64,000 bases of DNA from an uncultured Methanoregulaceae archaeon (GCA_963705255.1 OY970061.1:672001-736000), one strand, 5' to 3'. Counted from the first letter of the stretch, positions 1 to 64,000 are shown. Numbers and translations are program-made. The notes: generated by a model not told the origin, from the letters alone.

Positions 1-1363
1 TGTAACGGTGCTGGTGTACGATCTCGGGGGCGGGACATTTGACGTCTCCATCCTGACCCTTGGCGATGGCGTTTTTGAGGTCAAGTCAACGGCAGGAAAC
101 AACCATCTCGGCGGTGACGACTTCGATAAAAGGATAACCGACTACCTTATTGAGGAGTTCCGGAAGAAAGAAGGTGTCGATCTGAAGAATGACCCCTATG
201 CCATGCAGCGCCTCCGGGATGCTTCGGAAAATGCCAAGATCGAGCTCTCGCAGCGACAGTCGACCAACGTCAACCTGCCGTACATCACTACTGATGCCAG
301 CGGCCCGAAGTTCCTCAACATCGACCTCACCCGGGCAAAACTCGAGCAGCTCATCGGCGATCTCGTCGAATCCACGGTCGGACCGGTGCAGCAGGCGCTC
401 AGCGACGCAAAACTAGAACCCAAGGACATCGACCATGTCCTCCTTGTCGGGGGGTCGACGCGGGTACCGCTCGTGCAGGATACCGTAAAGAAGCTCCTCG
501 GCAAAGAACCGGACAAGGGTCTCAACCCCGACGAGTGTGTTGCACTCGGTGCCGGTATCCAGGGAGCGGTCCTGACCGGGGAGACCAAGGATATCGTCCT
601 CCTGGACGTTACGCCCCTCACGCTCGGTATCGAGACCCTCGGGGGTATTGCAACAAAACTGATCGAACGCAATACCACGATCCCGACGCGTAAAAGCCAG
701 ATATTCTCGACCGCCGCTGACGGCCAGACAAGCGTCGAGATCCACGTGGTGCAGGGCGAACGTGCACTTGCGAAAGACAACTTCACGCTGGGGAAATTCC
801 AGCTGACCGGCATCCCTCCTGCCCCCCGCGGCATACCCCAGATCGAGGTCACGTTCGATATCGACTCAAACGGTATCATCCACGTCTCGGCAAAAGATCT
901 GGGCAGCGGCAACCAGCAGGCAATATCGATCAAGGGTGACAAGAAGCTGTCCGAAGAAGACATCAAGAAGATGATGGATGCCGCAAAGCAGTTTGAGGCG
1001 GATGACAAGCAGAAGCGCGAAGAGATCGAGCTGCGCAACCAGGCGGACACCGCGGTTTTCACAGCCGAGAAGATGCTGAAAGAGAGCGGTGAAAAACTCG
1101 AACCCGCCGACAAGCAGAAAGTCGAGGAAGCCGTCGCCGGAGTCAAAAAGGCGCTCGAGGACAACAATCTTGACGGGATAAAAAAATCGATGGAGGCCCT
1201 CACCGAAGCAGTATATATGGTGACGACCAAGATATACCAGAAAGTGCAGGCAGAACAGGCCGCACAGCAGCAGGGCGGTACCGGTGCTGAAGCAGCACCG
1301 GAGAAAGATAAAGACGGCGATGACAACGTTGTCAATGCCGATTATAAGGTAAAAGAAGAGTGA
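1..1363 (+). CDS. dnaK: Molecular chaperone DnaK (Hsp70), 5'-truncated by window edge
   Basis: Hsp70 motifs [52 protein letters not shown]. Confidence 0.98.
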
Positions 1364-1370
1364 GCCATCA

Positions 1371-2504
1371 ATGGGTGCGGGAAACTACTATGACATCCTC
1401 GGCGTAGCCCGGAATGCCGATGAGAAGGAGATCAAGAAAGCATACCGCAACCTCGCCAGAAAATATCATCCGGATATCTGCAAGGAGCCGGGAGCAGAAG
1501 AGAAGTTCAAGGAGATCAACGAAGCCTACAGCGTCCTTTCCGATGAGCAGAAAAAGGCCCAGTATGACAACATGGGCCACGAGACATATACCAATGCATC
1601 GAAAGGATCGTACACGGGCGGCGGAGGATTCAGCGGCGGAGGCGGGTTCTCTGCCGACTTCTCCGGTTTCGGGGACATCTTCGACTTCTTTGGCGGGGGG
1701 CAGCGGCGGTCGGGGCCGCAGCCCGGGTCAGACCTTCTCATGCGCATCCAGATCCGGCTTGAGGATGCCGTATCGGGGATTGATCGCGACATTGAGGTGA
1801 TGCATACCGAACCCTGTCCTGCCTGCAGCGGGTCCGGGAGCGAGACAAAACGCCTCAATACCTGCCCGCGCTGCGGAGGGACCGGACAGATGCGACAGGT
1901 ATCGCACTCGTCATTTGGCCAGTTCGTCCATATGACTCCCTGTGTCCAGTGCGGGGGGAAGGGCAAAATTCCCGAGAAGACGTGCAGGGAATGCCACGGG
2001 TCTGGCCATACCCGCGTGAAGCGGAAGGTCTCGGTTCACATCCCGGCAGGTATCGACAGCGGTATGCGGCTCCGCATGGAAGGATACGGTGAGGCAGGCG
2101 ATTACGGGGCTGCCAACGGCGACCTGTTCATTGAAGTGCATGTCCAGCCCCACAACCGCTTCTCCCGCAGCGGCGACAATCTCGAGACCCTGATCGAGAT
2201 CAGCCCGGCTCAGGCCGTACCTGGTACATCGGTTGACCTGGAAACGATCGACAACCGGCACATCGACCTGAAGGTGCCGGCCGGTATCCAGTTCAATACG
2301 GCACTGAAGATCGCCGGTGAAGGGGTGAAACGCCGGGGGAAGCACGGGGACCTTCTCGTCCGCGTCCGGATCATCACCCCGAAACCGGTCAGTGGTGAGC
2401 AGAAGGAGCTCTACCAGAAACTTGTTGAACTGGAAGGCAGCAGTTCCGGTTCCGGCGGGTTCTTCTCCGGCATCATGGGCGGGAAGAAGAAAGGGAAGAA
2501 ATAA
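1371..2504 (+). CDS. dnaJ: Chaperone DnaJ
   Basis: J-domain HPD, G/F-rich linker, four CxxCxGxG motifs; directly follows dnaK. Confidence 0.98.
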
Positions 2505-2570
2505 ATTTTTTCACCGGTATGCGGAATCTTCTGCGCAGGTATTTGAGGATTTACCTCAAATGAACTGGGG

Positions 2571-3551
2571 ATGAAGCTGCTCTTCGAGCTGTCCGGAGAA
2601 AACCCGACCCTGCCATTTGCCGAGCTGGAATGTATCGGAACGATCCTTGACCAGCGGTTGCAGGTTGCGGTTGCGGACTGCCCGGCCCCGGAGACCGCCC
2701 GCCGGCTAGCCATGACCCATGCAGTGCTGGAATATCTTGGCGAATGTGAACCTGATCCTGCTGCTTTCAGAAACCTGCTCGGTGAGCTTGCTATCGTGAC
2801 GGAGAAGCCTTTTGCCGGGCGGGTAAAAAAAGTCCATGGCAGCAGCAACGAGCCCCATCCCTCTTCCCAGAGAGAATTTGAAGAGATCATCGGCACTATG
2901 ATTTCAGGCCCGGTCTCGCTGAGCAACCCCGAAGTCGTTTACCGGGCAATACTATCCGGAGACCGATGTTATTTTGGCAGGGTGCTCTTCACCACCGGCC
3001 GCGGCGCTTATGACACGAGGAACCCGGGAAGACGGAATTTTTTCCATCCCGGCGTGATGATGCCGAGGATGGCCCGCACCTTGGTCAACATCGCCTGTGC
3101 TCACGCAGGTGACGTTCTTCTCGATCCATTCTGTGGTACCGGCGGGATCCTCATCGAGGGCGGCATACTCGGGATGAACGCAATTGGCAGCGATTTTGAC
3201 CCGGTGATGATACTCGGGAGCAGGCGGAATGTTGATACTGCTGCTCTCATGCTTGCGGATGCAGCCAGCCTGCCGTTCAGGGACCATTCCGTTGATGCCC
3301 TAGTCACCGATTTTCCCTACGGCCAATCGGTCTGTATCAGGAAGAGCGATTCCATGGACCGGCTCTATGCCGATGCCCTCGATGAGATCCAGCGTGTGCT
3401 GAAAAAAAAGCGACGGGCGGTTGTCGTCACGCACCGGGATATTTCCGCCATTGCATCCGGCAGGATGACTGTACTGCAGCAGCATGACCAGCGGGTTCAC
3501 AAGAGCCTGACCCGGCGTATCCTGGTACTGGGCCATGCAGATTCCCCATGA
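2571..3551 (+). CDS. tRNA (guanine-N2) methyltransferase, Trm11/TrmG10 type (THUMP + MTase)
   Basis: N-terminal FELSGE, FFHPGVMMPRMAR, LLDPFCGTGG SAM motif, TDFPYG. Confidence 0.85.
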   Translation: MKLLFELSGENPTLPFAELECIGTILDQRLQVAVADCPAPETARRLAMTHAVLEYLGECEPDPAAFRNLLGELAIVTEKPFAGRVKKVHGSSNEPHPSSQREFEEIIGTMISGPVSLSNPEVVYRAILSGDRCYFGRVLFTTGRGAYDTRNPGRRNFFHPGVMMPRMARTLVNIACAHAGDVLLDPFCGTGGILIEGGILGMNAIGSDFDPVMILGSRRNVDTAALMLADAASLPFRDHSVDALVTDFPYGQSVCIRKSDSMDRLYADALDEIQRVLKKKRRAVVVTHRDISAIASGRMTVLQQHDQRVHKSLTRRILVLGHADSP

Positions 3552-3661
3552 TCATCCCCTGAACAGTTTAGCGGGATATACAAAAACCGATCCTGCCTTC
3601 CAGCATTCCTTTTTTGAAGAATTCTTTATGAGGATTTCACACCACATATGATCCGGTAACT

Positions 3662-4382
3662 ATGGATCCACATCGGTTGGCAGGGACTTCGATACTGGCA
3701 GTTTTTCTTCTTCACGCGTTCTGTATGCCGGTCTCGGCATATTCCAGTGACGCATCAGCATGGTTCACGCAGGGAAATACGTTGTTGCAGTCTGGAAATT
3801 ATTCGGCGGCCGTTTCGGCGTACGATCATGCGATCTCCCTTGAACCCGGGTATTATGAGGCGTGGAATGCAAAGGCAGATGCATTAAACCGCGCTGCTTA
3901 TTCTGATGACAGCTTTAACCAGACGGTTCTCACCGGCGCACTTGCTGCATCGAACACAAGCCTCAGTATCGATCCGGTGTACACCCAGGGCTGGATTAAC
4001 CGTGGCCAGATCCTGTATAATATCGGGCTGTTCTATGAAAACCAGGTCCATGATATCAATACCTCAGATGGATACTATAACGACGAACTCCTTGCGTATA
4101 ACAGAGCGATCGAGATCGATCCGAACAATGCAGAGGCATGGTTTAATAAAGGATTTGCCCTGGGGGGTATGGAGAGGTATGACGAGGCAATTGCAGCATT
4201 CGATAAAGTCCAGAGCATTAATCCGGAATATCCCCGTATCGCATATTATCGGTACTATGGCAGAACAGCTCCGTGATGCGGCAACACCGTTCTATATCAG
4301 ATATGCATTCGCCATCATTGCGGTCATCGTTGTTGCTGGCGGTGCCGTGCTATGGTTTGTTGCAGTGAGAGAGAAGTCCTGA
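3662..4382 (+). CDS. Secreted, C-terminally membrane-anchored TPR protein; split by a one-base frameshift near 4255
   Basis: Signal peptide and TPR repeats in ORF 3662-4276; TM helix plus charged tail continues in another frame to 4382. Confidence 0.75.
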
Positions 4383-4493
4383 TACTGCCATTCTTTTACC
4401 CGGATTTCCGGGCCTTCAGGCTGTGCAGATCTCTTCGGACGTGTATACTCCGGCTCCGGTGAGAAAAAGACAGGGGGTTCTTACAGCCTTCCA

Positions 4494-7400
4494 TCAGCGG
4501 GCCCGTTCATAGCAGATCTTGGCTTCATCGTGTTTCCCGATCCTGTCGAGGATATCGCCGACATCGTTCCAGATCTCCTTGCGCCCGGGCTCGATCTCGA
4601 GCGCCCGCTTGAATGCGCTCAGGGACTCCTGGTACCTCCCGAGTTCCTGCAGGGCGCGTCCTTTGTGGATCCATGCGTCGACAAATTCCGGCTGGAGGTT
4701 GATCATGGCGTCGAACGCTTCAACCGCATCTGCGCAGCGTCCTGATGCGACAAGAGCACTCCCCTTGGTGAAGTATGCAATCGAGAACGACGGGTCTATG
4801 GACAGGGCGCGGTCGTAGGACCCGATTGCTGCCTCATAGTTCTGCTGCGAAGAGAGCACCATCCCGTGCCGTGTCCAGGCGATGGCATTTTCCGGGTCCA
4901 GTACCAGGCCACGGTCATATGCTGACTGCGCCTCCCGGTACTTGCCAAGGTCGTAGAACGCATTCCCTTTCCCGATCCATGCCTCGGCAAGATTCTCGTC
5001 CTGGTCGAGGGCCTTGTCGAATGCTTCTATTGCGTCCCGGTACATCCCCAGTTCCGCGAGGGACACTCCCTTGTGCGCAAATACCCCGGGCCGGTGATCG
5101 ATCTCAAGCGCATGATCATACGACTGGATCGCCTCCCGGTACTGTTCAAGGGCTGCATAGGCGAGTCCGCGGTATTCAAAGACAACTGACCGCTGCGGCA
5201 GGATCTCAAGGGCATGGTTGTATGCCGTGATTGCCGCATCGTGACTGCCCTGTTCGGACAACACCCTGCCCTTCGCAAAAAATGCCTGCCAGCAGGACGG
5301 GTTGATGTCAACGGCCCGGTCGAACGCCGCGATGGCTGCAACAGGGTTGTCAAGCGCAGCTGAGAGCCCTCCCTTTTTCGTAAATCGCGCCTGCAAACCC
5401 GGGATTGAGAGACAGGGCCTGGTCAAAGGAGGCGATGGCGTCCTTGTGGCGGCCCGTGCTGACCAGCGCACGTCCCCGTTCATACAGCGCTTCAGCATAT
5501 TCCGGCTGGATACCAAGCGCCGCATTGAACGAGGTGATGGCCTCGGGGTACCTGCCAAGGCGTGCGAGGGCAACTCCCTTCTTCTCGTAGGCTTCCGCGT
5601 ACCGGTTATTGATGAGAAGCGCACGGTCGAGTGCTTCAATGGCGGCATCAAACTGCTCGCGCCGGAGCAGTGCGAGGCCCTTGTAATAGAATGCCTCGGG
5701 GTACTCGGGCTGGAGAGCGATCGCTTTTTCAAACGAATCGATCGCTTCCTGGTAACGGGTGACCTGAATGAGGGCGATCCCCCGGAACAGGTACGGCGCT
5801 GGAGCTGATGCGTTGATGCCGAGGGCATGGTCATAATCTTCAAGCGCCTGTTCGTACAGCCCGAGACTGGCCCGGGAGATCCCCCGGTAGAGGTAAGCAT
5901 CCGGATATCCCTCTCTCAGGGACAAAGCCCGGTCATACGCCACGACGGCCTCGTTGTTCATAGAGAGCATGGCCAGAGCCCTGCCCTTCTGGAACAAGGC
6001 CTCTGCACAGTCGGGGCGCTGGGCGAGCAGCGTCTCGAGACTTTTGATTGCTTCATGGTATTTTCCCAGCCTGAGGAATGAGACCCCGAGGAAATAGCTG
6101 GCGCGTACATCCCTGGGATCGATTCCAAGAGCCTTCTGGAAGAAGGTGACGGCGTCCTGGTCCCGCCCCAGTGAAGAGAGTGCAATCCCTTTTCCTGTCC
6201 AGATATGCCCGGAATTGGGACGTATCTTGAGGGCCTGGTCAAAAACGGCCATTGCTTCGTCAAACCGCTCGAGCCTGGTAAGAGCTGCGCCTTTGTTATA
6301 CAAGGCTTCCACAAATTTAGGCTGGATCGCAAGGGCATTGTCATACGAGATGACTGCTTCCTTATACATGTTCAGTTCAAAGAGTGCCCGCCCTTTGTCA
6401 TAGTAGGCTGATACGTAATCCGGGCGGATCCCGAGGGCCCTGTTGAACGCTTCGATGGCATCCTCAAACCCGGACAGGGAGAAGAGCGCATTTCCTTTGA
6501 GATACCATGCCTCTGCATTTGCGGGGTCGATCTCGAGCGTCCTGGCATAGGACTCGATCGCATCATGGTATTTTCCGATCTCCGCAAGGACGCTGCCCCG
6601 GTGCAGCCAGGCATCAACGGAACCGGGATTGGACCGGATCACCGCATCAAAGGCCTCGATGGCATCCGTATGCCGTCCTGTAGCCGACAGGGAAAGTCCT
6701 TTGTGATACGACGCCTGCCAGTTACCGGCATCCAGGTCAAGATTCTTGTTGAAAGCGACAACTGCTTCGTCATCCCGGCCGAGGCTTGCAAGGGCAAGAC
6801 CCTTATGGTAATAGACATCGGCGTAGTTTCTCTCGATACTCAGGGCTTTGTCAAAGGTCTTGACTGCTTCGCGGTACATGCCGAGCGAATTGAGCACACG
6901 GCCCTTGTCAAAGAATGCCTCGGTGCAGGAAGGGTCGATCTCCAGCGCCCGGTCAAAGACTTTCACCGCGTCTTCGAACTTCTCCATCCCTGCAAGGGCC
7001 ACCCCTTTTGCGTGAAGGGAAGGTACATGCAGCGGCTGAAGTGCCAGTGCCTGGTTGTAGGCATCGACGGCTTCCGCGGGCCGTTCAAGCGCATCGTACG
7101 ATCGGGCACGGGAATAGAGGGCATCGAAATACCCGGGCCTGATCTCCACCGCATGATCGAAGGCGGCAACCCCCTCTTCATAACGGTTGAGACCGGCAAG
7201 GGCAACACCCAGCTCATACCAGACTTCTTCATTCTCCGGCGTCAGGGTGAGGAGGTTCCGGAAGGATCCGACGGCCTCTTCATATCTGCCAAGAGCCGCG
7301 AGCGCTGCAGCAGTATGATACATGGCATCGTGGTTGCCCGGATCGATCTCCTGGGCGGTAGTCAGTGTCTCAATCGCCTCACCGAATTTCTTCTGATGGA

Positions 7401-10400
7401 ACAAGGCCAGTCCTTTCTCGTACCATGCTGCAGCGTGACGGGGGGAAAGTCCGATGACCCGGTCGAAGGATCCGGTTGCGTCTTCGTACCTGCCTTGTGC
7501 ACAGAGCACCCGCCCCCGTTCAAGGAAAGCATCCGGGTTATCGGGCTGCATGGCGAGGACGCGGTCGAATGCGGATAGTGCACCTTCCGGATTACCGGTC
7601 TGCGCCAGAGCACGTCCTCTTTCGTACCAGATATCCGGGTTTTCCGGGCTGAACGTAAGAGCTGCATCAAAGGCGGCACCGGCGTCGGCATACCTGCCGA
7701 GGTTCATAAGGGAGAGCCCGCGGTAATACAGCGGTTCATACCGGTCCTGCAGGGCGATTGCCGATTCCCCGAGGGCCTCCTCGGCCTCTTCGAGGCGCCC
7801 GAGGTGGGTAAGGGCCATGCCTTTCTCGAACAGGACTTCACCGTCGCCCGGGTCTTTCCCGAGAGCGATATCGAGGATCAGTATAGCGTCTTCAAACCGG
7901 TTGAGCCTGCCCAGGGCTCTTCCCTCGGAAAGGATGATCTCATTATTGTGCGGGTCTGCTTTCCGGGCCTTGCCAAAGGCTTCAGCAGCGTCCTCATCCT
8001 TTCCGAGATGTTCGGATGCCACGCCGCGGTGGAACCATGCAGCAGAGTTGTCCGGAACACGGGAAAGGATGCCGTCAAACGCGGGCACGGATTCCTCATA
8101 CCGCCCGAGCTCTTCAAGGCAGATACCCCTGTTGTAGTAACCGTCAGCAAATTCAGGATCGATGGCAAGCGAACGGTCAAACGAAGCGAGTGCCTCTTCA
8201 TGCCTCCCGAGTGCCGCATATGCCAGACCCTGTGCGAAATGGCTGTCCCGCTGCCCGCCATCCACTGCAATCGCCCGGGAAAACCCGGCGACAGCCTCGG
8301 GATAATTCCCCTGTTCAGAGAGTACCCGCCCTTTCTGGTACAGGGCATCATAGGATTGGGGGTTGACTGCGATCGCCTGATCAAAAGCGGTGACCGCTTC
8401 GGCAAAATTTTTCAGGCTGGCATAGGAAAGCCCCAGGTAATACCAGGCATCAAATAACCCCGCGTCCAGGTCAAGTGCCTGGACAAAGATGCCGGCTGCA
8501 TCTTCAAACCGCTTCTGCATGAAGAGTGCGAGCCCCTTCTGGTAGAGGGCAGGCACGTCCGATGCATCGATCGAGAGTGCCATATCGAACGCGGCAACGG
8601 CGTCTTTGTGCTTTGAAAGCCGTCCGAGGGCGAGGCCCTTGTCATAAAAAGCCGGCGCAAAATGCGGGTCAATAGCGGTCACATTCTCAAATGCCTGGAT
8701 GGCTTCCTGGTCCCTGCCGAGGCGGGCAAGTACGACACCCTTGTCGTACCAGGCATGGGTATATTTGCGGTTGATGGCAATCGCCCGGTCATAGGATGCG
8801 ACCGCCTCATCGTAACGGCCAAGTTCCGTGAGCGCAATGGCCCGGTCATACCAGCCATTGGCATTCTGGGGCTTGAGATCGAGGGCTTTTACCAGTGAGT
8901 CGAGCGCTGGCCCGAACTGGCCAAGGGAGAGAAGGGCACTTCCTTTATTGAGCCATGCACCCGCGCAGCGCCCGTCACCGGAAAGGACCTGATCAAAGCA
9001 GGATATGGCATCGCTGTACCTGGCAAGGTCAAGATATGATCTGCCTTTCCGGTACCACGCTGTTGGGTTGTCCGGTGAAAGCGCGATTGCCCGGTCGAAA
9101 TCCCCGAGAGACGTTTCGAACCTCCCGAGTTCGTACAGCACCGTTCCCTTGAGTACCCAGACGTCAGCGAGGTTATTCTCGCTGTTCAGCGATGCCTCCA
9201 GTGCGCCGAGAGCTTCGTCGAACCTGAGGAGTTTTGCAAGCGCCCGTCCTTTCTGGTACAGGACCGCGGCATTATCCGGTGTCAGTTCCAGTATCTTGTC
9301 AAATGCCCTCACGGCATTCTCATACTTTCCGAGGGCGGAATAAGCAAGGCCTGTCTGGAAGACCGCATCGATGATTGAGGGGTCATGGGTTAGGGCCTGT
9401 TTGTAGGACCGGATTGCTTTTTCATATTTCCCCTGTTCCTGCAGTGCCAGTCCCTTGTGGAAATGGGCCTGGGCATGTTCCGGCAGGCATTCAAGCGTAT
9501 AGTCGAACGATGCAATGGCCTCGGGATATTTCCTGAGACGGAAGAGTGCGGTCCCTTTTAAAAAGGCGGCATCATAGAGGGTGGAATCCGCAGCGAGTGC
9601 GATGTCGCTCGCGATCACGGCGTCCTGGTCATTACCAAGTTCATACAACGCTTCTGCTTTTCCAAACGACGCTACGGCATTCCGGGGGCTGATACCTGCC
9701 GATTTATCGAACGCGGCAACAGCGTCGGAAAATTTGCCGAGCCGGGAGAGAGCTTCCCCTTTCTCCAGCCAGACCGACGCGTCATCAGGCCGGAGATCGA
9801 GTGAGGAATTGAATGATTCCAGCGCTTCCTCGTGCCGCCCCAGTTCCGTGAGGACGTGTCCCCGGTGATAATAAAGCCCTGCGATTCCCGGACCCAGGGT
9901 GAGCGCATGGTCAAAAGCGGATACCGCCTCGTCATTCCGGTTAAGAATGGCGTAGGTGAGCCCTTTGCGGTACGCTGCGTCCTGAAAGCCCGGGTCAAGT
10001 TCCAGGGCCCGGTCAAATGCGGGAAGTGCATCATCATACTTCCTGAGCGTGCTCAGCTCGCAGGCTTTGTTGTACCAGGCAGGGGCACAGGTACCATCGA
10101 GATTTATGGCAGTCTCGAACGAGGACAGGGCGTCCTGGTGAAGTTCCTGCCGGGAAAGCCCTATCCCCTTGTAGTACCATCCGGAAGCGTTCTTCCCGTC
10201 GGCCCTGATGAGTTTGTCGAAAGCAGAGACGGCATCTGCCCACATCTCAAGACGGATATATGCTTTTCCACGGAAGGTGAGGGCAAACGGGTTCCGGGGT
10301 TTGCGTTTTAAGGATTTGCCGAGAGACTCGACTGCCTCCTTGTACCGGTTCAGCCGGTAGAGCGAATACCCTTTGCAGGCGAGGAGATCGGGACTGGAAT

Positions 10401-13400
10401 TGTCCTCCTCGAGAGCACGATCAAGAGCGATGACCGCATCCTCATACCGGGACAGTCTTGCAAGCGCCATTCCCCGCCCGCGGTGCGCCCGTCCATTTTC
10501 CGGGCCCAGCACGAGGGAACTGTCGAATGCAGTGACCGCGTCATGGTACCGCCCGGCCCGGAAGAGCGCTTCGCCTTTCGCGAGCAGGGCTCTGAGGTCC
10601 TGCGGATCCCTTGCCAGCGCCGTATCGAGGGACGAGATCGCCTCTTCAAACCGGGCAAGGGCAGAGAGCGTGTACCCCTTTTCCGCGTACACACGACCTG
10701 AATCGAGGCCCAGTGCGATACACCGGTTGAAGGTCTCAAGGGCATCTTCCGGTCTGCCGAGCCGGGTGAGGGCAAGACCTTTTTCATAGAGGGTCTCTGC
10801 CGTATCCGGCCTGACTGAGAGGTACCCGTCAAAAGCGGCGACTGCACTCTCATATTTTTCCAGCGCGAACAGTGCCCTGCCTTTCGCCAGCCATGCCTCG
10901 GCATTTGCAGGATTGATCTCCAGTGCCCGGGTGAAGACCTCGACCGCGTCCTCATGCAGGTGCAGGAGTACCTGGGCAAACCCTTTGTAGGAATATGCCC
11001 GTTCGCAGTCCGGGGCTATGCGGTTGACCCGGGAGTATGCCGGGATCGCTTCCTTATACTGGCCGAGGTGGTCATATGCCCGTGCCAGTCCGTAAAGGGA
11101 GGGGATGTCCTTGGGGTGGGACGCAAGCACCCGTCCGAAAGCCTCCACTGCTTCCCGGTACCTGCCAAGTGCTGAAAGGGCCCTGCCATTCTCCCGGGAC
11201 GCGTCGGTGAAATCCGGCATCAGGCGGGTTGCTTCCTCGAATACACCGGCAGATTCTGCATATCTTTTAAGGTGGAAGAGCGCAATCCCCTTGTAGTAAA
11301 AAGCCTCGCCGAACTCGGGTGCAATTTTCAGGGCCTGGTCAAATGCAGATATTGCCTCTTCGTCGTTTCCGAGGCTGATCTGGGCGCGCCCCTGGTAAAA
11401 CCAGGTATGGGGATTGGCGGCATCCAGTTCCAGGGCGCTGGCGTATGACCTGACGGCTTCCTGGAACCGCTCGACGGCAAAAAGGCAGAACCCCCGGATA
11501 AGCCACGCATTGGCGATCTTCGGGTTTGAGTCGAGGGTCCTTGTCAGGATCTCGATGGCCTCGCTGAACCTCCCCAGTTCGGCAAAGGCAAGCCCCTGGT
11601 GATAGAGGGAGTCCTTGTTCCCGGGGTCGATCTCGTACGCCCGGGTGAAGGCAGCCGCAGCTTCGTTCTGCCGCCCGAGAGAGGCCAGCGCGAGCCCTTT
11701 CTGGTAGAGGGAATCCGCCTTCCGGGGTTCGAGTTTGGACGCGGTATCGAACGCGGCGATGGCCTGCTCATACTTCTCCATGCGCGACAGCGCAAGCCCT
11801 TTCTGGTGAAAAACCGCAGCATCTTCCGGAGAGATCTCGAGGGCAATATTATACGACAGGACCGCTTCCTCCAGCATCCCTGTCTCAGCAAGCGCTATCC
11901 CCTTGTGGAAGAAGGCCGGGGCAGAATTCGGGATGATTTCGAGCACCCGGTCAAACGATCCGATGGCATCGGGGTAGCGCTCCAGCCGGATCAGTGCAAC
12001 CCCGCGATCGTAGTACGCCTTTGCCATTGCCGGATCAAGTTCGATCGCCCGGTCAAATGCAGCCAGCGCCTCGGAGAAACGTTCCAGGTCTGCAAGGACG
12101 ACGCCCTTGCTGTACCATCCTTCCGCGTAATCCGGTTTTATGCCGACAGCAGTCTCGCTTGAAGCCAGCGATTCCTCGTACCGCCCGAGATCGCGCAGTG
12201 CACGGGACTTGCAGAACGCCGCTTCGGCGTTTCCGGTATCTGATTCCAGAACCTGGTCAAATGCATAGACCGAGTCCTGGTACAGGCCCAGCGAATACAA
12301 CACCAGTCCCCGCTGGTAATGGGCAGGGGTATATTTCGGGGAGAGAGCCAGGCAACGGTCAAACGATGCAACAGCCTCCTCCTGCCGCTCCAGTTTCACG
12401 AGCGTGAGGCCCAGGTAATAATGTGCCATCGCACGCCCGGGATCGCCGTTTACGACGAACCCGAACGCAGCTGCAGCATCGTCGAACTGCCGGAGGCTGA
12501 AAAGGGCGAGGCCCTTGGAGAAATGTGCGTCCAGGGAATTTGTATCGACCTCCAAAGCCTGGTTATAGGACTCCAGCGCTCCGGAAAAATCCTGCAGTTC
12601 CGCAAGTGACCGGGCCTTGTAATAATATGCGTGGAAATTTCCCGGGTTCTCGGCGATGGTCCGGTCGAAATCGGAGATTGCGTCGCGGAACCTCCCCAGG
12701 TTGAAGAACGCGATGCCCTTCCGGAGGCGGGCATCCGTGTATTTCGGCTTCAGCTGCAGGGTCTTGTCAAAGGCAAAGACCGCATCGCTGTGCCGTTCGA
12801 GGGCCGCATACGACTTGCCCTTATGGTAAAAGGCAAGGGCATTCTCGGGATCATAGATGAGTGCCTTATCGAATGCCCCGAGAGCTTCTTCATGGCGCCC
12901 GAGTTTCTCGAGCGCTATCCCGCGGTTAAAATACCCCGGGGCATTGCTGGTGTCTTTGGCCAGGTTCGTGTCGAACGCACGGATTGCATCATCGTATTTC
13001 CCGATCTTCAGGAGTGCAAGGCCAAGGGAATAACTGGCTTCTGTGTACGAAGATTCAATCTCAAGCGCACGGTTCAGCGCACCTACTGCCTCGGTGTATT
13101 TGCCGCTGTCGATCAGGGATTTTCCCTTGAAATACCACGCAGGCGCAAACGCGGGCAGGATTGCAATGGTCTTGTCAAAGGAGAGGATGGCGTCGCGGTG
13201 GTCGCCGAGCCGTGCAAGGGCAAGGCCTTTATGGTACTGTGCTTCCCCGTTTGCGGGATCGATCTCGAGCAGGATCTCAAATACGTGGATTGCCCCTTCC
13301 GTGCGGTTGACTTTTTCGAGAGCCAGTCCCTTGTAATAAAAGGCCTCGATACTCCGCTGGTTTAAGGATATAGCGTTGTCGAATGCTTCTATTGCGTCCT

Positions 13401-16400
13401 GGTAACGCCCGAAATCAAAATACGCCTTCCCGATCCTGATCCAGCCGGTCTCCTGGTCCGGATCGATGTTGAGTGATTTGGTATAGGCGGCGATCGCCTC
13501 TTCGGTCCTGCCGAGCTGGCTGAGTGCGTCTCCTTTCCGCATCCAGACATCAGGGAGCGCAGGATTGATATCGAGGGCCCGGGTATAGGCGGGAACGGCG
13601 TCCTGGATCTTGCCGAGGTCGAACAATGCATCCGCCTTCCTGACCCACGCCACGGCAAGGTTCACGTTGATCTCCAGGGCCTTGTTGAAGGCCTGGATCG
13701 ATTCCTGTTTTTTCGAGAGACTGAGAAGGGCATTCCCTTTCTGCATCCAGGTGTCGATGAGGGTGGGGTTGAGCGAGAGGATGCGGTCGTCCATCTCGAT
13801 CGTCTCTGCAAAACGGCCGAGGATGAAAAGGGAACTGGCCCGGTAGATCATCGCTTCGATGAGGGAGGGGCTGGCCTTGAGGCTCAGATCGAAGAACCGG
13901 ATGGCTTCTTCGTGACGCGACAGGGCAGCAAGAGCGATCCCCCGGTACATATGGGCATCTGATAACGAGGGGTCGATAGCCGTCGCACGTTCGAGTGCCA
14001 CGATGGCTTCGTCGTACTGTTTTGCCTGGAGGTGGGCCAGTCCCATGTAATAATACGACGACGGGTTGTCCGCTTCAAGGGCAAGAGCGCTCGAGAATGA
14101 CCTGACTGCCTCATCATACCGCTCCTGCTGGATGAGCGAGATGCCCCGGTAATGGTATGCCTGGGCATTCGAAGGTTCCAGAGAGAGGGAACTGTCAAAG
14201 GCTTTGATGGCATCCTCATACCGCTCACGTCCGGCATAGGCGATGCCGAGATAATACAAACCCGAAGCATTGTCAGGTTCAAGCGAGAGGGCTGTCTCAA
14301 ATGCCGTGATGGCATCATCGTACCGTTCCCGCTGGGCAAGGGCAACGCCTTTCTGGTACAGGATCTTTGGATCGTCCGGAGAAATTTCGAGCGCCTGGTC
14401 ATACGATACGACCGCTTCGAGCGGTTTACCGAGCCGGGCAAGCGCATTGCCCCGCTCGAAAAATGCCCGTGCACATTTCCGGTTGATCTCCAGTGCCCGG
14501 TCAAATGACCGTATTGCCTCGTCATAACGCCCGAGTTCTGAAAAGGCCAAGCCTTTATAGCACCAGGCCCAGACATCGCGGGGGTTGTTCTCGAGCGCCG
14601 CACCGAGTACGGAGACTGCATCATCGAACCGGTTCATGGAGAAGAGTGCAATGCCTTTCCGGACAGCGGCCTCGTTCAGGTCCGGGCTCAGCCCGAGCGC
14701 CCGGTCAAAGGCCCCGATCGCATCATCGAAGTGGCCCATGTAGGCAAGGGCGATACCTTTGTGGAGCCAGCCATCGGTCAGTGCCGGGTTCTGCTCAAGC
14801 GCTTCATCGAGGGCAGCCACGCACTCCTGGTACCGCATCAGGTGAAACAGGGCCAGGGCTTTCTCGAACAGAGCACCGGTATTCTGGGGGGAGATGGCAA
14901 GGACGGCGTCAAAAGCAGGTACGGCTTCGGCATACCGGTTGAGATGCGCCAGCGTCGTACCCCGATTGTACAGCGCAAGGATACTCGCGGGATCGATCTC
15001 AATTGCCTGGTCAAAGGATGCAATCGCTTCGTCGAACCTCCCGAGCTGGACGAATGCGAGCCCGCGGTGATAATATGCGTTGGTATGGTTCGGGTTGATC
15101 GTCACGGCCTGCCCGAAGGCTTCAAGTGCGGGTTCAAACCGTCCGAGCTTGACAAGGGCGAGCCCCTTGTCGTAGTGTGCCTGCGCATAGGAGGGATTTA
15201 TCCTGATACTTCCGTCAAATGCCTCGATGGCCTCGTCGTACCTGCCGATTTTTGCCAGCTGGAGTCCTTTCTGGTGGAAAGCCCGTTCATTTCCCGGGTC
15301 GAATGCGATGGTCCGCTCGAACTCCTGGACGGCATCGTCATTTCTCCCCAGTTTTGCGAGGGCGAAACCCTTATGGTAGAGGGCGTCCGAAAACCCGGGG
15401 TTGATTTGCAGGGCCCGGTCGTAGGCCGCGATGGCCTCGCTGAACCGCCCGAGACTTGCATAGGAGACACCCTCCTGGTACGCAGCAGGGGCGCACCCGG
15501 AATCATGACTGAGAGCGGATTCAAACGACTCAATGGCCTCCTTGTGCCTCCCGAGGCGGGTGAGGGCGACCCCCCGGTAATACCAGGAACCCGCGTGGTC
15601 GTCACCGAGTGCCAGTCTCCGGCCCAGTGACTCCAGCGCGTCTTCGTACCGGCTCAGGCTGACCGAGGCGACTCCCCTCCGGAACCATGCTTCCGCGTTG
15701 TCCGGTTCGAGGGCAAGGGTCCGGTCGAAGTCCTGCACGGATTCCTGGAACTTTTTCAGGCGGTAAAAGGCGAGGCCCCGCTGGTAGTGGGCCGGGGCAT
15801 TGGCCGGGCCGGCCTCGATTGCTTTGCCGAATGCCACAACTGCATCCTGATACCGGTTGAGGCTGGTCAGCGCAAGTCCCTGGTAATACCAGGCATCCGC
15901 CAGTGACGGGTTCAGCGTGGCGGCCTGCTGCAGTGCGGTCACTGCTTCTTCATATTTCCCGATCTTGAAGAGGGAGATCCCCTTGATTGCCCAGATATCG
16001 GCATGGAGCGGTTCCTGCTGGAGGAAGTTATCCGCAGATCTTGCCGCAGCTTCGTTCCGGCCCTGCCGTGCAAGGATGAAACAGCGGTAATACCAGACCC
16101 AGACATCGGTAGGGTCGATATCGTAGGCCCGGTCGAATGAGGCCAGGGCATCGTCATTCCTGCCGAGCTCATACTGGGAAATTCCCTTGTTGTAATAGGC
16201 CCGTGAATAATCGGGGACAAGTTCTATTGCCTTGTTGTACGCGACGATCGCTTCATTATGCCGCCCCAGGTCGGCGAGTGCGATCCCCTTGTTATAATAG
16301 ACCTTGGCGTGCCGGGGATCGACCATGAGCGCATGGTCGTAGGCAGTGATGGCATCCCTGAACCGCCCGAGCTCGTAAAATGCGATACCCTTGAGGATCC

Positions 16401-16731
16401 AGGCTTCGGCATTGTCGTATTGTATGGAGAGCAGGCGGTCGCAGGCCTCGAGAGCTTCCTCGTTCCTGCCGAGCTGGGTGAGGGTCGCCGCTTTGTTGTA
16501 CCAGGCATTCGGGTCTGCGGGTTCGATTGCAACAACCTGGTCGTAGGCTTTTATTGCTTCTTCAAGTTTTCCCAGGTCGTAGAGTGCAATACCCTTGAAA
16601 TAATGGGCCTTTGCCAGGTTGGGATAGAGCGCAAGGCTCCGGTCGAACATGACAATAGCTTCCTGGTACCGGCCGATGTCATAGAGTTCAATGCCCTGCC
16701 GCAACAGTGCTTCCGCATCACTCTTGTTCAT
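4494..16731 (-). CDS. Giant TPR-only protein, ~4078 aa (~120 repeats) if one extra base near 5361 is removed
   Basis: Continuous 34-aa TPR consensus through the 3793-aa ORF; repeats continue (ALDNPVAAIAAFDRAV...) in the 4494-5900 frame. Confidence 0.92.
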
Positions 16732-16923
16732 GAATCAGGTTACCTCGTTGGTGGAATGCCGGGTATATTTCTGGATTTTTCCGCTTCTCTCTGCCTGCTG
16801 CCGTTATTTTCACTCAGGTATAAGGTTACTTATAAGCGGCATATACCCTTTCCGGTACATATATATGTACACCAGCGATTTATCAATCCTGTTTTTATGC
16901 TCATGCTGGAGGAGGACGGGTGG

Positions 16924-18171
16924 TCAGGCATCCTGGAGTTCCCGGATGACGGCAGAAAGCCGTTCCACACCGGTACGGATCTTATCGGGCGTTGCATTGG
17001 AGAAATTGACCCGGAGCGTGTTCTGTCCGCCCCCGTCCACGTAAAACGGGATGCCCGGGAGGACGGCGACCTGCTGCCGGAGAGCGCATTCAAAGACATC
17101 CATGGAGAAGATCCCGTCCGGGAGCGTAAGCCAGACAAACATCCCCCCGGATGGCCGGGTATAGGTCACAGACTCCGGCAGCATCTCCTCAAACATCCGG
17201 ATCATGAGATCGCACTGGCTCTTGTATGCGGCACTGATTGCCTGTACCCGTGCATCGATCTCCCCGCGGCACAGGTACTCGAACGCAATCCTCTGGGACA
17301 GGTAATTGGAATGGAGGTCGGACGCCTGTTTTGCCACAACGATCTGCTCCATGACCTCGGGAGGCGCGACCACCCACCCCATCCGCAGGCCGGGGGCAAG
17401 GATCTTGGAGAATGACCCGGTGATGATCGTCTGGTCAGGCAGGAACTCCCGGACCGACGGGCTCGATCTTCCTGAAAAATTCAGTTCGCCATACGCGTCG
17501 TCCTCGACAAAGAGCGTCCCGCTCCCTTCGAGTATCCCGGCGATCTCGCGGCGCCGTTCATCGGAATAGGTTATGCCGGACGGGTTCTGCGAATTCGGCA
17601 CGCCGTAGAATAACTTCAGGGGGTACCTGCCTGCCACATCGGCAAGCATGACGGGGTCCGGCCCGTCTTCCCGGAGGATGACCGGGTGAAAGCAGGGTTC
17701 GTAGAGGGAAAACGCCTGGATGGCCCCAAGGTATCCGGGGCGTTCGATCGCCACGTGGTCCCCGGCATCGATGAGCACTTTGCCTATCAGGTCGAGGCAC
17801 TGCTGCGACCCGTTGGTGATGAGGATCTCGTCCGGGGAGACGGAGAGTCCCAGCCGTTTTTTGTACCGCTCGGCAATGAACTGCCGGAGCGGGAGGTATC
17901 CTTCGGTGGTGGAGTACTGGAGTGCCGACCTTCCGTCCTCTGCGAGCACGATGGAAGCTGCTTTCGCAATCCCCTCGACATCGATGAGTGCCGGGTTGGG
18001 AAGCCCCCCGGCAAAGGAGATGATCTCGGGGTTCTCGGTCACCTTGAGAATTTCGCGGATGAACGACTTGGGAGTCCGCGCCATCCGCTGTGCGAAGGTG
18101 TAACTTTGTTTCTGCCGGTCTGATTTTTGTGTGCCGGAGGTTCCGGACTGAGCTGACGGGTGAGTGTTCAT
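16924..18171 (-). CDS. PLP-dependent class I/II aminotransferase (LysN/MocR-like catalytic domain, no HTH)
   Basis: ISFAGGLP, ITNGSQQ, QNPSG, EDDAYGEL, GSFSKILAPGLRMGW. Confidence 0.9.
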   Translation of the reverse strand: MNTHPSAQSGTSGTQKSDRQKQSYTFAQRMARTPKSFIREILKVTENPEIISFAGGLPNPALIDVEGIAKAASIVLAEDGRSALQYSTTEGYLPLRQFIAERYKKRLGLSVSPDEILITNGSQQCLDLIGKVLIDAGDHVAIERPGYLGAIQAFSLYEPCFHPVILREDGPDPVMLADVAGRYPLKLFYGVPNSQNPSGITYSDERRREIAGILEGSGTLFVEDDAYGELNFSGRSSPSVREFLPDQTIITGSFSKILAPGLRMGWVVAPPEVMEQIVVAKQASDLHSNYLSQRIAFEYLCRGEIDARVQAISAAYKSQCDLMIRMFEEMLPESVTYTRPSGGMFVWLTLPDGIFSMDVFECALRQQVAVLPGIPFYVDGGGQNTLRVNFSNATPDKIRTGVERLSAVIRELQDA

Positions 18172-18394
18172 AAATCACCTGCAAAAACCTGCATAAACTG
18201 AGATAAATTAGGTTGTATATGCCTTTAAAGCATCAGGAGCCCCGGAGCACCGGTTTTATGTGAACTGCTGGTGCAGGGAAATGATCATAACCGGGATCTG
18301 GCCGGAAAAATACCGGTACCGAAAAAGGCTGGACCCGGTGCATAAGCCGCTGGTAGTGTATGCTCTGGATATCATTCTGGTGCAAACTCATACT

Positions 18395-18760
18395 CGCTAA
18401 ATTATTTTCTGGTCCAATCCGGTACGCGTCAAGAATATTTTTGGCTCGATCACGTACGAGGCAAAAAATTTCCGGCCCGATCTGAGTTGCGCCAAAAATA
18501 TTTTTGGGCCGATCTGAGTTGAGGCAAATTTTTTTTTGGCGCGACCGGGGCATGTCAGACAACTAGCTTTCAGACGTGAACGATCATTTTTAGGAGGGGG
18601 TCCCAAATATTTTTTTGGCTCATACCGAGTTGAGGCAAAAAAACTTTTGACGCGATCTGAGTTGAGCCGGAAATTTTTTTGGCGTGATCGGGCATGAGGC
18701 CAAAATATTTTTGGACCAATCACAATCGCGCCGGAAATTCTTTTGAGGCAATCAGACATA
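18395..18760. repeat. Degenerate tandem array: 2 x 5 units of 31-32 bp with palindromic A/T core
   Basis: Unit approx. CCAAAAATATTTTTGG-NNC-GATC-TGAGTTGAG; equivalent positions 18417, 18449, 18480, 18512, 18544 and 18623, 18655, 18687, 18719, 18751. Confidence 0.9.
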
Positions 18761-18819
18761 GTTCACTTTCACCCTCCCCATGGCCTGCCTTATTATCCCA
18801 AATCCTGCCACTATGGATC

Positions 18820-18996
18820 ATGGAAGCACTTACACGACAGATGGTCCAGCCAGTACCCTATGACTACCAGAAGATCCAGAGAATCCGCGAGAGGATCAAG
18901 GAAGTCTTCGGGCGCGAAAGTATCATGAATGACGAGCTGCTGTTAAAACGGTATAACATAACTCCCGATGGCGACCTGATCATGATCGTGCGGTAA
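18820..18996 (+). CDS. Small hypothetical protein (58 aa)
   Basis: ATG 18820, upstream TTATTA (~18790), natural-looking composition MEALTRQ...DLIMIVR. Confidence 0.55.
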   Translation: MEALTRQMVQPVPYDYQKIQRIRERIKEVFGRESIMNDELLLKRYNITPDGDLIMIVR

Positions 18997-19190
18997 TCTC
19001 CAAACAATTGCATGGAAAGAAGGTTACCGCTTCTTCGGCTGCTCCCGGGATTTATTTGATGCAATGAAAAGAACCGCGAAGAATAACCAGACCTATACCT
19101 GACTCTCTACATCTATGCACCGTCCGGACCGGGGGTCTGAAGAGGATAGAGTCATCCGGGAAAATTCAAGATTAAAATTAGATTTATAAA

Positions 19191-19496
19191 CTAAAAATCC
19201 GGGAGAAGATATCCATATGGACTATTTTTAGAGTCTTCATATTGTTGTCTGCTAAAAATTCGTTGGTTAAATTGTTGCCCAAGTACTGAGCCAGAGACAA
19301 TATATTGTTTAGTAAACAGACCATCGCTACCATAGAGATATGTGACTTCAGTAACAGTAATTCCTCCAATTATAAAGTTTGAAGATTTTGATTGTCGATT
19401 TAGTTCTACGCATCCTGCTGAAAAGGTTGTTATAACCAATAATAGTATAAGGAGTAAAACAGTAATTCGACGAGTTTTAAATATTTTTTCCGACAC
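19191..19496 (-). CDS. Hypothetical lipoprotein-like protein in AT-rich islet
   Basis: Basic N-terminus, hydrophobic stretch, SAGC lipobox-like motif. Confidence 0.5.
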   Translation of the reverse strand: MSEKIFKTRRITVLLLILLLVITTFSAGCVELNRQSKSSNFIIGGITVTEVTYLYGSDGLFTKQYIVSGSVLGQQFNQRIFSRQQYEDSKNSPYGYLLPDF

Positions 19497-19596
19497 AAGT
19501 TTAAATATAATTTATCTAGTGATAAATTTTTTGAAATAATAGTATAATCTTTGATGTGGATAAAATTATTCGGAAGAATCCGACATGGAGATTATG

Positions 19597-20043
19597 TTAA
19601 AAAATATCCCATTTTTTGACCATTTCTTCGATCCTTATGAGACGTTCATCTCTGTCCTCATTGATTTTTATATTTTTAAGTTGTTCTTTAAAAGAAAAAT
19701 ATATAGTCAAGTAGGCGATGGAGACTCCTATAAACGCAATCCCGTTGGAGGTTGGATTTAATGCTAGCGGGCATACGTATGCGATAATAGCGAGTATAAA
19801 GAATGCAATTGTCCCTATAAACCCTATTCTAGCCCACAATCGTATAAATTCTTTTGAGTGGGTATAGTTTGACGTCATAAGTGATCGAATCAACAAATTA
19901 AAAGAATAATCTTTCGGAACTCCCTCGCAATGAACCATAAGCAGAATGCCCCGACCGAGATTTCTATTTTCAAAGATATAATGAATCGGACAACGAATTA
20001 AGGATATTTTGACAAAATAACCCAAAAGATTTGAACTTTTCAA
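19597..20043 (-). CDS. Hypothetical 2-TM membrane protein in AT-rich islet (true start probably internal, MTSNY)
   Basis: Two hydrophobic helices followed by a charged tail. Confidence 0.45.
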   Translation of the reverse strand: MKSSNLLGYFVKISLIRCPIHYIFENRNLGRGILLMVHCEGVPKDYSFNLLIRSLMTSNYTHSKEFIRLWARIGFIGTIAFFILAIIAYVCPLALNPTSNGIAFIGVSIAYLTIYFSFKEQLKNIKINEDRDERLIRIEEMVKKWDIF

Positions 20044-20047
20044 TTCA

Positions 20048-20121
20048 AGCCTGTGGCGAGATTCGAACTCGCGACTTCCTCCTTACCAAGGAGGCACACT
20101 ACCGGGCTGTGTCACACAGGC
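20048..20121 (-). tRNA. tRNA-Thr(GGT)
   Basis: Acceptor stem GCCTGTG/CACAGGC, anticodon arm CCTCC-TTGGTAA-GGAGG, T arm GTTCGAATC; no encoded CCA. Confidence 0.95.
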
Positions 20122-20220
20122 ATCTTCACACGAAGCAGCCGTTCGCAGTGGTCCTCTCAAAGAAGGCGTTCCACGGTTGAGCCACTGGTTCGGGTTGCCT
20201 AACTACGTTGTGAGTAATCC

Positions 20221-20229
20221 CTATAAAAC
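20221..20229 (-). promoter_or_regulatory. Probable TATA box for the tRNA-Thr transcript
   Basis: TTTTATAG on minus strand ~100 bp upstream of the tRNA. Confidence 0.5.
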
Positions 20230-20305
20230 ATTGCGGAGAAGCATTGCCGGAAACCTGTACCATCCCCCGTCGCCGGCGAATTGCACAGGAGACCGGAGAG
20301 AGGTA

Positions 20306-21016
20306 TCAGAGCGCCTGGAGCTGCCCGATACTTCTGACAACCCCTTCAAACGTAGCCACTTCGATAACCGGGACGATACCTGAGTTCCTGACCGCTCTCA
20401 TGACAGCGGAGAAATCGATGGTGCCGTCCCCGACCGCAGAATGCGAATCTTCCCTCCCGTAATTGTCATGGAGGTGGTAATGGGATGCCGGGTGCGTGAG
20501 AAACCTGTCAAGGCATTTCATCTGGTTGGCATGGCCGACATCGAGCGCAAAGGCTGCCGCTCCGATGAGCGGGAGTTCTTCGGGTGTTTTCAGCAGGAAA
20601 TAGTCCCAGTTCCCCATGTTCTCGATGAAGAACCGGACCGAATGTTCGTCCGAAAGGGCGGTGAGGTCCGCAAGCGAACGGTGCAGCTGCTCCTCCGCCT
20701 TCCCCCGCTCCTCTGCCCACGCGAAATAGCCGGGGTGGATGACCAGGCCCGCGTTCACGTCCGCGGCGATACGGAAACACTGCTCCATGACCTCCACCGA
20801 AGCCCGGCGGATCGGTTCGAGGACGCTCGCGATATTGGTTCCCCGGCAGGGCGTATGGAGGGAGAAGTGCCCGTCAAAGGAGAGAAGGGGTTCGGCGGTT
20901 TCCAGGAAATGGGGGTCGTCGTCCATGATCTCGATCCTGTCCGTGATGGCAGCCAGTTTTTCGAGCGCTTCCGGGAGCGGGAGGCTGTGCAGGCAGAAGG
21001 TGGAGACCCCGAACAT
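20306..21016 (-). CDS. Sugar phosphate isomerase/epimerase family TIM barrel (AP endonuclease 2 superfamily)
   Basis: SLHTP, VIHPG, IENMG, LDVGH, HLHDN, VIE metal-binding motifs. Confidence 0.85.
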   Translation of the reverse strand: MFGVSTFCLHSLPLPEALEKLAAITDRIEIMDDDPHFLETAEPLLSFDGHFSLHTPCRGTNIASVLEPIRRASVEVMEQCFRIAADVNAGLVIHPGYFAWAEERGKAEEQLHRSLADLTALSDEHSVRFFIENMGNWDYFLLKTPEELPLIGAAAFALDVGHANQMKCLDRFLTHPASHYHLHDNYGREDSHSAVGDGTIDFSAVMRAVRNSGIVPVIEVATFEGVVRSIGQLQAL

Positions 21017-21144
21017 ACCTGAGTGGTCGGGGTTCCCGGTTCTTAAACATGTGCCCGGCAGGATGAAGAATTATGGAAAAAAATAAGGTATTGGCTCTGT
21101 AGAAATCCTTTCATTGTTCATTTTTTCCAAACTGTTTGGTGAGA

Positions 21145-21311
21145 TTGGGAGGGTAACCCCCTCTTTCCCCCAGAGGGGGGAGGCAGCTCATGGGGCGTAC
21201 CCCTTGACTCCCTTTTTATTTTCCACCCGTTTTCAGTGAATTTCTCGCTAACCTTCTGAGTGGCTATCACTGTATGGGGGGTGCCCCAGCGGCGGGGGCG
21301 GAGGCATCATA
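21145..21311 (-). repeat. Divergent third member of the GC-rich palindromic intergenic repeat family
   Basis: Minus strand starts ATGATGCCTCCGCCCCCGCCGCTGGGGCACCCCC and ends GGGGGTTACCCTCCC, resembling the ends of the 44396 and 57798 copies. Confidence 0.55.
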
Positions 21312-21367
21312 TGCCGAAGCCCCCAAGAGCGTTAACCGGATTTTCTGATGATTTCCCCAAAGCCGAA

Positions 21368-22414
21368 TTACTTTTTCAGCCGCACTTCCATCTGCGGGAA
21401 CGGGATCTCGATCCCTTCTGCTGCAAACCGCTCGGCAATCCGGGAATTGATGGCGTCCCTGACCTCGTCGGGCAGGTTGTACTTCTTCGCCCAGACATAG
21501 AGGATGAATTTCAGGCCGGAGTCGCCGAACTCCGTAAAGAATGTCGTGGGTTCCGGGTCGTCCAGCAGGTAATCCGTTGCCCTGGCGGTGGTGCGGGCAA
21601 TCTCCAGCAGGATCTCCTTCACTTTCGCCGGGTCGGTCCCATACGCGACCGTGACCGGGATCGTCATCTTGAGCTTCTGGTCGGGCTCGGAATAGTTCAC
21701 GATACTGTTGGACGTGATCTTGTTGTTGGGAATGGTGACTACCTGGTAGTCCAGGGTCCTGAGCCGGGTGCTCCGGGGCCCGACCGCGAGGACATCCCCG
21801 TAATACTGGTCCACCTTGATCCGGTCCCCGACCTTGAAAGGCTTGTCGACCGTGATGATCGCCCCGCCAAAGAAGTTGGAGATGATGTCCTGCGCCGCCA
21901 GCGCGACCGCCAGGCCCGCGATACCGGCACCGGCAAGGAAGGGGGTTATGTCGACATTGAATACCTTGAGGATGGCCATGAGGGCCCCGAACCAGACGAG
22001 CCATTTTACGATAAGTTCGAGAAGTTCGATGAGACGGTCATCCCAGTCGCTCTCTGACTGCCTGGCAAACTCATGGCCGTAGATAACGATGATGTCGTGG
22101 AGGAACGAGGAGATGATCCAGGCACCGATCACGACATAGAATGCGGTGATGAAGCGGGGATCGAGGATCCACTGCAGGCTGCCAGGAAGAATACCGAAAT
22201 GGCTGACCGCAAAATGGAGCGCAACTGCGATGATGCCGATCTGGACCGGTGTCCCGATAGCCGCGATGATGATATCGTCCAGCTTGGTCTCGGTCTGTTC
22301 GGCTTTTGCTTCCAGCCAGCGGACCGCCAGCCGCGCAATCAGAGCGAAGAGTATGCCGAAAACAACCGTTACTACCGCGTAGACGTAATTCAGATCCAAA
22401 ATTCCCAAATCCAT
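21368..22414 (-). CDS. mscS: Small-conductance mechanosensitive channel
   Basis: GAGIAGLAVALAAQDIISNFFGG, PFKVGDRI, IPNN, GIEIPFPQ. Confidence 0.93.
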   Translation of the reverse strand: MDLGILDLNYVYAVVTVVFGILFALIARLAVRWLEAKAEQTETKLDDIIIAAIGTPVQIGIIAVALHFAVSHFGILPGSLQWILDPRFITAFYVVIGAWIISSFLHDIIVIYGHEFARQSESDWDDRLIELLELIVKWLVWFGALMAILKVFNVDITPFLAGAGIAGLAVALAAQDIISNFFGGAIITVDKPFKVGDRIKVDQYYGDVLAVGPRSTRLRTLDYQVVTIPNNKITSNSIVNYSEPDQKLKMTIPVTVAYGTDPAKVKEILLEIARTTARATDYLLDDPEPTTFFTEFGDSGLKFILYVWAKKYNLPDEVRDAINSRIAERFAAEGIEIPFPQMEVRLKK

Positions 22415-22459
22415 ACACGTACTCTTATGTCATTTCGGAGTAAATAGCTTTGAGCGTAC

Positions 22460-23488
22460 ATGGCGACAGGAAAGGAGATTGCTGATTTACTGCACGAGAT
22501 GGTGGACCGGGATATGGCATTCATGCATATCTGCGGCACCCACGAGGCTGCAATTGCACGGAGCGGCCTGAGGAGCCTCCTGCCGGACCGGCTCAGGATC
22601 GTTATGGGGCCCGGGTGCCCGGTCTGTATCACCCCGCAGGGCGAGATCGATGCAGCGCTCGATCTCGTTGAAAAAGACTGCATCATCGCGACTTACGGCG
22701 ACCTGCTCCGGGTCCCGGGCTCGAAAGGGTCCATGGAGTCATGCGGCGGCGACATCCGTGTCGTCCAGGGTGTCCACAAGGCGGTCGGGATTGCAGAGAA
22801 GACCGACAGGGAAGTGGTCTTCATCTCGGTAGGCTTCGAGACCACGGCCCCGACGGTTGCCGCAACCATCCTTGCCCGCCCACCGGAGAATTTTTCCATC
22901 CTCTCCTGCCACCGCGTTGTCCCGCCTGCCATGAAATGGCTGCTTGAACAGGGCGAGGCGAAGCTGAACGGGTTCATGCTCCCCGGCCATGTCTGCACGA
23001 TCATGGGATACGAAGAATATGAGCAGTTCCCGGTCCCTCAGGTGGTCGCAGGATTTGAACCCGACGACATCCTCCTCGGCCTCCTGATGCTGGTCCGTCA
23101 GGTGAAGGAGGGGACGCACCGGGTGGACAATGCCTATCCGCGGGCAGTCAGCCGCGAAGGAAATGTCAAGGCCAAAAAGGTCATGTACGAAGTCTTCGAG
23201 CCGTTCGATGTCGAGTGGCGGGGTTTCCCGGTTATCCCCGGCTCGGGCCTGCGACTCAAAAAGGAGTTCGAGCAGTACGACGCCCAGAAAAAGTTCGGCA
23301 TCGTGTTCCGGCAGATCAGCAAGCATTCGGCCTGCATCTGCGACAAGGTCCTGAGGGGGATCGCCCAGCCGTCCGACTGTAAACTGTTCGCGAAGGTCTG
23401 CAGCCCGAGGACCCCGGTCGGGCCGTGCATGGTCAGCCACGAAGGGGCCTGCAAGATCTGGCACCAGTACCAGCTCAAGAAGCCCTGA
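22460..23488 (+). CDS. hypD: Hydrogenase maturation protein HypD
   Basis: CGTHE, GPGCPVC, GFETT, PGHV, GPCMVSHEGAC. Confidence 0.97.
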   Translation: MATGKEIADLLHEMVDRDMAFMHICGTHEAAIARSGLRSLLPDRLRIVMGPGCPVCITPQGEIDAALDLVEKDCIIATYGDLLRVPGSKGSMESCGGDIRVVQGVHKAVGIAEKTDREVVFISVGFETTAPTVAATILARPPENFSILSCHRVVPPAMKWLLEQGEAKLNGFMLPGHVCTIMGYEEYEQFPVPQVVAGFEPDDILLGLLMLVRQVKEGTHRVDNAYPRAVSREGNVKAKKVMYEVFEPFDVEWRGFPVIPGSGLRLKKEFEQYDAQKKFGIVFRQISKHSACICDKVLRGIAQPSDCKLFAKVCSPRTPVGPCMVSHEGACKIWHQYQLKKP

Positions 23489-23837
23489 TCCGACAGACCG
23501 TTCCTCCCTGCCGGGGAATATACGGGCACGGGCGGGATTACATACAAGAGATAGGATATTTCCCTCAGATGTCCGGTGCCTGCGGTATTCAAAACGAATC
23601 GTGTACTCAATCTCCCAAACGTGTACTCACGAGGTGTCCCGGAAATTTTCAGTCATGGGCTCTGGTATGGAGGTTCATACCATGTTTTCCCAAAAGGATA
23701 AATATCGCGATATTCTATAGTCCGATCCTGAGACCATGTCGCCACTGGAGATGAAACGCTGGAAAAAACCCGCAAATTCACCACGGGCCGCGAGCCTGCC
23801 ACACGGATGGGGAAAAGGAATCTTCTCCGGCATCCTC

Positions 23838-24346
23838 ATGGCTATTGTTCTGGCTGTTGTTCTGGCACTTGTCTGCTGTCCTGCCTTCGCCCTGCCCGCA
23901 CCGGCACCCGGAGGGGGTCCGGACAGTTCAACCAGGGGATACCGGTATACTGGCCGTACCATGTCCTGTTCATATCGACGGGACTCATCCTTCTCGTTGC
24001 CGGTTTTCTCATCGCGAGGTTTCACAAAACCAGGAACTGGTACAAAACTCATGTGATCCTTGAAGTAACCGGCGGTGCCTGCATGATTGCCGGTCTGGTT
24101 ATCGGGATCTCCATGGTCGCTCTTTCCGGTTTTCCGCACCTTAAGAATATCCATGAGATCCTAGGCGTGGCAATTGGAACCCTCGTAATTATCACGTTAC
24201 TTATCGGCTATTGTATAAAACGCGTAACCATATCAAAAAAGGTAGTCCGGATGAGCCATCGCTGGCTGGGACGGATCCTGATTGTCCTCATTGGTATCAA
24301 TATCATTCTTGGTCTCGTATTCCTGGCCGCAATCATTGGCCGGTAG
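23838..24346 (+). CDS. Cytochrome b561-like 4-TM membrane protein with signal peptide; probable frameshift near 23918
   Basis: Four spaced His (YHV, KTHV, NIHE, SHRWLGR) on four TM helices; N-terminal MAIVLAVVLALVCCPAFA lies in a different frame. Confidence 0.6.
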
Positions 24347-24510
24347 GTCTCCCGGTATTTTTTACCCTGCTTCCTGTCGCCCGCGGGTTGCATGAGAGAA
24401 AAATTTCCCGTTCTGCCCGTCCCCGTGTGCCGGTAACTATGCAACAACCGGGACCAATCCACGAAGTCCCGCCGGTATGCGCGAACCCTTCAACCAGTCC
24501 GGTAAAAAAA

Positions 24511-24924
24511 TTATGGAGTTTTGGCTTTGCTGAATTTTTTCAGAAGGAGGACAATCACGAGAATTCCGACAATAAGCCAGACAATCATGAGAAGTACGGT
24601 GAGTATGGCTCCGAAGAACATGAACCCGGTGAGCATTCCTCCTTTGCCATGCGCCGCCCCGGCGCCACCCCTTGTTCCCGGATACGCTCCCCGCATTCCC
24701 ATGCCATTCCCGTATCCACGCATCATATTCCCGTGACCCCACAGGTTGCCGGTGGCCGTTGCATTCTGATAGTACGCCATATGAGGTGTTCCGTTACCCC
24801 AGCCACCGGGGACTGCTGCCTGAGGGTCAGCTGCGGCGACCGTGCCGGCTATCCCGAAGGTAAGAATTACGATCATGATGCTGATGATGATGCCGCGTTT
24901 CATTCTATTGTCATACTGTTTCAT
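24511..24924 (-). CDS. Hypothetical Gly/Met-rich exported protein with C-terminal TM helix
   Basis: Signal peptide, GMGMRG-rich linker, C-terminal TM helix plus lysines. Confidence 0.65.
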   Translation of the reverse strand: MKQYDNRMKRGIIISIMIVILTFGIAGTVAAADPQAAVPGGWGNGTPHMAYYQNATATGNLWGHGNMMRGYGNGMGMRGAYPGTRGGAGAAHGKGGMLTGFMFFGAILTVLLMIVWLIVGILVIVLLLKKFSKAKTP

Positions 24925-25059
24925 GGTTTATGCTCCTGTACCTGAATGCTGAATTCACCTGAATTCCATGGTGATGTCATGATACCCTGTCCTCCCTGCC
25001 GAACCGGCACCCGGGCAGATCCTGCTTTAGCTCTACTGCCGGGCGGGTGAGGCAGTTGT

Positions 25060-25571
25060 TTATGCGCCCGACGGGATACCCAGCGCAGTGCGGAGTCTGT
25101 TGCTCCGTGACCCTCAGGTTTTGTGCTGCTTCGGTGAGGTTCCCGGAGAGGGCCTGTGTTGCATTCCCGACGCCGATCGCAGCTGAGAGCTGTTGCGCAG
25201 TCGCTTCCAGCTGTTGTGTCACTTGGGTAAGATTCCCGGAGAGGCCCTGAGTTGTATTCCCAACTTCCAACGCATCTGAGAGCCTGCTGCGCAGTCGTTC
25301 CCAGCTTCGAGGCTGCGGAAGCGAGATCCAACTGGACGCCCTGGCCATTGCCCAGGGTGCTGTTCTGATCCTGCACGGAATACGATCCTGTCTGGAATCC
25401 CGGCTGCTGGATTGGGGCCGGTGTTTCCGGCTCTGTTCCCGGGACGGACGGTGTTGCAGTCCCGGCCGGTTGTCCCGAGGAATTGCCGGCATTCTGGACA
25501 CATCCTGCTGCGATGATCCCCACGAAGAGAACCAGCGAGCACAGAAGTACGATGAGACAGGTCTTTTTCAT
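25060..25571 (-). CDS. Lipoprotein-like protein with ~31-aa helical repeats; two single-base frameshifts (~25283, ~25097)
   Basis: AAGC lipobox-like motif; repeats LASAASKLGTTAQQLSDAL / LTQVTQQLEATAQQLSAAI / LTEAAQNLRVTEQQLRTAL; 93-bp DNA period (25141 vs 25234). Confidence 0.6.
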
Positions 25572-25865
25572 GACACCTTTCTCTTGTGAACATTTCCAAT
25601 GTCGTGAACCACTCCGGTGGTTCGTCAGACATCAAGTAAGTTATTACCTACATATTGTTATATATACTTAACTTTGATTGGCCGATTTATTGCAATAAAA
25701 GGAAATTGAGCATAATTTTTTGCTGTTATTCCGGTTCAGACAGATAACCGGAAAGGCGAACTATTCGCCAGAACCGCATTTACCTCCGCTGAACCAGAGG
25801 CGATAAATGATACGGGAGACACCCGGGCAGATGCCTATTTATTGGAATTACGAGAATGAATTACT

Positions 25866-26036
25866 ATGAACGTTCAGGACCTGAAAACTCCACAGGTTAA
25901 AGGGACAATTTTTGGGCTGATCATCGCGATCATGCTGACCGTGTTTAAGATACCTCTTGGTTTCGCCATCGTCGTAGGCATAATTTTCGGATATGTGGCG
26001 TTTTCTGTCCTGAATGAAAAGACAAAAAAGAAATGA
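25866..26036 (+). CDS. Small 2-TM membrane protein (56 aa)
   Basis: Hand translation MNVQDLKTPQVKGTIFGLIIAIMLTVFKIPLGFAIVVGIIFGYVAFSVLNEKTKKK. Confidence 0.6.
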   Translation: MNVQDLKTPQVKGTIFGLIIAIMLTVFKIPLGFAIVVGIIFGYVAFSVLNEKTKKK

Positions 26037-26111
26037 ATTCCATCCTGGCTGCTGTACAAGACGAAGATAAAATACTAAGTATCGCCTGAAGTTATTCGGA
26101 GCTGTCCCGGA

Positions 26112-26372
26112 TTAATATTCTATAATACCCATTTCTGCGTCTAGGCCAAGGCTTGATGGTACCGGGTCCGGGAATGTTACGTTGTTTGCGGTAGCGACAA
26201 CGCCAAACGAAAGGAAATTGGGATCAGGTGCCCAGTAAAGGGTACCTGAACTATTGTAATCTTCCAACAATACGGTTCGGGTTGAGTTGTACGACGACTG
26301 GCTGTTTTCCAGGTATTCAGCGGAGCGTGTAATTCTTCCGGTAGTTCTGATAATCGGCGACCGGTTTCTCAC
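26112..26372 (-). CDS. Hypothetical protein or C-terminal gene remnant
   Basis: 86-aa ORF with plausible C-terminal half; start uncertain. Confidence 0.3.
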   Translation of the reverse strand: MRNRSPIIRTTGRITRSAEYLENSQSSYNSTRTVLLEDYNSSGTLYWAPDPNFLSFGVVATANNVTFPDPVPSSLGLDAEMGIIEY

Positions 26373-26454
26373 ATCGGGAAGGCCTGATCCGACGATTGTT
26401 CCACCCTCCCGAGTATTTATATGGGAAGGAGAGAGATTAAGTAAGGTAAAAGTT

Positions 26455-26526
26455 GCCTCGGTAGGGTAGTGGACATCCTAGAAGCCTCCGGAGCTTTTGA
26501 CCCGGGTTCGAGTCCCGGCCGAGGCG
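26455..26526 (+). tRNA. tRNA-Arg(CCG)
   Basis: Acceptor GCCTCGG/CCGAGGC, anticodon arm GAAGC-CTCCGGA-GCTTT, T arm GGTTCGAGTCC; TTTATATG box ~26416 and T-rich tail. Confidence 0.95.
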
Positions 26527-26587
26527 CTTTTCTTTTCACATCCATATCTCCCCTCTTAAGATACGATGACAACGGTACCGATGAGGA

Positions 26588-27538
26588 TTACGCGCTGTCA
26601 TCGATAAGACGGATGAGGTTTTCGCGCCCCTTTCTTACCTTCTGGATGATCCCCCGCTGCTGGAGATCGTTGAGCGTGGAACTCACGGTGGATTTTGGCA
26701 AGCCCAGGACTTTTGTGATCTCTGACTGGAACTCTTTTCCGCCGTTTGTCCTGAGCAGCTGGACGATCCGCTCTTCGAGAGATAGCAGATCGGCGTCAGA
26801 CAAGCGGGATGTCCGGTCCCCGGGATCGTCCGTTGGTCCATTTGGCCCCGGCTGCTGTCTTCTCTTCCGGTATACCATGAAGCCGGATACAACGATCAGT
26901 ATGGCGATGAGCCCCAGAACAACCGGCAGGGCCGGAAATGCCGGTCTTTCCAACACGATTCGCGGTTCTCCGGCTCCGAAAGAGCGAAGGCCGTACCAGA
27001 TGAGCCCATCGCCCACCTGCTGGTCAGGGACCGGATCTGCAGCCGTTACCGTATAGCCGCGAGGGTAGCTGACGACCAGGGTGCTGTCCTTTGCCAGGTA
27101 CAGCCCGCCGGGAAAGGCATCGCCGGCGGAAAGGCCGCCATCAGATACGGCAAAATTCGTCCAGGAAAACGAGTAGGTGACAACCCCGAACTTTCCGGTA
27201 GGGGACGTCTGGACTACGGCATCACCGGAAAAATTGTCCACCGCCATCTGCCGGGAGGTGCCGGCGGCTGCCTGCGCAGCGGACCGCTGCATCAGGTCCT
27301 CCATCTGGGGGAGGTAAACGGAATTCAGGTCGCGGGAGTAGTTTTCAAAATTAACCATGTCGTCGTCAGTGGCGAGGGGGGTGCGGTACTCTACCGTCCA
27401 GAGCGCCGAGCCGTCTTCCCGGAGGGCGATCGTGTAGGTGGTGGTGAACTCCGTGGCAGGTGCCGCCCATACCGCCGGAATGGTGCAGAGCAGCAGGACT
27501 GCAATGGCCAGTACCCGGTAACAGGTCAGTTTATCCAT
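26588..27538 (-). CDS. Membrane-anchored winged-HTH regulator (signal peptide, extracellular domain, TM, C-terminal wHTH)
   Basis: C-terminal EERIVQLLRTNGG..QSEITKVLGLPKSTVSSTLNDLQQRGII..GREN. Confidence 0.75.
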   Translation of the reverse strand: MDKLTCYRVLAIAVLLLCTIPAVWAAPATEFTTTYTIALREDGSALWTVEYRTPLATDDDMVNFENYSRDLNSVYLPQMEDLMQRSAAQAAAGTSRQMAVDNFSGDAVVQTSPTGKFGVVTYSFSWTNFAVSDGGLSAGDAFPGGLYLAKDSTLVVSYPRGYTVTAADPVPDQQVGDGLIWYGLRSFGAGEPRIVLERPAFPALPVVLGLIAILIVVSGFMVYRKRRQQPGPNGPTDDPGDRTSRLSDADLLSLEERIVQLLRTNGGKEFQSEITKVLGLPKSTVSSTLNDLQQRGIIQKVRKGRENLIRLIDDSA

Positions 27539-27626
27539 GGAGCACCGTGTTGTTGATCATTATCGTATCCCGTATAAAAAATATGTAACCGGTCATTGTA
27601 GACCGGTTGCTGATCTGAACCGTGGA

Positions 27627-28577
27627 CTACCTGTTGCGGAACCGGGTATCCCAGTTACCATTCCGGTTGTCATTTCCGCTGCCATTCCGGTAGCTGTTGT
27701 TATTATCGATCCGGTCGCCTGTTCCATTGCCATTCCTGTTTTCCTGGATGACGGGCCGGCGCTGGTCCTGCGAAGACTGGTTCGTTTCCCGGGGGAGCTG
27801 TTCAGTCCTGTTCCACGTCTGCCCGGTCTGTTCCCGGCTCTGGTACCCGGCCGCCGGGACAATCCTGTTCACGGTTGGGCCGGGTTTACGTTCCATATAC
27901 ATCGGTGTTGTCAAAGTCTGCGCCCTGGCCTGTGTGCCGGAACTCAGGTGTTCCGCTCGTAACCATATCCTGTTGTCCGCATCCTGGACGCGTTCGAACC
28001 GTGTCTGGGTCATCTGCTCAAGTTTCATCTCCAGTTCCCGGCTGTTGTTGTATGCCCTTGCCAGGCCCGGGTCACCGGAGTGCGTGGACAGAAGACTATC
28101 CAGGACAACCTGATGCCTGATGATCATGTCCTGCGCGTGCATGAAACCGGTATCATTGGGCGACGGCACAGGTATGGTCGTGTTGAACGTGGGCATTGAA
28201 GAGCTCTCATTGAACAGTCCGAGAGTACTTTCTGTCTGGTTCAGGTTCTGCCAGTACTGATCCAGTGCCCGGTCTGCGGCATCGGTTCTGTTGGCTGCCA
28301 GCGCTCCCTCCAGTTCAGCAAGGCGGAGGTCTGTCTGGTTAATCTCCTTTTCCAGCCTCTCGCTCTGGTTGAAGGTGAAGGAATCGTCGAGATTTTCAAA
28401 TGCTATCTTGAGCCCGTACAGGGAGTTGTCAGCGCCGATTGATCCGTTGTATGGCTGTATGCCGTCCACGAGCTGCATTCCCTGGGTGCCGGTGGTATTG
28501 TCTGCCGCAGCGGTCCCGATGGTGCAGAGCAGTCCGAGCGCCACCAGTCCCAGCAGCACGCCAATCCTGGTATTCAT
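27627..28577 (-). CDS. Secreted helical protein (DUF5667-like) with Asn/Gly-rich tail
   Basis: Signal peptide; GADNSLYGLKIAFENLD..F..RLAE pattern. Confidence 0.6.
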   Translation of the reverse strand: MNTRIGVLLGLVALGLLCTIGTAAADNTTGTQGMQLVDGIQPYNGSIGADNSLYGLKIAFENLDDSFTFNQSERLEKEINQTDLRLAELEGALAANRTDAADRALDQYWQNLNQTESTLGLFNESSSMPTFNTTIPVPSPNDTGFMHAQDMIIRHQVVLDSLLSTHSGDPGLARAYNNSRELEMKLEQMTQTRFERVQDADNRIWLRAEHLSSGTQARAQTLTTPMYMERKPGPTVNRIVPAAGYQSREQTGQTWNRTEQLPRETNQSSQDQRRPVIQENRNGNGTGDRIDNNNSYRNGSGNDNRNGNWDTRFRNR

Positions 28578-28866
28578 GGTTTTTTCCCTCCAATTCCGGC
28601 CTGTGCCGTTGACTGAAGGTTCCCTTCCCAATGTCTTAAGGGTCGTTACGGTTCCGGAAAATTCCGGTCGTCCGAGCGGATTTTATTCATCGCGCAATCG
28701 TTCCGGATGGTTCAGTTGGCAAATCGGAGGGGTTCCCGGCGGGGAAAAATTCCGGTGTTTTTCCGGGAAGAATACGGAACGGACCGGTTCCGGATCGGCC
28801 AAACACGCAGGAGCGGGATGCATGTATTTTGCAGAGCCGGAAAATAGTGAAATAAATTACAATTTC

Positions 28867-29913
28867 TTATAACACCGGCTTCTGTTTCAGGGCAGCCACC
28901 AGAAGCCTTACACCGGCCTCGATGTCCCGGGTATCCAGGACCTCGACCGGGGAATGAATGTAGCGCGACGGGATGCTGACCGTCGTGCTCGGGATGCCCC
29001 CCTTGGTCAGGTGGATCGCCGTTGCATCGGTCGTGCCCCCGCTCCCGACTTCCATCTGGACCGGGATGCTGTTTGCATCTGCCGCGTCCTTGAGCCACTT
29101 GACAACCTTTCGGCTGGCGATCAGGCCGCGCCCGCTGCTGTCGACAATGGTTATTACCGGGCCCTTGCCCATCTCCACCGGTGCGTCCTTCATATCGATG
29201 CCCGGGTGGTCGCCCGGTATCGTGACATCGGTTGCGATCGCGCAGTCCGGGTCAAGGGTATAGGCACTCGTGCGGGCCCCTTTCAGCCCTACTTCCTCCT
29301 GGACGGTGAAGACCCCGTAGATCGTGAGCGGGGAGTCCACTTCCTGCAGGGTCTTGATCAGCATGGCGACCCCGGCCCGGTTGTCGAAGGCCTTCCCGGT
29401 CACCCGGTCGTGCGCCAGCTCGGCGAATTCCCGGTCCACGGTAACCGGCGTGCCCACGTCGATCCCGAGGACTTCGGCCTCCTGCCGGTTCGCAGCCCCG
29501 ATATCGATGAACATGTCGTCGATCTTCACGCCTTTCTTGCGTTCCTCCTCGTCCATCATGTGGGGGGGCTTTCCGCCGATGACGCCGAAGCACGGGCCTT
29601 TTGTCCCATGGAGGATGACCCGCTGGTTGTAGAGGGTCGGGCCATACCATCCCCCGAGCGCGACGAACCGGATGAACCCCTTGTCATCGATATATTTGAC
29701 CATCAGCCCGATCTCGTCCATGTGGGCTGCAAGCATGACGCTGAACTTGCTGCCGCGCCTGATGGCGATGAGGTTGCCGAGCGGATCCTCGCGGATCTCG
29801 TCCACATGCCCCCGGAGTTCCTTCCTGATGATCGCAAACACGCTGCCTTCACTGCCCGAGACGCCGTGGGCATTGGATAATTTCCGTAAGAGTTCTTTGA
29901 CCATATCAACCAC
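28867..29913 (-). CDS. M42 family (TET-like) aminopeptidase
   Basis: AAHMDEIG, GKAFDNR, QEEVGLKGA, GGTTD, RYIHS. Confidence 0.93.
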   Translation of the reverse strand: MVDMVKELLRKLSNAHGVSGSEGSVFAIIRKELRGHVDEIREDPLGNLIAIRRGSKFSVMLAAHMDEIGLMVKYIDDKGFIRFVALGGWYGPTLYNQRVILHGTKGPCFGVIGGKPPHMMDEEERKKGVKIDDMFIDIGAANRQEAEVLGIDVGTPVTVDREFAELAHDRVTGKAFDNRAGVAMLIKTLQEVDSPLTIYGVFTVQEEVGLKGARTSAYTLDPDCAIATDVTIPGDHPGIDMKDAPVEMGKGPVITIVDSSGRGLIASRKVVKWLKDAADANSIPVQMEVGSGGTTDATAIHLTKGGIPSTTVSIPSRYIHSPVEVLDTRDIEAGVRLLVAALKQKPVL

Positions 29914-31012
29914 CTATTACACTCCGAATCCTATCAAGGGCCCGGTCCAGGTTCTCCCGGGACGTTGCGTAGCTCAGCCTCGCGTACTCCGGAGCATTCA
30001 CGCCAAATGCAGATCCTGGCACGACGATTACCCCGCTTTCGATGATCTTCTGGGCGACTTCCGGTTTCATGGGTACAAAAGCATAAAATGCACCTTCGGG
30101 GATCGGGAATCCCAGCCCCATGCCGGAGAGCCCTCTCCAGATGATATCCCTGCGTGCCCGGTACTCATCGCGCATCACGTTTACCATGTGCTGGTCGCCT
30201 TCGTAGGCGGCAACCGCGGCGTACTGCGAGATCGAGGTAGCGCAGGCCTGGCAGTACTGGTGCACCTTGATGCACTGGCCGACGATCTCGTCGGGCGCTG
30301 CCAGATACCCGAGCCGCCACCCGGTCATGGCATAGGTCTTGCTCGTCGCATTGATGGTGACGACATTGTCGCCGAACCTTCCGGCACTCCAGTGTTCCCC
30401 GCCATAGATGAAGTGCTCGTACACCTCATCGGAGACAACGGTCACATCCTTGTCAGCGGCATATTCGACCAGTGCCCTGATCGACTCTTTGCTCTCGACG
30501 GCCCCGGTCGGGTTTCCCGGCGAGTTCAGGACAAGCAGGCGGGCACCGTCCATCAGCCCCTTTGCCTGCTCGACATCGATATGGAGGTCTCGTGTAAGCG
30601 GGACGCTGACCGCCCTGCCGCCGGCAAGGGTCGCAAGGGCGTTGTACCAGACAAAACCCGGGTCGGGGCAGAGCACCCGGTCGCCCACGCTCACGAGCGC
30701 CTGCATGACAATATGGAGCGCCTCGCTTGCGCCGGCGGTAATAATGACCTGGTCGGGGTCGTAGACCAGCCCGTTTTCCTTGCGGAATTTTTTGCAGACT
30801 GCGGTACGGAGTTCCGGTATCCCGTTGTTGCTGGTATACCCGGTCTTCCCCTCCCGGATTGCTGCAATGGCCGCGTCCTTGATGTGCTGGGGGGTGTCAA
30901 AGTCCGGCTGCCCGAGCCCGAGGTTGATCGAGCCGGGACCTGCCGCTTCAAATATCTTCCGGATGCCGGATATTTCGATACCGGCTACCCGTTCGGAAAA
31001 TTTCACTGGCAT
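29906..31012 (-). CDS. Aspartate-type PLP aminotransferase
   Basis: LGLGQPDF, NSPGNPTG, SDEVY, SKTYAMTGWRLG. Confidence 0.9.
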   Translation of the reverse strand: MPVKFSERVAGIEISGIRKIFEAAGPGSINLGLGQPDFDTPQHIKDAAIAAIREGKTGYTSNNGIPELRTAVCKKFRKENGLVYDPDQVIITAGASEALHIVMQALVSVGDRVLCPDPGFVWYNALATLAGGRAVSVPLTRDLHIDVEQAKGLMDGARLLVLNSPGNPTGAVESKESIRALVEYAADKDVTVVSDEVYEHFIYGGEHWSAGRFGDNVVTINATSKTYAMTGWRLGYLAAPDEIVGQCIKVHQYCQACATSISQYAAVAAYEGDQHMVNVMRDEYRARRDIIWRGLSGMGLGFPIPEGAFYAFVPMKPEVAQKIIESGVIVVPGSAFGVNAPEYARLSYATSRENLDRALDRIRSVIGG

Positions 31013-31026
31013 GGGGGATCCTGTTC

Positions 31027-31626
31027 TCACTCGATATTCGTGTGTCGGTTCTTGAGGGCGGTCTCATCGGTCTTGGTAATCTCCATCAGGCGGGAGATCA
31101 CGGCATCGCCGAAGATCATGGAGGCGGTCTCGAAGAGCGTCCCCAGCGGGGCAAACGACTTGTGGTCCCCCATCATCTGCCGGATCTCGAACTCGACCGT
31201 ATCGTCTTTCACCTCGTCGCGCTGGTGCTCGATGATGACGGTGCATGTCGAGATCTTCCCGATGCGGGAGTCCGCGTTTGACGTGATCAGGCAGATATGG
31301 GCCCCCACCTCCTTTGCAGTCTCCGCGATATCGGCCACGGTCTTGGTCCGCCCGGAACCGGAAAAGACCACCATCAGGTCCCCGGGGCTGATTGCCGGGG
31401 TGATGGTCTCTCCCACCACGTAGGCCTGCAACCCGAGGTGCATGAGCCGCATGGCAAAGGCTTTTGCCACGAGGCCCGACCGTCCGGCCCCGATCGCGTA
31501 GACCCTCTTCGCTTTCAGCAGCTCGTTCAGGAACTTCTCCACGTCTTCGTCGGATATCGTATTGGCAATTGTCCGGATCTTCGATGCCATCAACAGCATC
31601 ATTTCCTGTACCCTGTGGCTCTCCAT
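31027..31626 (-). CDS. hxlB: 6-phospho-3-hexuloisomerase
   Basis: GAGRSGL, AFAMRLMHLG, SGSG, APLGTLFE, C-terminal RHTNIE. Confidence 0.92.
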   Translation of the reverse strand: MESHRVQEMMLLMASKIRTIANTISDEDVEKFLNELLKAKRVYAIGAGRSGLVAKAFAMRLMHLGLQAYVVGETITPAISPGDLMVVFSGSGRTKTVADIAETAKEVGAHICLITSNADSRIGKISTCTVIIEHQRDEVKDDTVEFEIRQMMGDHKSFAPLGTLFETASMIFGDAVISRLMEITKTDETALKNRHTNIE

Positions 31627-31772
31627 GCTTCTCTCACAAAAGATGCATCCACATAGTAGATGAGAATTTCGCATATTCCTGACGGATGCAGAAAAAAGTA
31701 CTTTTGCGAATCACTATCAACCGGTTCCGGCAGGAGAAGGATCTTAAAGGATCATCCACAAAATTGTAGAAC

Positions 31773-32612
31773 GTGAAAGCGCCGCTGGTAAAATGGGCCG
31801 GGGGGAAACGGCAGATCCTGGATCAGCTGAGCGCAAACCTGCCGGGACACTGGGATACGTACTTCGAGCCGTTTGTTGGTGGCGGGGCGCTCATGGTAAA
31901 CCTCCAGAACAGCGGAAGGATCTCACGTGCTGTCATATCCGATCTCAATGCTGAGCTGATCAACCTGTACCGTGTCGTAAAATCTCGTCCGCACCGGCTC
32001 ATCGGAGAGCTCTCCAGCGAGCGGCTCCGGAATGATGAAGACTCGTTCCGGCAGTTGAAAGAGGAGTTCAACGGGCTTGCAGGCTCCCGGAACAATCCAG
32101 TCAGGCGGGCGGCACTTTTCATCTATCTGAACAAGCACGGGTACAACGGCCTCTGGCGGGTCAACCGGAAGGGGAAGTTCAATGTCCCGTTCGGTCGGCA
32201 TACCAGGAAAAGTCTCCCTTCGGAGTCCTCAATCCTGAAATTCCATGCCATGCTGCGGAATGTTGCCGTCCTGAATGCCGATTTTGAGAAAGCGGTCAGG
32301 AGTGCGAAAAAAGGGGATTTCATCTATTTCGATCCCCCGTATCATCCGCTCTCGAAGACCGCTGGTTTCACCGGTTACAACCCGGACGGGTTCAGGTTCC
32401 GGGACCAGGAACGGCTGGCACGGGTATTCGGGAAACTTACCGACAACGGTGTCCAGCTGATGCTGAGCAATTCAAAAGTTCCCGAGATCGAAGAATTATA
32501 CCAGGACTTTCACGTACGGACGGTTGCTGCAAAACGGTTCATCAACTGCAATGGTGAGCGGCGGAACGGTGCATACGAGATCATCGTGACGAATTACGAT
32601 ACGGCCGATTGA
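31773..32612 (+). CDS. dam: Dam/DpnM (D12)-family N6-adenine DNA methyltransferase, no adjacent restriction gene
   Basis: KWAGGK, YFEPFVGGG, YNGLWRVN.KGKFNVPFG, YFDPPY, MLSNS. Confidence 0.88.
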   Translation: MKAPLVKWAGGKRQILDQLSANLPGHWDTYFEPFVGGGALMVNLQNSGRISRAVISDLNAELINLYRVVKSRPHRLIGELSSERLRNDEDSFRQLKEEFNGLAGSRNNPVRRAALFIYLNKHGYNGLWRVNRKGKFNVPFGRHTRKSLPSESSILKFHAMLRNVAVLNADFEKAVRSAKKGDFIYFDPPYHPLSKTAGFTGYNPDGFRFRDQERLARVFGKLTDNGVQLMLSNSKVPEIEELYQDFHVRTVAAKRFINCNGERRNGAYEIIVTNYDTAD

Positions 32613-32747
32613 AAATATACGCTCTTTTCAGGAAATGTTTTAATTAATTCTCTGCTTTCAGGAAAATTAATCCGAACCGCGAATCCGAATGTTCCGGCAC
32701 TAAAAGAGATCTGTTAAAAATTTTCAATATTATATGCAAGCGGCATA

Positions 32748-33060
32748 TTTCCATTATGATATTTTTCCCACCCTGCTTTGCAGGGAGTCGGCGCGAGGCA
32801 TCGGAGTTTTGAGAAACTCCTCGTGTCTCATCTCTTCGAGATTCGACAAGTCAAAGATTGACATCTTCTCCAATCGGCCCTCGTTGATGCGACGGCCGAT
32901 TCTCACCGGGTCGCACCTGGGCAAGGTTCCTGATCAAGGTAAATGAGTGGCGCAAAACCCGACAGGTATCAGTCGTCGCATCTGCGAGGATTGATTCGAG
33001 AAGGTTAACCTTCGAGTCATTTTGCGCGTCGGGCATCGTACCGTAAGCAGATAATGGAAA
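32748..33060 (+). ncRNA. Candidate structured non-coding RNA, family unassigned
   Basis: At least eight consecutive stems, several with + strand G-U pairs; TATA-like ATTATATG at ~32729; no credible ORF. Confidence 0.6.
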
Positions 33061-33161
33061 AAACTCGGTTGAATTTTTCCATCAATGTCTGTTCAAAAGA
33101 ATTTCATCGGGAACAGTAAAAGATCTCTAATACCATTTCTGGAGTTGCTGTCGGACCCCGT

Positions 33162-34677
33162 TTATCCCTTCTTTCCCGGCTCGTACCGTTCGATCTTCCC
33201 GCAGGCAACCAGTTTCCCGTTTTCCAGGACCGACACGGCGCCATGACCGCCACAGATGAGGCAGCGCCTGCCGGATTTCGCAAGTTCCTGATCAGTTTCC
33301 AGGGCGAGCCCGAGCAGGGTCTTCCGTTCCTGTTTTGCCCGTTCGCTGTCGACGTTCACTGAGGTGACAAGGAACGCCGCAAGAGAGCTGTAGTCTGCCC
33401 GCTCCTTCGTGAGACTCCCGAAATTGATGACGCTGTCGGCAGCAAACAGCAGGCCATACAGCCGTGAATACAGGAAGACCTGCCCGCAGGTGTGGCCGCC
33501 GAGCCCGTCCAGCACCTCGAGGTCGAGGTCCCCGATTTGGACGGTGCCTATGACCGGAAAAATTCCCCGGGTCGTACCGGACGGACGGGAAAAGCAGGTG
33601 ATGGCAGGAGGAGTCCGGAACCGGGAGAACTGGTTGATCATCCGGGTATAAAATGCTTCGAGCACCGAATCTTCGCTCCGGGATCCATACGCACGGTTGT
33701 TTCGCCGGATAATCTCAAGGGTGTCCTCATGCATCAGCACCGGGACAGAAAAATATCCGGATGCCCCGCAATGGTCTGCATCGGCATGAGTCACAACGAT
33801 CCGCGAGAGCTTTTTCATCTCTCCCGCGTCATAGCGCGATAGCATTGCGAGGACGTCATTATGATAAATCCCATACCCGGTGTCGATCATCACCATCTCA
33901 TCCGGCGTCCGGATGAGGAATATGCTGCCCCCGCACGGGACCTGGAAACAGAACAGCGTGGTCCTGTCCGTGATGCAGAACTGCTGGACGTCGGCATAAA
34001 ACCCGTTACCGGTCGTTGCGTTCATCGTCCTGCCGGTGGCGAGCACGCTCTCGAATACCTGGTGGGGATCGCAGACCGCGGGCCATCAGGTCCTGCGCGA
34101 TATGGTTGGTATCGGCAAGGAATGAGAGGATGAATGCCTCCTCGGATTCGCCGATAAGGTCGCGGACCTCCTGGGCATACCGGACGTAAAAGACCGTATC
34201 GTCAAGGTGTTTTCCGGTCTTGTCATACTCGATGATCTCAAGCCGGTACCGGGACTTCAGCTGGTCGAGAAGCTGGTGTACGACAGCACTCTGTTCAAGG
34301 TTGAGGCTGACGGTGAGACGGTCAGGGTACCGGCCCCGGTCATCAAAATCAATACAGGCAATGTTTGCCCCGGCCGATGTCGTATAACTGAGAAATTCAT
34401 ACAGCGCCCCCGGCTGGTGCGGGAGGTACACACAGAACTTCAGGAAGTCCAGCGGCTTCAGCGAGGTCTGCAGGTAGCCGATATCGGCAAGGTCGCGGGT
34501 TATCCGGCTATAGGACTCCGCATCAGCGGTCACTTCATAAAATACCGTCCCGGGATCGATACGCCGGTCGAACTGGATGCGGTTGATATTCCCGTCGTAT
34601 TTTTTGATTATCTCTGCAGCCCGGTGAAGCGAACCCGGTTCATCCGGCATATGCGCAATGAAAGAAAATTTCTCCAT
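33162..34677 (-). CDS. ACT-domain + metallo-beta-lactamase-fold protein; frameshift near 34075
   Basis: Two ACT-like starts (PDEPGSL, PHQPGAL), IDTG, THADADH, GHT, ICGGHG across two frames. Confidence 0.75.
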
Positions 34678-34758
34678 AAGCTCCCGGTTGTGGGATCAGC
34701 ATTGTCCCTTGACGTCGATATACCTATGGTCTTTTTTAAATCCAAAAAAAAGAAAAAA

Positions 34759-35835
34759 TCAGCGCTTGGACCGGCGCACCGATACTGCAATTGCCAGTGC
34801 AGCAGCGATCAGGACACCGAGCACAGGAACCAGCACCGGGAGAGGAACGGGAGACGCGCTCTTGACCAGGGCCGGGGAGACCGTAACGGTCTCCCCTGCT
34901 TTGACCGTGACCTGTATCGAGTACGGCAGGTATCCTGAGGCATTGAGACCGACCGTGTGATCACCCGCAGGGATATTCTCAAGGTTTATTGGTGTCTGCC
35001 CCTTCATGATAGAGTCCACGGAGACCGAGGCCCCGGCAGGAGTTGAAGTAACGGCGATCGTGCCGGTCACCGGACCGGTTACCGGGGGCGTTGCAGGTAC
35101 CAGCGGCGTGGGGGCAGCGGTCACGTTCGATGCCGGGGCCTGCGGAGATACGACCTGCAGGGTAGTCCGGTACGTGGCGGCTGTGGTCGGACTGTCGAGG
35201 GTGACCGTGTAAGAGCCCGGCTGCATATCGATATGGAAGCCCTGGTTGAAGTATCCGGTAGCACTCACCGGAGTGTAGAATGTATGCAAGACCTGTCCAC
35301 TGCCGTCGGTTATCTGCAGCCTGACACTCTCGACATTATTTCTTGCGGTCCCCACGAACTGGACATAGTCCCCGGTTTCAGGCGTTGCCGGGGTCACCGA
35401 GAAGTAGAAATCGGGTTTATCCATCATGACTGATATTGTTGAGGAGTCTGCAGGATTTGAAAGGTCCACCGCAGTTATATAATACCGTGCTGTCTGCAAC
35501 AGTTCCATTCCATTCACCATGGACGTATCCCAGTCATATTGCCACGACCCGTCCGGGTTGGATATGGCCGGGTTTCCCGTGCCCGGAGTACCTTTCAGGT
35601 CCATGAGCGGGACTCCCTCGGCCGGCAACCCGGGACCGGTAATTTTCAAAAACGTGACATTCCCGACGGTGTTTTGCCCATCGAAAATGACCATGTTTCC
35701 GATATATATCCCGCCAGCGCCACGATAGGTAATTGAGACAGAACCCCCATCAGCAGATACCGCTTGGACGATGCATACTGCTGCGACGAGCAGTACCAGA
35801 ACCGGGATCTTCCTGTTCGTATGGATTACACCCAT
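34759..35835 (-). CDS. Cell-surface PEGA-domain protein with C-terminal sorting-signal-like TM
   Basis: Signal peptide, Pro/Thr linker, VTSTPAGASVSVD..GQTP PEGA pattern, TM helix plus RRSKR tail. Confidence 0.8.
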   Translation of the reverse strand: MGVIHTNRKIPVLVLLVAAVCIVQAVSADGGSVSITYRGAGGIYIGNMVIFDGQNTVGNVTFLKITGPGLPAEGVPLMDLKGTPGTGNPAISNPDGSWQYDWDTSMVNGMELLQTARYYITAVDLSNPADSSTISVMMDKPDFYFSVTPATPETGDYVQFVGTARNNVESVRLQITDGSGQVLHTFYTPVSATGYFNQGFHIDMQPGSYTVTLDSPTTAATYRTTLQVVSPQAPASNVTAAPTPLVPATPPVTGPVTGTIAVTSTPAGASVSVDSIMKGQTPINLENIPAGDHTVGLNASGYLPYSIQVTVKAGETVTVSPALVKSASPVPLPVLVPVLGVLIAAALAIAVSVRRSKR

Positions 35836-35977
35836 TTTTAACCTCTCGATGTACAGGATATCATTTAAAAAGAATATATAATTTTGTTATTGAAGGGCAT
35901 TTTTTAAAAACAAGCCAGTATCCTGACCCTTCTCCGGTATCCCGTGACGAAACTATATCTAGGTTACCGGGCAACCC

Positions 35978-38029
35978 ATGATCAGAGGGAACCTGAAAAT
36001 GCCCGACGTGGAATTGGCCAAAAAACAGGGTGAAGACCTGTTGAAAACACGAGTTTTTACAGTACGGCAGTCATTCTCCTACGAAGAGACGGCATACCAC
36101 CTTCCGATCTCGTATGCGCTGACGGGGGTTCCGGTTCATGACCGGAAAGCCGCGCTCGACGTTTATTCCCGGACCGGCAGCAACCCCCTCGTTGCATCGG
36201 AGAGCATCCTGGCTGATATGACCGCGGTCGCGGGAAAGGAACCCGCCCCCTATACCGGTTTTATCAGCGACACCGTCATCCGCAAGCTTGGGTATTCCCT
36301 CGTTGACGGGAGCATCCTCGGTCTTGCCCTTGTCGTCGGGACCCCGCGGAATGCCGGTATGGCAGCAGCGGTCTGCCGCGAACTGCAGGAAAAATACATG
36401 CTCACCTTCCTTGCCGGCAAGGTCATCCCGGCCCTGTCCGGTGCCGGTGTCAGGCTCGGCCTCGAATACCGCCTCATTCCCCTCGGGTCAACACCGTTTT
36501 ACGGTGTGCATTTCGTGGATATCATCGCCCGGGTGGCGATGATGTTCGGGGGCGTCCCGCCGGGTGATACCCACCGGCTCCTGACCTATGCTGCCGAACG
36601 TGCCCGGGCGATCGTCATCGTCTTCCCCGGCCTGACCGATGAAGAGATCGCCCTTGTCGACGGCATGCGGGTGCTCGGGTTCCCCATCCTGACTCCCGGG
36701 GGTTACCAGGGGGGTTCCTGGATACAGGCAGGCCCGGAGGATATTGTCCGGAAGGGGATGGAAGAGAGAGGGATCCGGGTCAATGTCACCGCAATCCCGA
36801 TCCCCATGGGCTGTTCCCCGGCTTTTGAGGGGAAGAGCATCCGCAAGGAAGAGATGTACGTGGAATTCGGCGGGGGCAGGTCTCCTGCTTTTGAGCTGCT
36901 CAGGATGCGCATGCCAGAGGAGATCAGGGACGGGCAGGTGACGGTCATCGGCCCTGAGATCGGGACCATGAAGGAAGGATCTGCAAACCCCCTTGGCATC
37001 ATCATCGAGGTTGCCGGCAGGACCATGAAAAAAGATTACGAGCCGGTGCTGGAGAGGAGGATCCACAACTTCGTCAACTATGGGGAGGGGTCGTGGCACG
37101 TGGCCCAGCGGGACATCATCTGGGTGAGGATCTCGAAGGAGGCCGTTGCAAAAGGCGTCAGGATCGAGCATATCGGAAAGCTGCTGGCCAGCAAATTCCG
37201 GATGGATTTTCCCCAGCTGCTCGACGCGGTCTCGGTCACGCTGATCACGGATGAGAAAAAAGTCCTTGCCGCAAAGAAAGAGGCCGAGGAGGTATATGAC
37301 GAACGCGATGCCCGCATCAAGGGGATGCGGGACCAGGACGTTGATACCTACTACTCCTGCACCCTGTGCCAGACCTTTGCCCCCAACCATGTCTGCGTCA
37401 TCACGCCGGAACGCCCGGCTCTCTGCGGCGCGATCAGCTGGCTCGACGGGAAAATAGCCTTCGAGATGTCGCCGGCCGGGGCGAACCAGCCGGTCGAAAA
37501 AGGAGCGGCCCTGAACGTCCAGAACGGCGAATTCGAAGGGGTGAACCGCTTTATCAAGAAAGCCAGCCACGGGGAGATCGAACGGTGTTCGCTCTACAGT
37601 GTCATGGAATACCCGATGACCTGCTGCGGCTGTTTCGAGGCCATTGCCCTGATGCTGCCGGAAGTGAACGGGATCATGGTAGTGAACCGGGAGTTCAAGG
37701 GAATGACACCCTCGGGCATGACCTTCTCCACGCTTGCCGGGACGATCGGCGGCGGTGCCCAGACACCGGGGTTTGCCGGTATCTCGAAAAATTACATCCT
37801 CTCGGACCGGTTCCTCCAGGGAGAGGGGGGGATCGAGCGGCTGGTATGGATGCCCTCCCAGCTCAAAGAGGAACTCAAGGACCGGCTCATGAATAAAATC
37901 GCAGAGAAAGGGCTTGTCGGCCTCTTCGAGAAGATCGCGGACGAGACGATGGCCGCGACAATCGAGGATCTCGCGGCATTTCTCGAGAAGGTGCAGCACC
38001 CGGCTCTCGGTATGAAACCGCTGGTGTGA
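35978..38029 (+). CDS. acsB: Acetyl-CoA synthase, long bacterial-type AcsB
   Basis: A-cluster ligands SCTLCQTFAPNHVC..LCG and PMTCCGCFEAI; N-terminal TAYHLP and YTGFISD motifs of the bacterial N-domain; 683 aa. Confidence 0.92.
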   Translation: MIRGNLKMPDVELAKKQGEDLLKTRVFTVRQSFSYEETAYHLPISYALTGVPVHDRKAALDVYSRTGSNPLVASESILADMTAVAGKEPAPYTGFISDTVIRKLGYSLVDGSILGLALVVGTPRNAGMAAAVCRELQEKYMLTFLAGKVIPALSGAGVRLGLEYRLIPLGSTPFYGVHFVDIIARVAMMFGGVPPGDTHRLLTYAAERARAIVIVFPGLTDEEIALVDGMRVLGFPILTPGGYQGGSWIQAGPEDIVRKGMEERGIRVNVTAIPIPMGCSPAFEGKSIRKEEMYVEFGGGRSPAFELLRMRMPEEIRDGQVTVIGPEIGTMKEGSANPLGIIIEVAGRTMKKDYEPVLERRIHNFVNYGEGSWHVAQRDIIWVRISKEAVAKGVRIEHIGKLLASKFRMDFPQLLDAVSVTLITDEKKVLAAKKEAEEVYDERDARIKGMRDQDVDTYYSCTLCQTFAPNHVCVITPERPALCGAISWLDGKIAFEMSPAGANQPVEKGAALNVQNGEFEGVNRFIKKASHGEIERCSLYSVMEYPMTCCGCFEAIALMLPEVNGIMVVNREFKGMTPSGMTFSTLAGTIGGGAQTPGFAGISKNYILSDRFLQGEGGIERLVWMPSQLKEELKDRLMNKIAEKGLVGLFEKIADETMAATIEDLAAFLEKVQHPALGMKPLV

Positions 38030-38033
38030 GACC

Positions 38034-38990
38034 ATGAGCTTCGACCTGAATTTCGGCTGGACCTCGACCATCGGGGAAGTCGTACTCGGCGCAACGAAGG
38101 CTGATGGCGGGACACGGAGACTCTCGTACCGGATCGGCGGCGGAAAAACACTCCCCTTCCTGGAGAGCCGGGCAGACTCCCCCTCTCCCCTCATCGCCCT
38201 CGAGATCTGCGACTACCTCCCGTTCTGGTCGCCGATCGTGAAGAATTACTGCGGGGACCTGGTCAACAGTGTCGGCGAGTGGGCAAAAGCGGCCGACGCT
38301 TCCTATGGTGCCGACCTCATCCGGCTGTACCTGACCAGCACCCGGCAGCGAAACTTCTCGGATATCGCAACGCTTGGAAAAACGGTCGAAGACGTCCTGT
38401 CGGCATCCAGCCTCCCGCTCGTGATCGAAGGGAGCAACGAGCCGAAGATCGACAGCGAGGTCTTCCAGACGTGCGGCGAGGTGGCGCAGGGGGAGCGCCT
38501 CCTTCTCGGCACCGCGGAAGCAGGGAAGTACCGGAGCGTAGCTGCAGCCGCCCTTGCCTACAACCACTCCATCATCGCCCAGTCGCCAATAGACATCAAC
38601 CTGGCAAAGCAGCTCAATATCCTCCTGAAGGAGATCGGAGTCCAGCGGGACTACATCGTGATCGACCCGTACACCGGCGCCCTCGGCTACGGGTTCGAGT
38701 ATTCCTATTCGGCAATGGAGCGGATCCGGTTCTCCGCCCTCAAGGGGGATGCCGATCTCGCTATGCCGATGATCTGCTCCGCGATCGATTCGCTCACCAT
38801 CAAGGAGGTGCGGGAAGCCGAACCCGGACTCCAGGACGAGATGGCGACCCGGTGGGAGTTTTACACCGGTATCGCGGCAGCGGCGGCCGGCGCTGAGATC
38901 GTCTGCGTACGCCACCCTGGCACCATCCCCCTTCTCCGGAAGGCATTCACCGACATGAAAAAATCTGCAGGCCCCGCGGAGATGCAATAA
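38034..38990 (+). CDS. acsD: Corrinoid iron-sulfur protein small subunit (AcsD/CdhD)
   Basis: IGEVVLGAT..GGTR, SPIDINLAKQLN, GALGYGFEYSYSAMERIR. Confidence 0.93.
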   Translation: MSFDLNFGWTSTIGEVVLGATKADGGTRRLSYRIGGGKTLPFLESRADSPSPLIALEICDYLPFWSPIVKNYCGDLVNSVGEWAKAADASYGADLIRLYLTSTRQRNFSDIATLGKTVEDVLSASSLPLVIEGSNEPKIDSEVFQTCGEVAQGERLLLGTAEAGKYRSVAAAALAYNHSIIAQSPIDINLAKQLNILLKEIGVQRDYIVIDPYTGALGYGFEYSYSAMERIRFSALKGDADLAMPMICSAIDSLTIKEVREAEPGLQDEMATRWEFYTGIAAAAAGAEIVCVRHPGTIPLLRKAFTDMKKSAGPAEMQ

Positions 38991-40342
38991 TGGCACTCAA
39001 GGCACTGGACATCTATAAGCTCCTCCCGAAGAAGAACTGCAAGGAGTGCGGCGACCCGACCTGCCTCACCTTTGCCATGAAACTTGCCGGCGGGAAGGCA
39101 GACGTTGACCTCTGCCCGTACCTGAGCGAGGAGGCAAAATCCGTTCTCGGGGCGAGCACCCGGCCGCCCATACGGCTCGTGAGGGTCGGGGTCGGCGAGC
39201 GGTTCTTCAAGGTGGGGGAAGAGACGGTTCTGTACCGGCACGAGAAGACCTTCTACCACCCTCCCGGTATCGTCTTCCGGGTCCGCGATACGCAGGCGGC
39301 TCCGGAGATCGCTGCAGTCACCCGCCGGGTGCGGGACGAGACCTTCACCCGCGTGGGTGCCGATCTCCGCTTCAGCGGCATCGCCATCGAGAATACCAGC
39401 GGGTCGGCAGAAACGTTCGCAAAGGCGGTTGCGGCTGTCGAGGCGGAACAGGCCCACCTCCCTCCCGTGCTCATTGCGAAGGATCCTGCAGCGCTCAAGG
39501 CAGGCCTCGTCCACTGCGGCTCCTACCGTCCGCTCCTCCACGCGGCGAATAAGGAAAATTTCCGGGAGATGTGTGCACTTGCGAAGCAGTACGGGTGCCC
39601 GCTGGTCATCCGGGCTGCAACGCCCGAAGGACTCGTCCAGCTGGTGAAAGACTGCACAGCAGAAGGAGTGCAGGACCTCATGCTCGATCCCGCACCGGAG
39701 ACGCTCGGGGCGTTCATCACCCGCTCCACGCTGATACGTCAGCTCGCGATCACGCGTTCGGTCCCCGAGCTCGGGTATCCTGTTTTTCTCGATTCCACCC
39801 TGACCGGGCAGCAGGACGCAGCAATCGCACTGGGCATCGTCAAATATGCCTCGGTCATCGTGACCGACCCCCTCGCACCAGGCCCGGCGAAGGCCGCCCT
39901 CACCCTCCGGCAGAACATCTACACCGATCCCCAGAAGCCGATCCAGATGAACCCGGGGCTGTACCGGGTCGGGACCCCGGACAAGGACGCGCCGGTCCTG
40001 ATGACGGTGAACTTCTCGCTCACCTTCTTCACGCTTCAGGGGTACCTCGAGTCTACCCGGATCCCCTGCTTCATGCTGATCGTCGATACCGAGGGAATGT
40101 CGGTCCTGACCGCGGTCGCGGCAGGAAAACTGAACGAGTTCCTGGTCCGGGACGCGATCAGGAAGTTCGGGGTGGAGAGCGAGGTTTCCCACCGGAAGCT
40201 GATCATTCCCGGGTATGCCTCGCCGCTTTCAGGGCAGATCGAGGAGGCGACCGGCTGGAAGGTGCTCGTCGGCCCCCGCGACGCCGCCGAGATCGGGGAG
40301 TTCCTCCACGAGGAGTGGAAGAAGCAGGCCGGGACGCAATGA
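38990..40342 (+). CDS. acsC: Corrinoid iron-sulfur protein large subunit (AcsC/CdhE)
   Basis: LLPKKNCKECGDPTCLTFA..CPY Fe-S motif, YRHEKTF, RQNIYTDPQKP, LIIPGYA. Confidence 0.95.
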   Translation: MALKALDIYKLLPKKNCKECGDPTCLTFAMKLAGGKADVDLCPYLSEEAKSVLGASTRPPIRLVRVGVGERFFKVGEETVLYRHEKTFYHPPGIVFRVRDTQAAPEIAAVTRRVRDETFTRVGADLRFSGIAIENTSGSAETFAKAVAAVEAEQAHLPPVLIAKDPAALKAGLVHCGSYRPLLHAANKENFREMCALAKQYGCPLVIRAATPEGLVQLVKDCTAEGVQDLMLDPAPETLGAFITRSTLIRQLAITRSVPELGYPVFLDSTLTGQQDAAIALGIVKYASVIVTDPLAPGPAKAALTLRQNIYTDPQKPIQMNPGLYRVGTPDKDAPVLMTVNFSLTFFTLQGYLESTRIPCFMLIVDTEGMSVLTAVAAGKLNEFLVRDAIRKFGVESEVSHRKLIIPGYASPLSGQIEEATGWKVLVGPRDAAEIGEFLHEEWKKQAGTQ

Positions 40343-40560
40343 TTTTCTGGATCCCAGCCCGAAAAGACCACCTCTCCCTCATCCATTCCGCGGTGTCCGG
40401 GATCGTCCGGAGGGTGCGGAAGGAGGGGAAAGGGCAGGGAATAATTGCTCAACAAAGAATCCTGATGGATTCGTCTCGTCTTTGTGGTCCTGATGGATCA
40501 CGAAAGACACCGCAGGCTATTTGACCCTTATATCCCAATCTCTGTTAAGGAACTACCAGC

Positions 40561-42462
40561 ATGCGTACCGTTACCTTCCTTCCCAGTTATCGCAAGATCG
40601 AAGTGGAACCGGGGACAACCATCCTCGATGCAGCCCAGCGGGCAGGGCTGAACATAAACGTAGTCTGTGGCGGGCAGGGCAAATGCGGCAAATGCGTTGT
40701 GTTCATCCAGTCGGGAAAAGTTGAATTCGACCGCCAGAAATACGGGCGGTTCTTTTCCGAGGCCGAACTCCAGAAAGGAGCCTGTCTCGCATGCGAGGGG
40801 TCCGTCCAGGGAGACATCCATATTGTCATTCCCGAGACAACGCTGATCCAGGAGCAGAAGATCCTTGTTGAAGGCGTCGAGAACCGGATCGATTTCCACC
40901 CGTCCGTGAAAAAATATTATGTCGAGCTCCAGCCCCCGAGCCTTGCCGACCCGTCACCGGACCTGTCACGGCTCCTCTGGGGCATCCAGAAGAGTGGCGG
41001 GCCGGTGGCAGAGAAGATGTACGCACCGCTCGAGGTGCTCCGCGAGATCCCCGGGATCCTGCGCCACAGTGAATGGAAAGTGACCGGCACCATCGGCCTC
41101 GTGCCCGGCGGCTACCGCCTCCTCGACCTCCAGGAGAACGATACCTCCTCGCGGGTCTTCGGGGCAGCCGTAGACCTCGGCTCCACGACCGTCGTCGTGT
41201 ATCTCTGGGACCTCGTCACGGGAAAGGTTGTCAGTGTTGCATCGAACTATAACAAGCAGATCAGCTGCGGCGAGGACATCCTTGCCCGGGTGAACTTCGC
41301 ACGAAAGAACGGCCTTGCGAAACTCCAGTCACTTGCGGCGGAGAGCATCAACCAGGCGCTCACCACTGCATCCAACACCGCCGGGATCGACCGCGAGGAC
41401 ATCTACGAAGTGGTTGTTGCAGGAAACACGGTCATGACGCATATGCTGCTCGGCATCGACCCGGCCTACATGATAGCCGAACCCTATGTCCCGGTCGTCA
41501 GGCGGGCCCTCTCGGTGGCTGCGGGCAGGATCGGCATCACCTGCAACCCGAACGGCGGGCTCTTTGTCTTCCCGGCCGTCAGTGACTTCATCGGGGGCGA
41601 CATCATATCCGATATCCTGGCCTGCGGCATGAACGAACGGGAGGAGATCTCGCTCCTGATCGATATCGGCACCAACTTCGAGGTCGTGCTCGGCAACAGG
41701 GAATGGATGTTCTCCTGCGCCGGTGCCGCCGGGCCTGCTCTCGAAGGCGGCGAAGTCCTCTTCGGCATGAGGGCAAATCCGGGTGCGATCGAGAAGCTCA
41801 CGATCGACCCTGCGACCCTCGACCCCACGTACTCCACCATCAACGGTATCAGACCGCGGGGGATCTGCGGATCGGGCCTGATCGACCTGCTCGCCGAACT
41901 GCTGGCAGCCTGCGTGATTGACAGGACAGGGCGCATCAATACCGAGATCAGCAACCCGCGTATCCGGAAGACCGCCCATTTCCCGGAGTTTGTGATCGCA
42001 TGGGCGGATGAGACCGAGATCAACAAGGAGATCGTCATTACGGAGAACGATATCAAGAACCTGATCATGAGCAAAGCCTCGGTCCACGCGGCCTGCGTGA
42101 CCCTGATGAAGGAAGCCGGCGTCTCCCGTCGCGAGATATCCACCATCTATTTTGCCGGGGCTTTTGGGAATTACCTTGACAAGAAGAATGCCACCACCAT
42201 CGGCCTGATCCCCGAGATTGATCCCGACCAGATCAGGAACATCGGGAACGGTGCCGTGGCCGGTGCCAATATCGCGCTCATCAACCGGCGGACGAGAAAG
42301 ATTCTGGACGAAATCGCTTACAAGATCGCGTATATCGAGCTGAACGCGGAGAGCTCGTTCATGGACGAGTACACCTCGAGCTCGTTCCTCCCGCACACCG
42401 ATCTCTCGCTCTTCCCGATGGTGCAGAAGATGCTGGACGAGTGCCGTATCCGGAAGGCCTGA
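40561..42462 (+). CDS. acsV: Reductive activator of corrinoid proteins (RACo/AcsV; 2Fe-2S + ASKHA ATPase)
   Basis: CGGQGKCGKC..LAC, DLGSTT, DIGTN, AAGPALEG, GICGSG, AGAFG. Confidence 0.9.
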   Translation: MRTVTFLPSYRKIEVEPGTTILDAAQRAGLNINVVCGGQGKCGKCVVFIQSGKVEFDRQKYGRFFSEAELQKGACLACEGSVQGDIHIVIPETTLIQEQKILVEGVENRIDFHPSVKKYYVELQPPSLADPSPDLSRLLWGIQKSGGPVAEKMYAPLEVLREIPGILRHSEWKVTGTIGLVPGGYRLLDLQENDTSSRVFGAAVDLGSTTVVVYLWDLVTGKVVSVASNYNKQISCGEDILARVNFARKNGLAKLQSLAAESINQALTTASNTAGIDREDIYEVVVAGNTVMTHMLLGIDPAYMIAEPYVPVVRRALSVAAGRIGITCNPNGGLFVFPAVSDFIGGDIISDILACGMNEREEISLLIDIGTNFEVVLGNREWMFSCAGAAGPALEGGEVLFGMRANPGAIEKLTIDPATLDPTYSTINGIRPRGICGSGLIDLLAELLAACVIDRTGRINTEISNPRIRKTAHFPEFVIAWADETEINKEIVITENDIKNLIMSKASVHAACVTLMKEAGVSRREISTIYFAGAFGNYLDKKNATTIGLIPEIDPDQIRNIGNGAVAGANIALINRRTRKILDEIAYKIAYIELNAESSFMDEYTSSSFLPHTDLSLFPMVQKMLDECRIRKA

Positions 42463-42467
42463 ACAGC

Positions 42468-43511
42468 ATGGCAAAGATGATTGCATCCCCCCATTCACTT
42501 GCCACCGGCGTAGGCGCGCTCCCCCATACCGATCCGGTCGAAGCGTGTGACGATGTGCTTGCCGTCTTCCCGGAGTTCCCGTACATACCCACCCTCCCGG
42601 ACCGGGGCCAGCTGGAGAGCATCGTCTTCAACGACTCCGAGCAGCTACCGGGACGGGTTATCCGGGAAGACCGGCTCCTCTTCGACAGCACCCGGGATCA
42701 GACTGCAGCAATGGAATCCGTGTACATGGACTATGTCGAAGGCAATTATGCCGCGTACGGCCTTCACCGGGAATATGCCTCTGCTTTCATCGAGATGATG
42801 TCCCGCCGGTTGCCGGCCGTTCAGGCGCTCAAGTGCCAGGTGACCGGACCGGTCACGTTCGGGATGCAGGTCGTTGACGCGAACAAGCGGCCCATCTACT
42901 ACGATACCCAGCTCGCCGACGTCCTGTCCAAGATGATCGCCCTCAAGGCCCGCTGGTGCGAGGAGGAGATGAAGAAGAAGACCGGCGTGTCCGGGACCCT
43001 TGTCGTCCTGAACGAACCGTACCTTGCATCGCTCGGCTCTTCGGTCGTGCCGGTAGACCGCGAGAGCGTCAGGACCGGCTGGGAGGACATCGCGGCACTT
43101 GTCGAAGGCGGGCTCGGCGTCCACTGCTGCTCGAACACGGACTGGGAGTTTGTACTTGGCCTCAACCCATCCGTTGTCTCGCTCGATGCCTATGCCACGG
43201 CCAGGGAGTTCCTCCTGTACACGGAAGCCGTCATCTCCTACATGGAACGCGGGGGAGTTGTTGCCTGGGGGATCGTACCCGCGGATTACCGGATCTTTAC
43301 TACGGAGACCGTGGACTCGCTGTATGAGCGCTACCTCGCAATACGATCGCAGCTCACGGCCCGGATGCCGGAAGATCTCTTCGATGCCCAGTCGCTCATA
43401 ACCCCGAGCTGCGGTATCCGGTTTGCCGATCGCAGCGGGTCCCGTGCAATCATGGGAGCAGCAGCCGGGATATCCCGGCGTATCAGGGCAGAAAACCGTG
43501 ACCTGCCATAA
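42468..43511 (+). CDS. Core (folate-independent) methionine synthase-like methyltransferase, MesB-like
   Basis: TGVGALPH, QVTGPVT, NEPYL, GVHCCSNTDW, SLDAY, AWGIVP, ITPSCG; single MetE-type catalytic barrel. Confidence 0.75.
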   Translation: MAKMIASPHSLATGVGALPHTDPVEACDDVLAVFPEFPYIPTLPDRGQLESIVFNDSEQLPGRVIREDRLLFDSTRDQTAAMESVYMDYVEGNYAAYGLHREYASAFIEMMSRRLPAVQALKCQVTGPVTFGMQVVDANKRPIYYDTQLADVLSKMIALKARWCEEEMKKKTGVSGTLVVLNEPYLASLGSSVVPVDRESVRTGWEDIAALVEGGLGVHCCSNTDWEFVLGLNPSVVSLDAYATAREFLLYTEAVISYMERGGVVAWGIVPADYRIFTTETVDSLYERYLAIRSQLTARMPEDLFDAQSLITPSCGIRFADRSGSRAIMGAAAGISRRIRAENRDLP

Positions 43512-43521
43512 TGGGATCACC

Positions 43522-44289
43522 ATGCCTCAAAAGCCATTCACCATTGCCATCTCCGGGAAAGGCGGCACCGGAAAGACGACCATCAGTTCGCTCCTCGTCC
43601 GCTCCTTCATCGAACTGGGGGAGGCACCGGTCCTTGCCGTGGACGCGGACCCGAATGCCAACCTCCACGAGGCCCTCGGCGTCACCGTCCGCGAGACGCT
43701 CGGGAGCATGCGGGAGGAGGCGTTCACCCGCACCATTCCCCCGGGCATGAACCGGCACGACTATGTGAAATACCGTTTCCGGCAGGCCCTTGTCGAAGCC
43801 GAAGGGTTCGACCTGGCTGCCATGGGAAGGCCTGAAGGGAGCGGGTGCTACTGTTTTGCCAATGATCTGCTCTCGGAATGCATGCTGAATCTTGAACGGG
43901 ACTATCACTTCATTGTCATTGATACCGAAGCAGGCATGGAGCACATCAGCCGGGGGACTATCGGGAAACCGGATATGCTCCTTATCGTGAGCGACCCCGG
44001 GGCCCGCGGGCTCCGCACGATCTCACGTATCCGGGAGATCGCGACCCAGCTGGGCCTTGAGAATGGGAAGATCCATATCGTATTCAACCGGTACAAATCC
44101 GGCACAGCCCCGGTCGACATCGGGGACGAGTCGCCAATAGCGATTGTCCCGGACGATCCTGCGGTCGAGAGCGCCGACCTTGCAGCTTCCCCGGTGTCGC
44201 TGATCCCGGCCGGAAGTCCTGCCCGGATCGCGGTGCGGGCACTTGCCGAGAAGATACGGGCGATGGCACGGGAAAAGGGCGGCAGGTAA
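43522..44289 (+). CDS. cooC: CooC/AcsF nickel-insertion ATPase
   Basis: GKGGTGKT, DADPNANL, GRPEGSGCYC, DTEAGMEH. Confidence 0.92.
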   Translation: MPQKPFTIAISGKGGTGKTTISSLLVRSFIELGEAPVLAVDADPNANLHEALGVTVRETLGSMREEAFTRTIPPGMNRHDYVKYRFRQALVEAEGFDLAAMGRPEGSGCYCFANDLLSECMLNLERDYHFIVIDTEAGMEHISRGTIGKPDMLLIVSDPGARGLRTISRIREIATQLGLENGKIHIVFNRYKSGTAPVDIGDESPIAIVPDDPAVESADLAASPVSLIPAGSPARIAVRALAEKIRAMAREKGGR

Positions 44290-44395
44290 TGATGGGTTTG
44301 AATTGGGAAATTTCTCATAAAAATTATTTCATAGGTTCTTGAGATAGTGCGATAATCTATACTGATGGGGCTTATTCCTTTATACCCCTAATTAG

Positions 44396-44511
44396 GATGA
44401 ACGCCGCCGCCCCCGGCGGGGCGCCCCCGCGGCGGATCGATTACCTGAAAAATTCTAAAACACGTCCCTGCCCCGCCGTGCCTCGGAGAGGCCCTGAGGC
44501 GGGGAACCCTC
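44396..44511 (+). repeat. Dispersed two-hairpin GC-rich repeat, copy A
   Basis: Near-identical to 57798-57911. Confidence 0.9.
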
Positions 44512-44625
44512 ACAATTTTTCCTATCTTTACTATTTTTATAGTTCTGGCGTGAACTGAATTTGTTCAGATCCATTTCTTGCTTCGGTATTTATCAATCAA
44601 AAAAATATCCAAAAAGATAAACTCC

Positions 44626-45168
44626 CTACAAAAATACGGCCGCTGCAATGGTGGTCGTCCAGAGGCCGTTCTTGTCCCCCTCGGCCGACTGGCAGATATG
44701 CTTGGTCTTGATGATCTTGCCGCTCGCCTTGTAGATCTGTTCCCGCTCCTGCCATGCGAGGCTGACATCGAACTCGATCCCGAGGGTCGTTGCCAGCATG
44801 GTGGCGGCCAGGTCCTCGGCATATTCCCCGGTCTTCTGCTGGGTCTCGCCGAATGCATGGTGTTCCGACAGATAACCATATTCTTCCGAGTCGCTGGGAA
44901 GGGCAAGCCCGATGGCAGACGAGACGAGACGGTTCGGCTCATTGGTCTCGTTCCTTGCCATGACACAGAACGTCATGGCCCCCGGGGCCAGTTTTTTCAG
45001 TCCCATCGACCGGGTGATCTGTCTGCATTTCGGCGGGAAGATACTCGAGACATAGACGAGGTTGCACTTCTCTATGCCCGCTTTCCGCAGTGCCAGTTCG
45101 AATGACGCCAGACGATCTTTATGGACACCTACACCCTTGGTGAAAAAGATCTTTGTCGGAACATACAT
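44626..45168 (-). CDS. pdaD: Pyruvoyl-dependent arginine decarboxylase
   Basis: [39 protein letters not shown]. Confidence 0.93.
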
Positions 45169-45304
45169 ATTTTGTAGTTTATCTGTCCCGCTTTTTAAGT
45201 TTTTTATTAAACGGATTATTTTTTAAAAATATCCGATTAGCTTTGGCAGAAAATACCGGATCGCGCTGAAATTCAGGTTTCGGATCAGGAAGAACACATC
45301 CGGA

Positions 45305-46018
45305 TTACAGGACAGGTTCCGAGAGGCTCCTGACGATGGAACGGAGTTCTTCCATGCCGTCGATGATAAAGTCGGCCCCGGCATACTCCCGGGTGGCAGA
45401 GAACCGGTCACCGTACCGGGCATAGACGGTCCTGATCCCAAGGTGCCGGCAGGGTTCGAGGTCCCTCCTCGGGCTGTCCCCGACAAACAACGAATCCGCG
45501 GTACCGGCCCTCAGCATCTCGAGCGCAGAGAGGAACGGTTGTTGTGCAGGTTTCCTGACCTGTACCATATCATACGTGACCATCCCCGCAAAGAACCGGA
45601 TGAGACCCGTTTTTTCCAGGCGAAGCACAGCGTCCCGGGAGTGTGCATCGGTAACGATGCCCATGGCGAGTCCCTGTTCCCGGATCTGCTGCAGGGCGTC
45701 TGCAACCCCGGGATACGGGATGATATTCCTGAGTTTTTCCCGCTCATAGCAATGACAGGCTTTCGTGAAGCTGCCATCGGTCGCCAGCCCGCGTTCTGCC
45801 ATGAACTGCCGGATATTTTCATGGGACTCGAAGCCGTGGGCGGGGGAGAGGAAATACGAGAAGAGTTCGTCCCCGTCATCGTATCCCAGCTGCTCCACAA
45901 CTGCCTGACACGCAGAGATCTGCGCACCAACGAGGTCAAAGAGCGTGTTGTCCATGTCGAACAAAACCGTAGTGACAGGTTTTTGAAGAATTTCCCGGTC
46001 CCGCAAATCACGAATCAC
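45305..46018 (-). CDS. HAD-superfamily hydrolase
   Basis: FDMDNTL, VTD, KP, VGDS..RD. Confidence 0.9.
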   Translation of the reverse strand: MIRDLRDREILQKPVTTVLFDMDNTLFDLVGAQISACQAVVEQLGYDDGDELFSYFLSPAHGFESHENIRQFMAERGLATDGSFTKACHCYEREKLRNIIPYPGVADALQQIREQGLAMGIVTDAHSRDAVLRLEKTGLIRFFAGMVTYDMVQVRKPAQQPFLSALEMLRAGTADSLFVGDSPRRDLEPCRHLGIRTVYARYGDRFSATREYAGADFIIDGMEELRSIVRSLSEPVL

Positions 46019-46505
46019 GCAGTACTATTATCCCTGATTCACTAAAATTAAATCGCTTGCGGTAAATTATGGAAGTAAAACCGGTCTTCTTTTCAATCTG
46101 CCCGTTACATTGATCGAAATACCCGCAGAAACGCATGGCGGGGCTCACTGATGATGCCGGTCAGGGACTCTCTCTCGTATTTTCCTTCCCGGCAGAGTTG
46201 ATGGCATCGGTCATTATCCCATCGCTCACAGGCCGGTACTTTGCAGGGCGCTCAGGCAGGATTGAAACTATTCGTGTTCCTCGTCAATTCGTCCATCGAA
46301 CTGCGAAAAGCGCACCACAGGAATACCATCGTAATCATTCTTTTCCCCGTTTCTGTCAGTAATATGGGTCATGGCAAAGGTTTTTGCCGGAAGTTCTTTT
46401 TCCGGCTGGATTGCATATGAATATAAATGGCAACAGGTAACCGGTACGTACTACCGGAGTATTTTCATCCGGCACATCGGGGGAATTGGTATTACCGAAG
46501 CGGTC

Positions 46506-46676
46506 ATGGAGCCTGTCATCGCAATTCTGACCGGGGCAGTTCTGATAGCTGCCGGTATCGTCTCCTCCTCAGCGGTGCCACAATGGGCAGGGATCATTCT
46601 GAGTGTCGCCGGTGTTGCAACCGTACTTATCGGGATGATCATGCTGTTCGCCCTTGCACAGCAGGGAAAAAAATAA
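46506..46676 (+). CDS. Small 2-TM membrane protein (56 aa)
   Basis: MEPVIAILTG... two hydrophobic helices, QQGKK end. Confidence 0.55.
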   Translation: MEPVIAILTGAVLIAAGIVSSSAVPQWAGIILSVAGVATVLIGMIMLFALAQQGKK

Positions 46677-46900
46677 CCGGACATGCATCCACGTCCGGTG
46701 CAGCCGGAACAGGTGAACTCCGCCCGGACGACCTTTCCTGGCAGCGACGGGAAGAACGTTCGATACCCGGCAACAGACCCGGGGCCATGACCGTGTCCCG
46801 CTGATGTACGAAAACAGCCGGCCGGGATTGTCATCTCCGGTACAAAATCAAACATTTTACCTCCCGGCTGGACATACAGAATACCTGAGGGCTGTCTTCC

Positions 46901-48217
46901 ATGGACGATATCTTTCTCGTAGAGATCCGCCTCGCCCGGACGAAATGGCGGGTTTCTGAGATGAGCTTCGGGATTGCAGATTCGTTCCATGTGAAGCAGC
47001 ATATGGAGCGGCACCCGCACATCACCCTTTTCGGCCCCCTTGTACTGAAAAACGGATACGGCTCCCGGACGCTGCTCGCAGCGGTCGGACGCGTAGCGCG
47101 GCAATCTCCCCCAGTCCCGTACCTGATCGACGGCTTTGAACAACGGGAGGGCATGCACGGGAGTGTCATCGCATTCCCGGTACTGCCCTCGGATTCCCTC
47201 AGGTACCTCACCTCCCGGATCGCGGAAGAGTTGTCCGTTATCTCGGTCAGCCAGAACGCGTGGGACGAGCACCCGGAGAAAAAATGGTTCCATGTCACGA
47301 TAGCCAACCGGCTCACGCAGAAAAAAGCCTCGGAAATTTTTACCGCCCTAACGTCACCGGTTCCCGCCGCGGGGCCCCGGCATATCCCTCCCCGGGGAAT
47401 CGGCCCGGGGATCCTGTCTGCCCTGAGCCGCATCGTACCTTTCAGGAAACAACCGGTGGCTTTCCTTCCACCGCTCATCGACGATGCCGGCCTCAGGATC
47501 ACCGTTATGAAGGGTCAGCAGATCCTGGCCGAATACGACCTCGTCCGGAGACGCTGGATCATGAACGCGGAGCTCAAAGACATACGGTCGTGGCAGGAGA
47601 CGATATCATGGTACCGGCGTCAGGCCGGTTTTGAAGTGGTACGCCCGGCGGGGCCTTCCGGGGAAGAGATCTTTGTGATCGCGGACCTCCACTTTGGCCA
47701 TGCCAACATCATCCGGTACTGTTCCCGCCCGTTCCTTTTTTCCGATGTAAGAGTCATGGACGAAGTCCTCACCCGGAACTGGAACTGCACGGTGGGTCCC
47801 GGAAACCAGGTATATGTCCTCGGAGACCTCCGGTACGGCAGCCAGGCCCCGCCCGCCCGCCAGTACCTGAAGAACCTCCAGGGCTCCGTCACGTTCATCC
47901 GGGGGAACCATGACAGCCGGGAACTCGGGGCCGTTCCGAGTGCGGTTCTTGAGTACGACGGGTTCAGGTTCCTGCTCGTCCACGACCCGGCAGATGCAAC
48001 CGACGGTTTTGACGGCTGGGTTATCCACGGCCACCACCACAACAACGATCTCCGCTCGTTCCCATTCGTGAACATTGCCGGGCGGCGGATCAATGTAAGT
48101 GCAGAAGTGACCGGGTACGTCCCGGTGGCCCTGGGGGAACTCTGCGCCATCATCCGGAGCAGGCTGGCGACCGGAAGTAACGAACCGATCCTCCTCCGCT
48201 ATCCCTGCGTCCGGTAG
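46901..48217 (+). CDS. 2H phosphoesterase (2'-5' RNA ligase-like) fused to calcineurin-like metallophosphoesterase
   Basis: HITL and HVTI 2H motifs; DLHFGH, LGD, GNHD, HGHHH. Confidence 0.8.
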   Translation: MDDIFLVEIRLARTKWRVSEMSFGIADSFHVKQHMERHPHITLFGPLVLKNGYGSRTLLAAVGRVARQSPPVPYLIDGFEQREGMHGSVIAFPVLPSDSLRYLTSRIAEELSVISVSQNAWDEHPEKKWFHVTIANRLTQKKASEIFTALTSPVPAAGPRHIPPRGIGPGILSALSRIVPFRKQPVAFLPPLIDDAGLRITVMKGQQILAEYDLVRRRWIMNAELKDIRSWQETISWYRRQAGFEVVRPAGPSGEEIFVIADLHFGHANIIRYCSRPFLFSDVRVMDEVLTRNWNCTVGPGNQVYVLGDLRYGSQAPPARQYLKNLQGSVTFIRGNHDSRELGAVPSAVLEYDGFRFLLVHDPADATDGFDGWVIHGHHHNNDLRSFPFVNIAGRRINVSAEVTGYVPVALGELCAIIRSRLATGSNEPILLRYPCVR

Positions 48218-48304
48218 CTGTCGGGAGGTTGTACGGGCAAAACAGGAAATATCATAACCTTTTTACCTGTCGGACGTGAACTTCCACGAAGGGAGAAAGA
48301 CGAG

Positions 48305-49671
48305 ATGCTGTTCGAACGGGTTGTTTCTGAAGGGCTCGCCCACAATTCCTATCTTGTCGCATCTGCCGGAAGAGCTGCAGTGATCGACCCGCGACGCGAC
48401 GTGGACATCTATGCTGAAACTGCCGCCCGCCATGAACTGGCCATCACCCACATCTTCGAGACGCACCGGAACGAGGATTACGTGAGCGGTTCGCTCGAAC
48501 TCCAGGACCGGTGCGGGGCAGAGATCTATCACGGTCACCGGACGGCTTTCGCATTTGGAAACTCCGTGCATGAGAATGACACATTTACGCTCGGTTCGCT
48601 CGAGCTTGGAGTCCTGGAGACCCCCGGGCATACCGAGGAGAGTATCTCGCTGGTCCTGCGGGACCGTGAAGTCTCCGACCGCCCCTTTATGGTCTTCTGC
48701 GGGGACACCCTCTTTGCCGGCGAGATCGGGCGGACGGACTTCTACGGGCCGGAGAGAAAGCCGAGATGGCTGCAAAGATCCATGACAGCATCCGGAACAA
48801 GATCCTCCCGCTCGGCGATGGCGTGATCGTCTGCCCGGCCCATGGTGCCGGGTCCGTCTGCGGCGGCGAGATAGCGGACCACCCGTTCACAACGGCAGGC
48901 TACGAGCGAGTCACCAATCCCCGGCTGGCTCTTGACCGCGAGACCTTCATCAGGAACCGGGAAGCCGAATCCCCTTACCTCCCACCCTATTTCCGGCAGA
49001 TGGAGATGCAAAACCTCAACGGAGCACCGCTCCTCCACCGGGTCCCGGACCTGCGCCCGCTCTCCATCACAGAAGTGAACCAGTTCCGGAAATCCGGCTG
49101 CCAGATCCTCGATATCCGTTCGCCCACCAGTTTCGGGGCAGGCCACATCCCGGGCAGCATCTCGGTCTGGCGGGACGGGATCCCCGCGTTCATGGGCTGG
49201 TTCTTCGATTATAACCGCCCGGTCGTCATCGTCGACGATTTCAACCTCGCGCTGGAGAGGGTCATCCCCCATCTTGTCCGGCTCGGGTACGACACTATCG
49301 CCGGGTATCTGGCCGGCGGTTTCCCGGCATGGTCCAAAGCGGGGCAGGAGATCGCGACCGTCCCGACCTGCTCGGTCGGACAGATCAGGGACCGTCTTGA
49401 GACAACGACCCCGTTCCTCCTCGACGTGCGGGACATCAGGAACCGGAATGCCGTCGGCCATATCCGCGGGAGCCGCCATATCTATATCGGTGAACTTCCC
49501 GGGCGCCTCGATGAAGTTCCCCGGGACGAACCCGTCTTCGTTTACTGCGATGCCGGTTTCAAAGGGAGCCTGGCTGCCAGTATCCTCTCCCTCCACCATT
49601 ACCATAACGTCACCAACGTGCTCGGGGGCATGAGCGGGTGGAAGCAGGCCGGTTTCAGGATCGAACACTGA
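48305..49671 (+). CDS. MBL-fold hydrolase with two rhodanese domains; frameshift near 48760
   Basis: VIDP, ETHRNEDYVSG, TPGHT, GDTLF, PAHGAGSVCG, GHIPGS, VYCDAG. Confidence 0.85.
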
Positions 49672-49741
49672 CGTTTTTGGGCACCAGCGCCAATTGAAAA
49701 GATTTATCGTCTCCTGTTGGGAATCCGGTTGGTGATTGTCT

Positions 49742-50218
49742 ATGGATATCATCAAGATCCCACGGATGGACAAAGCTGAATACGACCGGCTGATCGAGAA
49801 GGGCTACATCTGCCGGATCGCGTTCCAGGGCGAAAAATATCCCTATATTGCCCCGTTCCTCTATGTGTTCGATGGATCATTCCTCTACTTCCTTTCGACG
49901 AAATACGGCAAGAAGATCGAATATTTCCGGAAAAGTCCCTACGTCTCGGTCGAGATCGAGAAGTATACGCGTGACCTCTCGTCGTACACGTTCGTCACAT
50001 TCCAGGGCTATCTCGAAGAAGTTCATGATTCCATCGAGAAGAAGATCATCAGGGAAAAATTCGTAGACCTGGTCGTTGACCGGAACCTCTCCTGCAATAT
50101 CCTTGCCGCGCTCGGCCATTCTCCGGACGACCCGCCCGTGGCGATCGCCGAAGAGGAGCGTTCCCTTGTCTGGAAACTTGTCGGGGTAAAAGACCTCGTG
50201 GCCCTGAAAAATCTCTGA
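49742..50218 (+). CDS. Pyridoxamine 5'-phosphate oxidase-like split-barrel flavin-binding protein (NimA-like)
   Basis: CRIAF..YPYIAPFLYV..LYF...GKKIEY...PYVSVE. Confidence 0.8.
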   Translation: MDIIKIPRMDKAEYDRLIEKGYICRIAFQGEKYPYIAPFLYVFDGSFLYFLSTKYGKKIEYFRKSPYVSVEIEKYTRDLSSYTFVTFQGYLEEVHDSIEKKIIREKFVDLVVDRNLSCNILAALGHSPDDPPVAIAEEERSLVWKLVGVKDLVALKNL

Positions 50219-50223
50219 AAAGA

Positions 50224-52369
50224 TCATTCCTTCCGTTCTTTTCTCCCCACCAGGAGTTTCCGGAGCATCTCCTCAGGGTCGGTGACCGGTATCGAACACT
50301 GTTGTCCTGAACAGATGTACGCAGTTGCCTTACCATCAGCCATGACAAGATCGCGGGTAAACGGTGCAGCATCTGAAACTGCCGTACCGCTCTCCCCGGA
50401 CGGGAGGCAGAGGACAGTCACCGACGGCAGGTAATTCGCATGCAGTACGGTAATCATGTTCTGCATATCGCCGGAACCGGGCCTCCCGACAAGAACGATC
50501 TCCTGCGACGGCCCTGTTGCGAGATCAAGTCCGCAGAGGAAGAATGCATGTGCAGATGGCGACCGGGCCACGCCATTGATGAAACTGCCGGAGAGGTCAG
50601 AAGCCATTTTCTCGTAACCAGCGTCTCCGGTAAGCCGTGAGAGTCTCAGAAGGTTTGAGAACGCGATGGAGTTGCAGGACGGGTATGCCCCGTCGTGGAT
50701 CTCCTTCCCGCGTACAATCAGCGGCTCCGGGCTCTCCGAAGCCGTAAAGAATCCACCCTTCTCTTTGTCCCAGAAACGGGTGACCAGCGTCCGGTTCAGC
50801 TCAATGGCGGAGGAAAGGAACCGGATGTCAAACGTGGTTTCGTACAGTTCAATGAGCGCAAAGATGACCGATGCATAATCGCCGGCAAATCCCGGTATCC
50901 CTGCATCACCGGAGAAATAGCGGTGGAAGAGACCGCCCTGTGAGTCATGCATGCGCGACAGGACGAACTCCATCGCATCACGTGCCGTATCCAGGTACCG
51001 GGGTTCGTCAAAAGCCCTTGATGCCTGTGCAAGGGCTGCGATGACGAGCCCGTTCCAGTCGGCAAGGATCTTCCCGTCCCGGGACGGGCGGGGGCGGTTC
51101 AGCCGGACAGAGAAGAGCTGTTGCTGGATCGACTTCAGCCTGGCCTCCAGCTCCGGTTCCCTGAGCCCGAGGGAGGCTGCCACCGTACCCAGCGGCACCA
51201 CCCGGGAGAGGATATTCATCCCTTTCCCGTGTTCCGGGCTCTGGAAATTCCCTTCTTTCGTAGCACCATAGATGAGGGAAGCAATCAGGGCATCCTCCGG
51301 TCCCAGCGCCTGGTCCATCTCCGCGACCGTCCAGAGATAAAACCTTCCCTCGCCGCCGGGACTGTCCGCGTCCTCCCCGAAATAAAACGCACCTTCCGGC
51401 GATGACAGGTCGCGCAGGACATAGGCGATGGTCGCTTCCGCTGTCTGGCGGTATGACTGCCGGCGGGTGGCCTGGTATGCCTCCGTGTATGCCATGATAA
51501 GGAGCGCCTGGTCGTAGAGCATCTTCTCAAAATGGGGCACGTTCCACTTTGCATCTGTCGAGTACCCGGTGGAACCCGCCGCCGAGCTGGTCGCAGATCC
51601 CCCCGCCCTGCATCGCGTCGAGGGTCTTCTCAGCCATGGAACGCGCATCCGGGTTACCGGTCCGGGCCCGGTCCCTGAGCAGGAAGAGGAGCGTGTGCGG
51701 GGAGGGAAATTTCGGGGCTCTTCCAAAGCCACCGTTCTCTAGGTCGAACTGGATCTCGAGTTCCCCGAACCCCTCTTCGGGAAGTGAGGCGATCGGGACG
51801 CTGCCGCCCGTCCCCGGGTCCTGAGGCTGGAGCGCCGACGTGATCGTCTCCGCCGACCGCAGAAGATCTTCCCGCTGGTTCTGCCACACGGACGTGATAC
51901 GAGGCAGGAGGTCGACGAGGCCGCCCATGGAGAAACGGCGTTCCTTCGGGATGTAGGTCGCGGCAAAGAACGGTTTTTTGTCCGGAGTCATGACAATGGT
52001 GAGCGGCCACCCGCCCTGCCCGGTCAGCATCTGGCAGACGGCCATGTACACGCTGTCGATATCCGGGCGTTCCTCCCGGTCCACCTTGATGCAGATGAAC
52101 GATTCGTTGAGGAGGGAGGCAACGAACGGGTCCTCGAACGACTCGTGCGCCATGACGTGGCACCAGTGGCAGGTCGAGTACCCGATGGAAAGGAAGACCG
52201 GCTTCTGTTCTGCAGCTGCCCGGGCAAATGCCTCGTCCCCCCAGGGATACCAGTCGACCGGGTTCTCTGCATGCTGGAGGAGGTACGGGCTCTTCGCGTC
52301 TGCCAGGTGGTTGTGCTGTCCGGAGCGTGAACCCTTACCGGTATCTTCCCGTGCAGGATCCCGTTGCAT
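50224..52369 (-). CDS. YyaL/SSP411-type thioredoxin-domain protein; frameshift near 51567
   Basis: [53 protein letters not shown]. Confidence 0.9.
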
Positions 52370-52499
52370 ACCTGCTCATGGGCAGCGCGGGATAATGAGC
52401 TTATCAGAAGGAGCATTATGATGAGTTTTTCCCGGAGACATCCTCCAGCGACACCTCCCCTTATGTGCCGGAGAAGTCAACCGGAGGTATATCCAACCC

Positions 52500-53219
52500 A
52501 TGATCCCAATCGACTTTCTGACGGTTGTACTGACTGGCATCCTCGTCATCTTCGTATCGAAAGCGCTCGATCTCCTCTGGGCCCGCATGATCACGGTACG
52601 GGGGATGTACCTGCTCGTAAGGGCGCCGGGGATCGTTATCCACGAATGTTCCCATATCCTCGGCTGCCTTCTCACCGGGGCAAAAGTGAAGAATATTGTA
52701 CTGCTTTCAAAAGAGGGCGGTTCAGTCACCTACTCGCCATCTCCCGTCCCGTATCTCGGGGACGTGGTCATCAACACCGCCCCGCTCTTCTGCATTCCTC
52801 TCGTCCTGTACGGCTGCACCTGGATCTTCTCTTCGTATCTCGGGTGCAGTATCCCGGCACTCCCGCCCGTGATCGGTTCTGCGGGTGCGGTGAGCCTCAT
52901 GGCGTCACAGATAGCCGGCATGTTCGCAGCAAACCTGCTGGATCATTTCAATCCATGGTTCCTCGTCTACCTCTACCTGACCGTGAGCCTCGTTCTCTCG
53001 CTTGCCCCGAGCAGGCAGGACATGAAGAACGCAGCTTTCGGGATTGCAATCATCGTCGCAGCAGGCGCGCTCGTCTTCTGGAGCAACTCTATGCCGGCAG
53101 TCAACATCCTCGATACGATCACGGGCGTTATCGGGATAAGCTTCGGGCTTGCGCTCGGGTTCGGCGTTATCGCCCTGGTGATTTCATTACCTCTCCTGAT
53201 TATCTGCGCCTTCCGGTAA
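52500..53219 (+). CDS. Membrane zinc metalloprotease (M50-like)
   Basis: PGIVIHECSH (HExxH), APL, PSRQD, multiple TM helices. Confidence 0.7.
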   Translation: MIPIDFLTVVLTGILVIFVSKALDLLWARMITVRGMYLLVRAPGIVIHECSHILGCLLTGAKVKNIVLLSKEGGSVTYSPSPVPYLGDVVINTAPLFCIPLVLYGCTWIFSSYLGCSIPALPPVIGSAGAVSLMASQIAGMFAANLLDHFNPWFLVYLYLTVSLVLSLAPSRQDMKNAAFGIAIIVAAGALVFWSNSMPAVNILDTITGVIGISFGLALGFGVIALVISLPLLIICAFR

Positions 53220-53293
53220 TGATAAGGGGATCGCACACCTGACCCCATCTCCATCACTCTTAATTTCTCCGGCGCTCCACCTTTCTCGTACCC

Positions 53294-55953
53294 ATGGTAC
53301 CTGAACCACAGGAGCAGGACGAAAAACTCACGCCGGTCATGCGGCAGTACCGGGAGCTCAAGGCACAATACCCGGACACCGTGCTCCTCTTCCGGATAGG
53401 GGACTTCTACGAGACCTTCGAGGCTGACGCGGAGCTCATCTCGCGGGAGCTGGAGATCGTGCTCACCTCGCGGTCGAAGAGCGGGGACAACCGCGTTCCC
53501 CTCGCAGGTGTCCCGTACCACGCGGTGGACGGTTACATCGCGAAACTTATCGGCAAAGGCTACAAGGTGGCGGTCTGCGACCAGGTCGAAGACCCGAAGA
53601 CCGCGAAGGGGATCGTGAAACGCGGGATCACCCGGGTCATCACCCCTGGCACCGTGATCGACTCTTCGATGGTCCCCTCGTCAGCGGCATCCTACCTCAT
53701 GGCCCTCTGCCCGGACAAGAAGCGCAGCGAGTGGGGCATCGCTCTGCTCGACATCTCTACCGGGGAATTTTTTGTCACGGTTACCGGGCATGACAGCAGT
53801 TTCCAGAACGTGATCTCCGAGATCGCCCGGTACCGCCCGGCGGAATGCATCGTCCCGGCGGGGGTGAGCGGTGAACTGAGGCAGCGCATAGCGGACCAGG
53901 GCGTGGTCGTCACCCCGTTCCGGGACGAAGTCTTCGGGAACGATACCGCATTCCGCACCCTCACCGCCCACTTCCGCGTCGCATCGCTCGGCGGGTACGG
54001 GTGCGGGGAGAACGAAGCGGCGACCGGTGCAGCCGGTGCGGCCCTCGCGTATGCAAAAGAGACGCAATATTCGGAGCTCGGCCATATCAGCAGCCTTAGC
54101 CTGCGCACCTCCTCGCAGAGCATGATGCTCGACGCGATCACCCTGCGCAACCTCGAAGTCAGGGAGAGCATCCGCGGCGGTGCCCGGGGGGCAACCCTCC
54201 TCTCCTCCCTCGACCTGACCAAAACCCCGATGGGGAGCCGGCTCCTGAACCGGCACCTCACTCGCCCGCTGACGGATACCGGGGAGATCAACAGGCGGCT
54301 GGATGCCGTGGAATTCCTCGCCGCCCACACGGTGCTCCGCCTCGAGCTCCGCTCACAGCTCGCACGCTGCGCGGATATCGAGCGGATCGCGGCCCGGATA
54401 GCCTACGGGAACGCCGGGCCGCGCGATCTCCTTGCACTTGCCGGTTCGCTCTCGGCACTGCCGGAGCTGAAGAGGACGGCGGGTGACGCCGGGGGCGACA
54501 CCATCCCGGACGTGATCCGGACGGCAATTGCGGACATCCGGGATCTCCCGGAGACCATCGATCTCATACGGAAGGCCATCGGAGACGACCCCCCGGCAGT
54601 CGCCCGGAACGGCGGGGTGATCCGTACCGGGTACTCCACTGAACTCGACGGGATACGCGGGGTGCTGCACTCGGGGAAGGGATGGATCGCCGCGCTCCAG
54701 GAGAAAGAGCGGGAGCGGACCGGCATCAGGTCCCTCAAGATCGGGTACAACCGGATCTTCGGGTACTACATCGATGTGACGAAACCGAACCTGCACCTCG
54801 TCCCGCCCCACTACGAGCGGAGGCAGACGACCGCAACCGGTGAGCGGTATACCCTTCCCGAACTGAAGGAGAAGGAGTCGGTCATCACGAGCGCGGACGA
54901 ACGGGTGCTTGCGCTCGAACGCGATCTCTATACCGGGCTTATCGCTCTCCTCCGGAACATAATCCCCGATCTCCAGGCAACGGCACGGGGGATCGCGGTG
55001 CTGGACGTTTCCGCAAGCCTCGCGGAAGCGGCAAAGACCCGGGATTTCGTACGCCCGCAGCTGAACGACGGGGATGCCATCGTTATCCGCGACGGGAGGC
55101 ACCCGGTGGTGGAGCAGGGAGTCAGAGGGGGGTTCGTGCCCAACGACACCGAGCTCTCCGGGAGCAGGACCCAGATCATGATCATCACCGGCGCAAACAT
55201 GGCGGGGAAATCCACGTACATGCGTGCGACCGCACTCATCTGCATCATGGCACAGGCAGGCAGTTTTGTCCCCGCACGGCACGCGGCCATCGGGGTCATT
55301 GACCGGATCTTCACCCGGGTCGGGGCATTCGACGACCTCGCAAGCGGGCAGAGCACATTCTTCGTCGAGATGCTCGAACTGGCAAACATCCTCAACAATG
55401 TGACACCCAGGAGCCTTGTCATCCTGGATGAGATCGGGAGGGGGACGAGCACCGCGGACGGGTCTTCGATTGCAAGGGCCGTACTTGAGTTCCTTCACGG
55501 GAAAACCCGGCCGGGCCAAAGACGCTCTTTGCCACGCACTTCCACGAGCTGGTCGCCATGGAAGATACCCTCAGGCGGGTGAAAAACTACCACTTCGCGG
55601 TGCAGGAGACGAACAACGAGGTGATCTTCCTCCGCAGACTCATCCCGGGAGCGACCGACAAGAGCTATGGTATCCACGTGGCCCGGCTCGCCGGTATCCC
55701 GAAGAAGGTGACCGAACGGGCAGAAGCCCTCCTCAGCGAGAGCATGAACCGGGCCGTTCCTGCCGGCACCCGGCCTCAGCGGTATACCCAGATCCTGCTC
55801 GCCGATGACAGTGGGACGGATAAGATCCCTGCCCCCAACCCGGTTCTCGAAGAGCTCGCCAGGATAAAACCGGACGAGATGACGCCCCTGCAGGCCCTTG
55901 CAAAGATCGCAGAACTGCAGCGGTCGCTTGACAACAGCGGAGGCACACCATGA
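53294..55953 (+). CDS. mutS: DNA mismatch repair protein MutS; frameshift near 55510
   Basis: TPVMRQY, GDFYE, ITGANMAGKSTYMR, STFFVEM, LDEIGRGT; ATHFHEL and KSYGIHVA in the next frame. Confidence 0.96.
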
Positions 55954-57725
55954 GCAGCCCCCCGATCCGTATCCTGGATCCTGCCACCGTCAACCAGATC
56001 GCGGCCGGTGAAGTGGTGGAACGTCCTGCGTCCGTAGTGAAGGAGCTGGTGGAGAACGCGATCGATTCGGGCGCCCGGTCGATCAGGATCGAGCTCGCAT
56101 CCAACGGCGCATTGAACAGCATCAGGGTAACCGATGACGGGAGCGGGATGTCGGATGAGGATGCCCTGCTCGCATTCACCCCGCACGCGACGAGCAAGAT
56201 CGCGACGATCGATGACCTTCACCATATCCGCACGCTCGGCTTCCGGGGCGAGGCACTGGCAAGTATCGCTGCCGTCTCGCGCGTGACCCTCGTGACCAGA
56301 ACGGATGACGGGGCTGCCGGGACAAAGATCGTTATCGAGGGCGGAGAGATACAAGAGCATGCTGTCACCGGTGCACCGGCAGGCACCAGCGTGCTCGTCG
56401 GGGATCTCTTCTTCAACACCCCGGCACGGAAAAAGTTCCAGAAGAGCAGAAATACCGAGCTCGCCCATATCCACGCGATCATGGAAGGGATCTGCCTCGC
56501 TCACCCGGACATATCGTTCCGGCTCTTCCATAACCGCAACGAACAGCTGGTGACCGACAGCACGCCGGATATCCTTGACACGATTGCGCGCATCTACGGG
56601 GGCGATGCTGCCCGCGGACTGGTTCCCGTCAGTTTCTCACTGCCATTTATGACCGTCTCCGGTTATATCTCGCCCCCGTCACGCTCGCGCAAGGACAGTG
56701 CCCGGATGCTTGTCGCCATCAACCAGCGCTACATCTCTTCACCCCTCATCAACAACGCGATCCGGGAAGGCTACGGGACCCTGCTGCCGAAGGACCGGCT
56801 CCCGGTCACCTTCCTCAGGCTTGAGATCGATACCGGACTGGTAGACGTGAACGTACACCCGACGAAGAAGCTGGTGCGGCTCACCCGGGAGAAGGAGATC
56901 GGCGACGCGATCAAAGAAGCGGTGAGAACGGCCCTGCTGACCCATGATCTCATTCCTGCAGCAGAGGCCCCGCCGTTCGTGGGTCAATCACTCACGGCTG
57001 GACCAGCGGATCTCCCCGCCCCGGTTTATCACTATGCCGGTTCAGCCCCATCTGGTGTGAGCGAGACAAGTCACCCGGGTACTTCGGCAACCGACCGGCA
57101 ACTCCGGCAGACCGAGCTTGTCGCTGGCATCTCCCCCGTCATCCCGCTCCTTCCGGCAATGGAGGTTATCGGTGAATTTGGCGGCATCTACATCCTCGTG
57201 CGGATAGCTGGTGATGAACTCATCGTGATCGACCAGCATGCAGCCCACGAACGGATCCTGTACGAGCAGGTGACTGCCAGGCTCGTGGGCGAGCGCCGTT
57301 CGCAGGAGCTCATCGAACCGGTCGTCCTCTACCCGACGCACAGGGATGCTGCGATCATCCGCGACCTGCTCGCAGAACTCGCGCAGGAAGGGTTTGTTCT
57401 CGAGGACTTCGGCAGGGACTCCTTTCTTGTCCGTGCCGTCCCGGTCGTGCTCGGGCGGCTTGAGGAGACCGGGGTTATCGACGATATCATCAGCGATCTG
57501 GTGACCGGCGACCCGGCCCGGTCTGTCAGCAACCGCGAACGGATCACCCGCATCATCGCCTGCCGCGGCGCGATCAAGGCGGGCACGGTCTGCACGCAGG
57601 AGCAGTGCCAGCGCATAGTGAACCAGCTCCGGCTCACGAAAAACCCGTTCACCTGCCCGCATGGCCGCCCGACCATGATACGGTTTACCCGGGAAGATCT
57701 CGACGCGATGTTTAAACGAACCTGA
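55950..57725 (+). CDS. mutL: DNA mismatch repair endonuclease MutL
   Basis: NQIAAGEVVERP, KELVENAID, GFRGEAL, DQHAAHERILYE, CPHGRP. Confidence 0.97.
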   Translation: MSSPPIRILDPATVNQIAAGEVVERPASVVKELVENAIDSGARSIRIELASNGALNSIRVTDDGSGMSDEDALLAFTPHATSKIATIDDLHHIRTLGFRGEALASIAAVSRVTLVTRTDDGAAGTKIVIEGGEIQEHAVTGAPAGTSVLVGDLFFNTPARKKFQKSRNTELAHIHAIMEGICLAHPDISFRLFHNRNEQLVTDSTPDILDTIARIYGGDAARGLVPVSFSLPFMTVSGYISPPSRSRKDSARMLVAINQRYISSPLINNAIREGYGTLLPKDRLPVTFLRLEIDTGLVDVNVHPTKKLVRLTREKEIGDAIKEAVRTALLTHDLIPAAEAPPFVGQSLTAGPADLPAPVYHYAGSAPSGVSETSHPGTSATDRQLRQTELVAGISPVIPLLPAMEVIGEFGGIYILVRIAGDELIVIDQHAAHERILYEQVTARLVGERRSQELIEPVVLYPTHRDAAIIRDLLAELAQEGFVLEDFGRDSFLVRAVPVVLGRLEETGVIDDIISDLVTGDPARSVSNRERITRIIACRGAIKAGTVCTQEQCQRIVNQLRLTKNPFTCPHGRPTMIRFTREDLDAMFKRT

Positions 57726-57772
57726 TGGTTCGTTATAAACTCCTCCGGATGTTCAAACGAACCTGATGGTTC
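57707..57772 (+). repeat. 25-bp direct repeat duplicating the mutL 3' end
   Basis: GATGTTTAAACGAACCTGATGGTTC (57707-57731) and GATGTTCAAACGAACCTGATGGTTC (57748-57772). Confidence 0.9.
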
Positions 57773-57797
57773 ATCAGCTGTTTTTCATTTTGGTTAT

Positions 57798-57911
57798 GAT
57801 GAACGCCGCCGCCCCCGGCGGGGCGCTCCCGCGGCGGGCCAATTACCTAAAATTCCAAAAAAAGTTCTTGCTCCGCCGTGCCCCAGAGGGGCCCTGAGGC
57901 GGGGAACCCTC
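57798..57911 (+). repeat. Dispersed two-hairpin GC-rich repeat, copy B
   Basis: Near-identical to 44396-44511. Confidence 0.9.
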
Positions 57912-58049
57912 CCGAATATCGGTCCTTTCATCAATTTCGTTTAACTTCAAACGCAGTTTGTCCGATTCACGAATAGAAGTGGAATAAAAAACTCATTTTG
58001 TTACTACCTGAACTGTTATGACACCGACAGTGAAAACATAAGCACGAAC

Positions 58050-58955
58050 ATGCACCGTGCCTCCACAAATACTCCGGTTACCGGTTGTCGGACAAGACCA
58101 GATTCGGTTGAATCCCCGCATGCCGGGAATGAGAGTACTATCCCCAGTATCCCGGAGTTCCAGCGCATCGTCCTCTCGCACTATGAGCAGTACGGCCGTA
58201 CGATGCCATGGCGGAGCACCCCCGATCCGTACGCTGTTTTTGTTTCAGAGATCATGCTCCAGCAGACGCAGGTCGAACGGGTCATGGAGAAGTTCCCGGC
58301 ACTCATCTCCGCCTGTCCTGACTTCGCCTCCCTTGCCGCTGCATCGATCCCGGACGTGCTTGCCGCCTGGCAGGGACTGGGGTATAACCGGCGGGCCCTG
58401 GCACTTCGGGCCTGTGCGGAAATTGTCACGAGCCGGTATGGGGGTGTCCTTCCGGCCGATCCCGGCATTCTATCCGGCTTCCCCGGTATCGGCCACGCAA
58501 CCGCCTCGTCCATCTGCGCGTTCGCATTCAACATGCCGGTCGTCTTCATCGAGACCAATATCCGGCGGGTCTTCATCCATTATTTCTTTCCGGGAGACGG
58601 CGTGGTCAGCGACAGCGAGATCCTTCCCCTCGTCGAACAGGCCCTTTACCGGGAGAACCCCCGTGTCTGGTACTGGGCGCTGATGGACCTCGGCACATCC
58701 CTTAAAAAGAGCGTGCCCAACCCGAACCGCCGCAGCAGGCACTATGCCCGGCAGTCCGCATTCGAGGGGTCGGACCGGCAGGTCCGGGGGATGGTGCTCA
58801 GGCTGCTGCTCGCCAGGGGGGAGATGGCCCGGGACGAGATTGCCGGGAACTGTTCCGCTGATAAAGAGCGGGTCCTGAAGGTCCTCGCCGGGCTCGAACG
58901 GGAAGGGTTCATCCGGAGAACTGGAGAGATACTGGCCCTTTCCAGCGGAACCTGA
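58050..58955 (+). CDS. mutY: HhH-GPD glycosylase, MutY-like, lacking Fe-S cysteines
   Basis: MPWR..DPY.VFVSEIMLQQTQV, WQGLGYNRRA, FPGIGHATA. Confidence 0.8.
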   Translation: MHRASTNTPVTGCRTRPDSVESPHAGNESTIPSIPEFQRIVLSHYEQYGRTMPWRSTPDPYAVFVSEIMLQQTQVERVMEKFPALISACPDFASLAAASIPDVLAAWQGLGYNRRALALRACAEIVTSRYGGVLPADPGILSGFPGIGHATASSICAFAFNMPVVFIETNIRRVFIHYFFPGDGVVSDSEILPLVEQALYRENPRVWYWALMDLGTSLKKSVPNPNRRSRHYARQSAFEGSDRQVRGMVLRLLLARGEMARDEIAGNCSADKERVLKVLAGLEREGFIRRTGEILALSSGT

Positions 58956-59102
58956 CCTTATCCATCGGAACGGGTTGAAGCGGCTATGCCCGCTTGAACG
59001 CTTCCTTTTTCCAGGCAGGCGGCCCGGCTCCAGCGGGTACCAACCAAGATTTGATATGAGGGTATCCACCATACATCGATCAGCAGAACGGGTGACGAGG
59101 AC

Positions 59103-59627
59103 ATGACGGACACCGGTCAGATCCCCGACGAGGTAAAATGGCGCATCGCAGCGGACTTTGCCGCACGGCTCCCGGCACTCTACGAGCAGGCGTTCCGGAG
59201 CGTGGTCGGTGAACGCTACGACGAGATCGAGCAGGAAGTCTGGATGGAACTTTCGCGCACCGCGTTTACCATCGCCCACAACCTCGCTCTGCCGGTTGGT
59301 AACGCCCGGGAACTCGCGGATTCCCTGCGGGTCGTCATGAACATCCTGTTCGGGCCGGAGTTCAGGGGCGAGACGCTGGAAGTCTCGAAGGACGGGGCAG
59401 TCATCCTCGTGAAGCGGTGCCCCTTCCTCTCCCAGGAATACGATTCCGGCAGCAGCGGCGAACAGGTATTCCACCGCTGCATGGCATTCGTCCTGATGAG
59501 CACCCCCGGCCTGAACAAAAAATATTCAGCCCGGTACGTGCGCACGATGTGCACGGGTGACCGCCAGTGCGAGATCAAGATAGCGGAGGGAGAACCGGAC
59601 GCAGCAGGTGCGAAGAAAAAGGGATAA
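59103..59627 (+). CDS. Hypothetical V4R/methanogen-output-domain-like ligand-binding protein
   Basis: KRCPF, HRC, MCTGDRQCE Cys pattern. Confidence 0.55.
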   Translation: MTDTGQIPDEVKWRIAADFAARLPALYEQAFRSVVGERYDEIEQEVWMELSRTAFTIAHNLALPVGNARELADSLRVVMNILFGPEFRGETLEVSKDGAVILVKRCPFLSQEYDSGSSGEQVFHRCMAFVLMSTPGLNKKYSARYVRTMCTGDRQCEIKIAEGEPDAAGAKKKG

Positions 59628-59646
59628 GGGAGCAGAGGGGGGCCGG

Positions 59647-59823
59647 TTATTTCAGGTAATACCCGACGACCACCAGAACCAATCCAAGGTAGAACATGAG
59701 ACTGAAATACTGGGAAATCCCCGGAAAAACGGTATCAAAGTTTTTCAAATACGGTATAAACAGCATGATCAGACCAACGATAAATACCACGATACTCATT
59801 TGCGTTTTTGTTGCCTTGTCCAT
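59647..59823 (-). CDS. Small 2-TM membrane protein (58 aa)
   Basis: Hand translation MDKATKTQMSIVVFIVGLIMLFIPYLKNFDTVFPGISQYFSLMFYLGLVLVVVGYYLK. Confidence 0.6.
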   Translation of the reverse strand: MDKATKTQMSIVVFIVGLIMLFIPYLKNFDTVFPGISQYFSLMFYLGLVLVVVGYYLK

Positions 59824-59907
59824 GGAAACAAACCTTCTTTCATGAATTATCAGGTTCCGGACTAAAAAAGGTGCGCTGCCGCCCTGCAGTCCGGTACGGC
59901 ACCGGGG

Positions 59908-60489
59908 TCAGAAATTCCCGATGAAGAGCGAGTAAAGGGCAGCGGACGGTTCGGGCGGGGACTCAATAGTCTTTACAAGGATCTTCTCCTCGGGATACCC
60001 GAGGTTCTCGCAGAGGGCGACCTGGATGGGGGGGGAAAGTGCTGCAAGCCGGGAATAGAGCTCCCTGACATTGAACTTCGGGTCGGCAAGGAGAAAGACT
60101 ATCTTTCCCCGCTTCACCTCGTCCACGGTCTCGGCCATGCCTTTCTCGTGACCCCTTCCATGGGCGACGACGACAGAGACGCGCGAGAGGGGGATATGGA
60201 GCCGGGCGGACGCGACCTGGAGGGACGAGATGCCCGGGATTACCTCCCCGGAGAGGTACCCGAGCCCGGCGAGCATGGGGTCCCCGGTCGAAAGGAGGAC
60301 AGCGTCGGTATGGAGTTTGCCGAGGTTCTTGTAATCATCGATCGACCTGATCATGCACCCCTCGGGCAGGTATGCCCGGGCGAGCCCGATTGCCCGCTCG
60401 GAGCCGAATACCGTCCGCGCCCTCCTGAGTTCCTTGATCGCCTGCTCGGTGAGCATCCCCGGGCCGCAACCGACACCGATAATCTTCAT
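59908..60489 (-). CDS. cbiE: Cobalt-precorrin-7 C5-methyltransferase
   Basis: IIGVGCGPG, LSTGDPMLAGLG, IPGISSLQ, HGR, ENLGYPEE; cbi operon context. Confidence 0.88.
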   Translation of the reverse strand: MKIIGVGCGPGMLTEQAIKELRRARTVFGSERAIGLARAYLPEGCMIRSIDDYKNLGKLHTDAVLLSTGDPMLAGLGYLSGEVIPGISSLQVASARLHIPLSRVSVVVAHGRGHEKGMAETVDEVKRGKIVFLLADPKFNVRELYSRLAALSPPIQVALCENLGYPEEKILVKTIESPPEPSAALYSLFIGNF

Positions 60490-61490
60490 GGACTCTCCCC
60501 GATAACCGTACCGTTCCGGTCCACCAGTATGACCCTGACATCGGGACGGAGCCGCCGGAAGTCCGTAAGGGTCTTTTCAACGATCGCTGCAAAGCCCGGG
60601 GTTGCCGAGAGTTCCTCCACGGTCGCTGCACCGGTCCCGTCAAGGATCCCGGGACTGATATACCGGAGGATGAGGGCCGGGAGGCCGCAGAGGACGACCT
60701 TTCCGCGTGACGCCGCAAGCGCCTCGCCGATCTTCCCGCCAATGAGGATCACGTCCCGGTCCGGGAAGAGGAGGCGTGCATAGCGCAGCCCGACCCGCCC
60801 GGTGGTCAGCACGGGACGGTCTGCTGCTGCAACCCGTTCGGCCATTGACTCGGTCAAATGGTCGTCCCAGGGTTCGACGAGCCCGGTGGTCCCGAGAACC
60901 GAGATCCCGCCTTCCACGCCGACACGCGGGTTCAGTGTCTGCTGCCCGACCTCCCGCCCTTCCGGAATATGAAGGGTCACCCGGACTCCGGGAAGCCCGG
61001 TGATATCGAGTGCTTCCCGGATCGAAGAGTGCAGGCATTCGAGCGCCGGCGGGCTCACGGCGGGGGCCCCCTTTTTGTACCGGGGGGTATCCCGCGAGAA
61101 CCTGCCGACCCCCTCGCCGAATACGAGATGGACCCCGTGGGAATACGGGACTGCTTCGGCAACGAATTCTATCCCTGCAGTAACATCCGAAGGGTAATCC
61201 CCGCCGAATTTCCTGCCGGATGCCCGCCCGCCGTTTGCGTCTACCGGAACTTCGAGAACAAGACCGCACGGGATCCGGACCGGGACTGATTTCACGTCCC
61301 CCGACAGGGAAAGAACCGCGGCCTTGGACACGGCAGCAGCGGTCGTGCCGGTCGTAAAACCCCGTACCAGCACGGTGCCGGACGAGGTCAGGACGGCGAG
61401 GCCCTGTTTCACCAGCGTCAGCTTGTCGGGTGACCGGCACTTCCCCACCCATGCCTCCGGGTATTCAAAGCCGCTGACCGGGTCCAGCAT
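60486..61490 (-). CDS. cbiD: Cobalt-precorrin-5B C1-methyltransferase
   Basis: RGFTTGTTAAA, DVT, GEGVG, TLNPRVGVEGGISVLGTTG. Confidence 0.93.
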   Translation of the reverse strand: MLDPVSGFEYPEAWVGKCRSPDKLTLVKQGLAVLTSSGTVLVRGFTTGTTAAAVSKAAVLSLSGDVKSVPVRIPCGLVLEVPVDANGGRASGRKFGGDYPSDVTAGIEFVAEAVPYSHGVHLVFGEGVGRFSRDTPRYKKGAPAVSPPALECLHSSIREALDITGLPGVRVTLHIPEGREVGQQTLNPRVGVEGGISVLGTTGLVEPWDDHLTESMAERVAAADRPVLTTGRVGLRYARLLFPDRDVILIGGKIGEALAASRGKVVLCGLPALILRYISPGILDGTGAATVEELSATPGFAAIVEKTLTDFRRLRPDVRVILVDRNGTVIGESP

Positions 61491-62151
61491 CTCCGTTACC
61501 CTCGATGAAGATGGTGATGCACTCGTTGATCGCTGCGACGGCAACCGGCGTGCCCCCCCGCGTCCCCTCGGTAGAGATGGACGGGATATCGATAGTGCGG
61601 AGGAGTTCCTTGGACTCGGCCGCGTTGACAAAACCTACCGGAGTACCTATGACCACCGCCGGCCTGACGCCTTCCCGGATCATCGCGCAGAGCGTGATGA
61701 GGGCCGAAGGCGCATTGCCGATGACGACAATCGAACCTTCCAGCTGTTCACGGAGAGCGATAACCCCGGCCGAGCTCCGGGTGATTCCCCGTTCCGACGC
61801 GATCTCTGCCCCGGAGTCCAGGGCGCAGAGTACGGGGCAGGCGTGCCCCTTCTTCTGGATGCCCGCCTGGACCATCCGGATATCGGTGATGATCGGTGCA
61901 CTGCGCCGGAGTGCCCCGAGCGCTGCAGGGACCGGGTCGTACCGGAACCGCATCAGCTCCGCCATGCCGAAATCGCCCACTGCCACGGAACACCGCTGCT
62001 TCACGCGGTCCTCGTCAGTCGTATTGCCGATAACTCCCCGTGCAAGAGTACGTGACTTTTTTGAGATCTCGTACGCTTCCTTCGTCTCTGCGCCGGGATC
62101 AATATACGTATTTGCGGTGGTATCCCCGTGGCGTGATAATTCCTTTGACAT
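61465..62151 (-). CDS. cbiC: Cobalt-precorrin-8 methylmutase
   Basis: TDIRMV, GITRS, VIGNAPSAL, GTPVGFVNAAESKE, GTRGGT. Confidence 0.93.
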   Translation of the reverse strand: MSKELSRHGDTTANTYIDPGAETKEAYEISKKSRTLARGVIGNTTDEDRVKQRCSVAVGDFGMAELMRFRYDPVPAALGALRRSAPIITDIRMVQAGIQKKGHACPVLCALDSGAEIASERGITRSSAGVIALREQLEGSIVVIGNAPSALITLCAMIREGVRPAVVIGTPVGFVNAAESKELLRTIDIPSISTEGTRGGTPVAVAAINECITIFIEGNGDAGPGQRL

Positions 62152-62883
62152 TCTCTCCCATCCTCCAGATCCTGCTCTCGCTCCCCCCGATGATGACGGT
62201 GCTGTGCATATCAACGGTCTCCTCACACTCCTCTATCTCCCCGAGGGTGGTGACGATGGTCTTCTCGCCGTCCCGGAGCGCATTTTTGACGATCGCTACG
62301 GGCGTCGCGGGAGCGAGGTATTTCCGGGCATGACTGACCGCGAGTGCGAAGTTGTGCGGCCGCCCCGGCTCTTCGGGTTATAGAGCACTACCGGGATGCC
62401 GACGGAAAAGACCGCGTCGAGCCTCTGCTCGATCACCTCCAGCGGCGTGAGGAGGTCCGACAGGCTGATAACGGCAAAATCCCCCGAGAGCGGAGACCCG
62501 ACCCGGGACGCTGCGGCATTCGCCGCCGTCACCCCGGGAATGACCTCGACATCGACTGCCGCACCGCTGTTCTCAAGCACCTCGAGCACGATGCTCGCCA
62601 TGCCATAGACCCCGGCATCGCCCCCGGAGACGATGGCAACAGCATGGGAGCGGGCGAGATCAATGGCCTGCTGTGCCCGTTCCACCTCCCTGCCCATCGA
62701 GCTCCGGATCACGTTCTTGCCTGCCAGCAGCGGCCCGAGCGGCTCCAGGTACAAGGCATTGCCGATCACGTACTCGGCGGCGGCAATCGCCTTGAGGGCC
62801 CTCATGGTCATATATTCCCGCCGTCCCGGGCCAAGCCCGACGATGGTGAGGCCGCCCCGGGGTTCTTCAGCGTGCGATGGCAA
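62099..62883 (-). CDS. cbiH: Cobalt-precorrin-3B C17-methyltransferase; frameshift near 62365
   Basis: VGLGPG, SGGDAGVYGMA, GDFAVISLSDLLTP, LYNPKS; C-terminal VDMHSTVIIG..ITPRGY in another frame. Confidence 0.9.
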
Positions 62884-63739
62884 CCGTAACTCTCCCGTAT
62901 ACGTTCTTTCCCATGACGAGTTCCTTCTTCCGTGCAACGGCCAGTGCGCAGGGTTCGGCCACACCCTGCAGCCCGATCCGCGTGGCCCGGGATTTCGAGA
63001 CCCCCCGCTGTGCGTTTATTGTTTCATCGTCAAGGAATATTAAATTGCCAGAGAGGGCCGAGATCCCTTCCGCAAGACCCGTCTCGCCCAGCTTCTTTTC
63101 CGTGGTGGCAAAGACAAGCACCTCGGTTTTGGATATCCCCGAATCCGAAAGGGCTGCCCGGACCGCGTCCACCACTTCCCCGGACGTTATGCCTTTCCGG
63201 CACCCGATGCCCACCGTGTATTCGCCTTTCCTCAGAAGGACAGACACACCGGGAGCGGCGATGACAATCCCGGGCCCGCCGACGGCATGGACCGGGACGT
63301 CGACATCCAGCAGGGCCGCGTTCACCGCCCGGGTCGAGTCCCGGTTGAGGACGGAGAACCCGCCCCGCTCCGCGATCCCTTCGACAGAATCGCGCCCGGT
63401 CGCCTCGGTAGCCGTTGTGATCACCGGGCAGAGCCCGAGCCCGGACAATTCCCTTGCAAGGCTGTTCGCGCCGTGGTGGCCCCCCAGCAAAGGTACCGCA
63501 TACCGCATATCCGGGCTGACGATGACAATGGCCGGGTCGTTCCACTTGTCCGTGAGGAGCGGGGCGATCCTGCGCACGACGATTCCCATGGACATGACCG
63601 CAACGATCCGCCTGGCCTCCGGGAACAGTTCAGGAAAAATCTCCGGGGTATAGTCCCGCACTTCCGCGCCGAGGAATACACCGATCCGTTCTGCTTCCTT
63701 CCGGAATCGGGGGAGTGCGATGACCACGGTGTCAGTCAT
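62867..63739 (-). CDS. cbiG: Cobalt-precorrin-5A hydrolase
   Basis: GIVVRRIAP..DKWNDPA, LLGGHHGAN, VITTAT, GIGCRKG, GVAEPCA. Confidence 0.93.
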   Translation of the reverse strand: MTDTVVIALPRFRKEAERIGVFLGAEVRDYTPEIFPELFPEARRIVAVMSMGIVVRRIAPLLTDKWNDPAIVIVSPDMRYAVPLLGGHHGANSLARELSGLGLCPVITTATEATGRDSVEGIAERGGFSVLNRDSTRAVNAALLDVDVPVHAVGGPGIVIAAPGVSVLLRKGEYTVGIGCRKGITSGEVVDAVRAALSDSGISKTEVLVFATTEKKLGETGLAEGISALSGNLIFLDDETINAQRGVSKSRATRIGLQGVAEPCALAVARKKELVMGKNVYGRVTVAIAR

Positions 63740-64000
63740 GAGTAGAGGTGAGAGCGGGTATACCCAGATTCTGTTCCCCGGACCGCCCGCCCCACGATGA
63801 GGAGTGCGGAACGGGTGATGCCGGCGTCCCGTGCTTTCTGTGCAATATCGGCAACCGTTCCGCTGATGATCGTCTGGTCGGGCCAGGATGCATGGTAGAC
63901 GACGACTGCCGGCGTGTCGCGGGGGCAGCTCAGTTTTTTCGTGATCTCCGAGAAATGTCCGCTGCCGAGGAAGAACGCCATCGTGGCCGGGGACTGCGAG
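63736..64000 (-). CDS. cbiF: Cobalt-precorrin-4 C11-methyltransferase, 3' part only
   Basis: TPAVVVYHASWPDQ..GTVADI..ITRSALLIVG..SHLY; upstream of cbiG. Confidence 0.88.
   Translation of the reverse strand, partial: SQSPATMAFFLGSGHFSEITKKLSCPRDTPAVVVYHASWPDQTIISGTVADIAQKARDAGITRSALLIVGRAVRGTESGYTRSHLYS

Follow-up and report, generated by a model that had tools for sequence, protein, structure and literature searches.

Many Methanomicrobiales carry a six-gene arrangement, acsB–acsD–acsC–RACo–MesB-like–cooC, to which we give an even chance of being an accessory module, inherited as a unit, that cleaves acetyl-CoA and passes the methyl group through a corrinoid iron-sulfur protein (CoFeSP) and a MesB-like enzyme to form a thioether. 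It was studied in an uncultured Methanoregulaceae archaeon within a window of 64,000 nucleotides (GCA_963705255.1, OY970061.1:672001-736000), the window being the whole stretch of DNA that was analysed. Gene content, intact metal-site motifs, operon conservation and co-occurrence were established directly, and the fold of the MesB-like protein was predicted.

Six intact, co-oriented open reading frames were found at positions 35978-44289 on the plus strand of the window, and the span described in the earlier note was confirmed, 35978 being the acsB start and 44289 the cooC stop. The gene calls made there were borne out, as was the description of six co-oriented genes without CODH or acsE between unrelated flanks, which lie on the other strand; no CODH (PF03063) was found within the cluster or the window. 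Two starts were slightly corrected. The MesB-like frame opens at GTG 42441, with ATG 42468 the most likely start, and the cooC frame opens at TTG 43423, with ATG 43522, 11 nt past the MesB-like stop, the most likely start. The features are as follows:

34759-35835, minus strand: PEGA-domain gene, upstream flank
35836-35977, no strand: AT-rich intergenic stretch separating acsB from the divergently oriented PEGA gene (read from the sequence)
35978-38029, plus strand: acsB, bacterial-type acetyl-CoA synthase (A-cluster subunit), 683 aa (NF040764; Pfam CdhC and ACS_CODH_B_C)
38034-38990, plus strand: acsD, corrinoid iron-sulfur protein small subunit of short bacterial size, 318 aa (NF003376; Pfam CdhD)
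38990-40342, plus strand: acsC, corrinoid iron-sulfur protein large subunit, 450 aa (NF003195; PF04060)
40343-40560, no strand: spacer of 218 bp between acsC and RACo (sequence)
40561-42462, plus strand: RACo/AcsV-type corrinoid-protein reductive activase, 633 aa (Pfam domains)
42468-43511, plus strand: MesB-family ("core MetE") zinc thiol methyltransferase, 347 aa from ATG (fold, profiles and residues)
43522-44289, plus strand: cooC/acsF-type nickel-insertion P-loop ATPase (Pfam CbiA and AAA_31; P-loop and Cys motif)
44626-45168, minus strand: pyruvoyl arginine decarboxylase gene, downstream flank

The stretch upstream of acsB (35836-35977) contains TATA-like runs and is a candidate archaeal promoter region, judging from its sequence. 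At the acsC/RACo spacer, 1.4-3.4 kb are inserted in some relatives (loci L010, L013 and L047).

AcsB scored 911.7 bits against NCBIfam NF040764, above the cut-off of 800, and its motifs C461-x2-C464-x8-C473-x9-C483 and C550-G-C552, whose cysteines we take to be the A-cluster ligands, are intact. It shares 44% identity with CdhC of the same genome over residues 275-677 and bears an additional domain of about 270 aa at its N terminus. In bacteria this domain contacts CODH, and its retention was counted against the favoured reading. AcsD belongs to the short bacterial subfamily (354.2 bits against NF003376, cut-off 280), the CdhD part of the archaeal cluster of the same genome matching NF003375 instead. 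AcsC (549.5 bits against NF003195, cut-off 306) displays a PF04060 FeS domain at residues 12-44 and an HgcA-type corrinoid domain at residues 317-446. In RACo, the Pfam domains Fer2, RACo_linker, Raco_middle and RACo_C_ter are all present (2Fe-2S ferredoxin and ASKHA ATPase), with a score of 561 bits against the NCBIfam AcsV model NF040756, under its exception-level cut-off of 800. The last protein has the P-loop GKGGTGKT and a Cys-x-Cys (CYC) motif, the latter presumably a cooC/acsF-type feature.

The arrangement is not due to chance, since the six-gene order was complete in 29 of 36 Methanomicrobiales loci and none presented an alternative order; the remaining seven were cut by a contig end and agreed in the order of their downstream genes. 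All five further genomes checked had the same six genes in this order. A co-occurrence survey of 301 Methanomicrobiales genomes found the MesB-like gene in 139 and the bacterial AcsB N-domain in 138, with both in 136 genomes, one alone in five (62-94% complete) and neither in 160. The outgroup MesB loci (n = 44; 43 bacterial, mostly Chloroflexota, and one from Methanomassiliicoccales) lacked acs genes within 10 kb in 43 cases. A Ni-CODH of either type was found in 118 of the 139 carriers (cdhA in 78, cooS in 78), 38 having both, 40 cdhA only, including the genome studied here, and 40 cooS only. The other 21 carriers gave no match to cdhA or cooS, and three of five re-checked genomes of this kind (each at least 98% complete) encoded bacterial AcsB and no PF03063 protein. 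The module was present in 78 of 96 cdhA-positive and 61 of 205 cdhA-negative genomes, relatives being non-independent samples. In two genera, the module is followed about 2 kb downstream by a cooS that has its own cooC (L090; L091, matching L025). A MesA-type gene accompanied the MesB-like gene in 137 of 139 carriers, the two exceptions being 77% and 62% complete, and the MesB-like gene is thus never the sole methionine synthase in near-complete genomes.

The MesB-like protein gave no sequence matches in Pfam, NCBIfam or PDB. Its AF2 model (pLDDT 96.6) predicts a single MetE-type catalytic barrel without the folate-binding domain. In VIA-align comparisons this model gave Z 26.2 with MesD 3rpd (rmsd 2.8, 282 residues), about 25 with C-terminal MetE halves and about 20 with 4ay7, a URO-D/MtaA-like methyltransferase, and profile-profile comparison related the protein to MesA and split-MetE proteins (99.8%, E 6e-27). 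The zinc ligands H219, C221, D240 and C315 form the pattern His-x-Cys...Asp...Cys, aligning with MesA's HxC, E and C. These four residues were kept in 35 of 35 Methanomicrobiales sequences, and in the outgroup all 44 had H, C and D, and 43 had the last Cys. The spacing of the ligands is 2/19/75, compared with 2/19/76 in the characterised Dehalococcoides CBDB1 enzyme, for which H215, C217, D236 and C312 are given (Deobald 2020). The nearest relatives outside the Methanomicrobiales are proteins of Anaerolineae and Dehalococcoidia, with 34-41% identity, and the Methanomicrobiales proteins form a monophyletic clade (SH-aLRT 100) whose stem is long, at 0.81 + 0.89 changes per site. The barrel, the Dehalococcoides-like zinc site and these relatives bear out the MesB-like call of the earlier note as a matter of descent. 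The MesB criterion of Price 2021 is a phmmer score of at least 130 bits to DET0516 of D. mccartyi; as a proxy for it, representatives at 28-43% identity score 150-225 bits. NCBIfam NF002119 matched 21 of 40 diverse family members, and an MtaA or MtbA match was obtained, marginally, for one of the 40; the window protein itself matched no methionine-synthase model.

The homocysteine contacts of this protein differ from those of most outgroup proteins. By profile alignment, Ala17 and Asn182 are the equivalents of Ser433 and Asp599 of E. coli MetE. At the first position the Methanomicrobiales clade (n = 34) has Ala in 21, Gly in six and Ser in seven sequences, compared with Ser in 41 of 44 in the outgroup; at the second (n = 35) it has Asn in 29, Ser in two and Asp in four, compared with Asp in 43 of 44. 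Moreover, W40, Q42 and M52, invariant in the outgroup (44/44), and Y53 and G123, nearly so, are all altered in 35 of 35 clade members. The early-branching Methanospirillaceae retain the Ser and Asp contacts. As both contacts are replaced in the window protein, it is a MesB-family member by descent and not a proven methionine synthase, and the cautious word "thiol" chosen in the earlier note was apt.

The sole PF03063 match in the genome is cdhA (C1:609553-611913), part of an archaeal cdhA-B-C-(D/E) cluster that is complete, has a RACo and a cooC of its own and lies about 95 kb upstream, so that the suggestion of a CODH encoded elsewhere proved true, and this Methanoregula-like genome is neither CODH-less nor obviously acetate-dependent. 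No cooS (TIGR01702) was found in the whole genome, and the only clear pterin-binding (acsE-like) match lies outside the cluster, at C1:1644212. The search for other methionine synthases, proposed in the same note, identified a MesA-type gene (C1:2079494-2080345) with the canonical Ser, Asp, HxC, Glu and Cys. Methionine synthesis in this organism does not depend on the MesB-like route, which is not essential here because the same genome encodes both a MesA-type synthase and a full CODH/ACS of the archaeal kind.

In the favoured mechanism, the module would operate without a CODH partner and would comprise a monomeric bacterial-type AcsB, AcsC/AcsD, RACo re-reducing the cobalt, the nickel-insertion ATPase and a MesB-family enzyme in the place that AcsE occupies in bacterial operons. 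AcsB would interconvert acetyl-CoA with CoA, CO and a methyl group on the AcsCD cobalt, and the MesB-like enzyme would activate a thiol on zinc and exchange the methyl group with the corrinoid. With a carrier, an activase and a maturase of its own, the module would work apart from the archaeal CdhABCDE of the same genome. We infer that the MesB-like protein docks on this CoFeSP, and likewise which way the flow runs and which thiol is used; a flow from acetyl-CoA through CH3-CoFeSP to a thiol is plausible and agrees with the conservation of the operon. Acetyl-CoA cleavage without CO removal is, however, thermodynamically unfavourable, which counts against this reading, as do the MesA-type synthase, the replaced homocysteine contacts and the lack of a methionine-synthase model match for the window protein. 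The net reaction is most likely that suggested for Dehalococcoides and, in Price 2021, for methanogens: acetyl-CoA would be cleaved and its methyl group would end up in a thioether (methionine made from homocysteine in the default case), CO being left over.

The closest known parallel is the incomplete Wood-Ljungdahl pathway of Dehalococcoides mccartyi, as described in Deobald 2020 and Price 2021 (which also cite Zhuang 2014 for it), with a bacterial-type AcsB, CoFeSP and a MesB-family zinc enzyme, a cluster without AcsE and CODH, and the same proposed flow from acetyl-CoA through methyl-CoFeSP to a thiol. Unlike D. mccartyi, the window unites these parts in a single operon, its MesB-like protein has other residues in place of the homocysteine-contact Ser and Asp, and the genome additionally encodes a MesA-type synthase and a full CODH/ACS of the archaeal kind. 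Two features of the Dehalococcoides type were ruled out for this genome: the genome-wide absence of CODH, which occurs in relatives, as cdhA and cdhB are present, and a MesB enzyme as the only methionine synthase, as a MesA-type gene is present. The acetogen operon acsA-acsB-acsC-acsD-acsE-cooC/acsF-acsV similarly encodes AcsB, AcsC, AcsD, RACo/AcsV and a CooC-type maturase together, but the window lacks AcsA (CODH) and has a MetE-type zinc thiol methyltransferase instead of the pterin methyltransferase AcsE. The archaeal CdhABCDE shares the A-cluster chemistry, given the AcsB/CdhC identity, and the kind of corrinoid carrier, whereas its CdhC has no N-terminal domain, its CdhD belongs to the long archaeal subfamily, it includes CdhA and CdhB, and its methyl partner is H4MPT rather than a thiol. 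MtaA, MtbA and MtsA of the URO-D family also perform zinc-dependent methyl transfer between corrinoid protein and thiol on a related (beta/alpha)8 barrel, but they are a separate family, the MesB-like protein being more similar to MetE and MesD (Z 25-26 versus about 20).

It is somewhat unlikely that the same machinery works with an acceptor or donor other than homocysteine, the MesB-like clade having been retuned to coenzyme M, a different small thiol or some methylated sulfur compound, to which the module would then connect the acetyl-CoA methyl group. The replacement of the Ser433 and Asp599 equivalents in most of the methanogen clade and their retention in the outgroup argue for it, although Asn can still hydrogen-bond the amino group, Ala retains the backbone NH and the early-branching Methanospirillaceae keep both residues. 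The five further altered positions, the monophyly of the clade on its long stem and the failure of the window protein to match a methionine-synthase model point the same way, as does the presence of MesA in nearly all carriers, which makes a second methionine synthase unneeded; nevertheless, the predicted structure is closer to MetE and MesD than to 4ay7, and MesA and MesC with Gln for Glu484 are still taken as methionine synthases in Price 2021. That the MesB-like enzyme in most Methanomicrobiales serves coenzyme M or another non-amino-acid thiol, as a shunt between the acetyl-CoA methyl group and methyl-CoM, is very doubtful. Such a shunt would be independent of H4MPT and Mtr and would provide a hidden route from acetate carbon to methane in "strictly hydrogenotrophic" methanogens or, alternatively, acetyl-CoA made from methyl-CoM and CO.

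The synthetic direction, also named as possible in the earlier note, would bring a thioether methyl group (from methyl-CoM, methionine or a methylated sulfur compound) through CoFeSP into acetyl-CoA with free CO from CdhA, CooS or outside, for CO scavenging or extra carbon assimilation. ACS chemistry is reversible and free CO is usable by monomeric ACS, and the Ni-CODH found in 118 carriers and the cooS and cooC genes downstream of the module in two genera are consistent with this direction. It was nevertheless considered unlikely: thioether demethylation onto cob(I) is uphill, the 21 carriers without a CODH match would rely on outside CO, and a complete archaeal ACDS for acetyl-CoA synthesis already exists in this genome. 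Finally, the operon could be the ACS half of an ordinary CODH/ACS, paired with a CODH encoded elsewhere (CdhA here, CooS in relatives) for autotrophic acetyl-CoA synthesis, with the MesB-like enzyme as a methionine side tap, which is highly improbable. The genome does encode a CODH, AcsB keeps its N-terminal domain and the module is commoner with cdhA, among relatives that are not independent; but the cdh cluster is self-sufficient with its own CdhC, CdhD/E, RACo and cooC, 61 of the 139 carriers have no cdhA match and 21 have a match to neither CODH type, AcsD belongs to the short bacterial subfamily, and the module has no AcsE (methyl-H4MPT- or methyl-THF-linked methyltransferase) to feed the corrinoid.

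Price 2021 (PLoS Genet 17:e1009342) reported AcsC or AcsD in every MesB proteome, MesB beside MesA in six of 12 Methanomicrobiales proteomes and, in some methanogens, mesB in an operon with acsC and acsD, CoFeSP being proposed as the methyl donor. The locus described here shares with those the gene family, the order Methanomicrobiales, the acsC/acsD linkage and the proposed CoFeSP donor, and as this pairing and donor were reported there, the core idea is already published. Co-resident archaeal ACDS, CODH-free genomes and the loss of homocysteine contacts are absent from the relevant text and table of that paper. New here is that the methanogen clade, as far as aligned residues indicate, keeps the four zinc ligands and mostly replaces both homocysteine contacts, together with its long branch and the finding that, in near-complete genomes, it never supplies the only methionine synthase. 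In peat and freshwater sediments, Methanoregula and its relatives are the dominant methane producers. The "cdhC/D/E" genes of this group have already been read as indicating acetoclastic potential (Nat Commun 2025, PMC12296737). Many of these genomes hold two distinct ACS systems, one of them bacterial-type, CODH-independent and tied to a thiol methyltransferase, so that inferences from gene counts need care. If acetate supplies the methionine methyl group through the module, the Dehalococcoides solution would be extended to archaea, and if the acceptor has changed, there would be a new acetate link to the methyl-thiol pool of methanogenesis. The module would in addition be a natural system for the study of ACS without a CODH partner.

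The segment at 35978-44289 carries six intact ORFs, all on the forward strand, as read from the ORFs of the window. The gene-by-gene anatomy set out in the earlier note was found to be correct, with two gene starts slightly corrected.

Genes of the cluster, with window coordinates, strand and assignment
35978-38029, +, AcsB, 683 aa; NCBIfam NF040764, 911.7 bits (cut-off 800); N-terminal domain of ~270 aa ahead of a CdhC-like core
38034-38990, +, AcsD, 318 aa; short subfamily NF003376, 354 bits (cut-off 280)
38990-40342, +, AcsC, 450 aa; NF003195, 549 bits; FeS domain and corrinoid domain
40561-42462, +, RACo, 633 aa; all four Pfam domains matched
42468 (ATG; ORF from 42441) to 43511, +, MesB-like protein, 347 aa; no Pfam, NCBIfam or PDB sequence match
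43522 (likely ATG; ORF from 43423) to 44289, +, CooC-type ATPase, 255 aa from the ATG; P-loop and Cys-x-Cys

Neither a carbon monoxide dehydrogenase (CODH) nor a pterin methyltransferase was found among the genes of the cluster. On either side, the opposite strand carries unrelated genes, one for a PEGA-domain protein and one for a pyruvoyl arginine decarboxylase. The claimed ACS operon lacking CODH and acsE is thereby confirmed. By family, the gene set is self-sufficient: it supplies an A-cluster enzyme, a corrinoid carrier with its activase, a maturase for nickel and a zinc-dependent thiol methyltransferase. In AcsB, both cysteine motifs taken as the A-cluster ligands (CxxCx8Cx9C and CGC) are retained. 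The acsC and RACo genes are separated by 218 bp (40343-40560); at the same place, three loci of Methanoregula relatives (L010, L013 and L047) hold 1.4-3.4 kb of extra DNA. Elsewhere in the window, the GC content falls to 0.415 at 18001-20000, against ~0.57 around it, and only short ORFs occur in this stretch, possibly an island of foreign or non-coding DNA. A D12-class N6-adenine DNA methyltransferase (31773-32612, +) adjoins a 583-aa ORF without Pfam match (29672-31423), and the two may form a restriction-modification pair.

The MesB-like protein was placed solely by fold and profile-profile comparison. Searches of Pfam (up to E 10), NCBIfam and the PDB (with the single sequence and with a 130-row profile) gave nothing useful, and matches to a Fab and to XaxB were dismissed as chance. 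No methionine-synthase model matched the window's protein, while NF002119 matched 21 of 40 diverse family members. The AlphaFold model, built from 130 homologues, reached a pLDDT of 96.6. Cobalamin-independent methionine synthases took the top Foldseek rank (1u1h, E 1.3e-7), and VIA-align gave Z values of 26.2 against the core synthase MesD (3rpd), ~25 against MetE C-terminal barrels and ~20 against uroporphyrinogen decarboxylases and an M. mazei methyltransferase. The family profile was aligned to the genome's own MesA, the other core methionine synthase (97.3%), and end-to-end to a profile of 29 MesA and split-MetE proteins (99.8%, E 6e-27), from which one MesA-type translation with an internal stop had been left out beforehand. 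These alignments put H219 and C221 on the HxC motif, D240 on the zinc Glu and C315 on the final Cys, and the ligands match, in set and spacing (2/19/75), those of the characterised Dehalococcoides enzyme (H215, C217, D236 and C312) in the accessible part of Deobald 2020. The closest relatives outside Methanomicrobiales were Anaerolineae and Dehalococcoidia proteins with 34-41% identity, together with one Methanomassiliicoccales protein. Judged on these comparisons, the fifth gene product is assigned to the MesB family by descent. When AcsC residues 300-450, its corrinoid domain, were modelled together with the MesB-like protein, the complex scored 0.00 and 0.01.

The order acsB-acsD-acsC-RACo-mesB-cooC was found in 29 of 36 Methanomicrobiales loci, under titles of Methanoregula, Methanolinea, Methanoculleus, Methanofollis and Methanospirillaceae; the other seven end at contig edges and agree as far as they reach, and five further genomes showed agreeing gene order. 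Among the 44 outgroup loci, mesB had no acs neighbour in 43, the exception being the single Methanomassiliicoccales locus, and RACo and cooC were found near mesB in one Chloroflexota locus. On the Methanomassiliicoccales contig (L086), mesB and cooC lie opposite acsC-acsD-acsB on the other strand, and every acs gene was matched in two pieces, pointing to frameshifts or to differently built genes. In a sample of 301 genomes of the order Methanomicrobiales, the MesB-like gene occurred in 139 and the bacterial AcsB N-domain in 138, with both in 136, neither in 160 and only one of the two in five, the last being assemblies 62-94% complete. The operon is a genuine, conserved feature: gain and loss affect the module as a whole, and selection holds its parts together. 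No donor lineage emerged for AcsB: the AcsB proteins of outgroup-MesB genomes (n = 5) were only 43-50% identical to it, no nearer than the genome's own CdhC (44%). A 2018 PNAS study by Adam and co-workers reportedly deals with the evolution of CODH/ACS, and its scope may include the bacterial-type enzyme of Methanomicrobiales.

The genome is a single contig of 2.60 Mb, 89.5% complete, on which the window occupies C1:672001-736000 (C1 being that contig); mcrA is present, and database matches of the MesB-like protein carry the name Methanoregula. Its sole PF03063 CODH is an archaeal cdhA (C1:609553-611913), followed by cdhB, cdhC (467 aa), an 895-aa ORF spanning CdhD and CdhE, and a second RACo, with a second cooC-like gene upstream of the cdh cluster. 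A search of this genome for cooS, the monofunctional type, gave no match. The caveat that a CODH might be encoded elsewhere was therefore borne out: ACS, corrinoid protein, activase and maturase occur as two complete sets ~95 kb apart, only one of which has a CODH. The 895-aa ORF (C1:613858-616545 of the window's genome, G000; 9859-12546 in locus L005) matched NF003375 at residues 69-384 and NF003195 at 430-893, and is either a true fusion or the result of a stop lost in assembly. A stop divides each of the two AMP-forming acetyl-CoA synthetase homologues (C1:1909427-1911237 and 266388-268210) into two matched pieces, possibly an artefact of the assembly. Taken with the 89.5% completeness of this one-contig genome, the split is a hint of indel errors or pseudogenes, and it touches every claim on acetate activation here. 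The genome has a full acetyl-CoA decarbonylase/synthase (ACDS), and the findings speak neither for nor against an acetate requirement.

Throughout the order, cooS-type CODH was detected in 157 of the 301 genomes, often without cdhA, which was itself detected in just 96. The 139 carriers of the MesB-like gene comprised 38 with both cdhA and cooS, 40 with cdhA only (this genome included), 40 with cooS only and 21 with neither. A second check with PF03063 covered five carriers of the last kind. No member of that family turned up in three genomes of at least 98% completeness, one of them from the window's own genus, although each has one bacterial AcsB; the other two had only a Prismane protein of ~530-550 aa that TIGR01702 had missed. 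In two other genera of the family (loci L090:13695-17831 in G163, and L091, the match of L025 in G065), a cooS accompanied by its own cooC lies downstream of the module at a distance of ~2 kb. The genes that follow there, on the module's strand, are a 368-aa ORF without Pfam match, the cooS-type CODH and the second cooC. The module clearly requires no fixed CODH partner, though most carriers have some CODH.

The suggested search for other methionine synthases showed that this genome has its own MesA-type gene. Such a gene occurred in 286 of the 301 genomes; among the 139 carriers it occurred in 137 and was missing from two, whose assemblies are 77% and 62% complete. The MesB-like protein is therefore never the sole methionine synthase in near-complete genomes of the order. 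Its substrate site was compared over 79 rows (35 Methanomicrobiales and 44 outgroup sequences), two outgroup loci having been removed by the length filter (L046-type fragments, <300 aligned residues, or sequences with X). The four zinc ligands were kept in 35/35 clade sequences and in 43-44 of the 44 outgroup sequences. At position 17, equivalent to the homocysteine contact Ser433 of E. coli MetE, the clade has Ala (21), Gly (6) or Ser (7; n = 34), against Ser in 41/44 of the outgroup; at position 182, equivalent to the contact Asp599, it has Asn (29), Ser (2) or Asp (4; n = 35), against Asp in 43/44. In the window's protein these two residues are Ala17 and Asn182. Five further positions were changed in 35/35 clade sequences, namely W40, Q42 and M52, each invariant in the outgroup (44/44), and Y53 and G123 (Y in 40/44, G in 44/44). 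Q42 was rejected as the Glu484 equivalent, which would have been a third changed contact, since the profile alignment sets the MesA Gln against variable position 47. In a quick IQ-TREE analysis the clade was monophyletic on a long stem, with Methanospirillaceae, in which Ser and Asp are retained, as its first branch.

By known family chemistry, AcsB would equilibrate acetyl-CoA with CoA, CO and CH3-Co(III)FeSP, RACo would rescue oxidised cobalt, and the MesB-like enzyme would exchange the methyl group between cobalt and a zinc-bound thiolate. The favoured reading, to which we give about an even chance, is acetyl-CoA cleavage with homocysteine methylation, by analogy with Dehalococcoides. With its contact residues replaced and a MesA beside it, the enzyme leaves room for three others. 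An acceptor thiol other than homocysteine is considered unlikely, and the synthetic direction with use of free CO somewhat less likely still. Plain cooperation with a distant CODH would suit the cdhA of this genome and is hard to match with the carriers in which no CODH was found; it is judged improbable.

The proposed reading as an acetyl-CoA-to-thiol module is plausible but largely published, and for this genome it is weakened by cdhA and MesA. Literature searches on CODH-less ACS in Methanomicrobiales turned up Price 2021, Deobald 2020 and Anderson 2009 as the relevant papers. The available parts of Price et al. 2021 state that MesB is found solely together with CoFeSP and propose CoFeSP as its methyl donor, so the core of the earlier inference had already been published. 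According to the accessible portion of Anderson 2009, M. hungatei has the acetyl-CoA decarbonylase/synthase and two other species are without it. Three additions to what is known are made here: the scale of the module's distribution, the carriers without any CODH found, and the remodelled substrate site of the clade, which is unmentioned in the available parts of Price 2021.
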